A DNA stretch of 64,000 nucleotides from Rhodosorus marinus CCMP1338 (lineage: Eukaryota > Plantae > Rhodophyta), in assembly GCA_029953675.1 (NCBI GenBank), contig JAMWBK010000005.1, positions 2,480,001 through 2,544,000 on the forward strand, written 5' to 3'. The position numbers were made by a program, and so were the translations under genes. Below, one piece after another: positions 1 through 64,000 of the stretch; the first letter of the stretch is position 1, and the number at the start of each line of letters is the position of its first letter. Under the pieces are notes generated by a model. That model made no database searches. It had not been told where the DNA came from and saw nothing but the letters and a program-made list of their open reading frames with translations.

Positions 1-1
1 G

Positions 2-277
2 CGGACTTCCTCATTCGCCAATCTTGACTTTGAAACATGCTCCCGTGACAGCGAAGCGGAGGACGTCCCGATGGAAATCAAGATTCAGGAAGATATTGTC
101 GAAGTAAACAAGTCCACATTCCCTTCTCATGACAAGGTGTCGGAGAACTACCAGTTGAATGGTTCTCAACGGACGCTGTGGTATGATGATCGCGCGGGAG
201 CTGTAGATACGTTGAACTCAAGAATCGAGACCGGCAGTTCAGAAACCCTTTCTTCCATTCGGAAATTTATCCATTGA
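2..277 (+). CDS. Probable 3' end of an unidentified gene entering from the left edge
   Basis: Reading frame is open from base 2 to TGA at 275-277 and converges on the UTP7 3' end. No recognisable motif. Confidence 0.3.
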   Translation, partial: RTSSFANLDFETCSRDSEAEDVPMEIKIQEDIVEVNKSTFPSHDKVSENYQLNGSQRTLWYDDRAGAVDTLNSRIETGSSETLSSIRKFIH

Positions 278-432
278 GGCAGCAGATACGTCCATATAAA
301 ACACGCCAGAAGCCCTTTAAAGAGCACATCGTACCCCGTGAGCCTGCTACCAAGCCGAGCATCCCTTGTGCCAACCTCACTGAGCCTGTTATTTACATCG
401 TTGGGCTGTACAAAAATCTCTCCAAACAGGTA

Positions 433-2714
433 TCAATCAGTCTTCTTCTCAAACCTTTTGAGCACTGGGTCGACGAATTTCTCCTCCTCCCTCTTCGGTT
501 TCGCCTGCTCTTTTCTTTCCTGAAGAGCCTTTCTGATGCTGTCGGACATAGACGAGAGGCACTTTAGCTGACCCGTGGACGAGCGCGGGGGAAAGAAGCC
601 ATATGCTGGGGAAACCGAGCCTAGTCATCCCTGTCGCCGCATACCTTTCGGACTTTTCATCCACAACGTTATGTTGCTTCCTCCTCAACCTCTTTGCGAT
701 CTTGTTTCTTCCTCGCGTCTTCTTCTTCTGCAAACTCTTGGCCCGCTGCGCCCTCTCAGCCTCTTTCTTCCTCAGTTGTATATCCTTCAATCTCTCGGCA
801 GGATCCTTGTCAATACCTCCAATGCTCGTCGGGTCAAGCGATATGGTTTCAGGTTGCAACTTCTCCATCAGAGACCGAACCTCACGTTGGCGGCGTTGCT
901 TAGACGTTTCAAACGGATTCGGAAGGGATGAGTCAAAATTCGCGACACCGGCTCCGGGTACGATCATATTGCAAAATCCTGTATGAACCGGATCACACGC
1001 CGTGAAACAAAAAAAATTAAGCAAACGATTCCCAACATGGGTTTGACATGGACGTTGGAAATGGTTGTCCTCGTCATGTACACCAGCTCTCAGATGACGT
1101 TACTCAGCTGTTCACTCCTCGAAAAATTCCTTCTTCTTGGTGAGGATCGGATCATGTACTTATCACGGTAAAGGAGCTTCCCGTTGCTTATCGAAAGTGG
1201 CAGATGGACCACATTGAAAGCATACTGGGTGAACATGCTTGAGCATCGCAACATACGATCCAGATGAGCATTCCACACGCAGCCGAACGACGCCGTGGAA
1301 CGACTCTGTCGGTGTTCCGACCCATCGAGTAAACAACGAACGCCTCGTCCAGCTTGATACAGATACATGTCCATTTTGCGCTCCCCGAAAAGAAGGAAAA
1401 CTGAAGAGTGCACTATAGAGTACTGCCAGTCCAAGCTGGTTTCACAGAGTATTGTTTGACTAGTTGTTTTCGTTTGGCAAGTCTGTCCCTACCTTTCGAG
1501 TGGGAAACTCCAAGAACATCTTCATACGGACAAAACGAAAGACTTTCAACCACCTTTCCAGGATACAGATTCTCCATGTAAGGAGCTCCTATTGTCGATT
1601 CGGAAAAGATGTCCTTATAGAGCTTAACGTTTGGACCAAAGCTCAGAGCAAGGAGGTTTCTTTGAGAGAATATCGATCTGTTCGCAGCGACCGGAAGTCG
1701 TATACTATGTTGTTGCGAAGTAGCAAATTAAGATGAGTGCATGGTTAAGAATTGCTATTGAAAATGTTTAGAGTTGTGGATAAGCAGGACTTACCAGTTG
1801 AGTTTCTTGTATGTTCTAAGATCATAAATATTACAATATGCGTCTGATCCCGAGGTCAGCATGTATGTGCCATCCCGTGTGATAGCAATGGAGTTGATGG
1901 ATCCGCGGTTTGCTAGGATCCTCACCAAAGGTTCGCTTGAGATAGGGCTCCATAGAGCTACTGTTCCATTGGAATGACCAGTAGCGATACAGGCGTTGAA
2001 TGGATTCAGGGTTATCGAGCTTGCTCCGCCGATGTGTGCTGTTTTCAGCTCTGCGACGACTTCTCCAGTTGAACTATCCGTATATTGAAGCCCTCCTCGT
2101 TCGCCAAGGCTTGCGAGAAGGAAGTGGTATGGGAGAAATTCAAGTCCAATTGGATTGATGTGTTTTCTCAATACGTGCAATTCTATTCCAGAAGAATCGT
2201 AGATCGCGGCGTATTTCCTCTGCGCAAGCGCGAAGTAGCTATCGTTGTGTAAAAACGTTCCATCTCGTACCGTTTGGTTAAGATAAATCTCAGACAACGG
2301 CTGCATTTTTGTCCAGTTTGTGACGGATACATGTCCATTCCTGCCGTACACCAAGAGCAGCTTTCCTGACCTCGAGTATTGTGCGCTATACGGACCCAGC
2401 CCAGTCTTTCCCAGCTCAAGTTTGAAAGACCCACGGATCTTTGTCGCAGTATCAGAACATTCCAGAACTTGCTCCTGAGTTACTTTAAAAGTCCTTTCCA
2501 GCGGTCCTTCCGCCTCCAAAAAGCCGGTCCTCTCAGTCAAAGTCAACTGAGACAAGTGCGCAGTCCTCTCAGCGGCCGATAGACTCTCTTTCTTCAGCGC
2601 CTTCAACTTCCCGCGAAGTTTGCGGTCGTCAGAAACATCCTTATCCAGCCTCAAATCGGCGTTCCTAAGCACGTCACCCACCTTCATACCACTGCTCTCA
2701 TCCTTCTTACTCAT
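433..2714 (-). CDS. UTP7: U3 snoRNP WD-repeat protein Utp7/WDR46 (BING4), 4 exons
   Basis: Exons read MSKKDE...GPYSAQYSRSGKLLLVYGRNGHV...LEFLPYHFLLA...TGHSNGTVALWSP, then LSFCPYEDVLGVSHSKG|FCNMIVPGAGVANFDS...NPFETSKQRRQREVRSLMEKLQPETISLDP, and a last exon ending DPVLKRFEKKTD* (TGA 433-435). Includes a 514-nt intron at 979-1492. Confidence 0.92.
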
Positions 2715-3815
2715 CCCTTCCCGGTGCAAAAAAAAACGCAATCTCTTACACCTTAAACCTCAACAAGTTACTACTAACATATTTCTTATCTGTCTCGAAC
2801 TCTTAAAACCATACCAAAAGATACCGCAAGCATCTCATCAAAGTGTACCCAAACCTACTCCCCCACCGTTCCCCCCATTCATTCCGATAGACACCGACCG
2901 GGAACGTCCCTCGAAGACGGTACAATCCCCCCCAAAGAATCAAATAAATTAGAAGAATTAATTCCAAAAGACACGTGGGATAAATTAATTGAATTAAACG
3001 ATACATATGGACACATGTTGATATATTATTCAATATGTACAACACGTGTCCATAATTCATTGGCATTTTACGGACTTTTTCGATTGTTTTTGGGTGGGGT
3101 TGACGGTTTTTTGGTGAGTGTGAATAGCAAGTTCAGAACATGCGTGACGAAGGTGCTGAACATGATGGCTTCGGTGATCCGTTCCCGCCGAATGTTCCAT
3201 TTTCACATACATTTTTTCAGATTTGCGTTGTATCGTTTCACTTTTCCAATCGACATGGGGATTTCTGCAGGCGGCGGTTTGCCCACTGGAACGCCATTTG
3301 CCTACGCTCGGAAATGGGAATCAAAAGTCTGGTTTTCGATCGGGGTTTGCGATTTTAACGATCGTCTTTACTGGAGTGGATGTGCGAAAGCAAGTTAACG
3401 AGACATAGATTATGAGTTAAATAGCGCGTAATGCAAATGTTTCTTCTCGCTGGGAGCAAACTCTTAACCCATCCGTGTTCCAGAAGGTTCCGATGTGCTC
3501 CGGAATTGCCTAAGCTGCAGCCTTGGAGGCTGTCCCAGCTGGTCTTTTTTGGTTCTTTGTAACAAAAGGCTTTCGAGCATCCTACTGCTGTCCAAGGATC
3601 CTCCAAGCTTTGTTTGTCGACGAGAAATTGCGATTGGCTTCTGACACATTGGAAAACAATCCAGATATGTATCGGAGTGGAAGATGGTGGCGCAGTTCTT
3701 GCAGCCTCCCTGGTCAGTGTCATGCGTAGCAAACAATTGCGACTCCGCTCCGCTTCTGGTTCACATATCGCTTTGCCTCACCAAAGTTCCTGTTTGGATC
3801 TTCACGCTTCTCCTA

Positions 3816-5466
3816 TCATCTCCCACCACCGCGGTACCCAAAGGGGTCGCTAAATTTTGGTCCTTGTGCGCGCGCGCCTTGACCATGACCATGCTGTCCT
3901 TGTTTTGGTCTGGACTGCATCTTCGCGTTGGCAGCTTCCTGTTGCTTTTTGCGTTTCGCTTCAAACTCGTGAGTTGACGTGCTGGGTGATGGCAGCTGCG
4001 AGCGATCACAGGGTAGTGGCTCTGCCCGAAACCATCGATGCTGAAGCGCGTCAGTGGCGCTCATTCTCTTAGTGCTATCAAGAGCAAGCAGCTTCTCGAT
4101 GAGGTCAAGGACGTCAGCTCCTAGATGTGCCAAGTTCTGTCGAAGCCTCGGCGGGTAGCTGTAGTGTTGAAATCGTTCGTCATGGGATATAAGTCAAAAA
4201 CTGAAGCACTGCACGCAATGCTCGATTCCAGAACGATATCTTACTTTGTGTGTCTGATCAAATATGCATTGGGAAGACGCTCATAGGCTGGCCACATATC
4301 CCCGCTCGGAGATCCAAGGAGTTTCAAGATTCGATCCAATTGATCAGTCTCGCTGGAACCGGGAAATAGGGGCGTTCTCAACAAGAGCTCAGCCAAAAGA
4401 CACCCGACTGACCACATATCCACAGCGGGGCCGTATTCATTTGCTCCAAGGAGGAGCTCCGGGGGTCTGTACCACCTCGTGATGACCTTGTTGGTGTATT
4501 GTCTTCCGTTTTCTCCGCAAGTTCTTGCCAGTCCAAAATCAGCTATTTTCAGGTAACCATCCGCACTCAGCAGAAGATTAGAACCTGCTCGCAAGAGGCC
4601 AAAGAAAGTCTGAGATTGTCGCTCGCAAATCGACTGGACCCAATTGCGAGAGGGAAGGTACCTTTTATGTCGCGATGTAGAATATCCCTCTTATGGCAGT
4701 ATTCTAGTCCTGTTAGCAACTGCAGCATGCAGCATTTCACTTGTTCGACGGAGAAGTTCACTTCCCTTGTATCCATGAGCCCAGTCAGATCATGGTCCAA
4801 GTACTCGAATACCATGTAGATATTCACCTTGCCGTTCTTACTGTCCTCCGCGTCTGGTACATTCGGCAATGTCAAATGAGAAAAACAGTGCACTTAAGCA
4901 GTGGATCCAGTCGGCTAGATCGTGAGACTACAAGCGCACCGGTTACAATCTCCTTGAGCTTGACTATATTCTCGTGGTTGAGCATTTTTAACAGCTTGAT
5001 CTCGCGAATGGCAGTAAGGGGAAACTTTCCGATACGAAGGCGAAGAAAAAAATAGACGGACTCGTTAGGGGTCGGTGGCGAGTGTTTCATGTGAAGCAGG
5101 TGATGTGTTTCGGTTTTCATCGTCGTTCCATTGATCCCCTACCCCTTCACGTTCATTGTCCATTCTCACTTTCTTTAATGCGACAATTTCATTTGTCTCC
5201 GTATCCTTCGCCTTCCACACCTGCCTAATTTCGATTAAGCAAACCAAATCCATCAGCGCATCAAGCCCTTTCTAAGCAAACCCACAAACCGAAGGTCCAG
5301 GACAAACATAGACCGACGGACGATGATGGCTCGGTCAGGCAACTCACCCATAGGTCCCTTCTCCAACCTGCTCATCCTTTTTAAAAACACTCACATCCCT
5401 CGCAGCAAGAGGACGGCGACGTTTCTTGCTCTCCACAGCGGCTTTACCCTTCAATTCCACGCCCAT
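3816..5466 (-). CDS. CDKC: Cyclin-dependent kinase of the CDKC/CDK9 (PITAIRE-type) class, multi-exon
   Basis: Motifs VGEGTYG, VALKKVRMDNEREG|FPLTAIREIKLL, YMVFEYLDHDLTGL, ILHRDIKG, KIADFGLAR, YTNKVITRWYRPPELLLG. ATG at 5466-5464, stop at 3816. Confidence 0.92.
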
Positions 5467-5974
5467 TCCTCGCAACGTTCTCGAGAAAACCACGCACAAA
5501 GCAGAACAACTCGCCAACACCAACTACAAGAGACTACACCTAGCACCAAACCATACCATACAATGAAGTAACCACTTTCTAATATTCCATATTACAAAAC
5601 CCAAAAAAAAGCTTCAAGAACCTTCTGAAAGCAGTCGATCTAATCTTCAACCGTCCAAGCACTCTCAACCCCACTCTGATCCATCTCCCTCAGCCATAAA
5701 ACGACCCCTATCGATGTGGCTATTGACACCTTTGGGGTTGAGTTGACTTTATAGCCCGTTGCACAGATTTGTTGTCCACTAGTCTACTGTACTTCCATCC
5801 ATGAATAGGTCTGTGCTTCGCTCTCAATTCGATCAAACCAGCGGCAGGCTTTAACATCAAGTCTGCAACCGAGCCGTGGCTGGAGTGCCGGAGTAAGGAA
5901 CTAGTGTCAGACCACACAGTCAGGTTGGTTTTTAGTTCCTTGTAGAAGACCCAGGAACCGAGAGAGTTTCAGAA

Positions 5975-6230
5975 AGAAACTTGGCTGGAACTAGTAGGCA
6001 AGAGGTGGGGCACCATACACCATGTCTGACCACTTGGGTCGCCAACTGGTAGGCTAGGGCCCACCATCCACGGCTCGAAAGTGGTAGGCAGACAGTGGCA
6101 CCATAAAACGACGCCTGACAACTTTCCTCGATCTGAGAACCACAAGGTGGCACCATACAAGATCTCTGACAACTTGGCTACGAACTGGTAGGCAGAGGTT
6201 GCACCATACACAATGTCTGCCAACTCGATC
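5975..6230. repeat. Degenerate tandem repeat, about 5 copies of a ~51-bp unit
   Basis: Consensus CTGACAACTTGGCTACGAACTGGTAGGCAGAGGTGGCACCATACACAATGT recurs with indels between the divergent CDKC and radical-SAM genes. Confidence 0.7.
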
Positions 6231-6763
6231 AACAACCGCAAAACTATCTTCCTACTCAAGGAAGAAAGACAAAAACCACGAGACAGTCTGTCATCAAAAC
6301 TATTGATTGATTCAATCTCTTGAAGGAGTTATTATCGGGAGTCGGTCGGGCCGGATGGACGAAGAAGATACCAATGCAGATTGATATCATAAATGTCAGA
6401 TGACTTTCTGATTAAGATTGTGCCGTATATTGTTTAATTGTTACATGGAAAGTATTCGATAAACTTCGTTCTGTGTTTCATAAGTATTTGAGCCGATGAG
6501 GTAGATAATACGATACTTTTCGGTTTATGTGTTTAAATATTTTTATGGGTTTGTGTGACATTTTTAGGATGGCGGTTTGGATGGATTGGGGTGGTTTTGG
6601 TGGTTTGGTTGGGTTGCGGGCGGAGGTCAGAGGGTAGGTTGAGGGCGGGGGGGGTGTTGGCTATGTACCCTGGGGTTAGAGCTTGAATGTAGAAATGCTC
6701 CGATGCAGGATCTTGTGAGGTGATCAAAAAGTGATCCTGCTGTTCTCTTGGCTATTGAAAAAC

Positions 6764-9700
6764 ATGGAGGCTTTTGTTGGAGGGGTGGATCTGAGATCCA
6801 GCAGTTTCTCCCCGGGGTTGAAGGGCCAGGCTTCTGGTTGTGGACGCAGGCATAGCGTGGCAAGGACAAGGAGGGTGGATATGGTCGTTGAGAGTCCACC
6901 TTCAGAAGAGTTAATGGGTGGGAGCGTCTTGAAGGATCTTGAGGTTGACGGGGCCTGGGAAGGGCTAAAGTCGATTTTGCCGTTTGAGGTGCTGAGAACG
7001 ATTTCAAAACCTGGTAGATATCTCGGAAATGAGAGAGGAGCTGTTATGAAGAACTGGGATCAGAACCAGCTCAGAATGTGTCTGGCATATCCAGAGACGT
7101 ACGAGATCGGGATGAGCAACACTGGTCATGTGATCTTGTATTCGTGCCTGAACGACGTGGATGGAGTGCTCTGCGATAGGTAATTACGCCCTAGTCACGG
7201 AAGATGTCATGATCCAGGACGCTTGCTCGATTGTGAGGATTTTCGTTTCCTCTGACCATTATCTCGTGCATATCATGTTTTAATCTCAACCCTAGGAGCT
7301 ATCTTCCGGCATCAGATATGGGTGCAGCCCTTAAGGACGCAGGGAAGGACTTGTTCGCTGTCGAATCCAAGAGGCCACTCGCAGAGTTTGACGTCTTGGC
7401 GGTATGAATCTTGCTTCTTCGTCCAGAGCAATAGCCTACTCGGCAGTTAGCAAGAGTCAGTCCCATAGTGGCGAGGCCTGCTGACAGTTCTTTTCCGTTC
7501 ACGTTGTTTTCAGATTCCTGTCCACTACGAAATGGGGGCGACGAACTGTCTAGAATTGATGTCCTTGAGCTCAATCCCTATTTCTTGGTCAGAGCGCGAT
7601 GCTGACCCCAGCAAACCATTTGACGTCTCCTCCGGTAGCTACCCGCTTGTATTTGGAGGTGGCCAGACGGTTACTGCTAACCCCGAGCCCTTCGCGGAGT
7701 TTTTTGACTTCTTCGCGCTCGGCGACGGAGAGGAGGTTCTGCCAGCCATAGCGCGGAAAGTCGATGAGTGTAAGAAGCTTGGCTTATCGCGTGTGGAGGT
7801 CCTGGTTAAGCTTGCCCGAGACGTTCCGGGTATCTACGTCCCGATGTTTTATTCAATGCATCAGGATGGGTCTGTGCGAAGGAATAGGGATGACATCCCA
7901 GCCAGGCCGCAGCGTCAGGTATGATCCAGTGCGGAAGCGGGGGCTTTCATTCAGGGACCTTCTCACTTCTCCTCTCTCTGTGTGCCATTTAATTCGCTAA
8001 GGTTGCGACCCCTCAACCGGAGAGGGCTCTTCGACTTGTCCCTTACGTGCAAACAATTCACGATCGCCTCACGGTAGAGATTCGCCGGGGTTGTACTCGA
8101 GGTTGCAGGTTTTGCTTACCGGGAAATCTGAACCGTCCTGCTCGTGATGTGGAACCAGAGAGAGTGATTGAGGGCGTTCTTGAAGGGGTACAGAACTCTG
8201 GATATCGTGAGTTCTCTCTCCTGTCGTTGTCATGCTCCGACTGGCTTTCGCTACCATCTGTGGGCATCGAACTGAAAAATCGTCTACGCGAGCACAACAC
8301 AAACATTAGCCTGACGCTTCCATCGCAAAGAGTCGATCGATTCGATGAGGACATTGCCGTCCTCGTCGCCGGTGGTGAAGAAAAGAAAAGCGGTATTACT
8401 TTTGCCCCAGAGGCTGGGACGCAGAGGCTCAGGGATGTCATCAACAAGGGATTAACCAATGAAGAACTCCTTCGAGGGGTAAAGACTGCGTACCTGCAGG
8501 GCTATGCTCAGGTATGACCTCGAGACCCAAGAAGGAGACACCTTTTCGCATCTCTTTGACACACATCTTCTGAACGAACTCCTGTGCAATAGGTCAAGTT
8601 GTACTTTATGATCGGTTTACCCGGAGAAACGGACGAGGATGTTGTCGGAATCTTTGAAACTGTAAAGTGGCTGCAGAGGGAGTGTAAGGAGAAAGGTCGC
8701 CGCCGCCTTGCGGTGAAACTGACGATATCGAACTTCACCCCAAAACCACATACGCCTTTCCAGTGGCATTCCGTATCAACGGAGGAGTTCAAGCGGAAGC
8801 AGCAGTTGCTGATGAGCTTGTTCAAGTCCCAACGGGATGTCAAGGTGGGAAAGCTTGGAATGTTAATGTCGATGTGACTTGAGTTAGTTCCCAGAGAGTT
8901 CTGAAGGCTCCCCGCGTCCTTTTTCCTCGTTGATCAGTGGAACTTCACGGACGTTCGAATCTCCGCAATGGAGGATTTCGTTGGCCGGGCGGACAGACGC
9001 ATGAGCGCGGTAATTCAGAAAGCGTGGGAAAATGGAGCTTCCATGGACGACTGGTGGATGGACTTAGACGGAGCATATAACGGCTGGAAGACTGCAATAG
9101 ACCAGTGTGGCCTGTCGTGGGAATACAGAAAAACCGCGGATGGAGAATGGAATGTCATGGAAACTCCTCAAGAGCAGGTGAAGGGAAAGAGAGGGTGGTA
9201 AGGGGATGCTTCAACTGTACTAGCGGATGTTGCGGAGGGCACTTTGGGATTTTATGTCCCAGACACTACTTCCTTTCATGACTTCGTCGGTAACCAACCT
9301 TCGCTTCTGAAAACTACTTCCCAGGTTTTACGAAGCACGAAGGAAGGGTTTGGAGTTCAAGACGCTGACTCCAAAGAGCGGATGGGGTGGGTCTGACAGC
9401 AGTGAAGAATCGGCAGATGAGCGCTCCAGTACTTCGCCTCTGGATAGGCCGTTGCCCTGGGACCATATTAATAGCGGGGTCGACAAGGGCTGGCTGCGGG
9501 ATGAGTTGATGAAGGCTCTCTCTGCAAATCTGACGCCGGACTGCTCGTTCGATGAATGCTCTTCTTGCGGAGTTTGTGGCGATGAACTCGGGCACAATGT
9601 GGTCATCCCTCCAGCGCCAATACCCGACTTCAAGGGCCACTATCGGTAAGACTTCGGGTACGTAAGCCCAGCCTGCTGGATTGCGATGCTCATCTACCTC

Positions 9701-10616
9701 GTGTTGTCGTTCGCAGACCAGCACACACTCGTCAGCAGAAGCTGCGTGTACGATTCTCAAGAACCGGCTCGAGCTCTATGATGGGTCATCTCGACGTTAA
9801 CCGCCTGCTCGATAGAGCGATGCTCCGAGCCGGCTTGCCTATTTCTTTCACGAACGGTTTCAACCAGCTTCCTAGAATGCAACCCGCGCAACCTTCCGCA
9901 CTCGGATATACCTCCAACGCGGAAGTCTATGATTTCGACATGGTGGAGCCAGTTGATGTTGGTGAATTCACACATCGACTATCAGAACAGCTACCTCCAA
10001 CATTCTCCATTCAGGTGCTTCTTAATACTACATGGATCTGGAGTATTGACCCTCTTATGCTAATCTTTTTTCTTTTCTGTGCCGTCCAAAATGGTTCCTC
10101 GTACAGGACGCGGAAGAGATTTCCTTATCGAGCCGATCACCTTCTGCAGCGCTTGAGGAACTAGTTTGGGTAGTCGTGCTTGTATCAGAAACGCTACGCG
10201 ATGAGGACAGTTGGAACAAGTGCATCGAAAACATTCGAAATTCTGGTCCAGTCTTGATCGAGAAGAAAACCAAGCGTACAAAGAAAAAGAAGGAGTTGGA
10301 TCTGCGGGAGCCACTACTCAGCGTTGAACGGGCGACCTCGTCAGATAGCGACCCAGTCCTGACGCACGTGGGTGTGGAAGACTGGGATGACACAAGCTGT
10401 ATCATCAAGTTCAGAACCAAAGTGTCATACGAGATGGCCAACCTCAGTCCAGCATCGTTTGCCAAGATGGTCGAAATCATCTCAGGTTCGGAAGTCACTC
10501 TTAGACACGCACACAAGGCCGATATCGTATTCGCCTCCGTGAAGGAACAAAAACCTCCCATCCGTGAGGAACAAGAAAATCCTATTCTTGAGGAAGAAAA
10601 AACCTCCTGCCCTTAA
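6764..10616 (+). CDS. Radical SAM protein (TIGR03960-like) fused to a TIGR03936/DUF2344-like domain, predicted plastid transit peptide, about 9 exons
   Basis: Motifs KPGRYLGNE, LAYPETYEIGMSN, FGGGQTVTANPEPFAEFFDFFALGDGEE, CTRGCRFC (CxxxCxxC, 8092-8115), TFAPEAGTQRLRDVINKG, KLYFMIGLPGET, FTPKPHTPFQW, LPWDHI, CSFDECSSCGVC, then GHLDVNRLLDRAMLRAGLPISFTNGFN. N-terminus MEAFVGG... is Ser/Arg-rich. Confidence 0.88.
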
Positions 10617-10888
10617 GTAAAACTCCAGTTCAGCTCGGTATAACAAGCTGTGCGTTGAAACGCTGTGATGCCCATGTTTCCATGTCGTCGAGTCGAACAT
10701 AGAGCCAGAGGGTGGGATGGGGGTTAGGGGTGATGTAGATCGGCTCAGTTTGTTGAGTATGAAAGTCTCTGACGCAGGGACTTCTGCTTGATAATGGACT
10801 CTAACAACAAAGAATCGGTCTGCTTGAGGAGGATAAGATCAGACTCTTTGAACATAGAATCATTTTCCAAGTTAGTTCGCTCGTCGGG

Positions 10889-13495
10889 ATGTCTGTGATT
10901 CGCCGTCTTCCTGAGGAGGTTGTTCATCGCATTGCAGCTGGTGAGGTGTGTGATCTCGGTTCGGTTCTCTAGTCTGTGCTTCCCTTTTCGTTTTCTCTCC
11001 GGTGATGATTTAGTCGAGCTAGCGAGCGCCTTTGTTCCAACGGTTTTGTCCAGGCTGAGCTGTTGTTGTTTTTTGCAATTCCTTAAAGGTTGTAACGTCC
11101 GCGGCTGCTGCGCTGAAGGAGCTGCTAGAGAATAGCATTGACGCTAGAGCGACGAAGATTAACGTTGGAGTTCGTCAAGGAGGTCTGAAGGTTTTACAGA
11201 TCGTTGACAATGGGAAGGGAATGGCGGTTAGCTGGATCTTAGATCAAATCTATGTACAGTGTCCTTTACATCACATCTCACACTCGTTCGTTGTATTTTC
11301 TAGCCAGAAGATATGCGCATGGCATGTGAAAGGTTCGCTACGAGCAAACTACAGACGTTCGAAGACCTTCAGTCAATAACCAGCTTCGGCTTTCGAGGAG
11401 AAGCACTCGCAAGCATAAGCCAAGTCGCCCGAGTGAAAATTGTATCAATGGTTCCAGGTACTATCGATACTACCAGCCTCATTCTAAGCCTATAGCAGCA
11501 GAGATATCTAATCCGAATATCTTGTCAACTACCCAACTCTGCAGACGCCGTCTGTGCGTACAGTGCGAGCTATGCTGATGGTAAAATTGCTGGAGCAAAC
11601 GGCGGACAAGCTGCCCCAAAACCATGCGCTGGAGTTCCTGGCACAACCGTGACGGTGGAAGACCTGTTTTACAACATGCCAACCCGACGAAGCGCTAACA
11701 GAAATGCATCTGAGGAGTACCGTGCGATTGCGGACATTGTCACCCGGTATTCCATTCGCTACTCGAGTATCGCGTTCACTTGCAAGAGGCTTGGAGATGT
11801 AAGTATCACGATGTGCATATGCAGTGTTTAGTGAAAGCACAAGTTTTCTGTCGTCAGGGGTTTGTTCGGCTTGCCGAGCGCTTACTACTTCCAGAGAGAT
11901 TTTGATGAACCAGATGTCTCTGACGATCTCTCACGTGCTTCTATCTGACTGATAGAATTCTGGATCAGACATAAAGTCAACCATGAATGCTACTGTACTC
12001 GAGAACATCCAGCTGGCTTTTGGGAAGAATCTCGCTCAGGAGCTATTGGACTTCAAGTTCGAGATCGACGGTCTGGGGGTCTCAGGAAGCGGCCTGGTGT
12101 CCAATGCGAACTACAATCTGACCCGACGGACGTTCATTCTGTTCATAAACGGCCGACTTGTCGACTATGCGCCGTTGAAAAAAGCACTTGATTCTACTCA
12201 CTCAGAGTTCAGTCCGAAAGGATCTCATGGCTTCTTCTACTTGGATATTAATATGAGGACGGAGGATCTCGACGTAAACGTCCATCCGACTAAGCGCGAA
12301 GTTCGGTTTCTTCATGGTGCAGAGCTCATTGAGAGCGTTACATCTGCAGTCTCTGATAGGCTTAAGACCAGCCGTACTTCTCGGGTCTACTACTCTCAGT
12401 CTCTCATTGAGTAAGTCCACGATTCATTGGTGCTAGTCTTTTATTTTTAGTCCTAATTCGTTCCGCTTCCGTCTGGACCCTTTTCGCAGGAAGCCAGTGC
12501 CGCGAGCAGAGCAAAGCGAGAGTCAAGTCCCAGATACACCAGCACCGGCTATGCTGGTTCGGACGAGCAAGCGCCCACTTTCAGGAAGAAACCCTTTGGC
12601 GAAAGACCCTCGGAAGATGGTGCGAACAGACGCAAAAATACAAGACGGAGCGATGGAGCAGTTTATAGAGTCAAGACCACAGGTTCTCGGCAGTGGACTG
12701 AGGAGGAGTTCGAGAACGGCTCTTAAACGCTCACGGGAAGCACCCCCGTTGCTGACTAGTGTTCGCAACCTGCAGATGGAATACGAAGCGCAAACGCATG
12801 CAGGCCTTCACGACGTGTTCCGTGAACACTCTTTCGTTGGAGTTGCCGACGGCGACCATGTACTCATACAACATCGGACCAAGCTGATGCTAGTTCTGCT
12901 TCATCCACTGGTGAGGGAATTAATGTATCAGAAGACATTGCTGCAGTTCGCGGATCTTTTGCCGGCGAAGCTCACCTCCCCAGTCCCGATCCGAGAGGTC
13001 GTTCGACTTCGGCTTGAGAAACCCGACCTTAAATTGAAGGAATCAGCGTGCGATCGAGAGGAGATGGCGATCGCGGTAGGTGGAGTTCTCCTCTCCCATT
13101 CAGAAATGCTCCTCGAGTATTTTGGGATACGCATCGTTGATACCAGGGGAAGCGGGCCATCTGTCGATGCGCTTCCGCTGTTGCTTGAACACCACTCGCC
13201 GGCGCCAACTTCTGTGGCTGACCTCATCCTCGGACTCGGCACTGTTGTAAATTGGGAGGAAGAACAGGAATGCTTCAAGGATATTGCAGAACTGATTGCT
13301 GATTGCTACACGTCAGTTGGACAATGGGACCCGACTAACTCGGATCAGCTCGAGCGTTACGAATACATCATCAAACACGCCATCCTACCGGCTACTCGTT
13401 CGGCGTTCTTCCCGCCAAATCACTTCGCAGAAAATAAGGTCGTTCGTGAGGTGGCGTCACTCGAGAGGCTCTATAGAACATTTGAGAGATGTTGA
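10889..13495 (+). CDS. MLH1: DNA mismatch repair protein Mlh1, multi-exon
   Basis: [62 protein letters not shown], and the diagnostic C-terminal LYRTFERC*. Confidence 0.96.
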
Positions 13496-14016
13496 GTCCC
13501 CGATTCCGCTCCCATGCACATGTAAAATCCAATCGTCGATATCCGGATTACTAACCACTTGTATTGGCACTAACTTTTTCTTCTCGGAATATAAAGTTCA
13601 AGCTTACGACGTTTTTACTTAACCAGCAGTCCGCTTTTCATCTCCGAATGCTGCTGAGAGAACTGAATGATCTAGAAATGGCGAATTGCATACGAGGACA
13701 CCTCCTTTTCACTGGAAGTCTCTTCCATCAGTCAGAGGAACTTCCCGTTCTCCGGAGTCTCAATCTAAAGAGCGCCCTGGGTTTGATTGAAGGGGATCGA
13801 AAGCGAATCTATAGCAGTTGTTCTGCGGTTGTTCATTCGGGATATAGACTGTTTCCGGCTGGCAACCTAGAGCACCTGGGAAAGCGTCTTCATGGAGTTG
13901 GTCCAACCAAGATTGCACCGATGCGCCTTTCGACAGCTAAAAGAGAACCAATTGCTCGCTTTATCAGTATTGCTTTGCCTCCAGGGAAACTCAAAAAGGG
14001 GCCTGGCGTAACAGGG

Positions 14017-15929
14017 CTAGTTGGACATCTCGCTGTTTGCGACGAGAGTGAAGTTAAGTTCCTCGGACATGTTTCCGGAATGCTGAATTGGGCCCGGGCA
14101 TCTGTAGTCCTCCGTGAGGCGCCACGCCTCTCTCTGCTTCGCATATATCTTGAATGCCGGGTCCTCCAACGAAATCAGGGCCTTCTTAATGACCGGCACC
14201 ATTTTACCCTTTCTTCGCTCCATGTTCATCATAACTGTCAACGGATAGCCTCCGCACTCCCACTGCTCCGGGAGAGTGGTCAAGTTCGAAACTGTCGCAA
14301 CGTAGCCAGTACATCCGGCCTCAATGAGAGCAGCTATTCCACATGAGCGAGGTTGACGCGAATTCAGAACCAGAGAAAAGACCGAAGGAAACTGCGACCG
14401 TCCCCTCTGAAAACCGCGTAAACAGTTCCTTACCTGAAGTATGGCCAAGAGCGTAGCAGTAGTTGCAATCAAAGTTGGTTGGAAGGGAGCATCGACCTTC
14501 ATAACCGAAGAAATGAGAAATAGCGCTGAATGTGCCCTTGTATTCGGACCGCTTCTTCAGCTCTGACTTTGTCATGGTGATCAAGAGCCTCTCAGACTCA
14601 GTTTGCGACAACCTGACATTGCCATGAGGATCTCTGTCCAACAAAAGCTGCGTCTGGAAGTCGGTAGGTAGCGAGTTGAATAGTTCTCGCTCCTGGTTGT
14701 CAAGCATCTTCACGGCCTCAGTTGGGTCATTTGAGGAGCTACCATTCGACGCAAGATGATCGTTAAGGCAGGAGATAAGCTTGTTCATGTCCGGCATAAA
14801 CTCAACCAGGCCTTCTGGAATAATGACCACGCCAAAGTCCTTGCCGAGTTTAGACCTCTCGACGACTAGGTCAGCAATGTCTGAGACAACCGAGAGGAGG
14901 GATTGCCGGTTGGCCTCAACTTCCTCTCCGATAACGGCCATGTTAGGATGCGTCTGGAGAGCAGTTTCCAGGGTAATGTGAGACGCAGAGCGGCCCATCA
15001 GCCTGCAGAAGTGGTAGCTCTTCTTCGCAGAGCTTGCATCGTAGCCAAGATTAGCAACAAGCTCCGAGTACACCTTCACTGCTGTGTCGAATCCGAAGGA
15101 CGTCTCAATGTAAGTGTTCCTCAGATCTCCGTCGATCGTCTTGGGAACTCCGATAACCTTGGTATCGATGTTGTAAGCCTTGAAGTCCTCAGCGAGCAGC
15201 ATCGCATTGGTATTGGTGTCGTCTCCACCGACAAAAACGAGCCCATCTAGCTCACACTTCTTCGCAGCTTCTCTAGCCATGGCGAACTGTTCCACTGTTT
15301 CAATTTTCGTTCTGCCAGACCCGAGTAGATGGAAACCTCCCTGGTTGCGGAAGGGATCAATGCTCTCACTGGTCAAGATGTGGTAGTTGCAGTCAATAAT
15401 ACCGGAAGGTCCGTTCACGAAACCAATGAGTTCCGAGTCCTTGTTTCTCTCCTGAAGATGATCGAAAAGCCCGGATATCACATTATGTCCTCCCGGGGCT
15501 GGACCTCCCGAGAGAACGACTCCAATACGCAGCTTCTTGCCGATAGTGACTGGACCGCCACTGTTCGGTACAATCTTCACAACGGGTTGGCCAAACAGTT
15601 TCGGGAATCGCTTTTCAATCTCTTCAACATCATAAGCAGCAGAAGTTCGATCTCCAAAGGCAACTCTAAACGCTCCACGAAGAAGCTGGAAAACGTACCA
15701 AAGGAGCTCACGAGTCAGTCACAACAAACCTCCAAAGGTCTAAAGCGGAGAACACGTCTCGGAACACGAGCCTTACCGGTGGCATACGCGGGATGTAAAG
15801 CAGCCGTTGCTGATGAAGGGGTGACAACTCTGCAACAGAAATATTCAACTTCAACTCATGCTCAACCTTACGACGAACCGTCTGTATGTTGTGCATATGC
15901 TCATCCGCTGAGCTCGTCGTCGTCACCAT
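14017..15929 (-). CDS. PFP: Pyrophosphate-dependent phosphofructokinase (PFP, long-clade PPi-PFK), multi-exon, no transit peptide
   Basis: LSGGPAPGGHNVI, GSGRTKI, GGDDTNTNA, GVPKTIDGDL, LMGRSASHI, DRDPHGN, HFFGYEGR, C-terminal GPIQ. Confidence 0.93.
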
Positions 15930-17872
15930 CTCTGCAATCCAAACCTTCTACCAAACAACTTCAAAAATTCTGAAAACACACAAACTAACTCTATCCACAA
16001 TCCAGTACCAAAACCCTCCAACTCAAGTCTCCGCCCCTTCCCCCGAACATCCATGCAGCTGCTTTTCACATTATCTCTCTTTCAAACCATCTCGGGTTGT
16101 TGAAAAGCCTTCATTTCACATCTACCAAACCCATTTTCCAATTTCTTGAATTAAAAACCGTCGATTCTCGTCCGAATTCTTACCATGAGAAAAAAACTGA
16201 AACAACTAAAAATATCTCGTGCCGGGGTGGCCCCTTCCCCCGACTCCGTTGGAGGAATGGGGTGGGCTCTCAATCCTCTGGCATCTGTTGAATTCGTTTA
16301 CACAGCAAGGAGCCTTGTTCGATCTAAGATGCTCTCTTTGTCATTAGCATCATCATAGATCCCTTTCCTACTCACTTCTTAGTCCTTTCGGTCTGTTGTA
16401 GGTATAGAGCCCTTGAAAGAGTCACCGCGCTAGGCTACCAATCCTCAGTAGATGGGTAAATAGAGGTGCCCCCAAAGCGGTCGACGGACAGGGTTTTTAG
16501 GATAGGTTCTTTTGGCGATGTAAAAAATATATATATTTCTTCGATAAGTCTCCGTTGTCCGTTAATTGACGAAAAATTAGTTTGAATTATTTTATAATTT
16601 ACGCTCCCGGCTGGATTTCACCAATCATCGTGAATGAGCATCGCGCTCGAAGAAAAGCCAAAAAAAGGCCGTTCATTGGTTTACACAGATTCTTCACTTT
16701 TCGCCGAGAATTAATGGATTTTCGAGTACATTCTAGTTTGTTTTTACTTTCTTCTAAGTTTCCTATACTTCGGACATTCTTTCTGGCTTCTTTTCATTGG
16801 TAGAAACAACGCCTCCTACGAAAAACAAATAATCCAACCAGCAAGCGTCAGCGATGATTTGAAAATGTCTGTTTTCAGACTTATTTTTCATAGCCAACCA
16901 ATTCTCCCTGAATACGAAAGCAGTCAATTGTTAACCAATAATGTAGCTCCAGACATAAATATGGAAATATTTCAACTAGTTCATAAAATAATATTGACTG
17001 AATTATGCGACAGCCTGTCCAACTATAATCTCGGGTCGGCGCGTAACAAACTAGTCTCTGTGACCACAATCAGATACTAGTACACAGACTAGATGTACTA
17101 TTTGGCCATTTAGACTTGCCCTCTTGGATGTGTATTTGTTTCGTAGTTTTGCCGCGATATATAGAAACCGCGGATTTCCGGCTTGTGGAGGAGGGGATAA
17201 CATAGTACGCACAACTACCTTCAGTATAGACAACATAGCGTACTAATAAAAAGTTCATGGGGTTTTTGCTTTATTTGTAACTGTATGCGGGGGGGGGGGA
17301 GAGAGAGGTTGGACTCCGCACCTGAAAAAAGGAAAGCAAAAGGGTCCAGGCTTCTTTTCCAAAGCCTACCCGCCAAAACACTGAATTCTCGAAGGGAGGA
17401 AATCTACACATGTACGATTGGCAGATTGGCATCAGATGCCGTGTGCCTTCAGACGCTGTCAGAACCTCTAGGGCCAGGCTGGGCCTTCGCTGTGGCGTCC
17501 GTAGTCATCAAATCTCTTGCAGCTTGATGCTCTTGCAAGAGACTAGGCCATTTTCACTTCGTTAAATCAGCCCGGATCAGGATCAGGGCTTCCAGGGATA
17601 CGTGCTATCCTGTGCACGCCTGGGCCACCTAGATGCCTGGAAGGTTGGGATTTTGGATAGATGTTCATTGCTGTGAAAGAGATGGTGCGACGGGGTGAAG
17701 ATGAGGTTTGCTGAGAGGGGAATGCTTTTTTGTTGTTGGGATGAAGCTATTCAGTACACAATTAGGTTATCTAGTTCATCGATTTAAAAGCTTTTGAAAA
17801 TAGCCTGTTTCGCTTTTCACTTGACTGGAGACGGGTGGTGGCGGTGGTGAGGTTGCTTGATTTACGTCAAAG

Positions 17873-18601
17873 ATGGTAGGTGTTATTCATACTTTCTTCT
17901 CGAGACCTGTCGAAGACGGGAGCTTTCCTTTATTGGGAACGTGTCTGTTCTGCTTGTCGTTCTCATAGCTCTGGCTTTCTGTTATGCTATTGGGGAACTC
18001 GGTGACTAACTTTCAATGTTTGCGTTGCTTGCTGCCACAGATGCAGTATTTTCTTTTGGTTAATCGTCAGGGCGTTGTTCGCCTAGCGAAGTGGTTTCAG
18101 CCATATTCACAGAAAGACAGGAATAAGATCTTGAGGGAGATAACTAATTTCGTCATTACTCGACAGAACAAAATGTGCAATTTTGTCGAGTGGAAGGATG
18201 TCAAGCTTGTATACAAGAGGTATCCAGTTTCATTGCCGTCGTGTTATAATCTGTTATGCTGACGTAAAGTTTAGTATGCTTAATAGTTTGATATGATCAC
18301 TACTCTCCGTAGGTATGCCAGTCTCTACGCGGTGGTTGCCATCGATCCTGACGACAACGAGCTCATTACACTTGATATGCTCCATCTCTACGTGGAGACC
18401 CTCGACCGGTACTTTGGAAACGTCTGTGAGCTTGACATAATATTCAACTTCCACCGTGCCTACTACATACTCGACGAAATCTTGCTGGGCGGGGAGCTCC
18501 AAGACTCGAACAAACGGGCGCCGCTGCACGCCGCATACGAAGGAGATGCGCTTGCGGAGAAGGTGCCGGAATACGCTCCAAAGTCTTACCACAGGAAGTG
18601 A
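17873..18601 (+). CDS. AP1S: AP-1 adaptor complex sigma subunit, 3 exons, first exon probably only ATG
   Basis: ATG|gtaggt (17873-17875), branch-like gactaac at about 18003, cag|ATG CAG at 18041. Protein reads FLLVNRQGVVRLAKW...VYKR|YASLY...YFGNVCELDIIFNFHRAYYILDEI. Confidence 0.9.
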
Positions 18602-18885
18602 ATCCACGGGGAAAGCTCAAAATTCGGAAACGCGGGAGACAGGGTTGACGCAATCGCGTCGAAAATCTTTCCATATAGGATCAATCAGCAGCTTCCTGTG
18701 CATCCCGTTATACCCGCTCGATTCGTAGACCGGGTTTCACGGATTCAGGACGGAAGACTTCTCGAAAATTGTTCTTCCAACCGCGGTCATAAATATTTTT
18801 CCACGTCCCCTTGGGATTGGTTTGGAATGGTAGATACTCCGTGATCGCTATTCCCTGAAGAGTGGCGGAGTGCGAACAAGAAGGT

Positions 18886-19933
18886 TCAAGCGCTCATGTA
18901 ATTAGATGATCGCTCGGGTTTTGAACCGTGCAAGTGTATAAACAAATGAACGAGGTTTCTTTCATAAGGAATGCGTACATGTTCGTTGATCTGCTGCTTC
19001 AGCACTGGTGTGAGGGCACTAAGCTTCCATGACTCGTTTGTGGTAACGTTCCTTCGGATCAAAGTCAGCTGGTAAAGAAGTAGAGCCAACACCGTCAACG
19101 CGAGAATCAACAGCACGATGGAAAGTAATAGCAGGCGACGTTCCAGCTGCGCTGCGCGGCGTAGAACGGCACCCAAAGCCTTCTCTTTCGCTCCTCCTTC
19201 AAGGGTCACGAGGAAATCTTCATGAACAGAGACCACCACAGTCTGGAAGCAGAGAAGCGCCCCGTGACCAAGCATGTATGTGTGGTACGCTAGAAAGAGG
19301 AGGAAAAATCGATGGTTTTCCAAGCCGATACAAGTTGCAACCCAGCCGCAATGATGGTCGAACCTATCACGAAATCCGAACGGTCAACAATGAGAAAGGT
19401 TGAGTGCCATGAACTCTCCTGAACTGCGAGACCCCTCAAACATACCTGGAAACGCATCGGTTGCACAGTGCACAGTGTTTGGACCTAGCGGGCTTTTCGA
19501 ATAGACACGTCCCACAGTTGTTGCTCTCTTTGTACAAAAGACCATCATGTCTATACATTTCCAGGCAACTGAGAACGAAAGTCAATTTCAGCCGGAGAAC
19601 GTCGTTTCAGCAGTGCGAAAAACCGCTTCAACTGGTGTGCTCCTCTCACCTGGAATGGTTTGCCAGTGAAATAGTTCCAGGGTCCCTTCGCGCCGTGTAC
19701 CACCAGCTAAGTACGGCCATGAGCAAGTGCGGAAACAGAGCCTCCCTCCGAGTCCTTGGGAAGGACTCCAGTGGCAGCCTAGGGCCGAGTACCTCCCAGA
19801 GAATGATCGCCAACGCGGAAACTACAGCAAAGTATCCAATCGGCATAATATGCTTCTCGAGAACAACCTCCATCGACGCCCACGACACATTTAGCCGCGA
19901 AAAGTATCTACTCCTATCCCTCCAGAGCCTCAT
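18886..19933 (-). CDS. DHHC zinc-finger palmitoyl acyltransferase (Swf1/ZDHHC4-like), multi-exon, start uncertain
   Basis: Spliced reading [24 protein letters not shown]|[27 protein letters not shown] motif, TTNE motif and hydrophobic TM stretches. Confidence 0.88.
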
Positions 19934-21157
19934 CCTTCCTCAATGTTCTATCCAAGGTGAGCAATAGGATTGGTCCCGATGAACGGTACACTCTACATTA
20001 TTTTCAGGATGATTCTGATGGTCATTCGAGATCCCTTCTTTCTTCAGTCCTTCATCGTTAGCTGCGGTTGTTTCGCGGTTTTACTCTGCAACCCTACCAC
20101 GCCCATGTCTCTGGGACTTCTCCAAGACGTCACTGCCAGATAGCTACTATCTTATCAGCGGTTTGAAGATGTTCGAGGGGTTAGCAAGCTGTGGAAGGTG
20201 GAATTTTCAATCACGGGTTCAATAAAAAAAATCTATGTACGGAAGTGTTGAACAGCAACTGCGGCACAACACGAGTTGTGCCTCACAGGGGTTGTATGGT
20301 TTCCGCCATCACATGCTCACTTGCTCCATCCTTTTCAACTGGGGTGCTGGGGAACTACAAAGAGTAGTAGACAAGTAAGAAATTACATACGGAGCAGCCT
20401 AGGAAGGTAAGCTTAGAAATATCGCTGTGCTTCTTTGTCTCTTAGTTCATTAATACAACGGCGATCAGTACCAGAGCTCGGGAAGACCCTTCCAAAACAA
20501 AATGCTTGCAGACGAGCACATACAAGGTAGACAATGGTCAATGTACCTCCAGCAAACAGGTGCTAAATCATCATGGCATTCTGTCCCTGCTTAGAGTGTC
20601 TCCAAAGCAGGCTCAACTCATCCTCACCACCCTCCAGTTGAATGCCATCACCCTGAAGCCCAAAGTCCACAGTGACCGTCAACGGCTAACGATACTCGCA
20701 ACATCACCCTGAAGTTGAAACTTATTTAAAAAAAAAGGTAACCGAGACAGAGGCGTCGAAACTGGGTAATCGAGCAGAATTCAACAAACAAAGTGGGAGG
20801 AATCAACCCGACCAAAATCTAGACATATTAGACAATAAATCTACCAAAAATTCCGTTCACGAACGTTGTAATTGTTCTTGTTATTCAAGCTTTATGCATA
20901 TTATGGTTTACTGGAAATAAATAGATTCATGTTTAGAAGAATTGGGTCCTACTTTTTGGTTCAGAATGTTTGTGGTCTTTGCAGGGAGATCGCGAGGTCT
21001 ACTTGGTCGTAGTGTTATGCTACATGTGGAGAGATATGATGAGAATGAAGCTGGGGAAGGAAGTGGTAGGGTGGATAGGAAGAGGAAGAAGCATAGACAA
21101 GGATACAAAGGTTGGAGGACGTTGGTTTGTTTTGGGGGGGGGAGAGAGGGAGAAAAC

Positions 21158-23783
21158 ATGGCTGGGGTGGTCTCTGCGGTGACGGCGATTGTGTTTCCGC
21201 AATATGCACTCCCGATTGGAGTTGCTTGTGCATCTTTGGAGGCGTTTAAGGCTTTGAGAAAAAAAGGATCTGAGGAATCTGAAATTAAGGAGGTTCCTGC
21301 TGCGGAGGTTTCTGGGAAGGTCAGTCCAGTGACACTGAAATGGAAGAATCTGTCGTACAAGGCGGAGTCAAGGAAAAAGGGTTCAGTCCATATTCTGAAG
21401 GAATGTACTGGGGAGGCCAAGCCGGGACATTTGTTGGCGCTTATGGGACCATCTGGAGCTGGTAAGACGTCGCTGATCAACGTCCTCGCGAGCCAGGTGC
21501 CGAAGAGCACCAAGGTCGAGATTCGCGGCCAGCTAACTTGCAATGCCCACCAGAAGACAGTGTAAGTCCGGAGTAACCCCGTACACTCCGTCCGGACTGG
21601 AACCTTCGTCGCTTGAGATAACCCTTTTCATCTAGCGGAGGGTTCAGACGTCTGAAATCTAAAATTCTTGTTTTCTCTGACCTTAGCGATCATCCTCAGG
21701 CGTACGTGCCGCAGAGTCCCAATTTCTTCTCCTGTCTAACTGTACGGGAGACTTTGCAGTTTGCTGCACGTGCACGGCTCCCATCGAGTGTGACAACTGA
21801 AGACAGGGAGGAGATGGTCGAAGATCTTATCCTCAAATTGGGCTTAGCTAAGTGCGCGGACTCCTTTGTAGGCAATGCCACAACTCAAGGGATCAGTGGA
21901 GGAGAGAAAAAGCGCCTTAGTATCGCGTCTGAAATGATCGGTACACCGGCATTGATATTTGTGGATGAGCCAACCAGCGGGCTGGACTCGTTCCAGGTGA
22001 GCGTGTGACCCATGGCCATACAATGCAAGCGAAATTCTTCTGTTTCACTTAAGGAAGAGGATATTCTGAAACCTTAGGCTGAACAAGTTATTGACGCGCT
22101 GAGAGTACTCGCGAAAGAAGGCCATACAGTAATCTGCTCCATTCATCAACCTCGAGGAAGTATATACAATATGTTTGATGATCTGTGCCTCCTTTCTGAG
22201 GGCGAGGTGAGCCTCTTCGGAACAAACATTCAAACCAGTTTGTTCGGCTTAAACTTGTCGAGCAGTCGCTTCTAGAACTTGAAATAGCTCCAGTCGCTTA
22301 CGGGTGGTTGTTGTTTTTTTTGTTCGTGGTTAAATAATTCTTCACTCTAGACGCTCTTCTGTGGGCCCGTCGACGGTGTTTTGGGCCATTTCTCTGAATT
22401 GGGACTGACCTCGCCGAGTGGAACGAATCCGGCCGAATTCTTGGCCGATGTGATATCGATCGATTATTCCGATCCCGTGCGGTCTGCCGAGTGTCGCGAC
22501 CGCATTTCAAGCTTATCCAATGCGTACAGGGAGAAAATTGCTCCAACAATTACTATTATGCTGGACCCGAGCGACTATCCATCCAAGCATGTCGGCCATC
22601 CCCTGCTCTCGTGGTGGGACCAACTCAGTATGCTGTTCGGGAGATCCGTGCGTCAGGTGAAGCGAGACAGAAAATCTAATATGGCAAGGATAATCCCCAG
22701 TATCACGAGTGCAATCATGTTCGGAATGATCTACTGGAGAATGGGGCGCGATCAGTCCGGGATTCACAACAGGCTTGGTTTTCTCATGGTGCGCACCTCG
22801 GCTGCCTTTTTCGTCGCCTTGAATTTCGTAGGAATCTGTCTAGCACGCTAGAAACCACATTCCTCGAGGGCTGAATCCGTTCTTTTCGCTGATATTGGTG
22901 TAGGTGTGCGCAACAAACACGGCGATGCTTGCAATGACCAGAACGTTGAAGGTTTTCCCTCCTGAGAAAAGTGTTGTAGATCGAGAGCGTGCGCGCCACA
23001 GTTACCACGTCCTCCCGTACTTGTTGGGCAAGATTGTCGCGGAACTTCCCGCCGTACTTGCTCCCCCGCTTCTTTTCGGCTCCATCCTGTACCCGATGGC
23101 CGGTCTCGAGGGCAGTATTGGAAGGTGAGTGAACAGGGAGACACGCTGATGCTAGTATGCGAGAGTTCGTTGGGAGACTGATCCAGCTTGTTCGCCATTT
23201 TCTGAACCTCAGATTTGCAAGGTTTTTATCAGTACTTGCGGTTGAAGGGATGGCGTCGGGTGCAATTGGGCTGGCGATCGGCTCGCTTGCGCCGACGGCT
23301 GAAATCGCTTTATCCGTGGGGCCGAGCATTATGCTGATTTTCATTCTGTTTGGAGGGTACTATGTCACTGATAACACAGTACCATTCGTTCTCCGATGGA
23401 TTCCCCGAGTCTCAGTGATCCGCTGGTCCTATAAGACACTAGCTGTAAATCAATTCCAGGGAATTGAGTTTACTACTGAGGGCCCGACGGACACGGCAAC
23501 TGGGGAGCAAGTGATCCAAAGGCTGGGCAGCGCTGACGAATCGTATGCAAGCGGCCTTGTGGAGCTGGTCCGAATCACGTCCTTCTTTTATGTCCTTAGC
23601 TACTGGATCTTGAACAAACGAAAGCGAGCCTTCCAGGACCTCTTAGAGGATGACGACGTGGGAGCAGTGAATTTGAAGTTGAACAATGGGCAGGTTGAGG
23701 AACTTGAAAAAGTTGCAGAGGTCGGAGATGTCGATGCCAGCGAAAACGTATCTCCCCCAGCGGATGTTGAGTACTCCGCGTAG
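21158..23783 (+). CDS. ABCG (White-type) half transporter, multi-exon
   Basis: Walker A GPSGAGKTS, signature ISGGEKKRL, Walker B IFVDEPTSGLD, CSIHQP, NPAEF, followed by a C-terminal TMD. An upstream in-frame ATG near 21017 is possible. Confidence 0.93.
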
Positions 23784-26205
23784 GGATATAGCATCGACCA
23801 AAGCTGTAGAACCAACCTGTACAGAGAACTGAAGTGAGAGCGAAGGTAGAAAGATTAGAAGACGCTCCATTCGTTTTGCCGCGAACAACAGCACCAGCAA
23901 AAACGAATGGAGGTGCTGGATTCACGGCCGCTTCGATGAACCTTCCTAGTCAAGCTCAGCAAACAACAGCGCTTGGATTCTGAGAACCTCAACGTCCACC
24001 CAAGTTGCATCTCGCATTTCATCCCGAGGATACTGCGCGGCTAGCCACTCTGACCGGAGGCAGGCGATGAGGAGCGAACACCAAAACTCGACTGTCCCAA
24101 TATACCTGATACAAATTGTCCGGCAGTGTTCGCACGGTTCAGTATTTGAAATTAAATTGACGTTAGAAGTACATAATTGGTGAAGAAATACATTTTTTTG
24201 AAAATATCGTTTGACGTCTTATTCAATTCAAATGTTTTAGTCGTGCAGATGATATTGTAGAAAAAAAGCACAATACGTGGTTAAAAGTTAAGAGGACAAG
24301 TGGTTTTGACGCTGCCGAGGGGGATGAGCTACGTGGAGCAAAGGGTTTTGTCAAAGGGGAGAAACGTGACAGATCTTGGCATGCTACACCATATGCAGGC
24401 AAAACAGGTTGTCCACAATCGAGTCCTCGCTTCAAGATTGCCGTTGGTGACTGTTGGGGTTCAGGGCCCATCTTTGAACATGAGGAGTGCTCCCAAACGA
24501 CCTCGTAGGCATCTCAGGAAAGTGAACACCGAATACGGGAATGCAAAGCATACAACGCCTACTTAAACGCCAAGGTAGCCCTAGTGTCATCCCTTGAGAT
24601 TGCTCAAAGCAGGGAGACGAGGACCGACCTCGAAAGCTGACCAGGTTAACTCCTACGAAGAGGAGTTTGCGGGACCCCGTCTCATCGGTCTGTACCGCTG
24701 ATCATTGAGTGTCTACTAGACAGAGTTACTTCTCGCTGGCTTGGTCGTGTTTTTCGCCATGCCCCGGCCCCCTTCACAGCCTCCTCACGGAAACTGTGTC
24801 AGACTCTCCGGCCGTTCACACTCCTCTATCGTTTCTTGGACCCGCGTCACCAGCGTCTCCCTTTCCACTCCTCCAGTTAGGTCGACTCCGAAAATAAGTT
24901 GACTGTTGCTGTCGAACAGAGAGGTCGAAACAAATATCCGCTCTATTCAGACCAAGTAAGAAACTTAAAACACGAAAGCAAACACTCTCAACACGAAAGA
25001 CTTGAGAAATACTTCAAAACAACAAGTCCAGTAGCTTCGATGCACAGAGGCCCGCCCTTGGCTCAATAGCTTCCATACCGAACATCGAAAAAGAAAGCTC
25101 ACATGATGTTTGGATCTTCTGTTCTTGGAAAAAAAAAATTTGGGGGGGCGTCGGAAAAACGGATCAGCCACTAAAAGAGGAAGGAAAAGAAAGGATGAGG
25201 ACAGTAAACCTATTTATGGAATATTATTGTTTCGAGGGAGGAAGAGGATGGTTTTCATTATCGTTGGCGATTTTGTCTTGTATTTTTATTGTATGGTGTG
25301 GTTCTAGTTTTTTTTTCTTGGTTTCTGTTTGGGGGGGGGGAAGGTGGGGGGGGTGGGGGTGGTATTTTACGTTCACGATCATTTAGGTAGTAGTGACGAC
25401 AGACCATGTGCAAATAAAAATTGTGTAGTTTTTTTTTTTTGGGGGGGAGAGCCTCGGGAAAGTGAAGAAAGGGAAAAGTGAGAAGAGGAGGCAGGGGGAG
25501 GAGGGTTGTGGTAGGTTGAGTAGAAGAAATCTTGCGTTTTTAGATTTGGTGTTGGTGATGAAGGTGAGAGTTGGAGAGAGAGGCGGGGAGGAGGGAAGTA
25601 GACTGGTTTTGGGTTTTTAACTGGTTTGGTGGGGGGGAGGGGTTTGGCGGGAAAGACCGGTATATTTGTAGGGTTTGGGATCTTTTTGAAGAGGAAGAGG
25701 TTTGGGAAGAGTTGTTTTTAGGTTGCGGTTGGTGTGTTTGAGGAAGAAGTAGGATCACATTGTTGAGTTTTAGGAACTCGGAGAGTGAGGTTGTGAGTGT
25801 TTGTAGGGGAAGGCAGGAATTATCTCTGGGTAGGTTGGGAAGAGGGGTTTGAAGCAAGTTGGGTCATTTTGGGTGGAGAGCTGGATGAGGAATTTTATGT
25901 GTGTATTCAAGGCTTTCACTAGTGTTGGATTCGCTTCGCACAAACGAGGGAAGGTGACGGAACGGGAGAGCAATTTATAAGGAGGATGATGACGATCAGT
26001 GAACAGGTCAAATTCAAGAAGTTAGCTGTGGACTGAGAGATTTAGACAGCTGTTTGTTTGCGTTTTGGGTAAAGCAACTTCGAAGCTCTGTCTTTTGCGT
26101 GTGTGGTGGCGGGGACTTTAATGATCTGAGGCAGTTGAGCAAAAGAACTTTTCGGCTTTTTGTTTTGTTTTCTTGGTTTCACTTTGGGAGTGTGTTTGTA
26201 CAATT

Positions 26206-27534
26206 ATGGATTTGGATTTTGAGCACCTTGGAGACTACGAAGACGAAGCTGCGGCTCCTGGACTGTTCGTTCCGTTGGATGGAGAAGGCACGGATTCGGT
26301 TACTCCCGGAATGATGCCGCTCATTTTATCAACTCCTGCCGGGGAGAAGCGACAGGTTGATGTCAATGTAAACGCAACGGTCGGGGAGCTCAAAACGCTC
26401 GCAAGCAATATTGGGGCGACAACCCGGGGAAATACCCTAGAAGCTGAGGAGAAAAAGGAATCCTTCAACCTTGTGTTTGGTGAAAATACGCTCGACGGTA
26501 AGATATTTTCGAGTTCCATCCGCGCAGAGTGGTTTGTGTTGGTTCCTTGCACGATGTCTGAATTCTTTTCGACGTCTGCTAATGAACGCGGTAATAGATG
26601 ACGAACAGCCGCTTTTCAAGACAACAATCCTTGATACATATGAGCACGCAGGTGGAATGCTGAGGGCCATTGAAGAAGCAGAGGTTCAGGATGAAAATGC
26701 GATGAAGGCGCTTGATTCTACGCTGTCTGTGGTTGGGAATGTACAACAGGGAGGGGTAGACTTTGACCAAATGCTGTTGGATGCTCTCAAGGCTGGGCTG
26801 GACACCACCGCAGGAAGCCCTGAACCGGAAGCTGAGGAGCCTGAACCAGACCAACAAGATCTGACCCCGGGACCTGATGATATACCGTGGAACCCCAAAG
26901 TACAAGTCGCGAGACGAGCAGCCTCGGTGGTAACCAGAGCGCACCAAGCATCGATATCGGACCGGCGTACGGTTCCTGACGTACTTCAGAAGCTTTCAGA
27001 CAAGATACCAGATATCTTCTCCCCTCAGGCAGCGGAAAAGGTCGGCAGGAACTGGGATGCTATGACGCCGAGATCAGCCAAACTCCGGGCACCGAACGCG
27101 GAGCTGGGCATGATGAATGCCGGCGGCGCTAATTCCGGAGCGACGTGGATGTCAAACCTGATCGACTCCTGGGAACGCGCCCACGCAAAGGACCCGAGCA
27201 CTGAGCAGCGCAACAGCCGAAAAAGGGATGCTGAATCGGTAAGTAGTTCTACACCCAAGCAGTCAGCGGACTGACAATTCAACCGCGTCGTAGGGCGAAA
27301 TGGGTTTCTAACTGGGCTTCCCCGTTCCCTTCTCTGCGTTCGCTCAGGCTCAACTTACCCCGGACCACCGCAAGTGGAAACAAGCGTATAACCGAGCAGC
27401 AGCAGGAGGTCAGCCCAATGGGGTGAAGGACAAGCTCGAGTACCTTGAACATATGCTAACAATTCAAGTTAAACCGGAGGATCACCGGCGCAACTAAACA
27501 CGACTGTTCTTCAATCCTTTTTGGGGACGTTTGA
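26206..27534 (+). CDS. Hypothetical protein with an N-terminal ubiquitin-like fold segment; 3' exons uncertain
   Basis: LILSTPAGEKRQVDVNVNATVGELK...FNLVFGENTLD|DEQPL resembles a UBL domain. Canonical donors at about 26498 and 27239, and a long open exon 26600-27238. Confidence 0.55.
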
Positions 27535-28265
27535 GCTGTCCACCCGATCATCCCAATCATAACACCTCGCTCAGGGAGAGAGAGAGGACCTTTGCAGGAT
27601 CAGAAGCTGTACAACAAACTCGAACTTTGGCATGGCTCAATGCTGCGCGTCGTCGAGACCCATCACCAGCGATTGCTCCGGTTGCTCGATATCACAGCTC
27701 TCTAGTTTAAATACAGGCGGGACCTGGGTTGCCCTGTTACAACGTGCACTTCAAGGGCGCCCGTCCTAGAGTTGCGGACTACGGCTTGGGAAGTTGGGGG
27801 AGGAAGCGGCGGTTCCTCTAAGTCTTATCTTTTGAAGCGGGTAATCAATTACAGACGAGAGAGAGACGCGAGTCTCTTTGTCGAAAACCAAGATTTCGTT
27901 CTTTTCTTCGGTTGTCGTCTATTACTTACGTCTTTTTCAAAAGACTTATGTTACATATTCAACGATGTTCACTATTAATAAAAAAAACCAGAAACAAAAA
28001 CAAAACCATCTCAAATACGCAGCAACGGGCCCGAGATCTGTGCTCAACCCTTCCTTGCCTGAGTTTGGCTCAGCGGACAAACGTTTTGTGCCAGGTCCCT
28101 TTGCGTATGATATCAGCTCCTTCCTTTCACGATTTGTCTCCCCGAAACTGGTCTCCGAAAACCGCTCGAAGACAGTACAATACTCATCCGCGAAAGAACA
28201 GGATCTAGCCCGTCCACCGAAGCTGCGTAACAGAAAAAAGGATGCCACCGTGACGCAAAGCGAAA

Positions 28266-29840
28266 CTAGTCTCTATTTGGGTCGGCGGTTATTGTGCTCA
28301 GAATTTCCAGGTTCTGAATAATCTTCCTATGCTCATTGAAGAGGTGGTAGATGCCTTTGTACTGCTCAGTTAGGAGTTGGCTAATCGAGCGCACAGCCAA
28401 GGTATCAACGTCTGCGTGCGTTCCGCCATCCTGGAGAAGTCACAAAGTAGAGAAGAAGAGTTGGAAACCGAGGAAAAGAGCGCCCCAAGCCAGGTTTCCA
28501 CGATTCTATCTTCAAGCAAATACTCACCGATTGAGTCCTCTGCTCGATCGCGAACTTAACGGACCGATCAAGATCTGCGAGTTTGTCGACAAGCTTGCTC
28601 GGTTTCGATAGCTGTCTGGCGGTCGCTTCCAAGCTGTTTCGCTGACTAATTTCATCTTCAGTGAGATGCAGGCCGCGGCTGAGGCCTCTTTCCAACTTGC
28701 ACATTAGACTAAACAACCTCTGGACAAGCTCATTGTGCCTTCTTCGATAATCAGAGAACTTCACTGCCGAGGATAGATCGTGTTTCTTCTGAAGGTCAGC
28801 CACTGATCTCTCAATGCCACCGAGGACCCCCAGATGAGCGTTGAGTCTAGCATTCTGCTGTCCAACTCGAAAATGCAACTGTTCAAACGATGATGCCTGT
28901 GCAGGTACAAGCCTAGTCGGATCCGGATTATTATGCACAGCCTGCTCCCACAGTCTCTCATCAGTACCTGGTGGCTTTTCAAACCTTGGAATATCCCTAG
29001 GGTCTACGACGTTGTACAACATATGTCGAAACCTAAACAGTTTGGAACATGCCAGAGATTCCAAGTGTCAGGAACGAGGAACTGGGACAGCTGATGTGGG
29101 ACTGAGGAAACGTACCGACAATACGGTCCATTTGGATCAAACGCATCGAAGATTGACTGCAGGCCGTGGGGAAGTTGTGGAGTTGGAGAGGGTTGTCCCA
29201 AGGGAGCGAGGCCTCCGCCAAAGCCACCGGCAGGCTGTCCAAAAAGAGATCCTTGGGCCGGAGCTGTGGAAGATCCGAAGAGCGAGGATCCTGTGCTACC
29301 GGCGAACAAAGAACCGCGTGCCTGATTTCCACCGAACAGGCTAGGAGCTGAAGCACTTCCGGCGGCGGGCTGTCCAAAACCACCACTGCCCAGAGTTGTA
29401 GAGCCAAGGCTGGCGCTCGAACCCCCAAAAAGCGACCCACCAGGAGGAGAAGAAGAACCAAAAAGCGAAGTCGATCCCGCCCCAGCTGGTGTACTGCTGC
29501 CAAACAATGAGGTGGATCCTGCACCAGCTGGCGTACTGCTACTAAAGAGTGACGTTGATCCGGCGCCAGCTGGTGTACTGCTGCCGAACAATGAAGCACC
29601 AGGCTGTTGCGCGGGTTGATTCGATCCGAATAAGCCTCCTCCCCCACTCGACTGAGCCGGCGTTCCAAACAGCGAGGCTCCACCTGGCTGAGGAGCACCA
29701 AGCCCCGGTGCAGTACTGCCTCCTCCACCGCCGAACAAATTCCCACCTCCACCAAATCCACCAGGAGCAGCACCCGGCTTCGCCCCAAACGGTGACGATC
29801 CTACCGCAGTACTGCCACTTCCAAATCCTCCGAAAGACAT
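28266..29840 (-). CDS. NUP54: FG nucleoporin Nup54, 3 exons
   Basis: N-terminal SLFG repeats, then LYNVV...KPPGTDERLWEQAVHNNPDPTRLVP and a coiled coil. Last exon LLTEQYKGIYHL...NLEIL...RD* (TAG 28266-28268). Confidence 0.88.
29461..29595 (-). repeat. Coding tandem repeat of 3 x 42 bp (PAGAGSTSLFxSST) in Nup54
   Basis: CCAGCTGG anchor at 29482, 29524 and 29566. Differences between copies are largely synonymous. Confidence 0.9.
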
Positions 29841-30031
29841 CCTACCAAACCCCCTCTGTCTCACTCCTAAACCCAACAAACACAATCAAACTAAACGCGA
29901 CATGACCCTAACAAATCACAAAACACAAGTATTACGAACCTAATCTATTCAAGCTAAACCACATATTTCCAAATAATCAAAGCAAAAGAAGCATCCAGCT
30001 TGCTTGTTCTTAAGAATCCGTCACTTCAACG

Positions 30032-30078
30032 TTCCCTCCTCCCTTCCTCCCTTCCTCCCTCCCTCCCTCCCTCCCTTC
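30032..30078. repeat. Pure polypyrimidine (CCCT/CCTT)n tract upstream of NUP54
   Basis: ttccctcctcccttcctcccttcctccctccctccctccctcccttc read directly. Confidence 0.85.
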
Positions 30079-31317
30079 GACACTCCCCCCACCACCCACG
30101 ATCTTACGAGATCCTAAAACCGCCAAAGAATCAAAACGACTCGGGTCTCTTCTAGCTAATCTTCAACAAGACAGAAACCTGATTCTCCTTCAAAAATCCA
30201 TCCAGTCAACCTTATTTCTCTAGAAAAAGGAATCCGTCCTCAAAAACTGTGCAAAAACTCCGCCCCTAACTCCTACACACACCTTCACCTTCCCCCCCGC
30301 CTTTCATCGTCCTCATCAGCCTGGATGATAAATGGACCCATTTAAGTGTCACATCAAAATTCAATCAATTAACTATGTAAATTGACTGCGTTAATTTTGT
30401 AATGTATTTAGAGGTTGGGAGTGTATTTACTTTTTTTTTGGAAATCGGGAGGGGGGTTTGGGGGTGGGACACAGTAGATGTTCAGTTGGGACGGGTATTG
30501 GATGTGGGTCGTCTATATATTTTTATTTTTTTTGAGTTGAGGCGGATTGGGATGAGCTGGAAAGGTGTCAGGAAGGTTTAAGCAGATATTGGATGTGAAA
30601 CTGGAGATCTGGACTGGAAAATTCGCAGCTGAGTGGAGAAATATTTCGGAATTTGGTGGCGTAGTGGATTTGGAGACGGAAACGCTCCTGAGGTATTGTC
30701 TCACAGAGGGGGGGGATGGGGGGGGAGTGGTTTTCTAAAGCATGCGGTTCGTGAAGATAGAGGAGACGGATTCATAAAAATTAATGAATTGCTTCCGGAC
30801 GGACGTGCTCCGTTGTTTTGCTGTCGATGACCTCGACGTCCAGTACGTCCCGTTCAGCCAAGTCACCGCCGACGGGGGAACATACTACTAGTGAAGTTTT
30901 GGCCATGTCCATGGTGACCTTGACAACATCGATCTGAGCGACCCACAACGGAGCAAAGAAAAATGCGCGCTCTCGAACGGACGTTGCAGATGGATGGGCT
31001 TTCAGTTGGTTACCTCTGCTTGTGCAGAAGAAGGCATTTTTTGGCAAGTGCCTGGTCTGTCAGTGGTAGGTGGGCTTTTCGTTTTTCTGTGACTTGCTGC
31101 ATATGTTTATGGCTCAAAACTCTGTGCACAACGAATCGGTCCCAAGTTCTCGGTGTCGCTCTGTCCCCTTTCTAAAAACCTCGAACTGTCTCTCGCACGC
31201 TACTGGAGGAGAAGAGCTTTGGAGAGCAGTGCAAAACAAAAGGAGGTACCGTGATTCATCGTGACAACCCCAAAAAAGGAAGAAACGAACTCCGCGCTGC
31301 GTAAACAAGCAGATCGC

Positions 31318-32033
31318 CTAACCGTAGTTGAGTCTAGCCAATATCAACGTTGAGAACGAGTTCAGTTCCTGGAAGACGTGATCCAAACTCTTCCCTTGCT
31401 TTTCTGCTTACCTAAACATATCATTGTGAACCCAGTAACCACCTTCCTTCGGCATGAGATGGAAGGTCTGGGAGAACTTGATAGGATTAGTGCTGTCATC
31501 GACGAGGAGCTGTCCCGACACAAAAACGAGTATCGAGTTCGGCTGCGCGGCGACAACGGGTTGGACATCGAATGTTGTCACCTGATGTTGTACTCTTTGG
31601 AATGAAAGGTTCTGCAACAGACGAGATCACTTCAATCTTAGTAACTTTGATCAACAGCGTGAAAGAGATAAGATGGGGGGTTTCATCGCGGCAATCCATA
31701 CCGCGAGCTTCTGTACGATCGCTTCTGCGCCCATGAATGTCTCGCCTTCGAAGGAAAGCATCGAGTTCCCTTGCTGCAAATCAAGACGAGAGAAGCGGGT
31801 TAGAAGCAAAATCCACGCTCCTCCAGCGGAACAAAATCAAATTCAAGACAAAAAACAATCCTCAAAGTAAAACGACCAGAAAGCTCACGACTATACCCAA
31901 TTCCACCCACATCCAGAAGAATCGCGATCTCCATACTTACATACAAAGACACCAATCCCGCACGATTCGTATCAAACGTTGAATAATAGTGCTTTACAAA
32001 AGCCTCTCCAATCTGCTGATATTGATCACCCAT
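31318..32033 (-). CDS. NTF2: Nuclear transport factor 2, 4 exons
   Basis: MGDQYQQIGEAFVKHYYSTFDTNRAGLVSLY|...SMLSFEGETFMGAEAIVQKL|...QHQVTTFDVQP...ILVFVSGQL...FSQTFHL...VHNDMFR|LNYG*. Confidence 0.95.
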
Positions 32034-32867
32034 CCTCACCAACAAAAACAAACAAAAAAAAACACACAAAACAACTCCAACAACACGCACAAAATCCCTC
32101 CCCTCTACCTTCCCAAAGTACTTCGATCAATTGACTCTTCCTTTTATCCCTTTCCTTCCTCCCGCTCCAACCTTCTTCTAAGCAACAAATCCTTCCTTAA
32201 CCTCCACCTTTCTATCAATGAGAAACTTTCCCATTGTCACCTTCCCCCTCCTCCCAGCCCTCCTCCCTCTGCCCCAACTCTTTTCCCACTATCAATTCGA
32301 TCACTATTCCCATCGCAAAAAAAAATCCACGCACGCCATCTATTTATACCATAACAAAAATACCTTATACCGTCTAAATATCTTTCAAATTACTTTCATT
32401 AATCCGAATCGTGACTACTCAGAGATATAGTAAAAACGATATAAAGAATCTATTCGTTATTGATTGATAAATTGAAGTTTGGAATATTTGCAAAGGGGTG
32501 AACAAAATTTAATGTTTTGAATATTGTTAATTAAAATGAATATTCTGGGAAGAGTACGACAATAAAAAGGGTCCGGATTGTTTTATATTGATTTATCAAG
32601 TTGATTGATTGTCGTTGGAGGTTGATGAACAACACAATGAATGGACGTTCACTGATCCATCAATGGGATCGCTCGGTGGGGTTGCGGTCCGATGATTGCA
32701 TTAGGTTTCTCAGTAGTGAGTCCTCTGGTTTTTTGGTCTGGTTTAGATGATATCGGAGGACAGCGTCGAAGTTTGGCAGAAGTCTGTGAGCGATTAATCA
32801 ACTTGTAATGACTTAGTTAGGATGCGGCGCGGTCATTTAGGGTTTGAAAGTAGTTCTTGTGAGTTGG

Positions 32868-33713
32868 TCAGGTACCGGTCTTCTTCGATTTGGGCCTCCT
32901 GAACTGTAGCTCTTCGTTATCGATGGAGTTAATATCCTTAAGGTCAGGTCGCGTCTCCTCCAGGATAGATAGGACGAGCTCTGAGTCTGTTTGAAGCGCG
33001 TGAGCAACGTAAGCAAGCTCCAGCGAGAGGAAAGCCTTTGCAAACTGCATCAGTGCGCGTCTCCTTATCTCAGTCGCGGCGATCATCGTCAATCTTTTGG
33101 AAGAGTCGTACGGTGCTCCTTTTGCGGTCTCAAAATATCTCACCGGGTCAGGCTTTCTCGCGTATGATATGCAAGATGTTACGAACTCCAGATGCCCTGC
33201 ATCCTTGAGTCCTAGAATAAGTTGTCTTGGGTTCCACTTTACTAGGCCATGCAGCAAAGCCCTGTTAGTGCAAAATTCTTTGTACCTTGGGGAATCAGGT
33301 TGATAGAAATCCTGCAGTAGTCTCGTGGAGACCTGTGAGTAGACTTTCATATCCTCGGCAAAGAGAGATGCATCGGCTGCAGACTCATATATAGCAATCA
33401 AAACGTCATTTTCCGCAGAGCCCGAGGTTGCGGTCATGGTTAGCCTTCGAAATCCTCTAGTCACTTCCTCCCATTCGTCACCGGAGGACCCACCGTCCTT
33501 CGACTGAAGGACCTTCATTCTGTCTCTCAGCTTTTCCAAGGCGGATAAGAGCGAGTCTCTATCCTTCTCACGAGCAGGAGTTCTCGTCAATCCGTCCTGG
33601 CCTCCAATAACAAGTTCAGAAAAGCGCTGAACGACCGGCCCTCCAGAACCCCTCTCGAATCGCTCTTTCCGCCGGGCTCTGGCCGTAGCGGACTCCTCCA
33701 CAAAAGTGTTCAT
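32868..33713 (-). CDS. SAC3/GANP/THP3-family (PCI-type) protein, single exon
   Basis: 281-aa ORF. RARRKERF start, and IAIYESAADASL..D...YSQVSTRLL..FY resembles the YETHARIAL..D..EFNQC..QL..LY block of the family; ends with LMQFAKAF..L. Confidence 0.55.
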   Translation of the reverse strand: MNTFVEESATARARRKERFERGSGGPVVQRFSELVIGGQDGLTRTPAREKDRDSLLSALEKLRDRMKVLQSKDGGSSGDEWEEVTRGFRRLTMTATSGSAENDVLIAIYESAADASLFAEDMKVYSQVSTRLLQDFYQPDSPRYKEFCTNRALLHGLVKWNPRQLILGLKDAGHLEFVTSCISYARKPDPVRYFETAKGAPYDSSKRLTMIAATEIRRRALMQFAKAFLSLELAYVAHALQTDSELVLSILEETRPDLKDINSIDNEELQFRRPKSKKTGT

Positions 33714-33801
33714 GTCGAAATCGGTCTTACGCGAAGCTCATCAACATCTGGTCTCCTCATAGAAACCAAACGATTCTTGAAACCTACAGCAGGCACTAGC
33801 C

Positions 33802-34998
33802 ATGAGAGTAACTTGCCGAAAAACGATCTCATTCAATGAATCCAACGTGCGTCGATTCCCCCAACGGATCTGGTTTCCTTCCGTGTTTCGATATCCAAAC
33901 GCCACAAGAAGGTTCTACCACGTGGATGCAAACATTGGCTTGCGAAGATCTCCTCGGAGATTCTTCTACAATGTCGATGATGATGAAAACGACAGCGACT
34001 TGATTGACGACTTTCGCGGATCCGCAGGAGAAACGGTCCGTCCTGATTCTTCATGAGGAGTGTGCACTCCCCGGAGATACTCCAATACGGGAAGATGGAG
34101 CTGTTGGTGAGGCTGTCGCTGATGGTGACGAAGCAGCGGAGGTTTGTGATCATCAAGAACATCACGCTTGTTGATGAGCACAAACGGTTACTTGAGCTCT
34201 TGACCGAATCCTCATCGCGTCCACCTTGCTTGGAGCTGGTATTTCCCACTGATGGGGCTAGGAACAGGACTGGACGGTTTTGCTTAGGTCACAACTCGGT
34301 TCAACAATATCCTAGGACCCAACTTCGCTCGTGATTTGTGCGGAGCTTACGAGTTGGATCTGGTCTTGCGCATTATTTACGAGAATCTGCTCAGAGCGGG
34401 TCTCTATTCCATTCTTTCTGGCCTCAATAGCAGAATTGCGTTGCCAGAAGAGTTTTATCTGCTGGATAAAAAGAACTTGCCCAAGAGGGAATGTAGTTCC
34501 GCCGCTACAGTGGCTGCAACATGCCGGCATGTCGACCCTCTTCTGCTGATCCCAGTACCCTGCACGTTTCTCAGTCGCCTAGGTTTATTTGCGTGTTCAG
34601 TTCTAACGTTCTTTGCGAACATTGCAGATTGATGGGTATTGACTGATGGCTGTACGCACGATTGCAAGCGAATGCTTGGTTCTTTTCAAACGCACACCAG
34701 GAAACAAAACACTGTTTACACGGGGCCATCACTACTAGTACCCTGGAAGCTAGAGAAGATTTGCCCACCAACCAGCTCGCATAAGGCCTGGTCAGCGTCG
34801 TCAGCTCTCCGGCCTGCTGTGATATCGGTTTCGAGCTTCCTGGGAGAGGGTTCAACACAAGGGTTTACTTGCAAAAGACCGAGACGCCTCATCAGTTTAC
34901 GACTAGTAGATTTATACCCTACTCAGATCGCTGACTCAATCCTGCGACTTCATGACGCGAACGGTTCCAACACTACCGCGACAAAGAGAGTAGAATAA
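33802..34998 (+). CDS. Hypothetical multi-exon protein; structure uncertain
   Basis: ORF pieces join through plausible splice sites (...PPCLEL|gtattt...gcttag|VTTRFNNILGPNFARDLCGAYELDLVLRII...). Arg-rich N-terminus. No family recognised. Confidence 0.35.
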
Positions 34999-35168
34999 AT
35001 GATTACAGAGTTTTATTTTCTTGCTCCTTTCTAAAAAATGCGCGATACAAAATTTTTAGCTCCTCGCGGTACGAACGATTGGATCTGAAATATCCAACCT
35101 TGACAAAAGCAAGCGCTACTGTCCAAAAAACAGGCCCTGCTTCGCAAGAGCCTCAGCGTGCTCCCCCC

Positions 35169-36647
35169 TCAGTCGGTGGAAACTGTGCTCACTACAGAGC
35201 CCTCTCCAGAAAATCCTTCCATGCTAGCGGAGCTAAACAAGAATCCAGGAATCGTAGGGTTCTTTGGAAGCTTCTTCTCTCCAGGAAACATTGCTGCCAT
35301 CACCTTCGGAAAACCTCCATCCCAGAATCCCTCCTTTTGAGCCCTGCTGGCAGTCCCTCTACTTCTCTCAAGGCTTGCCAAGGAGTCGCAGGACATTTGC
35401 CTCTCCCGATGTGTGTCACGGACGTCTCTTAGAAAACCTTCATTCCTGCTGTACACGGCTTCCCACGAGACTCCAGAGAAAAATGCATGCTCTCTCACTT
35501 CATCAAAGGACATGCGGTTCGCTCCATCTACATCCATCAAAGATCTGATAAGACTTTGAGCGTCTGCTGGAACATCCTCCGGGAAAAACAATCTTCCGGC
35601 GCTAACCGATTTGAAATACTTCTCCCTGTTCTTTGCGTAATATGGAGTGCGCCCAACAATAAGCATAAATATCAAGCAGCCCAGGGAGTACTTGTCCACG
35701 TTAAATCCGTAGCGCTTGCCCTCCACAACCTCAGGGGCCATATATCCCAGCGTGCCGCAAAAGCTCTGGGTAAGTATCGGGTCCACCCCAATGAATTTGG
35801 ACAGGCCAAAGTCCGCAAGTTTCACGTGTCCTTCCGAGTCCAACAAAATGTTCTCAGGTTTCAAGTCTCTATATACAATTCCGTTCTGGTGCAAATCCTC
35901 CAGAGCCACGACAGTCTCTGCCACGATCTGTTTCAATTGCTTCAAACTAAGACGGTAATTTCTCTTCCGCATGTACTTCTCCAGGTCCCCTCCGGAGCAA
36001 TACTCTGTGACAATGTACAAGTTGTCTTCGCTCTGGAAAGCAGAGTGAAGCTTAACGAAGAAAGGATTTTGTCCCACCAACTCCAGCGTTAGGCGCTCGT
36101 TGATTAGCCTCTTCAAAGCCTTTTCATTGGACATTCTGGACTTTTCCATTACTTTGATGGCCACCTTTGCGCCGGTTGCCTTTTCTACTGCAAGGTAAAC
36201 AGCTCCAGTAGCTCCCTTGCCTATCACTTTCAAGACCTCAAAGTCTTTCATTGATACTGCCTGGAGCTCAGCTGCACACAGAATGCTCTCTCGCCAGCAT
36301 TTATATTTGTCGGCTTCAGGTTTGATCGTGAAGCTCATCTTGTCCGAGTAGAAACACGTGACAGTGCGATTCTTATCGCTATACTCTACCTGGCTAAACT
36401 CAAGCGGAAACGAGAACAGCTCTTCCTTCTTTCCCATCGCCTTCGCGTGAAACACCAAGGTAGTGCACCTCAGCTCCAGAAATACTTGCTCCCAATCCTT
36501 TGCAAAGAAATGCTTCTTGAACGTCGCCAAAACATAGCCACTCAATACAACTGGTTGTCGCAGAACAAGCCTCTGCCACTCCTCTGACATATTCGTGGTT
36601 TTCACCACAGGAGAAACAAACTCTTCAATCATCTTCTTCGACTCCAT
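35169..36647 (-). CDS. AGC-family Ser/Thr kinase with an N-terminal PH-like domain, single exon
   Basis: PH-like SGYV...KDWEQVFLEL...WRESI, then DFEVLKVIGKGATG, VAIK, YRDLKPENILLD, DFGLSK, SFCGTLGYMAPE. Confidence 0.88.
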   Translation of the reverse strand: MESKKMIEEFVSPVVKTTNMSEEWQRLVLRQPVVLSGYVLATFKKHFFAKDWEQVFLELRCTTLVFHAKAMGKKEELFSFPLEFSQVEYSDKNRTVTCFYSDKMSFTIKPEADKYKCWRESILCAAELQAVSMKDFEVLKVIGKGATGAVYLAVEKATGAKVAIKVMEKSRMSNEKALKRLINERLTLELVGQNPFFVKLHSAFQSEDNLYIVTEYCSGGDLEKYMRKRNYRLSLKQLKQIVAETVVALEDLHQNGIVYRDLKPENILLDSEGHVKLADFGLSKFIGVDPILTQSFCGTLGYMAPEVVEGKRYGFNVDKYSLGCLIFMLIVGRTPYYAKNREKYFKSVSAGRLFFPEDVPADAQSLIRSLMDVDGANRMSFDEVREHAFFSGVSWEAVYSRNEGFLRDVRDTHRERQMSCDSLASLERSRGTASRAQKEGFWDGGFPKVMAAMFPGEKKLPKNPTIPGFLFSSASMEGFSGEGSVVSTVSTD

Positions 36648-39030
36648 CCTTCCCCAATAAAGACCGAGGGATCAGCCCAAAGCAGCCGCAATTCAAACGA
36701 ACAATTCCTCCCAAACGATCGTCACATCCCAAGCAATCTCATACCCATCTTCCTTTCCACCCTCGGAACTTGAGTTGTCAACCTGCTTTCACCTGTAACG
36801 GCGTTGGGGTCTGTTGGACGACAATCATTCCTGTCACAGTAACCAAACCCGTCTTTAACACTGCTACCTCGAAAAACCGGCGGCGGCCAACCCAACCCAA
36901 TCTCCTCATCACATGAACAGTGTTTATAGCAATCCCGAAACAGCCAACTTCAACCCCCACAAAAAAGCCGATGCTCCAGGTGTTTTGTAGGTACAAAACA
37001 CGTTCACCAAAAAATCCCCTTTCAGCAATAACCAGTCTCACAAATTCCAACTATTCGATTTTAGAGTAAATTACAAGACCCGACATTTAACTTCTTGACA
37101 AAAAACCAAAAAATCGACTGTTTTCGAACGGGGGTGGTCCTCCAAACCCCACCCAGCACGACCTGATAAATATTTCTTCATTGCTAGATACGAAAATGGC
37201 CACTCAACTGCCCCCTCCCTCTAACACTCACCGCCCCTCCAATTGATTCAATCAATTGATCAGTCATTTCAGGGGGATGTAGAAGTTTCGATGACTTAAT
37301 AGGTAAAGTTTCTTTTTTGGTGTAGAATCCGGAGAAAATCTTTTTGACCGGGGGTAGGGTCCTAACGACTTCATCAATTCTTCTGGTATTTAACCGCCCT
37401 TACATTAGCAAGCAGACAATAGCTTACCAGCGACTCCCCCTCCCCCCCAAGGGCAAAGGGTTTCCTGCATATTGACTATACTATATATAGTATGGAATAT
37501 GCTGTAACATATTAAAGTTTTGTAAAATATAAGGACCTCCTTATCCCAGCTATAAACATTCTCACGGAACGCAGCGAAGAAAATGGCTCAATGATTTCCC
37601 CACCTGTCCAACCTCTGATTCTATATTATCACTTACCCTCGATCGACCACCCCCCGCCCTTTGCATGAATAAGTGGAAGAATGTCCCAGAGCCCTAGCCT
37701 AGGTTGCCAATCAGTTTACCCTTGGCTGCTCTTAGAGTAAGCAATTGGCAATATCTTCCCCGGGGTGCAAAACAGCCACGTCTGTCCCCAAAAGATGGAA
37801 TGAGGTGCTAAATTGTCCTTAATTGTTTGCTGATGTGCTCGCACGAGGGGTTGTGATGATGCGAAACACCAGACTTAATCCGTTCTAATCAAAATTCGTT
37901 ATAGAATTTATATTAAACGGGATTCCTTCGTAGACGCAACACGGTAACCCCTGTAGTAAGCAAGATACATCGTGAAGTTGTTTTTTTTTATGAAACCGAG
38001 GGTACCTCAACAATACAGACATTAGTGCGAACTAAATTGCCTACAAAAAAAGGTCCTTTTTGCAGATTTAGCAAAGTAAAGCAAGGCGGGGCAGGTGGAA
38101 AATTATTTTTCCTTAGGCTATCCCCCCTGGAACTAATTTTTCAACAAAATCAATTTGAGAGCAAACATTTCCGCGGACAAGCCAAACTCCACGACAAACA
38201 AGCCAAGGGCAAGAAATACCCAATCGCTATGAAATATGGGGAATCACAAAAATTCAAAAAGATTTATTGGGGATTGAGTGTCTCATTTGGGTTTGGCTGT
38301 TTTGAGCAACTGACCATCTATTGTGACTTGTGGGTGTCATCCATTTATGATTGGTTACTTGAACGAAAAGCTCACGTTGATTGGACAATTTGAATTTATT
38401 CTGATTGGGACACTGTCAGTTAGTGAATTAAGGCTGACCTCGTCCGATATTTGGCCTGCCTTGCAGAAATCTTGGATAGCCGCTACTCCGAAAGGTTCCA
38501 CAGGAACTGTTTGGAAGGGTTCATGTATCAAATCTAGCTCAATATAGAACACGGAGTGGGTTACTTACAATAACCAAAAGACCATGAGTTTGTCCGTCAC
38601 TTATGGCGAAGCCAATTTTTGGACCAATGATAGTTGGATAAAACTCATGCCGTGTCTTCCCTTCTCTTAGAACACCCAACGGTGTCGTGATCAGGTTTCC
38701 CACGCATGACGAAACCGAACCGACTCTTCAAGAATTAAACGTGTTTTTGAGTATGTCAGTTGAACATCGCCAACATTCATCCCGAGCCAGTTAACTGCCG
38801 GCATGTGTTGAATGTATAGTTGAACGACGATTGTGGGGATGGTGCTCTGCGCTGGTCGATGAAAACGGTCTGCTTCTCGTTATCACTCGCAGGAAGATTT
38901 TATTTTACATAACAGGTGATATGCTGTCCCGGTGCACAACGTAGATCCATACGTCGCGCGTCAAGACGCGACGATTAGAGCTTGTACCCAGATGTACGCG
39001 GAGCTCTAAAGCTAACTAGTGCCTTGTACA

Positions 39031-40317
39031 TTGGGTTGTCATAAAACGTCCGATAAAGGTTATCGGACGCATAGTGTGAAAGGTTTTTCGTAGGTAGTGA
39101 ATAGCGATGCAGATATGGGGGAGGTGCCTGTATAAAAGTATTCGAAAAAACCATACCGACTGAAAGTCGAAGAAAACTGTCCGGTATTCAATCAACTTAA
39201 TCCAATAGGTCCTGCTTCATGGAAGAGGTAGAAGTCCACCAATCTACTTTAAGTCGACTGAACCTCCTCAACTGGAAGATTCAGATTCCGACCGTTGTTG
39301 AACCTCACAAAACGGGGTATCGATGAACCTTCCAATTCCAATTCCCAGATTTTAGAAACCCCTCTTCGAAACAGAGTCTAGGCTTGCTCTCGAATGCACC
39401 GCCTGCGGTATACTTGGAATTGAACTTCAATGCTGTTGTAAAACCGCCAAATCCTCTGTCGCTGCCACCGTGCTGTGCTCACACCACCAATACAGTTGAA
39501 TGACTAACCTTCCTCATGTTGAAGTTCTTTAACACCTCATCGATACCCTGTCGCCCCCCCTCTCGATATTCCATTGTGTGATTCGATCAGACGTGAATGC
39601 AAAAAGCATCACAAAAAGCGGGTTGATAACTGCACTTCCTCTGCCTGGAGCGGAAAATTTGTGTCAATGCGCTTCGCAACGCTAGTAAGCCTTGCGAAGC
39701 TTACCAGGACTTTGGCTCACTAAAATGCTCTGGAGGTTGTCCAGTGTACGCCGGGGTGATGTCTCTGGTTCTGTTTCCTTTTTTGGCTTGGCGACATCCT
39801 ACTACAGACAAAAAAAACCGGCGCCACACGGTAGGCGATGAATCCCTGGGATGATCCAACCGACCAACTCCATAGGTTCCAGTTCCTTCGCAGCTTAGTT
39901 CTTAGATTAAAAAATCTCCTGCATTGCCATTGGCTCATCCCTTCAGTCTACAAATTTCTCTGTCTCTCACGCTATGGCTATTTGGACGGACTTCCCAATA
40001 TGTTCTTCTTCTTGTTCTTAGTCAGTAGCCTGTTGTTTCATGCTAGCGACGAGACTGTGCTCTTAAGTCCCAACACCCCACGGCCAGCCTTGGCGATGGG
40101 TCGCAGAAAAAAAGATTGAAGTCCAATACATAACCTTGTCGTTGATTGACGAATCCTATTTTTATTTATAATTCATGTCCGGTATTTTTTTTCTCGGACA
40201 CTAGAAGAGAACACACTAATTATTATGCAAATAATCTTCGGCTAACACCTTATCGGATTGTCCGATATCAATTAAACCTTATTGGACCAGGGCATATCGG
40301 ACATAGCTGACACCCTA
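39031..40317. mobile_element. Decayed non-autonomous DNA transposon, hAT-like ends, 1287 bp
   Basis: Left end TTGGGTTGTCA-N5-cGTCCGATAAAGG and right end (reverse complement) TAGGGTGTCA-N4-TGTCCGATA. GTACA direct repeat on both flanks (39026-39030, 40318-40322). At least 8 subterminal TGTCCGRTA-like motifs. Confidence 0.6.
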
Positions 40318-42513
40318 GTACAGAACGATGACAGAATATTAGAAATAAGTGTGTTTATTTTAAGTTTTATGAGAGCCTCGTGTCGGTTTTAGGTCATGAT
40401 ATGTATTTAGCTTTCTGCGGAACGAGCCAATTGTGAACTTTTTAGTCCTCGACCGCAATGAATATATTAGTACACAATATCCAACAGGTTGGAATTAGAC
40501 GTGTATTCCTTGATCTAGCTCAATACGGGATAAAACTAAGGTCTTTCACCTTGAAACCTGAGAGAAAAACCCTTACGGATATTTTGATATGTTAGGACAC
40601 GTGGATAATTTTAAGAAGCGTTCCGAAATAGTCATCTATATTATATTATTATTCTATATTTACCCTCCAATCAAACATAAACAAGACTTATTTTCGGATA
40701 CAAGAGCAAATTTGGAGCCTGGTCGGGTCGTCAACGTATATACATATTAATTGTATAGATTAAGATTTTTTGATCTTTTAGGAAATTTTGTAAGCCGACA
40801 TATTTCCACATGGGATTCTGTTGGCAACTCCCGTGCTTTGGCTTGATACTGGGAATCCTTTGCCGGATGCAGGATTGGAGGCTTGTTGTATTGATGGCAG
40901 CAAAAGCAAAAATATTAGTTCTCAACGTGTTTTGGTGTTGTTTTTTTTTCTCTTCGACTCTGCAGGTTGTTCAACGTTTTGATCGCGGTGGAAAAGGTGG
41001 TCAAAGAACAGCCTATGGGGTGGGCAGGGGTTTGTCGTGGCCGATACATTGAGAATGTGAATGATTAAGCACAGTTTCGGGTCCCCAGAATTTTCGAGCC
41101 GTTGGAAAATCTTTTACTGACACGCTACTAGTTTCACTTCGTTTTCGACCATGGCTGCTCTTGAGCGCCGTGATCCCATGACGCGCTTTAAATGTGCACG
41201 ACTGAGCTTGGGGCTATGGCGTTGGTTCTCCGGGGAACGAGGTTTTTACGTCCTCCTTAGCTTGTCCGGTTAGTATAACGAGGTTCCTAGTCTCGGCCTG
41301 GAGAGGTTCGAAAGAAAGACTAGATTTTTTTTGTCAGCGCACCAGGATGGACTGTCGTGCTCAAACGGCAACAATCAGTCTGTTCTCGCAATTCTTTGGA
41401 ACAAATGAGAACCCTGGCCCATCTGATCGTATCCATTACCCACTTCTTCGACTTCCATCTGTCGATGTTAGAAGTGAATCTATCCTGGCGGGTGGGGGGC
41501 TAATCGAAGTGCGCTCCAGCTCGAATCTGGTTCAATTCATATCCATCATCAAGCCCTGACTTGGCTCTGATACAGCTCGGCAAGAACAGTGCCGCGGGAT
41601 CGTTTAGTTTGTCGTTCCAACTTGGTGTCCATACATACTTGGCCGAACCGGACTCCATCTGTGTTTGAAGGGGGCCGACAGAACTCTGAAAATGCAAACG
41701 CTCCTACATAGAGAGAAGGGCAAATGAAGTAGTCATAGTTGGTGGCCATATTTTAGGTGCACTGGATTGTGTGGAGTAGTTGAGTACCGCCTGGGCTTGC
41801 CTCAATCACTGTCCTGGACGCCCCACAGTCTCGCTAGCACTGCGGCTGCTTATCCTTTGCCGTGTGCTGTTTGCCCTAATCATAGACGTTGCAGGAATCC
41901 CACGAGTAGTCTATCCAATACCAAGCCTGGCTACCACCAGTACTTTAGATTGAAGAAGAGCTGAAGCAATCATGGAGAAACTCGCGGAGCCGAGCCAGTT
42001 TTGTTGTTAAGGGCGACTTGACTTCTATGCGGAGCGAAGCAAAGTTTGTGCACGAACGAGAGTAGCTTGAAACTCCCCCTTGGCTACCTGATTTGGCAAC
42101 AGCCCGTTTGCTGAAGTACTGCGGCTTGTGCTTGCTTTTCGAGGCTATGAGCTTTGAGAAAACACGAAATGTACTCCTCGCACAACACAGCCAAGCGTTG
42201 CCGAATCGGCCACGATCACAGTTGGGATTTGCATATGTCCTCCGGAGCTGCTGCCATCGCTTGTCGACAACGCAATTCCTCCCGTCGTCCTTTTGCTTCC
42301 TCTAGTGGTCAAATTTCTCGCCGGAAGAGTGAATCAGAAACAATCGAACGCGGGCTTCGAGCGCAGCTTTCGGAGATGCCGCTGAGCATCGGATGAAGCA
42401 AGTGAAATTAAAGTTAAAAGTTGCTTTTTTTTTCAGAAATGACAAGAACGTGTAGCTCGCACGGCTAGACAGCTTTCATCATTAAATCAAATTTGGACAA
42501 ACAATAGCCTCTG

Positions 42514-44012
42514 CTAGTCCTTTTTGTCTGCCTCCAGCAAGGCGCTGTAGGTGCCAAGCTTCATTGGAGCGTCCTCCAGTCTGCGACGGTCGGTTGACAT
42601 AAGGATCTCCCTATGCGCTCGCAGCCGGATCGCGTTGATTCGAATGAATCCATCCGCGTCGCTGGGATCGTACCCCTCTGTGGATTCCATGCTAGCAATC
42701 TTCTCACTGTACAACGAGCTCGGAGAGTCCCTAGCAACCGCCATGCAGCTGCCCTTGAAGCAGATTACATCAACCCATCCGTCGATAAGTTCCTGAGACT
42801 TTTCAATTGCAGCGAGAAGGAAATCAGACTCAGGAGAGAACCAGAATCCGTTGTAAACGAGCTCGGAAAACTTCGGAGTCATCATATCCCGAAGTCGCAT
42901 CACTTCTCTGTCCATCGCGATTCCTAGACGATAGAAAGCAAATTCATTAAGTTTGATTCCATGGATTCTTTAATCCCAACTGGCCACGAAATACCCGAAT
43001 AGGAGCTCGTGATGCCTCACCTTCAATGTCGAGATGAGCGCATCTCAGAATAGTCATTCCAGGGGTCTCGTAGACTCCACGGCTCTTGATGCCAACAAAG
43101 CGATTCTCTACAATGTCGATTCTCCCGATTCCATGCTTCTTGGCAATGCGGTTCAGGAACAGGAACAGTTCCAACGGATCATCGTGGCTTTCCTCGGTCT
43201 CCTTACTGAGCACCTTCACAGGCATTCCGTCCCTAAACTCGATTCGAACCACTTCCGGCACATCCGGCCAGTTCTTGTAGTGCTCAGTCTTGGTGTACAT
43301 GTCCTCTTCTGGGGCTACTTTTGGATCCTCCAGCGAACCACTCTCGTAGGAAATATGCATCAAATTCTCGTCCATGGAGAATGGAGGCTTGTCTCCAGAT
43401 GGCATCTCAATACCATTTGCACGAGCGTAGTTTAGAAGATCTGTCCTGCCTTGGAACTGAGTCAGGAAAGTATTGTCCCTCCATGGAGCGATGACCTTGA
43501 TGTGGGGAGCAAGGGCGTAAAAGGTGAGCTCAAATCGGACCTGGTCATTTCCCTTGCCAGTTGCTCCATGAGAAACAAATTCAGCACCTATGAGATTCCC
43601 AAGTAAGCACCAGTGAGAGTTAGCATGATGGATCGTACCGAGGAGAAAAAGTTGAAATCGAAATGCTTGTCTTGGAGATCAACCAACCTTCCTTTGCAGC
43701 AATCTGTACTTGTCGCCTGGCGATGCACGGCCTCGCTAGTGAAGTACCCAAAAGGTATCTACCCTCATACAGAGCATTGGACTGCACCGCCGGGAAGATG
43801 AAGTCAGTAACAAACTCCTTCTTCAAATCCTCCACATACACCGCGGACGCCCCGAGGGCCTTGGCCTTTGCTTCAGCCTTTGCGAAATCATCATCCTGGC
43901 CGACATCCGCAATGTAGCATATAACATCATAACCCTGTTCCTGCAGCCATTTCAAAATCACAGAGGTGTCTAAACCTCCAGAATACGCCAACACTACCTT
44001 CCCACGAGACAT
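42514..44012 (-). CDS. ASS1: Argininosuccinate synthase (animal/fungal-like cytosolic type), 3 exons
   Basis: [90 protein letters not shown]. No transit peptide. Confidence 0.96.
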
Positions 44013-44784
44013 ACTCAGCAAACACAAATCCAAACCCTCAACCGTCCCCCTCCCACCCCACGCCCCAAAACAACAAAATAAAAGCCTTGCTTGATTTCGT
44101 CCGCTCTCAGCCCCTACTCGTTCAACATACTATCCTTATCAAGCGCTTACCCTTGCGAACTCTACCTTATCCCTCCCCCAAAACCCATTCTATTTATACG
44201 CATCCACTCGCAAGTCATTCCTCCATGCCCAATCCTCGTCGACTAATCTATCTCGTAAAAACGCAATTTACATCGCGGATCCCACCATCCAATGAGTTCC
44301 AAAGAAAATAATATATAATTAAAAAATTTTCAAGTGAGATCGGCCGTGAACTCCTTATTTCTTTCATTTCATCATAAAACCCTAAGCCATAAATTTATAC
44401 CCTCTGTATGATTTCACTAAAATTCATATATGGGGAATAATATTTTTGTTTTATGAGAATAGTGGTATATATGTATATATTCGCACCCCCTCCAGGGAAA
44501 ACAACCGAAATCGTTTGGAAACGACATGGAAAATTGAGTAAGAAAATTTTAACTAAAGTTCTTTATCTCGGCTATCCAATTGAGAGATGTTTAAAAGCTA
44601 GTCAGGGATATTAGAGGGTGCTTGTCCTGTGTCCTAGTCAATATAATGATTGTTTTTGCGATAATTATTTGTATTCGATTCTATAATTATGATAATAGGA
44701 TTTGTTGTATCCAATTAAGCGTGTTCCATTTTTCAATTTTATTTTAAAAAGGTAAAGGGCCGCTCACCTTGGGCGATAAACAGA

Positions 44785-44811
44785 GTGTAGGTTCGATTCC
44801 CATCAACGGCA
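44785..44811 (+). other. tRNA-like 3' fragment (T-arm/B-box plus acceptor-like strand), not a full tRNA
   Basis: GTGTAGGTTCGATTCCCATCAACGGCA with an exact B-box GGTTCGATTCC at 44790-44800. No complete cloverleaf can be folded. Confidence 0.3.
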
Positions 44812-45585
44812 CGGATAAATACCGACAAGCAGGTTTTTAGCTTTTCTGAAAGCTCTTCTTTCGAGCGACCGAGGCTTTGTAGGCATGAGCTGGTCTCTCT
44901 TAGACTAGGTTAGGAAGTAATATCCGTTCTGAAGTCGACCTAGGCACTGGACGGCCGCACAACGACCGATTTGATCCAGTTTCACTCAGCATTCGGAGGT
45001 GGCTGATATCGTGGCTTGATCTATTTTCTCTGCGCATGTCTATTAGCTGTTTGCAGCGCTGCCTTTAGCATTCTTGTTTGTCCTAACAAACATCTCGCAT
45101 GCCTCCACCGATCATCTCGCGCATACTTGAAGCAGGAACTGCCTGCCAGAGTCCAGCTACTCGAGAATCGAATCCGAGTAGAAGATATAGATTCTTGAGG
45201 AGAACTTAGCATGTACGGTATCAATGAGCAGGGGAACAGAGGTGGGAAGGAATACCTCTACCAATGCGCTTTGTTGAAATGGATTAGATAAGCTGGTGTC
45301 AGGAACATATCTCTAGCTTCTTGTGTGGCGATCTGTACATAGCTAGTGAGTTCAACGGATAGTTGTAGTCGGTTAAGTTTTGGTCTACAAGCGAGTGGTT
45401 GGTAGGTTAGTCGTCGTCTTGAGGTGTAGCAACGAAAGACTGGTTTGAAAAAGGGCAAGACGCACCGCTCGCTCAGAAGAAATGAGTGCTTAGGTTGTGG
45501 ATTCTTCGGGGCGGAGTTCCTGGTTGGTATTTGTGGATTGGAGGAATCCTAGCTAGAGTGTTTGGGTGATATTGGCAACGTGAGC

Positions 45586-47594
45586 ATGTCGTTTTCTGTC
45601 AAGCAGAAACAGAAGGCCATTCTCCGAGCTTTCTTTCGGAACGGAGGAGGGCAATGGAAGGTTTTGGTAGTAGACAAGAGGTCTAGTGAAATTGTGAGCG
45701 AGCTTTTCCGGGGAGAGGAATTGAGAAGGGAAGGAATCACAGTGTCGATTCCGCTTGATTCAAAGCGATCAGACAAGCTGGAATCGACGACAGGGCTCTA
45801 CCTGGTCGCTTCAAGTGCCGCCAACACAAAGCTGATAGCGGAAGATGCAAGAAACGAAATCCTCCAGAAGATGCACATATGTTTCCTATCAGATCCAGCA
45901 CCAATAGAGCAGCTCGTGGATTCAGTGATGAATCCGAAGCCCCCGAAATCCCTGCGTATCTCCGAGATCGTTACAGCCAGCTCGGACTTTCTCTGTCAAG
46001 GCGATAATCTTTTTTCACTGACTTCCCACACACACGCTCTGAAGCCCGAGACGCTCGCGCATGGCCTCACCTGTGTGCTTAGCATGCTTGGCGTGGTACC
46101 GATCATCCGAGCGGAGAAAGGAGGCGTGGCAGAGCAAGTTGGTGAAGTCCTCGCCGACCGGCTGCGTGCTGAGCTCTACATGGGCAAAATTGTTCAGAGG
46201 TCCTTGATATCGGTGAGAGGGTTTCATCCTGCCAATCTACTCCCCTACCAGAGCTCACATCTTTGGCTGAATGAATCACTTCCTCGTCGATTCCGTTGAT
46301 GTCTCACAGAGACCTCTGTTGGTCTTGACGGACAGAAGGAATAACTTATCTACGGCTCTCCGCCACCCATGGACGTATCGAGCGATGCTCTTCGATGTTC
46401 TCGGCCTAAAAGCGTCATCAGTGGAAGTCACAGTCCGAGACAAAGGAACGGACCGAAGTATCAAGTACAATCTGGACGAGGATGCCGATGAATTCTGGAG
46501 AAAGCATTCGACGAGCTCATTCCCAGAGGTTGCGTCTGCTATTGAGGCAGAGCTGAAAACTTACCTCGAAGAAGTCGCCGAGGTGAACAAACTCGGCTCC
46601 GACGTCTCTTCAGAGATTGCGTCGCTTCCTGATCTCGCGAAGCGTAAGGAGATGATCGACATGCACATGAACATTGCTACAGCTCTTCTGGACGAGATAA
46701 AAAGCCGGGGTCTGGATGAACTCTACCGGATAGAGGAGGACGCTGAGGCCGGTGTTGTGGATTGGAACGCAGTTATGTCAGTGATTAAGTCAGACCGTGG
46801 GACGAAAGAGGACAAGCTCAGATTGTTCCTAGTCTGCTTTCTGTCGGGTCCACCCATCGGACAGGTATTGGACTGATTCCGAATGCATACCCGAAGGTCC
46901 AACGGAAGTCGGTGGTTCTATCTCTGAGTCTGCAGTGTGTCTCTGACTCTATCGTCACCATTTTTTTGTAGGCGGAACTCGACGAGTACAGGCAGGCCTT
47001 GGAGGCCGCTGGCTGCGAATCTAGTCCAATCGAATATGCTTTGCCTTTGAAAGGGCTGGCGAAATCAGTGCCCCCCCCAGCCAAGTCTGACACGAGGAGA
47101 CTCGGCCTCATGGTGTCTGGACTTGTACAGCAGGGCAAGGCCAACCTCAAGAAAGGCGTAGCAGAGGTCGCTCAGAACTTTAACAAACTTATGACTCTGT
47201 CCAGGGCAAATGCAATGCCCTTGACTCGAATCGTGGACAGCTTTGTTGAGCTCAAAGGGGGATTCGACAACTCGTGAGCCGACCCCGCCGTATAAAGCTC
47301 TCGTCTTATCCGTCTCCGCACTATCATCCCAATGTCAAATCTGAAGACGAAGCCGCGCATTTACGTTTGTGCCCCAGGTTCACTTATCACGATCCTAAGG
47401 TTAAGTCGGGCGCAGTTGAGAACGGTCCACGCAACCTGATGCCGTTTCAAGATGCGATCGCCTTCGTGGTTGGGGGAGGAAACTATATCGAATACGAGAA
47501 TTTGATGGAGCATTTGCATGGCCGCAGTGTTGTCTACGGAGCGTCCTCACTCCTTGGAGGCTCCCAATTTTTAGGAAGCCTTAGCGATCCATAG
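45586..47594 (+). CDS. SLY1: Sec1/Munc18-family protein Sly1, multi-exon
   Basis: SVKQKQKAIL...WKVLVVD...LRREGITV, GVVPIIRA, RPLLVLTDR..NLSTALRHPWTYRAMLFDVL, IDMHMNIATALLDEIKSR, AIAFVVGGGNYIEYENL. Confidence 0.92.
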
Positions 47595-48410
47595 CCGTGA
47601 TTGTGTGATTTGGACACTCGTCGAGGACTTTCGTCCAGCTCATTGTACAGAAAACATACTTGAGAAGTTTTTGAAAGCCGCCCGAGAGCGAGATGGAATC
47701 TATAAACATGCGACTTGCTTTTGAAAGCTCTTTCTGAAGAGAGGCCTGCTACCAAATCTGGAGAGCATCCAACAGCAAGTGCGAGTTTTTCTATACAGAA
47801 TAGCTTTGCGCGTGATCTCATGAATCTCCTCTGGGATTCTTCTCAGGAACGAGCACTAGCTCTCACCACGGCGTACTTTTCATTTGTCGGAGACCTGGAA
47901 CCCGAAAATTTGTTATGTTATCAAAGAGGTGAAACGGGGATATCGTCTTCTGACAGGGTGCGGGTGAAGCACTAGATTGCAATGTAGTCTCAACTTCAGC
48001 ATATCGAAATCATGTGCGCTGCTCTGCTGGGAGCTAAGAGTTGGCTGATACTTGGCGTGTTCCATATCTGGCCACGAAGGGAAGATCTTCCTGCTGAGAG
48101 CTAGATACCGTACTTGCAAGACCATTTGTTCAAAAACCACCCTGTAAAAAGTGCAGGGGGCAGCGTGTCGGCATCAACAACCAGGGAGAGGCATATCTAT
48201 CCGACCTCGCGCAAAAACACTCCCCAAGCAGCACACACACAGAGACAGGAACGAAGTTCAAGCAATGCAAACCTCCCCACGCGCATTGCCTCTCAGTTAG
48301 AACGTTTTTTCATTCTCCTGTCGCATGTGCCTGTTGACAGACTGGCGAAGCGTATGTGCTCTCCCCCGCACCCATCGCAGCTCCCATCTATCGATACGGA
48401 TGGAAAAGCG

Positions 48411-48630
48411 GGGGAGACTTCGATGGACCGGAGAAGAGCGATCTATCAGGATTGAATCATGACCTCAAACCCTGATGAAAGCAGCTAAAATCTGCACAAA
48501 AGCGGCCAATGTGAACGGTCAAATGCAAACTGCCCACGTCCGCAGAGCCTTCCTCTAGTCACATTCACCACGCCTCAGGTCGACCTGGAGAGGGGAGACA
48601 CAGGTGGACCGTAGAAGAGCGATCTATCAG
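48411..48630. repeat. 39-bp direct repeat (48411-48449 and 48592-48630), 34/39 identical
   Basis: ggggagacttcgatggaccggagaagagcgatctatcag versus ggggagacacaggtggaccgtagaagagcgatctatcag. Confidence 0.85.
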
Positions 48631-50337
48631 AAGGAAAAGAAACAAGACCAAAAGTAATCGAAATTGGGGAAAACATCCGCATCAACTGAAACAGACGAGA
48701 ACGGATTTCTGACACTTGCAAAACCTTGCAACAGTCCATTGCCCCCATCTGCGTCCCGTTTCTCATCCAACTCCATCCCTCGATCATTCAAACAATCTGT
48801 CAAATTAAATTCTCATTAAAAAACACAGCACATAAATGTGGACAGAGTAACGAAGTCCCAAAAAGTCTGCACATTTCGCTCATCCACGAATACAAAATAA
48901 AAAGAATTCATGTCCATAGATAAGCATATTTTATTCAAGTATTCGTGAAGGACCAAAGAATGCCACAATATTACCGAAAAACACAACACATGTATTCATA
49001 TCGTTAGAATTAACTGGTTGGACTAGCTATCCCCCTACGCGTAGCTCATTCAGAACCCTTAAACTAGAAAAAAGGAACTATTTTACTCTCCATCAACAAT
49101 ACTAACCCCTACTAAAAAAAAGCTAAATAGTAATGTATTTCTATTAAACGAAAAGGATACCCATATAAATTAATAAAATATGATATATATACACAGGGTA
49201 TTTTGAAATACTTCATTCAATAAAAACATTCAAGGAATAATTTTGGTTGTGAGAGTGTGAAGGGGGGGCGTCGTTTTACGTCCTCTCTGAAAAACCCAGG
49301 TTTCACCATTGCGAGAGGATTTGCGCTCTTGGGCCTGGAAAAGGTTTAAGATTTTCAACCTGGACGAACAACTTGCCTTTTGGTTTAGCGTAACACGCTC
49401 GCGTCATCATTTGACCTATGAAACTTCTTCCTCAGGACCTGGCGAAAGTACTCCACTGAAAATTTAATAAATAAACCATTCACGCTCATTTTTAATCATT
49501 TAAACAATACTCATGTTCATGAATATTGAAAGACATTATCCTATCCTCTAAATATTTTATTTTATACTTTGAAAGGACTTCCATTTGGGGCTTTTGTTTA
49601 GTAGAAATTGTGGGTGTTGCGTTCACGGGCCATCGCAGCCCACATCCTTCCCCACCGTTGAAAAGAGTAGCGTGGAGAGGGGTTTCGGAATGAACCAACA
49701 GGTGAAGTATAGTAGATTGGATTTTTGGAAATTTTTCTCCTGGTTGGAAGGTTCTTTAACGAAGAAACCGGTTCCCAATATATCTGAGAGGGGGGGGGGG
49801 AGGAGGGGAACTTTATGAGAGATAGGTTTTTGCATATTATAACTCACCAACCCCCCCTCCGGTTCTTTAGCTTTGATGTCACTACCTCCTGGGTGAATCC
49901 TATTCTGACTATCGCCCATGAATATTTTACCCCTTATTTTTATGAGAAGATTTGGAAGGCTTTATTTTCAATTTTATTTGAGGGGTTCTAATTTTGTCAA
50001 TGGGGTTGTACAAGGTGTTAGCGTTGGTGGTGGAATGTGTGAAGCTTTTAACCCCTGTTTGTGCAGTTGTGAAATAGTTTTTGGGGCGGTAATGATGGGG
50101 GAGTAGTTGGGTGCTATTAGTGATGAGGTGGATGAGTAACTTTTTTCTGTTGGCGGATGCTGAGGCGCAATATTTTCGCCAAGAGGAGTGTTGTCGCAAG
50201 TGTCTGGTCATAACGGGATGTGTGCTTGTTTTCGAGAGCAGAGTTCAGGAAAATATTCTGTGAAGCAAAAATTGGACAGTCACTTCTTCTCCCTGGCGCA
50301 AACTTCAAAACTGCTCCGAGGCATATATCCGTGGACA

Positions 50338-50343
50338 TATAAA
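50338..50343 (+). promoter_or_regulatory. Candidate TATA box of nitrate reductase
   Basis: TATAAA about 90 nt upstream of the NR ATG, a position similar to TATA-like boxes before NRT2 and NiR. Confidence 0.45.
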
Positions 50344-50428
50344 GTGCTGAAACTACTTCCCCATGCATTCGTCATGACAGGGCTGGACACGAGTGTTGTG
50401 TTGTCGGGACTGGAGTTTGAAAATCAGC

Positions 50429-53026
50429 ATGGGGAATGTAGCTGAACCACACATGCAGTTGCCGCTTACGGTAACGAAGGGAACGAGCATTATGCTGGGG
50501 GACCTGTACACTGTCCCCAGCAGTGCTGAGGAGAGCAAGGCCAACATTATGAAGGCGTTAAAGGGCGGGGAGGTGGCTGGGGGACTTGGATGTCAGCACG
50601 TCACCACTGAAATTGACGATAAGGACGCAAAGACGCCTGACTTGTGGGTATCAAGGCATCCAGCGCAAATTAGGCTTACAGGAAAGCATCCTTTCAATGC
50701 CGAGCCACCGATTAAGCTCCTCCTGGATCAGGGCTTTTTCACCCCGCCGTCTGTCCATTACATTCGAAACCACGGAAAAGCAACGAAGGACATCAGCTGG
50801 GAGACACACAAGTTGAAGATTAATGGCCTCGTTGACCAGGAGCTCGAGATTTCCATGGACGAGCTGGCTTCGCTGCCGAGCGTGACTCTGCCAGTGACTC
50901 TCGTCTGCGCCGGCAATAGGCGTAAGGAGCAGAACATGACGAAGCAGACGATTGGCTTCAGTTGGGGTCCTTGTGCGGTCGCCACCCATTTGTGGACAGG
51001 TGTGCGATTGCGCGACCTTCTGCTGAAGGCTGGGATCAGGATGAACAAGGCGAGGCATGTGTGTTTCGTTGGAGTCGAGAAAGAGGGCTTGCCGAACGGA
51101 ACCTACGGCACATCTATTGACCTTGCCACTGCGATGGATCCTTTCGGCGAGGTTATCATTGCGTACGAGCAGAACGGAATGAGGTTGACGACTGACCATG
51201 GTTTCCCCGTGAGGGTTATCATCCCAGGCTGGATTGGTGGTCGTATGGTGAAGTGGCTGGAGCACATCACAGTGCAGGATGAGCCTTCAGATAACTTTTA
51301 CCACTTCTTCGACAACAGAATCATGCCTCCACATGTGGATGCTGAGCTTGCCAAGAAGGAGGGTTGGTGGTACAAGCCGGAGTACTTGTTCAATCAGCTG
51401 AATATCAACTCCGCTATCGGATCGCCGGATCACGATGAGATCCTTGAGCTCACCAAGCCCTCTGACTACACGATGAGAGGATATGCCTACTCAGGAGGCG
51501 GTAGGAAGATCACGCGTGTGGAGGTTTCCTTCGATGGAGGCAAGGCCTGGGAGCTCTGTGATGTGACTTACCCAGAAGAGGAGTACTCCCACACTCCCCA
51601 GTTCGGCAAGTACTACTGCTGGTGCTTCTGGACTTTGAAGGTGAACACGTCCAAGTTCTTGGAGTGCGGTATGGGATACGGGGAACTGTGCTGCCGTGCA
51701 TGGGATGAAGCCAACAACGCGCAACCTGCTACCCTGACGTGGAACTTGATGGGAATGGGTAACAACCCACACTTCCGTGTCAAAATCCACCCGGAGACGA
51801 CCGAGAACGGCTTTAACCTGCGGTTCGAACATCCCACAGTTGCCGGGCCAACCAAGGGTGGTTGGATGGACCCTATAGATGCACCCCCTGCTGTGGTGGA
51901 GAAGAAAGAGGAAAAGAAAGTAGAATCGAAAGGACAAGATTCTTCGAAGAAGTACTTCAAATGGTCCGAGATCAAGAAGCACGACAACGACGACTCTGCA
52001 TGGATTGTCGTGCACGACAAAGTGTATGACTGTACGCCTTTCCTCAAGGACCACCCTGGAGGCAGCGCCAGTATCACGATGAATGCTGGAGCGGACGCGA
52101 CTGATGAATTTGATGCTATTCACTCTACCAAGGCGAAGGAAATGCTCGCGGACTACTACATCGGAGAATTGGATGAGGAAGAGCATAAGGTTGAGGACAC
52201 TACCGAGAAGAAGGCTGAAGTGAAATCGGCGGAGCTCGTCGCTCTGAACCCGAAGAAGCGTGTCGACTTTGCGCTTGTGCAAAAGGACGTGATCAACAGG
52301 AACACTCGTAGGTTCCGATTCGCTCTGCAGTCGAAGGATCACGTTCTTGGACTGCCGGTTGGTTACCACATGCTTGTTAGTGGAATGGTGAACGGCAAGC
52401 TGACCATGCGTGCGTACACTCCAACCAGCTCGAATGATGATGTTGGGTATTTCGACCTTGTCGTGAAGGTGTACTTCGCGAACGAGCACCCGAAGTTCCC
52501 TGAAGGTGGCATTCTCTCGCAACATTTGGATTCGCTGAAGCTGGGTGACACGATCGGAGTGAAGGGTCCACTCGGACATTTCGAGTACAAGGGAAATGGC
52601 AAGATTGTTGTGCACGGAAAGGAGAAGACGAAGACGAAGCTTGGGTTCATCTGCGGAGGAACGGGACTGACGCCGGCCTACCAAGTGATCAAGGCGGTTC
52701 TCAAGGACAAAACGGACAGGACAGAAGTGTCTCTCTTGTACGCGAACGTCACTCCCTCCGATATCCTTCTGCGAGAGGAGCTTGACCAGCTCGCGAAGGA
52801 GCACGATAACTTCCACTTGTGGTACACCGTCGACAGGACCGAAAACGGTGAGAAGTGGGATTACAGCACTGGCTTCATCAATGAGGATTTGATTAAAAAA
52901 GCGCTGCCGGCTCCGGGAGACGACTCATACATTGGCATTTGTGGACCACCGCCGATGATCAAGTTCGCCTGCCTACCCAACTTGGAGAAGATCGGATTTG
53001 CCTCAGATTCATACGTGCAGTTTTAA
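50429..53026 (+). CDS. NIA1: Assimilatory nitrate reductase (Moco, dimerisation, cytochrome b5, FAD and NAD(P)H domains), intronless
   Basis: LTGKHPFNAEPP, TLVCAGNRRKEQN, GWIGGRMVKWL, WNLMGMGNN, HPGG heme motif, RAYTPTS, GFICGGTGLTP, CGPPPMI. The first in-frame ATG is at 50429; the ORF-track start at 50393 is a non-ATG codon. Confidence 0.98.
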   Translation: MGNVAEPHMQLPLTVTKGTSIMLGDLYTVPSSAEESKANIMKALKGGEVAGGLGCQHVTTEIDDKDAKTPDLWVSRHPAQIRLTGKHPFNAEPPIKLLLDQGFFTPPSVHYIRNHGKATKDISWETHKLKINGLVDQELEISMDELASLPSVTLPVTLVCAGNRRKEQNMTKQTIGFSWGPCAVATHLWTGVRLRDLLLKAGIRMNKARHVCFVGVEKEGLPNGTYGTSIDLATAMDPFGEVIIAYEQNGMRLTTDHGFPVRVIIPGWIGGRMVKWLEHITVQDEPSDNFYHFFDNRIMPPHVDAELAKKEGWWYKPEYLFNQLNINSAIGSPDHDEILELTKPSDYTMRGYAYSGGGRKITRVEVSFDGGKAWELCDVTYPEEEYSHTPQFGKYYCWCFWTLKVNTSKFLECGMGYGELCCRAWDEANNAQPATLTWNLMGMGNNPHFRVKIHPETTENGFNLRFEHPTVAGPTKGGWMDPIDAPPAVVEKKEEKKVESKGQDSSKKYFKWSEIKKHDNDDSAWIVVHDKVYDCTPFLKDHPGGSASITMNAGADATDEFDAIHSTKAKEMLADYYIGELDEEEHKVEDTTEKKAEVKSAELVALNPKKRVDFALVQKDVINRNTRRFRFALQSKDHVLGLPVGYHMLVSGMVNGKLTMRAYTPTSSNDDVGYFDLVVKVYFANEHPKFPEGGILSQHLDSLKLGDTIGVKGPLGHFEYKGNGKIVVHGKEKTKTKLGFICGGTGLTPAYQVIKAVLKDKTDRTEVSLLYANVTPSDILLREELDQLAKEHDNFHLWYTVDRTENGEKWDYSTGFINEDLIKKALPAPGDDSYIGICGPPPMIKFACLPNLEKIGFASDSYVQF

Positions 53027-55730
53027 CTCTTTTAGATGCGGAAATTTCGTGGAATTTAACTGATAGTTCATCAGAGTAACATTATATGTAATAAAAAGGA
53101 AGCCAAGCAATTCGTTGCAAGTACAAATGAAGCTAAATAAAATAATTCCTTGAGAGATCATCCCCTACCCCGATATCCTCCTGAGGCCAGATCGCAGCCG
53201 TAACCCACAAAACAACACGCGGTGCATCGAATCCAGGAAAACTCTCTCTCCTCATAACGACAGCGGAAGCGTCCACGCAAGGCCTTCATGAGAAAATCAC
53301 TTCGTAGGAACTGTTCAGGTAGGAAATTTCGTTCAATTTCCTAACTGGAGCTTGAACGAAAGCAGGCCCGGTAACTTTATTCTGCATGGTACGGCGCGGG
53401 AATTATCAGAAACGGTAATGCATGCAAGAGAACAGGATGCCAAAAAAGGAATGGGTCCGAAAACTGCCCTTCTAGTAGAATCGAGAGTTTGGCTGCGAGC
53501 GAATGGGAGCACATTCCCAAGCAATCGAAAACGCTTATGTGAAAATCTGCAACAGCCACAGAAGGTACTCTTGCAACATCAAAAACCGAGATATTAGTAG
53601 AAACAGAAAGTCTGATGCGTCTCACGCTGCACACGTTTAAACAACTTTTTGTTTTAATTTCGCCTCTTGCGGGATCCTTACGCTCTGGTGAAAGTCAGGA
53701 AACGAGGACCCAGTGAATTTTTTTCAAGCCTTAACTTCAATGTCCGTAAGAATTTCTCACGTTCCAATACATGACGTTCACGATTAGGCCTACCATGCGG
53801 ATGAAGGTACCAAGGGGATGGACATCTTGAAGACTCATTTCTCTTCCCTTTCCTTTGGTTTTGGCTTGGGGCCTCGCGAAAGTGTCTTGATGGGTTCGAA
53901 GTCGTATACCGTTCACAGTTGCGATAACCAGACCAGCCGAGGACAGTCTTATACACACTAACGTGGACAGCTGAAAGAAAAGCAAGTTCTGGAAAGAAAA
54001 GAAGCACTTTTGACTCCCCTTTCCCCTGTCCAAGGTAAGGACCACCCGCCGGAGGTTGTTAATTTTCCAGTAAACGAAAGATCAGAAAGAAGCAAGGGGC
54101 GGAAACTTAGTCCAAATTGAACCGAACACGTATGACACTCAATCCCTAATGTCTAAACGCCAACCCACCTCTCATCGGGTATATATCCGTTAACCGTCTC
54201 CTCACCACTGTCATTGGTGTACAAAAACAAAAATTATACCGAGCCACCGGAGAGGCACCACACCATCCCCTCAGCCTTAATTTTTCACCAAACAAAAACG
54301 TCTGATGGTGCGACTCGCGCGGAGTTCACCAGCCTCGAAATGCTCGACTTGTTTTGTCAAGCATCACCTCGGGGGAATCCACCCCCAACGTTTTGTTCTT
54401 TCAATTTCCGTTCCCAAAACCCTCAGTTCACGCGTGCTTTATCTCACCAACGTCTACATCCAAACCCAACCCAAACCAGCTTTTTCCCATGTTTTCGCGG
54501 AATATCCTCATTCAAGTTGACGCCAGCATCCACGTCAGTTTTAGCGCAGGCCAAATGATGTCAACAAATAATTAACAAAAAAAGCCATTCCCAACATCAT
54601 CAAAAATCTACTTCTATAGTTCCCAAATCATTCATAATTTTATTCCAATTCACACACCCTTTAAAAAAAGGGAACGGAGCTTAACCTGTTGAGCAATTTG
54701 TTCTCAAAACTGCAGGGGGAGTCTGCTACGGCAAGTTTTGGTCCGTGGACAAATCTTACCCCTAGTAACATCTAGTTCATCTTTTAAAAATATATATTAA
54801 TTAATAATAATACGAAACTTTTTGTTTGTCCACCTAGCCCCTATCATATTGGTTCATACTTCGTTTGACCCCCCAAACGGTGGCGGCATTTAGCACGATA
54901 TCAAAGCCGACCCCTTGAAGAATTTATTTTTGTGGTATTTATTGAATAACATTTCTTTTTTGTAACTAGGGAGGTCGCTTACTGAAGAATTTAAGGGGGA
55001 GGTGGATTTATTCAATCAGAAACTTGCGCGAGGTGGTAACCAGTTTCGGTCATATGGACTGTTCTACCTTGGAAAACGTGAGGGTCGGACAACTGGTAAA
55101 AAAATCTGAATAATAGAACAAAAATGAGAGCGCCTTTGAGTCACCTATCTTTAGCCAATAGTTGTCCGTAGCGTTTACTTTTTTTTGGTAAAAAGAGAGC
55201 CACCTATTGAGTTCCCAACAATGGCGGCGCCATATCCTTTGATTTATATTGAAAAAAGGATGTAACCGAAGGAGGCGAGAGTGAGCCTGAATGTGTTCGA
55301 TTCGATTCTCACTCTTTAGGGTAAGCGCTTTGGTCCAAAAAAACCTTGTCAATGAGAACACAGACACTTTACGTGCAAATCGCCTAAGGGGTCCAATTTA
55401 CGCCTTCAATTTTACACCCCCCCTCCTATTTATTTTTGAGCCGTTTAATATTACGGATTTAATATATTTGGTGAAGTATAGGGGAGGAAAAGTTGGTTTC
55501 GACTTATGCATCGGATAAAAGAACAATAGGGGTTGGATCGAGATTTTGGTATTGGTCAATGAAAGCGGAATGTTTTCTTGGTCTTCGTTTGTGAGGTGGA
55601 TTTCAGGCATTTGCTTTATTTGGGAAGCGAGTTGCCGTGGGACGGCATTGAGGATGGGTTTTGACTGTTTTCTACCAAGAGAGAAGATCGAGTTGTGCGT
55701 AGTCAAGATTTCAGCTGAAAATCAAGGTCC

Positions 55731-55752
55731 TGGATTACGCCATGTCGAAAGG
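55731..55752 (+). promoter_or_regulatory. Conserved non-coding block upstream of NRT2 copy A
   Basis: TGGATTACGCCATGTCGAAAGG, 21/22 identical to 58862-58883 although the surrounding sequence does not align. Confidence 0.65.
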
Positions 55753-55940
55753 TTTGTTTGTTTCATCAGTCCGCACAAGAAGCTCAGCTTGACAAGATTT
55801 GGTGAGCTGTGAATGCGTAGCGCAGGTGAGTATTTGCGGATTAATATCCCCAAGCTAAGCAATCGTCTCGCGCAAAGGATATGCGACGGCTGGGCGTTTG
55901 ACCGGTTGTGCCCTGTAGTCAGGATGTTGGGGTGAGAAGG

Positions 55941-55950
55941 TTATATATAT
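55941..55950 (+). promoter_or_regulatory. Candidate TATA box of NRT2-A
   Basis: TTATATATAT, conserved in copy B (59274-59283). Confidence 0.65.
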
Positions 55951-56059
55951 TGCAGGTGTATAGTCTGATTCTCGTCAGATAGTGTGCAAGCTGCGGAGGA
56001 GAATAAGCTTTTAGTTTGAACAAAGCCTGAGTCACATCTGTAGTAGCTGTGGAGAAGAA

Positions 56060-57568
56060 ATGGCGGACGTTGACAATACGCCCGTGATGGAGGAGACATT
56101 CGAGACGACTGAGGAGCCGGTGAATATGGAGGGAGCTGCCGGTGGCGCGAAGTTTTTGGACCCGGAGACGGGAGAACCGATGTACAAGTGGCCTGTTGAT
56201 GAGAAGCACAGGTGCAAGGTGCTGAAGCCGTGGAGGTTCGACCGACCACACCACCGTGCGTTCTTCTACGCGTGGTCGTCTTTCTTCTGTGCGTTCTTCG
56301 GATGGTTTGCGCTGTCACCGTTGCTGGTGAACATTGGAAAGTTCTCGCCGGACATTGGAATCAGTGAGAAGGAGGACCGTGTGACGTCGAACATCATCGG
56401 CGTGGCTGGAACGATTCTGATGCGATTCATCATTGGACCTGTTGCGGATCGGTGGGGTCCGCGGTGGGCCCAGGCTGGAGTACTGTGCATTTTCTCGATC
56501 CCGGCTTACCTTGTTGGTACTGCGCAGAACTTTGCGATGTTCTGTACGGCTCGATTCTTCATTGGAATGCTTGGCGGGACTTTTGTGGTGACTCAGTACT
56601 GGACGTCGATCATGTTCGCAAAGAACATTGTTGGATCTGCGAACGCGACGTCGGCGGGATGGGGAAACCTTGGGGGAGGTGTTACGAACGCGCTGATGCC
56701 TCAGTTCGTAAACTTGATGGAGGCTTTTGGACTGGATTACAACATGGCGTGGAGAGTTGCGATGGTGATCCCGGCGACGTTCACGCTTGTGATTGGAATT
56801 CTGTTGTTCTTCTTCGCGGACGATTGCCCTGACGGGAACTATCGGTTCCTGATCATGTCTGGACAGAAGCACGCGACGAACCCGTGGGTGTCCTTCGGAC
56901 GTGCTGCGCTGAACCCGAGATCATGGGTGCTTCACTTGACGTATGCGACTTGCTTCGGAGTGGAGCTGGTGATGAACGGGAACCTTGCGTCGTACTTCCA
57001 GACGTCGTTTGGACTTGATGAGGGAACAGCTGGACTGATTGCGGCACTTTTCGGTCTGATGAATCTGTTCGCGCGGTCGTTGGGAGGAATTACGTCGGAT
57101 TTTGGATCATCACGATGGGGAATGACTGGAAGACTTATTGTGTTCTTCCTGACCGAGATCATGGAGGGACTGATGCTTTTGACGTTCTCGAGGATGACTG
57201 TGCTGGGAGCTGCGATCCCTATGTTGATTCTGTTCTCGATTTTCGTGCAGATGGCTGAGGGAGCTACATTCGGAGTTGTACCGTTCGTGGACCCGAGGTA
57301 CACTGGAGGAATCTCTGGAATTGTGGGTGCTGGCGGAAACGTTGGTGCGGTGCTTCTGAACCTGATCATCAGGAACGTGTCGCCTACGAGCGATGCGTTC
57401 CTGTACTTGTCGTTTGTTGTGCTGGGCGTCTCGTTCTTCGTGCTTCTGCTTATCTGGCCGTTCAAGATCGAGGACAGCATGGACGGACCGGAGCAGCCGG
57501 CGAAGGTTATTGTTGAGGAAAGCGATGAGGAAGTTGCTGAAGTTCGCGTCAGTGACGCTTCCGAGTAG
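56060..57568 (+). CDS. NRT2: High-affinity nitrate/nitrite transporter NRT2 (MFS, NNP family), copy A, intronless
   Basis: RPHHRAFFYAW, nitrate signature SAGWGNLGGG, NLFARSLGG, QMAEGATFGVVPFV, GIVGAGGNVG, about 12 hydrophobic segments. Confidence 0.98.
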   Translation: MADVDNTPVMEETFETTEEPVNMEGAAGGAKFLDPETGEPMYKWPVDEKHRCKVLKPWRFDRPHHRAFFYAWSSFFCAFFGWFALSPLLVNIGKFSPDIGISEKEDRVTSNIIGVAGTILMRFIIGPVADRWGPRWAQAGVLCIFSIPAYLVGTAQNFAMFCTARFFIGMLGGTFVVTQYWTSIMFAKNIVGSANATSAGWGNLGGGVTNALMPQFVNLMEAFGLDYNMAWRVAMVIPATFTLVIGILLFFFADDCPDGNYRFLIMSGQKHATNPWVSFGRAALNPRSWVLHLTYATCFGVELVMNGNLASYFQTSFGLDEGTAGLIAALFGLMNLFARSLGGITSDFGSSRWGMTGRLIVFFLTEIMEGLMLLTFSRMTVLGAAIPMLILFSIFVQMAEGATFGVVPFVDPRYTGGISGIVGAGGNVGAVLLNLIIRNVSPTSDAFLYLSFVVLGVSFFVLLLIWPFKIEDSMDGPEQPAKVIVEESDEEVAEVRVSDASE

Positions 57569-58861
57569 GAAGTGTGCACTTGCATGCTATTGATTGATGC
57601 TAGAATCGCACGCGATGGAAGTGCTATAGTAAAATTTTTATAATATTTGTATCTCAACTGCAGAAGTTGCCACTACCAGAGAAGCTGTTATCCTCCTCCC
57701 TGTCGTCCCCGCCTTGTATAGAACTGTCACTGAGAATTCCAGGTTGCAAACTAGGGAAAGCTTTTGCGTGTGGTGTACATCTAGTGCTTGTCTCCAGAGG
57801 GGACCCTAAGTCTTCCCTTTTTCGCTACGAATGCGTTGCTGCTAGTAAGTCGATATCCTTCTCAAGCGCAAATGCGAAATGGGAAAGGAAGTGGTGGCCG
57901 ACACGAAATGCTATTGGGTTGCACAGTCACTTCAAAACAAATACGACTTCCCCGTCATAACAGGCACTGATTGGACTTGATTCAAGGCTGACTGGTTTGG
58001 CATTCAGCTCCCACAGCAGCAGCAGTGCATCAGAAAGCCCTGGGAGGAAAAGCCTCCCAAAACCTGAGCCGAACAGCATCACAAGGAAAATCAACCTGTA
58101 TCCGAGTTTCATCGTCGAGCGTGCTCGAGTCGCATACCTCAGCACCATACGCCGCAGAACATGACAAACAGTAGAATCGCCACAGCTACTTCATTGAGAA
58201 AAGCCAGCAAAAACGCGAATCCAACTATCTCACCATCCGCAATGGACGAACGGAGGAGATTGGTCTTGTTCCGGTCATTGGAATTCTGCCAAAGCAAAAA
58301 GGGGATTTATGTCTCGCGAAAGTTGCTACGCTCGCAGAAGGTTGCCATATCCTCATGATGTTCCTAGCCGCATAAAAAGCTCGCCCGACATACGCTCCAG
58401 TCCAACACAGGCAACACAAGAGCCTTTCCCCCATCGGAGTTTCGGTTCTGTTGGAACACCTACCCCTTCCCCCCCCCCCGCGCGTCAAACTAAGCCAACA
58501 ACTTATCATCCAATAATCCCGGTGTTCAACCCCTCTTCCCAAACTAATTTTCAAACTAACCAACCGATTTTCTTCAAAAAAACTTCAAAAACAATTCCAG
58601 AAAACATACCCTACACGACCTCTACAGGGGTAGTCTCATATGCCCTCTTTCATTCACCAATTTTTGATAATCTTAGGGGTAGAACAACATCATCACCGTA
58701 CCCAGTAGTACTCTTTCCGTGTCCCAGATAAAACTATTCTTCTTCTCTTTTTTAATTGTTCCTCAATCCGCTGAGAGATGAAGGTTCTTTTTTTATGGTA
58801 GTAATACAGACGATTGCATTCGGATACGAACTGCATGATTTTCGTTGAAATTTAATTGGTA

Positions 58862-58883
58862 TGGATTACGCCATGTCGCAAGG
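58862..58883 (+). promoter_or_regulatory. Conserved non-coding block upstream of NRT2 copy B
   Basis: TGGATTACGCCATGTCGCAAGG, matching 55731-55752. Confidence 0.65.
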
Positions 58884-59273
58884 TGTGGTTTCACCAGGTT
58901 ACTTAGATGGCGAGAGGAATTTTTTGTTTTGGGGGGGGGGTTGGGGGGATGGGTTCCACGTGTTTTTGTACTTTTTAACCCCCTTTTGGCTTTTGTGGAA
59001 AAATGTGGATTGACTTTTTAATGTGCAAAACGGTGCCGTGCATTAGGAAGCTGAGGAAAAGAGAATGTGTCGCTTGCGAGGCTAGCATTCCGAGTTTTTG
59101 GAATGTAGGAAAAAACCAGCGTACTTCTTTATCCATTGAGAAAGCATACGGTCTTCACAAACGCGAGATATCCGTTATACGGGCTCAGTTCTCTTCGGAC
59201 TGACGCAAAGGGTATGTGCCGGTTGGGCGTTTGATCGGCTGTGCCCTGTGGCCAGGATTTTGGGGTGAGAAGG

Positions 59274-59283
59274 TTATATATAT
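59274..59283 (+). promoter_or_regulatory. Candidate TATA box of NRT2-B
   Basis: TTATATATAT, conserved with copy A. Confidence 0.65.
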
Positions 59284-59417
59284 TGCCAAGCGGACGCGAG
59301 AGGGAGTCTGCAGGTGTATGGTCTGATCCTCGTCAGAAAGTGCTCAAGCTGCAGAGGAGAATAAGCTTTTAGTTTGAACAAAGCCTGAGTCACATCTGTA
59401 GTAGCTGTGGAGAAGAA

Positions 59418-60926
59418 ATGGCGGACGTTGACAATACGCCCGTGATGGAGGAGACATTCGAGACGACTGAGGAGCCGGTGAATATGGAGGGAGCTGCCGG
59501 TGGCGCGAAGTTTTTGGACCCGGAGACGGGAGAACCGATGTACAAGTGGCCTGTTGATGAGAAGCACAGGTGCAAGGTGCTGAAGCCGTGGAGGTTCGAC
59601 CGACCACACCACCGTGCGTTCTTCTACGCGTGGTCGTCTTTCTTCTGTGCGTTCTTCGGATGGTTTGCGCTGTCACCGTTGCTGGTGAACATTGGAAAGT
59701 TCTCGCCGGACATTGGAATCAGTGAGAAGGAGGACCGTGTGACGTCGAACATCATCGGCGTGGCTGGAACGATTCTGATGCGATTCATCATTGGACCTGT
59801 TGCGGATCGGTGGGGTCCGCGGTGGGCCCAGGCTGGAGTACTGTGCATTTTCTCGATCCCGGCTTACCTTGTTGGTACTGCGCAGAACTTTGCGATGTTC
59901 TGTACGGCTCGATTCTTCATTGGAATGCTTGGCGGGACTTTTGTGGTGACTCAGTACTGGACGTCGATCATGTTCGCAAAGAACATTGTTGGATCTGCGA
60001 ACGCGACGTCGGCGGGATGGGGAAACCTTGGGGGAGGTGTTACGAACGCGCTGATGCCTCAGTTCGTAAACTTGATGGAGGCTTTTGGACTGGATTACAA
60101 CATGGCGTGGAGAGTTGCGATGGTGATCCCGGCGACGTTCACGCTTGTGATTGGAATTCTGTTGTTCTTCTTCGCGGACGATTGCCCTGACGGGAACTAT
60201 CGGTTCCTGATCATGTCTGGACAGAAGCACGCGACGAACCCGTGGGTGTCCTTCGGACGTGCTGCGCTGAACCCGAGATCATGGGTGCTTCACTTGACGT
60301 ATGCGACTTGCTTCGGAGTGGAGCTGGTGATGAACGGGAACCTTGCGTCGTACTTCCAGACGTCGTTTGGACTTGATGAGGGAACAGCTGGACTGATTGC
60401 GGCACTTTTCGGTCTGATGAATCTGTTCGCGCGGTCGTTGGGAGGAATTACGTCGGATTTTGGATCATCACGATGGGGAATGACTGGAAGACTTATTGTG
60501 TTCTTCCTGACCGAGATCATGGAGGGACTGATGCTTTTGACGTTCTCGAGGATGACTGTGCTGGGAGCTGCGATCCCTATGTTGATTCTGTTCTCGATTT
60601 TCGTGCAGATGGCTGAGGGAGCTACATTCGGAGTTGTACCGTTCGTGGACCCGAGGTACACTGGAGGAATCTCTGGAATTGTGGGTGCTGGCGGAAACGT
60701 TGGTGCGGTGCTTCTGAACCTGATCATCAGGAACGTGTCGCCTACGAGCGATGCGTTCCTGTACTTGTCGTTTGTTGTGCTGGGCGTCTCGTTCTTCGTG
60801 CTTCTGCTTATCTGGCCGTTCAAGATCGAGGACAGCATGGACGGACCGGAGCAGCCGGCGAAGGTTATTGTTGAGGAAAGCGATGAGGAAGTTGCTGAAG
60901 TTCGCGTCAGTGACGCTGCCGAGTAG
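59418..60926 (+). CDS. NRT2: High-affinity nitrate/nitrite transporter NRT2, copy B, intronless
   Basis: Protein identical to copy A except residue 501 (Ser TCC versus Ala GCC). Confidence 0.98.
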   Translation: MADVDNTPVMEETFETTEEPVNMEGAAGGAKFLDPETGEPMYKWPVDEKHRCKVLKPWRFDRPHHRAFFYAWSSFFCAFFGWFALSPLLVNIGKFSPDIGISEKEDRVTSNIIGVAGTILMRFIIGPVADRWGPRWAQAGVLCIFSIPAYLVGTAQNFAMFCTARFFIGMLGGTFVVTQYWTSIMFAKNIVGSANATSAGWGNLGGGVTNALMPQFVNLMEAFGLDYNMAWRVAMVIPATFTLVIGILLFFFADDCPDGNYRFLIMSGQKHATNPWVSFGRAALNPRSWVLHLTYATCFGVELVMNGNLASYFQTSFGLDEGTAGLIAALFGLMNLFARSLGGITSDFGSSRWGMTGRLIVFFLTEIMEGLMLLTFSRMTVLGAAIPMLILFSIFVQMAEGATFGVVPFVDPRYTGGISGIVGAGGNVGAVLLNLIIRNVSPTSDAFLYLSFVVLGVSFFVLLLIWPFKIEDSMDGPEQPAKVIVEESDEEVAEVRVSDAAE

Positions 60927-62435
60927 GAAGTATGGATTTACATGCTTCGAATTGATGTTAGAATCGGACAATAATGCTGTGGTTAAGTGTTTAATATTAT
61001 GTCTTGCGAACGGACGACTTGAGGAAATAAAACTCCCCGTCACAAGAATCTAAATTCCAATATGAAGTTTGTGCAACTCCACGCGAAGGCCGTGTAGCTA
61101 TCGTAGCTACTGTTTCGGAGTTGTTCAGTTTTCCCGATAGAAAATCCAGAACACCAGGAAGGTTTCGCTCGTACAGGGTCTCTCTTCTTTATGTCCCCAA
61201 CGATTTTCAGTCCCTTGGCGCTGGTCCTGTGCAGTGCGAAAACTAAGGGTAGCAAAACGACAGAAACCTGCTAAATTGCCTGAAAAATCCAAATCCGCGT
61301 TGGCTAAACAGGAACTAGGAGCAAGAACTGCGGACGGTTGGGCCAAACTCTGCGTCATCACTTGCATGCGGGGTTGCCCCCCTGCGAAGGTCTCACCGTC
61401 TCCCAAGGCCACGGATTTTAGGAACTGTCTTAATCGATGGCATATATCCCCCGGCATCAGTGCGCAGATGGGTCTTGGCTAGGAAAGAAGTATTGATTGG
61501 TCTGAAAATCGCGTACTCACCTAATGCATCCGAAAATTCGGTTTTTCTTGCTTGCAAACCTCACCACACACGTTTCCCAAATTTTATCGATAGCAACGAC
61601 CAGCCAACAATCCATCCGCAAAAGTCGACGCAACGGATTACCCCAGGTAAGACAGTCTGTCCAATCTAGGACAAACTGTCCCATCGGCAAAATGCTTTGC
61701 AAGCCTTAGAAATCGGAAATAATTTCGTCCTCCCCTACTCGATTGCGCCAACGTGAGCTCTAAGCATTCGATGATTGGTCCTTTCCATCGATCTGCTGGC
61801 ATGTTTGCGCTAGAGAGTTCGCTGGTAAATAATTTCTACTTTTCAATATATTCTAAGCCGTGCAAGATATCCCAGGGGCTGAACCTGGATTCATTTTCAC
61901 GAATTATGGTACTTTGGAAAAAATAATGATGGGTCATCGAGCTTGACCGCATGATATAAACCCCCCCCCGCCTATCAGGATTTTTCCTTGCTGAAAATAT
62001 TTCATTTTGGACGGTTTCGATTTTTTTTTTTTTCTTGCTCGACTCACATCCCCAAGATGTCATCCGATGGAAACGGGGTAACACGTCCCGACACTAGACT
62101 ACCCTCTACCAAAAACTGATTAAAAGAGGAAACACCAGCGATTGCGACAGCCCTCTCGGTGAACAATTGAATTTCTAAACAATTCGTGAAGATGTCGTAT
62201 AGCTTTTTTCTTCCGTTCAGAATTTTGTTTTGTTTTGTTTAAATTTTTTTCACACCCTCTTAAAATTGGCCCTAAAAACGAAGGATCAGCTGATCCAAAT
62301 GTTCCCATTTTGCTTGCCCCAATAAAAATTTGGAAATTCAAAATGTGTGTAGATTGGGATATCATTGTCGAAGAGGTTGGGAAGGATGAATTTTCCATGA
62401 CGAAATGGGGTTTTGGGGGGGTTTGTACACTGGAG

Positions 62436-62442
62436 TATATAA
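62436..62442 (+). promoter_or_regulatory. Candidate TATA box of nitrite reductase
   Basis: TATATAA about 170 nt upstream of the ATG, inside a G/T-rich leader. Confidence 0.45.
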
Positions 62443-62611
62443 GCGAACAGACTTGGTCTGGATGAGGAGGAGGAGTCGGTGGGGCGATAGGAAAGGAGGA
62501 GCTCAGGATTAGATTCCTCAAGGATAAGAGTCTGTTTTTTTGGAAAAGGGGGTGGGGGTGTGGGTGTAGGTACTGCTGTGGAATTTACTTTATTGAACCT
62601 TTTTTGTCAGG

Positions 62612-64000
62612 ATGATTGGGTTTGTAGGAGGACAGGTGCCGGCGGGGTACAGCGGTCATGGGAAACGGGTCGTTTCTGGACGCTGTAGGAGTATACGGAA
62701 GGTTTCGATGGAGCCTGTAGAGAAGATTGGCGTTTCTGATGTATCGGGACTGAATAGCATCCCTGAAGAGATCTGGGAGAGGGCACTGGGCGGGAGCAAG
62801 TTTGAGAAGGTTAAGGCCGAGAAGGATGGTAGTGAAATGTGGAAGGAAATCTACGTATATGCGGAGAAAGTAAGGAATGGGGAGATTACATATCAGGATA
62901 TTGACTCGGATGACTTGAACATCAGGTACAAGTGGGCAGGCCTCTTCCATCGGCCGAAGGCCACTCCTGGAAGGTTCATGAGCAGGCTGAAGGTCCCGAA
63001 TGGCATCCTCAACTCTGAACAGTTGAGATTTTTCGGTGAATTTATCGGAAGATACGGTGATGATGGCTGCGGTGATATCACGACGAGGATGAACATTCAA
63101 TTGCGGGGTATTGTCGTAGAGGATGCTGGAGACCTAGTCGACGGCCTGAATGCTGTGGGTCTGACCAACATCCAGAGTGGCATGGACAACGTTAGAAATC
63201 TTGTCGGATCTCCAATTGCAGGCATCGATCCGCACGAGATGTTTGACACGAGAGAAATCTGCAAGGACATTGACAACTACATCACGGGTGATAGGAAGGG
63301 TAACAAGGAAATCACCAACCTTCCCCGAAAATTCAACATCTGTGTGTCTGGATCACGAGACGACTTTGCGCACACTCACATCAACGACATTGGACTGAAG
63401 CCAATGAAGAATGAGGAAGGTGTCATGGGATTCAATGTCGACATTGGTGGATACTTCTCCTCAAAGAGGGCGGCCCATTCAATTTCAATGGATGTGTGGG
63501 TCCACCCGGATGACGTCGTCGCTTTCTGCAGGGCAATGCTTCTTGTGTTCCGAGACAACGGCGAACGTAAGGATCGGCAAAAGTCTAGAATGATGTGGCT
63601 TGTGGAGAAGTGGGGTTTGGAGAAATTCCGTTCTACCGTGGAGGAAAGGATGGGAAAGACACTGGCCCGGGAGGCAAAGGCTGGACCTGAGTTCGACACC
63701 CCTTTCCCACGTCGGGACGTGCTGGGCGTGCACCCACAGAAACAGGTTAGCATTTCTCAGAAAGATGTTCAAAGCCGTGTTCTATGGTGTTCTCATCAAT
63801 CTTTCTGTTGTGCTTTTGGCCGGACTCGCAGGAGGGATATTCTTGGGTTGGGTGCCGGGTTCCAGTTGGACGGCTTTTTGCCAAAGATTTCTTCGAAATG
63901 GCTGATGTGGCGGACAAATACTCGGACGGTGAAATGAGACTGACTGTAGAACAAGGCATAATCTTCCCCAACGTGAAGAATGAGGAACTGGATACTATCC
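62612..64000 (+). CDS. NII1: Ferredoxin-nitrite reductase with plastid transit peptide; intron 63746-63831; truncated by the window end
   Basis: KFEKVKAEKDG, RYKWAGLFHR, FMSRLKVPNG, DITTRMNIQLRG, QSGMDNVRN, NLPRKFNICVSG, ERKDRQKSRMMWL, LGVHPQKQ|EGYSWVGCRVPVGRL...MRLTVEQ. Confidence 0.96.

What the first reader, a model, noticed from the sequence alone, without database searches (positions are those of the whole stretch)
6764..10616. Nuclear-encoded, probably plastid-targeted orphan radical-SAM / TruA-like fusion enzyme
Seen: a full-length spliced gene with the CxxxCxxC triad, a second Cys cluster (CSFDECSSCGVC) and a fused C-terminal GHLD...LPISFTNGFN domain, behind a Phe-4 transit-like peptide. 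Known: TIGR03960 radical-SAM proteins are paired with or fused to TIGR03936, which is distantly related to TruA pseudouridine synthase and proposed to act in RNA modification. I know of no established substrate. The fused form occurs in cyanobacteria. Inference: an endosymbiotically transferred, uncharacterised plastid RNA-modifying system kept intact, with about 8 introns gained. The family is often annotated B12-binding, which would matter for plastid cobalamin use, but actual binding is unproven.
Basis: partly seen in the sequence, partly recalled or inferred. Interest (0 to 1): 0.75.

Follow-up and report, generated by a model that had tools for sequence, protein, structure and literature searches.

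The report
Plastid-targeted radical SAM / TruA-like fusion gene
This is a real, spliced nuclear gene of the red alga Rhodosorus marinus, inherited from the cyanobacterial ancestor of plastids, that encodes a radical-SAM enzyme of unknown function fused to a catalytically dead pseudouridine-synthase-like domain, probably works on RNA inside the plastid, and turns out to be common in red and green algae.

Summary
Window 6764-10616 (+) holds a 9-exon, 8-intron gene for a 1,025-aa protein. It is 100% identical to GenBank KAJ8905222.1, a "hypothetical protein" of Rhodosorus marinus, and transcripts support the splicing. It passes the curated cut-offs of TIGR03960 (542.6 bits against 462.3) and TIGR03936/DUF2344 (132.3 against 71.9), and fails MiaB/RimO.

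The CxxxCxxC triad and the Cx4Cx2Cx2C cluster are invariant in 120 homologues. The C-terminal domain has the TruA pseudouridine-synthase fold, but the position of TruA's catalytic Asp is never acidic.

A disordered extension of 60-75 aa with Phe-4, shared by red-algal orthologues, fits a rhodophyte plastid transit peptide. Trees place the red-algal proteins with cyanobacteria (100% bootstrap).

New here:
- In bacteria, RNase E/G lies directly downstream in 38 of 63 loci.
- Red-algal plastid genomes still encode rne.
- Orthologues exist in green algae (Chlamydomonas, Chlorella, Mesostigma, Closterium) and in Euglena.

Best reading: a plastid RNA-directed radical-SAM enzyme linked to RNase E-dependent RNA processing. 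The substrate, the chemistry and cobalamin use are untested. It is a new member of a known, uncharacterised family, of moderate interest.

The parts
6764..10616 (+). Whole CDS: 9 exons (6764-7179, 7296-7401, 7514-7918, 8002-8511, 8593-8844, 8938-9197, 9325-9645, 9717-10014, 10107-10616) and 8 GT-AG introns of 71-127 nt. Product 1,025 aa.
   Evidence: 100% identical to KAJ8905222.1; transcript protein aligns gap-free across all junctions.
6764..6988 (+). N-terminal presequence, aa 1 to about 60-75: MEAFVGG... with Phe-4, no hydrophobic signal segment. Presumed rhodophyte-type plastid transit peptide.
   Evidence: pLDDT below 40 for aa 1-60. The YLGNE motif sits at aa 85 here, against a median of 22 in 89 cyanobacterial proteins. 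Phe at positions 2-5 in 15 of 16 red-algal orthologues. No 19-aa window with Kyte-Doolittle score >= 1.6. 85% of rhodophyte transit peptides carry an N-terminal Phe (PMC4510345).
7124..7843 (+). N-terminal domain, aa 121-284 (Pfam Radical_SAM_N2). It resembles the cobalamin-binding domain of class B radical-SAM enzymes. Contains the invariant C137 (7172-7174). Interrupted by introns 1 and 2.
   Evidence: PF19864 at 147 bits. Weak hits to the B12/rSAM families TIGR04013 and TIGR04014. The full model matches MgmA, TsrM and MiaB. No hit to the Pfam B12-binding family at E <= 0.01.
8077..8658 (+). Radical SAM core, aa 335-501. Includes the CxxxCxxC triad C340/C344/C347 (8092-8115) and the invariant C387 (8233-8235). 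The invariant C510 (8683-8685) lies just beyond. Interrupted by intron 4.
   Evidence: PF04055 at 65 bits. The triad is invariant in 120 sequences. MgmA 9ccb is the only meaningful PDB sequence relative, E 2.4e-6 (the one other row, 9qy8 at E 0.64, is noise).
9175..9427 (+). Linker insertion, aa 643-684 (QVKGKRGWFYEARRKGLEFKTLTPK...). Conserved among red algae and absent from the cyanobacterial proteins aligned. Spans intron 6.
   Evidence: Alignments. At the same site green algae and Euglena carry a different basic, Gly-rich insertion (YRGQGGGGKGRxDRG).
9542..9577 (+). Second Cys cluster C723-x4-C728-x2-C731-x2-C734 (CSFDECSSCGVC). Presumed auxiliary [4Fe-4S] site.
   Evidence: All four Cys are invariant in 120 sequences. 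The motif was also found in the non-cyanobacterial fused proteins. The loop has low pLDDT, as does the radical-SAM triad loop (337-355); expected, on my reading, for metal sites modelled without cofactor.
9739..10532 (+). C-terminal TIGR03936/DUF2344 domain, aa 765 to about 998, with the TruA-type pseudouridine-synthase fold. Contains the HLD...R..DR..LRA helix (9787-9831). Interrupted by intron 8.
   Evidence: TIGR03936 at 132.3 bits, PF10105 at 127.9 bits. Most 10-residue blocks over aa 761-1000 have pLDDT above 90. Foldseek: PUS3 9enc E 8.8e-8, TruA 1vs3 E 1.4e-7, TM-scores 0.5-0.55. The DUF2344 profile hits only TruA 1vs3 in PDB sequences, E 0.01.
9889..9924 (+). Loop equivalent to the TruA catalytic loop, aa 815-826 (QPSALGYTSNAE). 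A818 occupies the position of the TruA catalytic Asp. G820 and E826 are invariant.
   Evidence: The HMM alignment places TruA 'AGRTDAGVHA' on DUF2344 'aeALPlGveS'. That column is Pro, Ser, Ala, Thr, Met or Gly, never Asp or Glu, in alignments of 120, 78 and 28 sequences.

Best explanation
What it is. The interval is the nuclear gene NDN08_001731 of the red alga Rhodosorus marinus. It descends from a cyanobacterial gene through endosymbiotic transfer. It encodes a precursor with three parts:
1. A presequence of about 60-75 aa of the rhodophyte (N-terminal Phe) type, which sends the protein into the plastid.
2. A TIGR03960 radical-SAM enzyme. This has a class-B-like, B12-domain-like N-terminal domain, the CxxxCxxC cluster that cleaves S-adenosylmethionine, and a Cx4Cx2Cx2C site for a second iron-sulfur cluster.
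3. A TIGR03936/DUF2344 domain with the fold of TruA-family pseudouridine synthases but without their catalytic aspartate.

How it most likely works. The dead TruA-like domain acts as the RNA-gripping module, holding a stem-loop of a tRNA, an rRNA or a precursor transcript. The radical-SAM core then carries out radical chemistry on a nucleotide; a C-H functionalisation such as methylation is most plausible. This step belongs to the RNase E/G-dependent RNA-maturation or ribosome-biogenesis pathway of cyanobacteria and plastids.

Shown: the gene model, family membership, the conserved cysteines, the fold, the missing Asp, the cyanobacterial ancestry, the N-terminal extension, and the linkage to rne/rng.

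Inferred: plastid location, an RNA substrate, the type of chemistry, and coupling to RNase E.
For: Gene and family.

Conserved Cys sites.

Fold of the C-terminal domain:
- Foldseek hits to PUS3, TruA and PUS1 at E 1e-7 to 1e-6, covering the whole domain.
- TruA is the only sequence-profile hit in the PDB.
- Matches further down the list include Trypanosoma mitoribosomal SSU assemblosome chains (6sga, 9hny). These are, as far as I recall, catalytically inactive pseudouridine-synthase-like proteins that act as RNA-binding assembly factors; I did not check this.

RNA-pathway context:
- RNase E/G (PF10150, 313 bits) lies directly downstream on the same strand in 38 of 63 bacterial loci with enough flank: 18 of 34 cyanobacterial and 20 of 29 from other phyla.
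- The median gap to it is 125 nt over the 42 RNase E/G neighbours found among the 76 loci analysed.
- RNase HII, L21 and Obg lie further downstream.

Plastid side:
- Red-algal plastid genomes encode rne, next to rpl27-rpl21 (PMC3716797, PMC5217408).
- Presequence features.
- The Euglena orthologue carries a presequence with two hydrophobic segments, typical of Euglena plastid import.

Ancestry: red algae plus cyanobacteria 100/100 bootstrap, red algae monophyletic 100/100.

Basic insertions at the same linker site in red and green algae fit nucleic-acid binding.
Against: - No experiment on any family member was found.
- Gene linkage to rne/rng is missing in about 40% of loci. It could reflect a shared operon for ribosome or cell-envelope genes rather than shared function.
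- The closest structural and sequence relative of the radical-SAM part, MgmA, modifies a protein, not RNA.
- TM-scores to TruA are moderate (about 0.5), and the sequence E-value is only 0.01.
- The presequence carries several acidic residues (13% D+E), and no targeting predictor could be run.
- Land plants keep a plastid RNase E (PMC2486463) but showed no orthologue among the top hits. So the enzyme is not indispensable to RNase E function.
Confidence: 0.5

Rival explanations
1. It is a protein-modifying radical-SAM enzyme. It would install a post-translational modification, for example a methylation, on RNase E/G or on a ribosomal protein encoded nearby (L21 or L27). The TruA-like domain would serve as a docking scaffold on a ribonucleoprotein.
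For: The best structural hit and the only meaningful PDB sequence hit of the radical-SAM part is MgmA, a protein glutamine C-methylase. RimO and lipoyl synthase, also protein-directed, appear among the fold matches. The neighbouring genes encode proteins (RNase E/G, L21, Obg) that could be targets.
Against: The whole C-terminal domain has the fold of enzymes that bind RNA stem-loops. MiaB, which acts on RNA, matches the core almost as well as MgmA (TM-score normalised to the target 0.56 against 0.60). Basic insertions in the algal proteins suggest nucleic-acid binding.
Confidence: 0.15
2. The protein is not imported into the plastid. It would work in mitochondria or the cytosol, and the N-terminal extension is another kind of signal or merely a linker.
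For: No localisation data exist. No targeting predictor was available. The presequence is only moderately hydroxylated (S+T 17%) and has 13% acidic residues.
Against: Phe at positions 2-5 is conserved in 15 of 16 red-algal orthologues, the hallmark of rhodophyte transit peptides (PMC4510345). The protein is of cyanobacterial ancestry. Its conserved gene partner RNase E is encoded in red-algal plastid genomes. The Euglena orthologue has a bipartite hydrophobic presequence typical of Euglena plastid proteins.
Confidence: 0.1
3. It acts on a small molecule or in cofactor biosynthesis rather than on a macromolecule. The TruA-like domain would have been re-used as a ligand-binding or oligomerisation domain.
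For: Many radical-SAM enzymes with a B12-like domain act on small molecules. There are weak HMM hits to BzaD and to a lipid-biosynthesis family (E 1e-3 to 4e-3). The catalytic Asp of the TruA fold is lost.
Against: Those HMM scores are far below the cut-offs (16-19 bits against 360-450). No biosynthetic genes are conserved next to it; the conserved neighbours are RNA-metabolism and ribosome genes.
Confidence: 0.1
4. It is a bifunctional enzyme whose C-terminal domain is an active pseudouridine synthase, or it is a MiaB/RimO-type methylthiotransferase.
For: TruA-family fold. MiaB and RimO are among the fold matches of the core.
Against: The column of the TruA catalytic Asp is never Asp or Glu in 120, 78 and 28 sequences, and no Pfam pseudouridine-synthase family is hit. 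MiaB/RimO TIGR00089 scores 24.4 bits against a cut-off of 251. There is no TRAM domain and no three-Cys N-terminal cluster.
Confidence: 0.03

Closest known systems
TIGR03960 / TIGR03936 (DUF2344, PF10105) radical-SAM system of bacteria, in particular the fused cyanobacterial form
   Same: Both curated models are passed. The domain order is the same, and so are the invariant Cys motifs. Identity is 50-54% over 90% of the length, and the protein falls in the same clade.
   Different: It is nuclear and interrupted by 8 spliceosomal introns. It carries a transit-peptide-like extension of 60-75 aa and a linker insertion conserved among red algae. It is no longer next to rne, which in red algae stays in the plastid genome.
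TruA-family pseudouridine synthases (TruA, PUS1, PUS3)
   Same: The C-terminal domain has the same fold over its whole length (Foldseek E about 1e-7, TM-score about 0.5). There is marginal but specific sequence similarity, including the 'LN..LP' strand after the catalytic loop.
   Different: The catalytic Asp is replaced by Pro, Ser or Ala (Ala in R. marinus). No pseudouridine-synthase Pfam family is hit. The domain is fused to a radical-SAM enzyme.
Class B (cobalamin-dependent) radical-SAM methylases: MgmA (9ccb), TsrM (6wte)
   Same: These are the best structural matches of the N-terminal domain plus core (E 4e-9 and 4e-7). MgmA is also the best PDB sequence match. NCBI names the family 'B12-binding'.
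   Different: There is no hit to the Pfam B12-binding family. HMM scores to class B families are far below cut-off. This protein has an extra 4-Cys cluster and an extra TruA-like domain. Cobalamin binding is untested.
MiaB / RimO methylthiotransferases
   Same: Three-part plan: an N-terminal flavodoxin-like domain, a radical-SAM core and a C-terminal RNA-binding domain. MiaB-RNA complexes match the model (TM-score normalised to the target 0.56).
   Different: TIGR00089 scores only 24 bits against a cut-off of 251. The auxiliary Cys motif lies after the core, not in the N-terminal domain. The RNA-binding module is TruA-like, not TRAM.

Membership tests
TIGR03960 (rSAM_fuse_unch) radical SAM family | Whole-protein HMM score above the curated cut-off | tested here: met
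   542.6 bits against a cut-off of 462.3, E 1.1e-162, aa 75-628 plus a second stretch.
TIGR03960 (rSAM_fuse_unch) radical SAM family | CxxxCxxC radical-SAM cluster motif, plus the family's conserved C-terminal Cx4Cx2Cx2C motif | tested here: met
   C340/C344/C347 and C723/C728/C731/C734 are present and invariant in 120 homologues.
TIGR03936 / DUF2344 (PF10105) radical SAM-associated protein | HMM score above the curated cut-off, and encoded next to or fused with TIGR03960 | tested here: met
   132.3 bits against 71.9. PF10105 at 127.9 bits against 23.8. Fused in one polypeptide.
TruA-family pseudouridine synthase | Pseudouridine-synthase fold | tested here: met
   All top 20 Foldseek PDB hits of the C-terminal domain are pseudouridine synthases: 19 TruA-family (PUS3, TruA, PUS1) and one PUS10, at E 9e-8 to 2e-5.
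TruA-family pseudouridine synthase | Catalytic aspartate in the GRTD loop | tested here: not met
   The aligned column is Pro, Ser, Ala, Thr, Met or Gly, never Asp or Glu. It is A818 in this protein.
TruA-family pseudouridine synthase | Match to the Pfam/NCBIfam pseudouridine-synthase models | tested here: not met
   No such family at E <= 0.01 in Pfam or NCBIfam.
MiaB/RimO methylthiotransferases | TIGR00089 score above cut-off; an N-terminal three-Cys cluster domain; a TRAM domain | tested here: not met
   24.4 bits against 251. Only one invariant Cys (C137) in the N-terminal domain. No TRAM hit.
Class B cobalamin-dependent radical SAM enzymes | N-terminal cobalamin-binding domain recognisable by sequence (Pfam B12-binding) | tested here: not met
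   Pfam assigns PF19864 (Radical_SAM_N2) and no B12-binding family at E <= 0.01. The only other signal is sub-threshold hits to TIGR04013/04014/04190.
Class B cobalamin-dependent radical SAM enzymes | Structural similarity of the N-terminal domain plus core to solved class B enzymes | tested here: met
   MgmA 9ccb E 4e-9, TM-score normalised to the target 0.60; TsrM 6wte E 4e-7. MiaB matches nearly as well, so this does not discriminate.
Class B cobalamin-dependent radical SAM enzymes | Actual cobalamin binding and use | not testable with these tools
   Needs purified protein (UV-visible spectroscopy, mass spectrometry of the cofactor).
Rhodophyte-type plastid-targeted precursor | N-terminal extension relative to bacterial homologues, with Phe among the first residues and no signal peptide | tested here: met
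   The YLGNE motif is at aa 85, against a median of 22 in 89 cyanobacterial proteins. Phe-4 here, and Phe at positions 2-5 in 15 of 16 red-algal orthologues. aa 1-60 are disordered. No hydrophobic segment.
Rhodophyte-type plastid-targeted precursor | Demonstrated import into the plastid | not testable with these tools
   No localisation data were found. The Euglena plastid-proteome supplements held here do not list the orthologue.

The most novel reading that the evidence does not exclude
The enzyme is a genuinely cobalamin-dependent RNA methylase, or a related radical RNA-modifying enzyme, that works inside plastids together with RNase E. That would mean algal plastids import and use vitamin B12.

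The taxa in which I found the gene are ones I recall as users or auxotrophs of B12: red algae, green algae up to Closterium, and Euglena. This recollection was not tested. No land plant appeared among the top hits, and land plants have no B12-dependent enzymes.
Probability: 0.12. Interest if true: 0.8.

Novelty: new member of a known kind. Interest (0 to 1): 0.45.

Why it matters
TIGR03960/TIGR03936 is a large bacterial family: 2,459 clusters at 50% identity match at E <= 1e-30. I could find no published function for it. This gene shows that the complete fused system was kept after the origin of plastids in both red and green algae, which argues for a conserved role inside the organelle.

Two results make the question directly testable:
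- A catalytically dead TruA-type domain is attached to a radical-SAM core with two clusters.
- The gene is linked to RNase E/G across phyla.

Knockouts are feasible in model cyanobacteria and in Chlamydomonas reinhardtii (orthologue CHLRE_09g390801v5). If the B12-binding label proved true, it would also be the first cobalamin enzyme placed in a plastid.

Tried and rejected
- Literature searches for DUF2344, TIGR03960, TIGR03936, PF10105, PF19864, COG5011, the InterPro ids, the locus tags, 'radical SAM' with 'RNase E', Cre09.g390801 and EG_transcript_2742. They gave no functional study, only incidental mentions.
- A second homologue search with only aa 596-756, meant to catch eukaryotes that share the linker insertion. 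It collected 15 candidates, all fragments, and was wasted. The exhaustive representative search plus cluster look-up did the job instead.
- The Euglena plastid-proteome preprint and its supplements held here. They do not mention the orthologue.
- Tandem Repeats Finder upstream of the gene. It found nothing.
- MiaB/RimO membership: rejected on HMM score.
- Active pseudouridine synthase: rejected on the missing Asp.
- Cyanobacterial contamination of the assembly: rejected because of the 8 spliceosomal introns, the transcript support and the eukaryotic neighbours.
- Whether C137, C387 and C510 form a third cluster. This could not be checked because model coordinates are not returned.
- A single transfer against two separate transfers for the red and green lineages. 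The neighbour-joining trees do not resolve this: red plus green was recovered in 21 of 100 and 6 of 60 bootstraps.
Full report
**1. Observation**

Reading 6000-11400 and joining nine + strand exons at GT-AG borders gives a 3,078-nt CDS from the ATG at 6764 to the TAA ending at 10616. It has eight introns of 71-127 nt.

The 1,025-aa product is 100% identical to GenBank KAJ8905222.1, 'hypothetical protein NDN08_001731 [Rhodosorus marinus]'. That record's longest contig is 3.19 Mb. Transcript-derived proteins of another R. marinus strain (MMETSP) are 93-94% identical. One of them, P0124, aligns without a gap over aa 1-1018, across all eight junctions.

- CTRGCRFC at aa 340-347
- CSFDECSSCGVC at aa 723-734
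- GHLD...LPISFTNGFN at aa 780-806
- Phe-4

**2. Family**

NCBIfam gives TIGR03960 at 542.6 bits (cut-off 462.3) and TIGR03936 at 132.3 bits (cut-off 71.9). MiaB/RimO TIGR00089 reaches only 24.4 bits against 251. The B12/radical-SAM families reach 15-42 bits against cut-offs of 250-550.

Pfam gives Radical_SAM_N2 (aa 121-284), Radical_SAM (aa 335-501) and DUF2344 (aa 765-933).

In an alignment of 120 homologues, these cysteines are all invariant:
- the triad C340/C344/C347
- the four Cys C723/C728/C731/C734
- three further Cys: C137, C387 and C510

The exhaustive search of cluster representatives finds 2,459 clusters at E <= 1e-30. No paper on the family's function was found.

**3. Structure**

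The full-length AlphaFold2 model has mean pLDDT 77 and pTM 0.80.
- aa 1-60 are disordered.
- The two Cys-rich loops have low confidence, which I read as expected for metal sites modelled without cofactors.
- Most 10-residue blocks of the C-terminal domain (aa 761-1000) are above pLDDT 90.

Against the PDB, the N-terminal domain plus core match these structures:

| Structure | Kind | E-value | TM-score (normalised to target) |
|---|---|---|---|
| MgmA 9ccb | class B Gln methylase | 4e-9 | 0.60 |
| TsrM | class B methyltransferase | 4e-7 | 0.44 |
| MiaB-RNA complexes | methylthiotransferase | 3e-6 | 0.56 |

The C-terminal domain matches TruA-family pseudouridine synthases. When modelled alone (pLDDT 84.6), its top 20 hits are all pseudouridine synthases. 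Nineteen are from the TruA family (PUS3, TruA, PUS1) and one is PUS10. Examples are 9enc at E 8.8e-8 and 1vs3 at E 1.4e-7, with TM-scores of 0.5-0.55.

A sequence profile of the domain that includes non-cyanobacterial members (A2) hits a single PDB sequence at E <= 10. That hit is TruA of Thermus thermophilus, at E 0.01. It aligns TruA's catalytic loop AGRTDAGVHA with the DUF2344 consensus aeALPlGveS.

The column of the catalytic Asp is Pro, Ser, Ala, Thr, Met or Gly and never acidic, in alignments of 120, 78 and 28 sequences. In R. marinus it is A818.

So the 'TruA-like' claim holds for fold and probable homology. The domain cannot be a pseudouridine synthase of the standard mechanism.

By sequence, the only meaningful solved relative of the whole protein is MgmA, through the core only, at E 2.4e-6.

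**4. Origin and distribution**

The best named hits are red algae: Porphyridium at 57%, then Agarophyton, Eucheuma and Gracilaria. Hundreds of cyanobacterial fused proteins follow at 50-54% identity over 90% of the length. Other bacteria are 31-37% identical.

Neighbour-joining trees were built on 802-806 columns.

| Grouping | Bootstrap support |
|---|---|
| Red algae monophyletic | 100% |
| Red algae + green lineage + cyanobacteria, against other bacteria | 100% |

Melainabacteria fall outside that clade. Within the red algae, the order follows red-algal classes.

The representative search and cluster look-ups revealed a second eukaryotic group. It contains Euglena gracilis EG_transcript_2742 and proteins on marine metagenome scaffolds whose neighbouring genes are eukaryotic. 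Searching with one of those proteins showed named orthologues in:
- Chlamydomonas reinhardtii (CHLRE_09g390801v5), C. incerta, Volvox, Pleodorina
- Chlorella, Micractinium, Parachlorella, Botryococcus, Ulva, a pedinophyte
- the streptophyte algae Mesostigma, Chlorokybus and Closterium

No land plant appeared among the top 120 hits. Their absence was not tested further.

The trees do not settle whether the red and green genes come from one transfer. Both lineages carry an insertion at the same linker site, basic in each case but different in sequence.

The Porphyridium orthologue is a single uninterrupted ORF. The R. marinus genome is reported as intron-rich for a red alga, with 24,821 introns in 8,392 genes (PMC10250338). 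The eight introns are therefore gains after the transfer.

**5. Targeting**

Red-algal orthologues place the conserved YLGNE motif at aa 81-130, against a median of aa 22 in 89 cyanobacterial proteins. Fifteen of 16 complete N-termini have Phe at positions 2-5 (MEAF, MALFF, MAFV, MTFV and so on).

An N-terminal Phe is reported in 85% of rhodophyte transit peptides (PMC4510345). The extension is predicted disordered and has no hydrophobic segment.

The Euglena orthologue has two hydrophobic segments, at about aa 9-30 and about aa 92-113. From general knowledge, that is the pattern of Euglena plastid presequences. Green-algal orthologues also have N-terminal extensions, without the Phe.

Plastid import is therefore well supported by sequence, but it has not been shown.

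**6. Functional context**

I analysed the neighbourhoods of 80 bacterial loci, one genome per species. An RNase E/G gene (PF10150, 313 bits) was found next to the gene in 42 of the 76 loci that could be analysed, with a median gap of 125 nt.

Among the 63 loci with at least 2 kb of downstream flank, it lies within 2.5 kb downstream on the same strand in 38:
- 18 of 34 cyanobacterial loci
- 20 of 29 loci from Desulfobacterota, Actinomycetes, Firmicutes and Chloroflexota

Further downstream lie RNase HII in cyanobacteria, and L21 and Obg in the other phyla.

Red-algal plastid genomes still encode rne. In florideophytes it sits in a conserved block next to rpl27 and rpl21 (PMC3716797, PMC5217408). 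The likely partner is therefore made inside the organelle that the presequence points to.

**7. Mechanism**

The most economical reading is an RNA-directed radical-SAM enzyme.
- A TruA-derived, catalytically dead domain holds an RNA stem-loop.
- The core, with its SAM cluster and a fully Cys-ligated second cluster, performs radical chemistry on a nucleotide.
- The process belongs to RNase E/G-dependent RNA maturation or ribosome biogenesis.

The invariant C387 lies at the end of a predicted core strand (E379-381). From general knowledge of radical-SAM barrels, such strand ends line the active site. It could act as the catalytic Cys residues of RlmN do. This is speculation.

The rivals are:
- a protein substrate, since MgmA is the nearest relative
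- a location outside the plastid
- a small-molecule substrate

Cobalamin binding is neither supported nor excluded. Pfam does not call a B12-binding domain. The fold resembles class B enzymes and MiaB about equally.

**8. Verdict**

Three points refine it:
- The pseudouridine-synthase catalytic residue is missing.
- Orthologues are widespread in green algae and present in Euglena.
- There is a conserved link to RNase E/G.

The gene is already deposited as 'hypothetical protein', and the family is catalogued but uncharacterised. It is therefore a new member of a known kind, of moderate interest. Its main value is as a well-defined, experimentally tractable orphan enzyme of cyanobacteria and algal plastids.

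Noticed in passing
window 6009-6228 (+), upstream of the gene: Three dispersed copies of a 29-nt element (GGCACCATACACCATGTCTGACCACTTGG; 79-100% identity, spaced 140 and 51 nt apart), interleaved with two copies of a 21-nt element. This is not a tandem array. A G/T-rich stretch follows at about 6570-6660.
   Followed up: partly
window about 10892 onward (+), 275 nt downstream of the stop codon: The next gene is also spliced. It starts [20 protein letters not shown]... and matches the GHKL ATPase domain (HATPase_c_3, 59.8 bits). It looks like a MutL/MLH1-type mismatch-repair protein and is unrelated to the finding.
   Followed up: partly
L082 8001-11177 and proteins P0136, P0326 and others: At the same linker site where red algae have VKGxRGW...LDxKTLxPK, green-algal and Euglena orthologues share a conserved Gly/Arg-rich insertion (LGDxRYRGQGGGGKGRxDRGxLAD). 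It resembles RGG-type RNA-binding motifs. Whether the two insertions are homologous is not resolved.
   Followed up: partly
L024 (CALRUP020000010.1), locus 8001-10397: A contig labelled 'MAG: Acidovorax caeni' carries a fused gene that groups inside the Synechococcus/Cyanobium clade, with RNase E downstream. It is probably a picocyanobacterial contig mis-binned into a betaproteobacterial MAG.
   Followed up: no
P0412: One source names a family member 'radical SAM superfamily enzyme YgiQ (UPF0313 family)'. This looks like a mis-annotation, because the protein carries the PF19864 + PF04055 + PF10105 architecture.
   Followed up: no
L001-L041, upstream of the cyanobacterial genes: In 17 cyanobacterial loci a small STAS-domain protein (anti-sigma-factor antagonist type, PF01740) lies directly upstream on the same strand, at a median distance of 152 nt. 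Its significance is unknown.
   Followed up: no

Follow-up and report, generated by a model that had tools for sequence, protein, structure and literature searches.

Nitrate-assimilation gene clusters are a textbook example of metabolic gene clustering in eukaryotes. A NAP cluster has been defined as two or more of nrt2, euknr and nir lying close together on one genomic fragment (Ocana-Pallares et al., 2019; PMC6400420), and it is still debated whether the algal clusters go back to one ancestral cluster or to repeated origins (PMC6400420). The same pan-eukaryote survey reported only partial clusters in red algae, namely 'nr,nrt2' in C. merolae and 'nir-fd,nrt2' in G. sulphuraria (PMC6400420, Table A), and the class Stylonematophyceae is absent from its sampling. 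In the Cyanidiales (C. merolae CmNRT/CmNR/CmSiRB, and Cyanidium caldarium), NRT2 adjoins NR, and the gene for a sirohaem enzyme that reduces nitrite lies with them in a stretch of about 7 kb. The cluster of Chlamydomonas reinhardtii (NII1-NRT2.2-NRT2.1-NAR2-NIA1-NAR1; PMC4620153) contains the full pathway, including a canonical Fd-NiR, as separate transcription units under NIT2 (RWP-RK), with two tandem NRT2 genes between the nitrite and nitrate reductase genes. The fHANT-AC cluster of fungi and oomycetes (nrt2, euknr and NAD(P)H-nir; PMC2040219) also combines a transporter with two reductases and is co-regulated, but its nitrite reductase is a cytosolic NAD(P)H enzyme of other origin, its hosts are heterotrophs, and its spread by horizontal gene transfer has been proposed (PMC2040219).

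The window analysed here is a 64,000-nucleotide stretch of contig JAMWBK010000005.1 of the red microalga Rhodosorus marinus CCMP1338 (Stylonematophyceae). The locus sequence examined covers window coordinates 49418-70926, and so reaches past the edge at 64000. It carries NR, NRT2a, NRT2b and Fd-NiR in that order, all on the + strand, with a total span of 14.2 kb. An earlier reading made from the letters of the window (hereafter the sequence-only reading) had described four same-strand genes with no recognisable gene between them, and both coordinates and orientation are borne out by Pfam and by the deposited gene calls, which place nothing between the four. All three gene types (nrt2, euknr and nir) are found within 14.2 kb without an intervening gene, which constitutes a NAP cluster, and it covers the whole pathway of transporter, nitrate reductase and nitrite reductase, with the motifs intact in all. 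In a genome of 31.2 Mb (PMC10250338), the chance that three given loci share a stretch of 14.2 kb is P ~6e-7, and the physical clustering of the three loci is significant. Co-orientation alone is not, because for three to four units its chance probability is 1/4 to 1/8. Selection may lie behind the clustering, as the sequence-only reading proposed.

We conclude, with a probability of roughly 0.85, that this is a genuine and complete nuclear NAP cluster, NR-NRT2a-NRT2b-Fd-NiR, in which the NRT2 genes are an old pair homogenised by conversion and the arrangement is most simply a preserved older red-algal one. The cluster concept is already known, as the sequence-only reading had acknowledged; its suggestion that this version is undescribed agrees with the 2019 survey, which lists only partial clusters for red algae. 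The R. marinus genome paper nowhere mentions nitrate (PMC10250338). Within the searchable literature and the loci examined, Rhodosorus is apparently the first red alga with the canonical trio of NR, NRT2 and Fd-NiR uninterrupted.

NR (50429..53026, + strand) is an assimilatory NAD(P)H nitrate reductase (EUKNR) of 865 amino acids with an intronless coding sequence. Its Pfam domains occur in the expected order, Oxidored_molyb, Mo-co_dimer, Cyt-b5, FAD_binding_6 and NAD_binding_1, each with E<=1e-27, so that the five-domain EUKNR fusion (Mo-pterin, dimerisation, Cyt-b5, FAD, NAD(P)H) is complete. The PDB matches are 2BIH for the Mo domain (9.5e-110) and 1CNF for the FAD fragment (2.3e-89). The cofactor motifs are CAGNRR (with C160 as the Mo ligand Cys), HPGG at 542 (haem), RAYTP at 661 (FAD) and CGPPPM at 838 (NAD(P)H).

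NRT2a (56060..57568) and NRT2b (59418..60926), both on the + strand, each encode 502 amino acids without introns. Both proteins match MFS_1 (Pfam) and, over its whole length (profile positions 1-368 of 368), the NarK-family model TIGR00886. The TIGR00886 match has E=1.1e-83 and a score of 281 bits, which is below the curated cut-off of 311.7 set by NCBI for prokaryotic genome annotation. NRT2a has the NNP signatures AGWGNLG (199) and GAGGNVG (423), and the closest relatives that bear a name are NRT2 proteins of red algae. These features place NRT2a and NRT2b, as predicted proteins, among the NNP / NRT2 high-affinity nitrate-nitrite porters.

The Fd-NiR gene (62612..64598, + strand) has four exons and three introns, in a splice model based on P0130, a Rhodosorus transcript protein with 94% identity. 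Exon 1 (62612..63745) is followed by a GT-AG intron of 86 bp (63746..63831) and by exon 2, which starts at 63832, is cut by the window edge at 64000 and continues to 64167. Beyond the edge lie the second intron (64168-64242), exon 3 (to 64389), the third intron (64390-64481) and exon 4, which ends with the stop at 64598. The open reading frame seen in the window, 62612-63937, reads through into intron 1 and is therefore not the true extent of the gene. The protein has the duplicated architecture of NIR_SIR and NIR_SIR_ferr domains, and over residues 60-573 it matches spinach Fd-NiR (2AKJ) with E=1.5e-167, compared with 5e-26 for maize SiR. Its siroheme/[4Fe-4S] cysteines, CTGSQFC at 457 and CPNSC at 498, align with the spinach motifs and are encoded beyond the window edge. 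The enzyme is thus of the canonical ferredoxin (NirA) type, as the sequence-only reading had it. A sulfite-reductase-like nitrite reductase of the Cyanidiales type was considered for Rhodosorus and rejected, given the match to the NiR clade and only 25% identity to the Cyanidium enzyme. Identity is 60% to the Pyropia NiR and 44-45% to that of Galdieria. About 60 amino acids (MIGFVGG...), all within exon 1, precede the region aligned with spinach (2AKJ alignment), with Phe at position 4. We take this N-terminal extension with its Phe4 to be consistent with the transit peptides of the red lineage.

The coding sequences of NR and both NRT2 genes are uninterrupted, while argininosuccinate synthase, Sec1, NiR and a PBP-like gene, the four neighbours contained in full, each carry introns totalling 190-310 bp, in agreement with the contrast drawn from the window alone. 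The suggestion that the cluster might continue past the window edge is correct insofar as NiR finishes 598 bp beyond it, but there is no further nitrogen gene in the next 6 kb, where NiR is followed by the PBP-like gene and then an LHC gene. A NAR1, Moco or regulator gene had been thought worth seeking nearby, and none is present in roughly 50 kb of upstream and 6 kb of downstream sequence. There is also no NAR2 gene in the cluster; NAR1 and NAR2 have been reported as not found in rhodophytes (PMC4620153).

The genes are separated by spacers of 1.7-3.0 kb, which suggests separate transcription units rather than an operon, and there would be one promoter per gene. Spacer 1 (53027..55870) is about 2.8 kb of unique sequence with about 43% GC, in which gene calls and Pfam, Rfam, tRNA and repeat searches gave no recognisable gene and no repeats. 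It is followed by the NRT2a proximal promoter / 5' flank (55871..55995, + strand), which on alignment of the copies is homologous to 59204-59353 and about 12% diverged from it. This flank holds TATATATAT at 55942-55950; the corresponding NRT2b proximal promoter / 5' flank (59204..59353, + strand) has a 25-bp insertion (59284-59308) right after the motif. Self-BLAST and Pfam searches showed spacer 2 (57609..59203) to be unique over about 1.6 kb and to resemble neither spacer 1 nor spacer 3, and the region comprising spacer 3 and the NiR promoter (60967..62611) also to be unique, again over about 1.6 kb. Open reading frames in the spacers had zero Pfam matches, Rfam and tRNA searches of the spacers gave no match, and the spacers contain no pseudogene remnants of NR, NRT2 or NiR. 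No k-mer was common to all four promoters above the null, and hence no shared promoter motif was found.

By analogy with their families, both NRT2 transporters would import nitrate, and cytosolic NR would reduce it to nitrite using NAD(P)H, by way of FAD, haem b5 and Moco. NiR, putatively imported into the plastid, would then reduce nitrite to ammonium with ferredoxin at its [4Fe-4S]-siroheme centre. The genes may be induced together by nitrate or by nitrogen depletion and shut down by ammonium, a response that has been demonstrated for the C. merolae genes through the MYB1 factor. In C. merolae, CmNRT, CmNR and CmNIR are nitrate-induced in a CmMYB1-dependent manner (PMC8962646; PMC4620153). 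NRT2 and NiR are transcribed in related strains (MMETSP transcriptomes).

Comparison with other red algae revealed several arrangements. In Porphyridium purpureum, from the closest sequenced class, NR likewise lies immediately 5' of NRT2 and both are intronless, with 67% and 56% identity respectively to their Rhodosorus orthologues. However, the pair is divergently oriented (<NR NRT2>) from a spacer of about 1 kb, there is no NiR within 10 kb of it, and the second NRT2 is 1.5 Mb away rather than in tandem. In Cyanidium (SiR-like> <NR NRT2>), NR is again divergent from NRT2, of which there is only one, the spacers are far shorter, and the nitrite enzyme is SiR-like (2e-150 to maize SiR, about 1e-24 to NiR). 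Galdieria has a canonical Fd-NiR linked to NRT2, on the same strand and downstream (NRT2> ... NiR>), as in Rhodosorus. It differs in having no canonical EUKNR, a single NRT2 that contains introns, and two unrelated genes interleaved on the opposite strand, one encoding a ferric-reductase-like flavocytochrome and the other a protein that has the Mo domain alone. In Gracilariopsis, Hildenbrandia and Pyropia, and in one florideophyte-like contig, the genes are dispersed. The Chlamydomonas cluster resembles that of Rhodosorus in its completeness, its type of NiR and its central tandem NRT2 genes, but includes NAR2 and NAR1, both missing here, and its NRT2 copies have diverged and are not homogenised.

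Because NR-NRT2 and NRT2-NiR, the two partial linkages known from other red algae, both occur in Rhodosorus, its cluster is most simply read as an older red-algal cluster, well preserved here and rearranged or dispersed elsewhere. A bolder form of this reading, which we offer only tentatively, is that Rhodosorus keeps an ancestral red-algal, possibly early archaeplastidal, order NR-NRT2-NiR, with the transporter central as in Chlamydomonas and Micromonas pusilla, and that the partial clusters are products of decay. The decay, no less conjecturally, would have left NR-NRT2 in Porphyridium and the Cyanidiales, NRT2-NiR in Galdieria, and fully dispersed genes in Florideophyceae and Bangiophyceae.

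Because the order and orientation of the genes vary from one red-algal lineage to another, the arrangements need not share an ancestor, and they may have been assembled independently. The cluster would then have arisen in the Rhodosorus (Stylonematophyceae) lineage by relocation of genes that had been dispersed or linked only in part, under selection for co-regulation or co-inheritance, and its likeness to the partial clusters would be convergent. The different, SiR-like enzyme in the Cyanidium cluster fits such an origin, and the 2019 survey explicitly allows multiple clustering events in Rhodophyta (PMC6400420). Moreover, shared adjacency is weak evidence, because three gene types give only three possible orders. 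We nevertheless consider independent assembly rather unlikely, since NR adjoins NRT2 on its 5' side in Stylonematophyceae, Porphyridiophyceae and Cyanidiophyceae, NiR is downstream of NRT2 and co-oriented with it in Rhodosorus and Galdieria alike, and repeated de novo pairing costs more events than retention followed by loss.

The NRT2 pair has a history of its own. The two proteins are identical at 501 of 502 positions, the exception being S501A (T at 57560, G at 60918), and this is the one nucleotide difference in the 1,509-bp coding sequence, with zero silent changes. The longest identical run and the identity profile define a gene-conversion tract of 1,564 bp in copy A (55996..57559, + strand), which is 100% identical to 59354-60917. 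Beyond this core the aligned copies diverge, by 12% on the 5' side and 22% on the 3' side, and their homology spans only about 1.74 kb of the 3,358-bp repeat unit, the spacers being unrelated. With other Rhodosorus strains included, NRT2 isoforms differ at 0, 0 and 2 positions within a strain compared with 14-19 between strains, where the other-strain data are transcript-derived proteins whose isoform pairs could in principle represent alleles or variants of the assembly instead of paralogues. Two types of NRT2 C-terminal tail are common to two Rhodosorus strains. The identical core, diverged edges, unrelated spacers and within-strain likeness together show concerted evolution by gene conversion: the twins are an older tandem duplication whose coding regions have been homogenised. 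The doubled transporter of the sequence-only reading is therefore real in that two copies are present, but it is not a simple twin. The doubling and homogenisation may serve dosage.

A very recent tandem duplication without gene conversion would readily account for proteins identical at 501 of 502 residues, but duplication of a 3,358-bp unit predicts near-identical spacers and edges. This is contradicted by the short extent of the homology and by an identity profile in which edges 12-22% diverged flank a core without any silent change; paralogue pairs, homogeneous within a strain, also occur in other strains. We regard such an origin as very unlikely. It is also highly improbable that the second copy is an assembly artefact, in the form of a false duplication or mis-joined haplotype with one real copy. 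An identical core of 1,564 bp is the type of repeat that assemblers sometimes mishandle, but the two copies have diverged from each other at both the 5' and the 3' edge, lie beside wholly unrelated spacers and differ by a 25-bp indel, two other Rhodosorus strains each express two NRT2 isoforms with distinct C-termini, and the assembly is long-read and pseudo-chromosomal (PMC10250338).

The sequence-only reading had also proposed that the cluster joins genes of different origin. This holds for a cyanobacterial NiR and a eukaryotic NR, but not for NRT2 as a 'host' gene: in the 2019 survey only euknr is a eukaryotic invention, Fd-nir is cyanobacterial, and NRT2 is inferred to be bacterial and non-cyanobacterial (PMC6400420). 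By sequence comparison, each gene of the cluster is shown to be of red-algal ancestry. Acquisition of the whole cluster by horizontal transfer, whether the donor was a bacterium or another eukaryote, is extremely improbable. In its favour, entire nitrate clusters have been suggested to move in this way in fungi, oomycetes and other osmotrophs (PMC2040219; PMC6400420), and NR and NRT2 are intronless in an intron-rich genome. Against it, the closest relatives of NRT2 and NiR come from other red algae and follow the order expected (Bangiopsis, Purpureofilum, Erythrolobus, Porphyridium), NR shares 67% identity with its Porphyridium counterpart, the GC content of the cluster is that of the remaining window, and the three NiR introns are at positions common to a relative.

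The established view of how the nitrate-assimilation pathway works is unchanged by these results. With its homogenised copies, the NRT2 pair is a clean, small case of gene conversion still under way in the nuclear genome of a red alga, and it carries the warning that the age of NRT2 'species-specific duplications' can be badly underestimated from gene trees. The Rhodosorus cluster unites two linkages that are found apart in other red algae and, with the full trio and both partial linkages in one place, it offers a useful point of reference when cluster ancestry is tested by synteny. If the ancestral reading is true, a single origin would be favoured over several clustering events, a question that Ocana-Pallares et al. 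(2019) left open.

The window comes from the nuclear genome of R. marinus CCMP1338 (Stylonematophyceae; GCA_029953675.1, contig JAMWBK010000005.1, 3.19 Mb), and its coordinates are converted to those of the contig by adding 2,480,000. It contains a genuine nitrate-assimilation cluster of a well-known kind, complete and compact, composed of nitrate reductase (NR), two copies of the nitrate transporter NRT2, and ferredoxin-nitrite reductase (NiR), all on the plus strand. The contig end is about 640 kb away, and the cluster is therefore not subtelomeric. The R. marinus locus L001 matches the window exactly across their overlap and adds sequence as far as coordinate 70,926.

NR (50429-53026, plus strand) is an uninterrupted ORF of 865 codons with five EUKNR domains, and matches the solved NR fragments 2BIH and 1CNF. 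Its motifs are intact, namely the Mo-ligand Cys, HPGG, RAYTP and CGPPPM. NiR runs on the plus strand from 62612 to a stop codon at 64598, in four exons separated by introns at 63746-63831, 64168-64242 and 64390-64481. The ORF of 441 codons seen in the window runs into an intron, and the exons were modelled with the help of a transcript-derived protein of another Rhodosorus strain, to which NiR is 94% identical. The spliced product has 577 amino acids and is the same as that called in the deposited annotation. It matches spinach NiR with E=1.5e-167, compared to 5e-26 for plant sulfite reductase, and is thus a canonical NiR of the ferredoxin type, as was proposed from the sequence. The [4Fe-4S]-sirohaem site has its two pairs of cysteines, and the N-terminus has an extension of approximately 60 residues ahead of the region aligned with spinach. 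The identities of the genes and the integrity of their cofactor sites are thus established directly.

The two transporter genes, NRT2a (56060-57568) and NRT2b (59418-60926), are both uninterrupted MFS ORFs of 502 codons on the plus strand. Both align over the full length of the NarK/NNP model TIGR00886 (E=1.1e-83) and carry the two NNP signature motifs. The family assignment is based on this model and the motifs; a search against PDB sequences gave no match at 1e-5. Their nearest named relatives are the red-algal NRT2 proteins of Bangiopsis, Purpureofilum, Erythrolobus and Porphyridium. Horizontal transfer of the cluster was rejected, since the nearest relatives are red algae.

The arrangement is also directly established: domain searches and the deposited gene calls agree with the sequence-only reading that the four genes are clustered with nothing recognizable between them. 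No genes are called in the spacers, which are 3.0, 1.85 and 1.7 kb long. Seven spacer ORFs had no match in Pfam, searches against Rfam (at the gathering score) and for tRNA found nothing in the spacers, and neither pseudogene fragments or further copies of NR, NRT2 and NiR, nor dispersed repeats, were found there. Spacers of this length suggest that the cluster genes are separate transcription units. Operon-like co-transcription was rejected on the grounds of the 1.7-3 kb spacers, together with the TATA-like element that each NRT2 copy has of its own. In a 31.2-Mb genome, three given loci would fall within 14.2 kb by chance with P ~6e-7, while their co-orientation, with a probability of 1/4 to 1/8, is by itself unremarkable. 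NR and both NRT2 genes have uninterrupted coding sequences and are, as noted originally, intronless among intron-rich neighbours: NiR and three other fully contained neighbours have 190-310 bp of introns each. Genome-wide, 24,821 introns are distributed over 8,392 genes, or about three to a gene (PMC10250338).

It had been suggested that the cluster might run past the window edge. It does so in that NiR ends at 64598, but no further nitrogen gene follows as far as 70,926. NAR1, NAR2, and genes for Moco, sirohaem synthesis or regulators were looked for in the window and in L001 to 70,926, and none was found. For NAR1 and NAR2 this is expected, since both are reported as not found in rhodophyte genomes (PMC4620153). 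Downstream of NiR, as far as 70,926, there is only a minus-strand gene (65065-66302; 15648-16885 in L001), tail-to-tail with NiR, and a light-harvesting-complex (LHC) gene at about 70.1 kb. The former encodes a 348-aa PBP-like protein that weakly resembles class-III periplasmic binding proteins (Peripla_BP_2, E=8e-4; the iron-binding PDB entry 4M7O, E=1e-3), and no link to nitrate was found for it. The 3.8-kb gene-free stretch between these two genes holds two tandem-repeat arrays with periods of 69 and 46 bp and about three copies each, at approximately 66706-66893 and 68605-68746 (L001 17289-17476 and 19188-19329).

Upstream of NR are a Sec1-family gene (45586-47594) and then argininosuccinate synthase (42514-44012, minus strand). 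The latter belongs to arginine biosynthesis, and so to nitrogen metabolism, and its location 6.4 kb upstream of NR is probably a coincidence. The other genes in the first 50,000 nucleotides are housekeeping genes, recognized from ORF fragments within 1-37000, and encode a WD40 protein (1791-2741, minus), the Mlh1 C-terminus (12497-13495, plus), phosphofructokinase (14321-15580, minus), an ABC-2 transporter fragment (23157-23783, plus), an FG-nucleoporin (29004-29885, minus) and a protein kinase (35169-36647, minus, an apparently uninterrupted ORF of 492 codons).

The transporter is indeed doubled, but the pair is not a simple twin. Homology between the copies is confined to about 1.74 kb (55871-57608 and 59204-60966), and the rest of the spacers is unrelated. 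Within it, a core of 1,564 bp at 55996-57559 is 100% identical to copy b, while divergence is 12% at the 5' edge and 22% at the 3' edge. The 1,509-bp coding sequences have one difference (S501A) and no silent differences, whereas divergence like that of the flanks would predict dozens. A near-identical coding sequence without silent change, set against diverged flanks, indicates from direct sequence comparison that this is an older duplication homogenized by gene conversion. An assembly artefact is an unlikely source of the pair, since each copy has distinct flanks in a long-read assembly.

Two other Rhodosorus strains, represented by transcriptome-derived proteins, have two NRT2 isoforms each. 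Over the first 470 positions there are 0-2 differences within a strain, against 14-19 between strains. The C-terminal tails of the isoforms are distinct and recur across strains (...VSE or ...VSG versus ...VSDA[A/S]E), and it is therefore concluded that the duplication is older than the divergence of the strains, with the gene bodies evolving in concert. The tail, too, has been overwritten by the conversion tract in CCMP1338. The element TATATATAT is found upstream of both copies (55942-55950, and within 59275-59308). In NRT2b it is immediately followed by a 25-bp insertion, and so is situated about 135 bp ahead of the ATG instead of about 110 bp. No other difference between the proximal promoters is as large, and expression of the two copies might differ as a result.

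Based on the biochemistry of these families, nitrate would be imported by NRT2, reduced to nitrite by cytosolic NR, and reduced further to ammonium by plastid Fd-NiR. A homogenized NRT2 pair with near-identical proximal promoters would most plausibly serve transporter dosage. The cluster genes may be co-regulated by nitrogen source, the precedent being C. merolae, in which induction of CmNRT, CmNR and CmNIR is MYB1-dependent (PMC8962646, PMC4620153). No common promoter motif was found in the 800-bp regions upstream of NR, NRT2a, NRT2b and NiR; these share 3, 0 and 0 8-, 9- and 10-mers, compared to null means of 1.5, 0.27 and 0.06, counts which are evidence neither way.

The locus was compared with those of other red algae. 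A contig from a relative (L007) has the same NiR intron positions and the same tail-to-tail boundary between NiR and the PBP-like gene, whose product (3944-5114) is 36% identical to that of Rhodosorus (E=8e-55). It begins 310 bp upstream of NiR, and NRT2-NiR linkage is outside its reach. In Porphyridium purpureum, NR and one NRT2 are adjoining and divergent across a spacer of about 1 kb (L003 6297-11581), likely a bidirectional promoter; NiR is not nearby, and a second NRT2 is 1.5 Mb away. NR and NRT2 are also divergent in Cyanidium caldarium, across 430 bp (L005 9571-10001), next to a nitrite-reducing gene that converges on NR and plainly belongs to the sulfite-reductase type, as is published for C. 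merolae (PMC4620153). In Rhodosorus, by contrast, NR is co-directional with NRT2 and separated by 3 kb, a layout that an inversion of NR could explain. Gracilariopsis, Hildenbrandia, a florideophyte-like contig and Pyropia vietnamensis have NRT2 or NiR alone.

Galdieria sulphuraria and G. partita have a canonical NiR but no canonical NR; NRT2 and NiR point forward, each followed by a reverse gene, ferric-reductase-like and Mo-domain-only respectively. These clusters (L011 8428-18325; L010 8427-18312) hold three genes besides NRT2 and NiR: the ferric-reductase-like one, which encodes an 854-aa flavocytochrome with a Temptin_C domain, the Mo-domain-only one, whose product of 319-385 aa has just Oxidored_molyb, and one for a CLC channel. 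The Mo-domain protein might form, together with the flavocytochrome, a nitrate reductase of a split or alternative kind. Among the NiR homologues from Logan contigs, one protein of 769 aa (P0242) has a formate/nitrite-transporter domain (PF01226) in addition to NIR_SIR domains, and would be an algal fusion of NiR with a NAR1-like nitrite channel.

A pan-eukaryote survey (Ocana-Pallares et al. 2019) sampled four red algae, and listed 'nr,nrt2' for C. merolae, 'nir-fd,nrt2' for G. sulphuraria, in which euknr was not found, none for Chondrus and '?' for Pyropia (PMC6400420). It inferred that Fd-nir is cyanobacterial, that nrt2 came from a bacterium outside the cyanobacteria, and that euknr arose in eukaryotes as a fusion of three genes (PMC6400420). 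The cyanobacterial origin proposed for NiR in the sequence-only reading agrees with this; its assignment of NRT2 to the host does not. Chlamydomonas already provides a known case of two NRT2 genes placed between NiR and NR (NII1-NRT2.2-NRT2.1-NAR2-NIA1-NAR1; PMC4620153). The Rhodosorus genome paper deals with mitochondrial minicircles and says nothing of nitrate (PMC10250338), and searches on Stylonematophyceae or Rhodosorus with nitrate returned nothing on the cluster. As far as the searchable literature shows, the arrangement is apparently undescribed in this lineage, as had been suggested, and as far as that literature and the examined loci show, the complete canonical trio had not been seen in a single unbroken block in any red alga before R. 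marinus.

A single origin for red and green algal clusters was left open by the survey (PMC6400420). The strongest candidate reading, that Rhodosorus preserves the ancestral red-algal arrangement, is tentative, with a probability of roughly 0.3. The R. marinus cluster is valuable chiefly in two ways: it can anchor synteny comparisons that bear on the ancestry of such clusters, and it clearly illustrates concerted evolution in NRT2.
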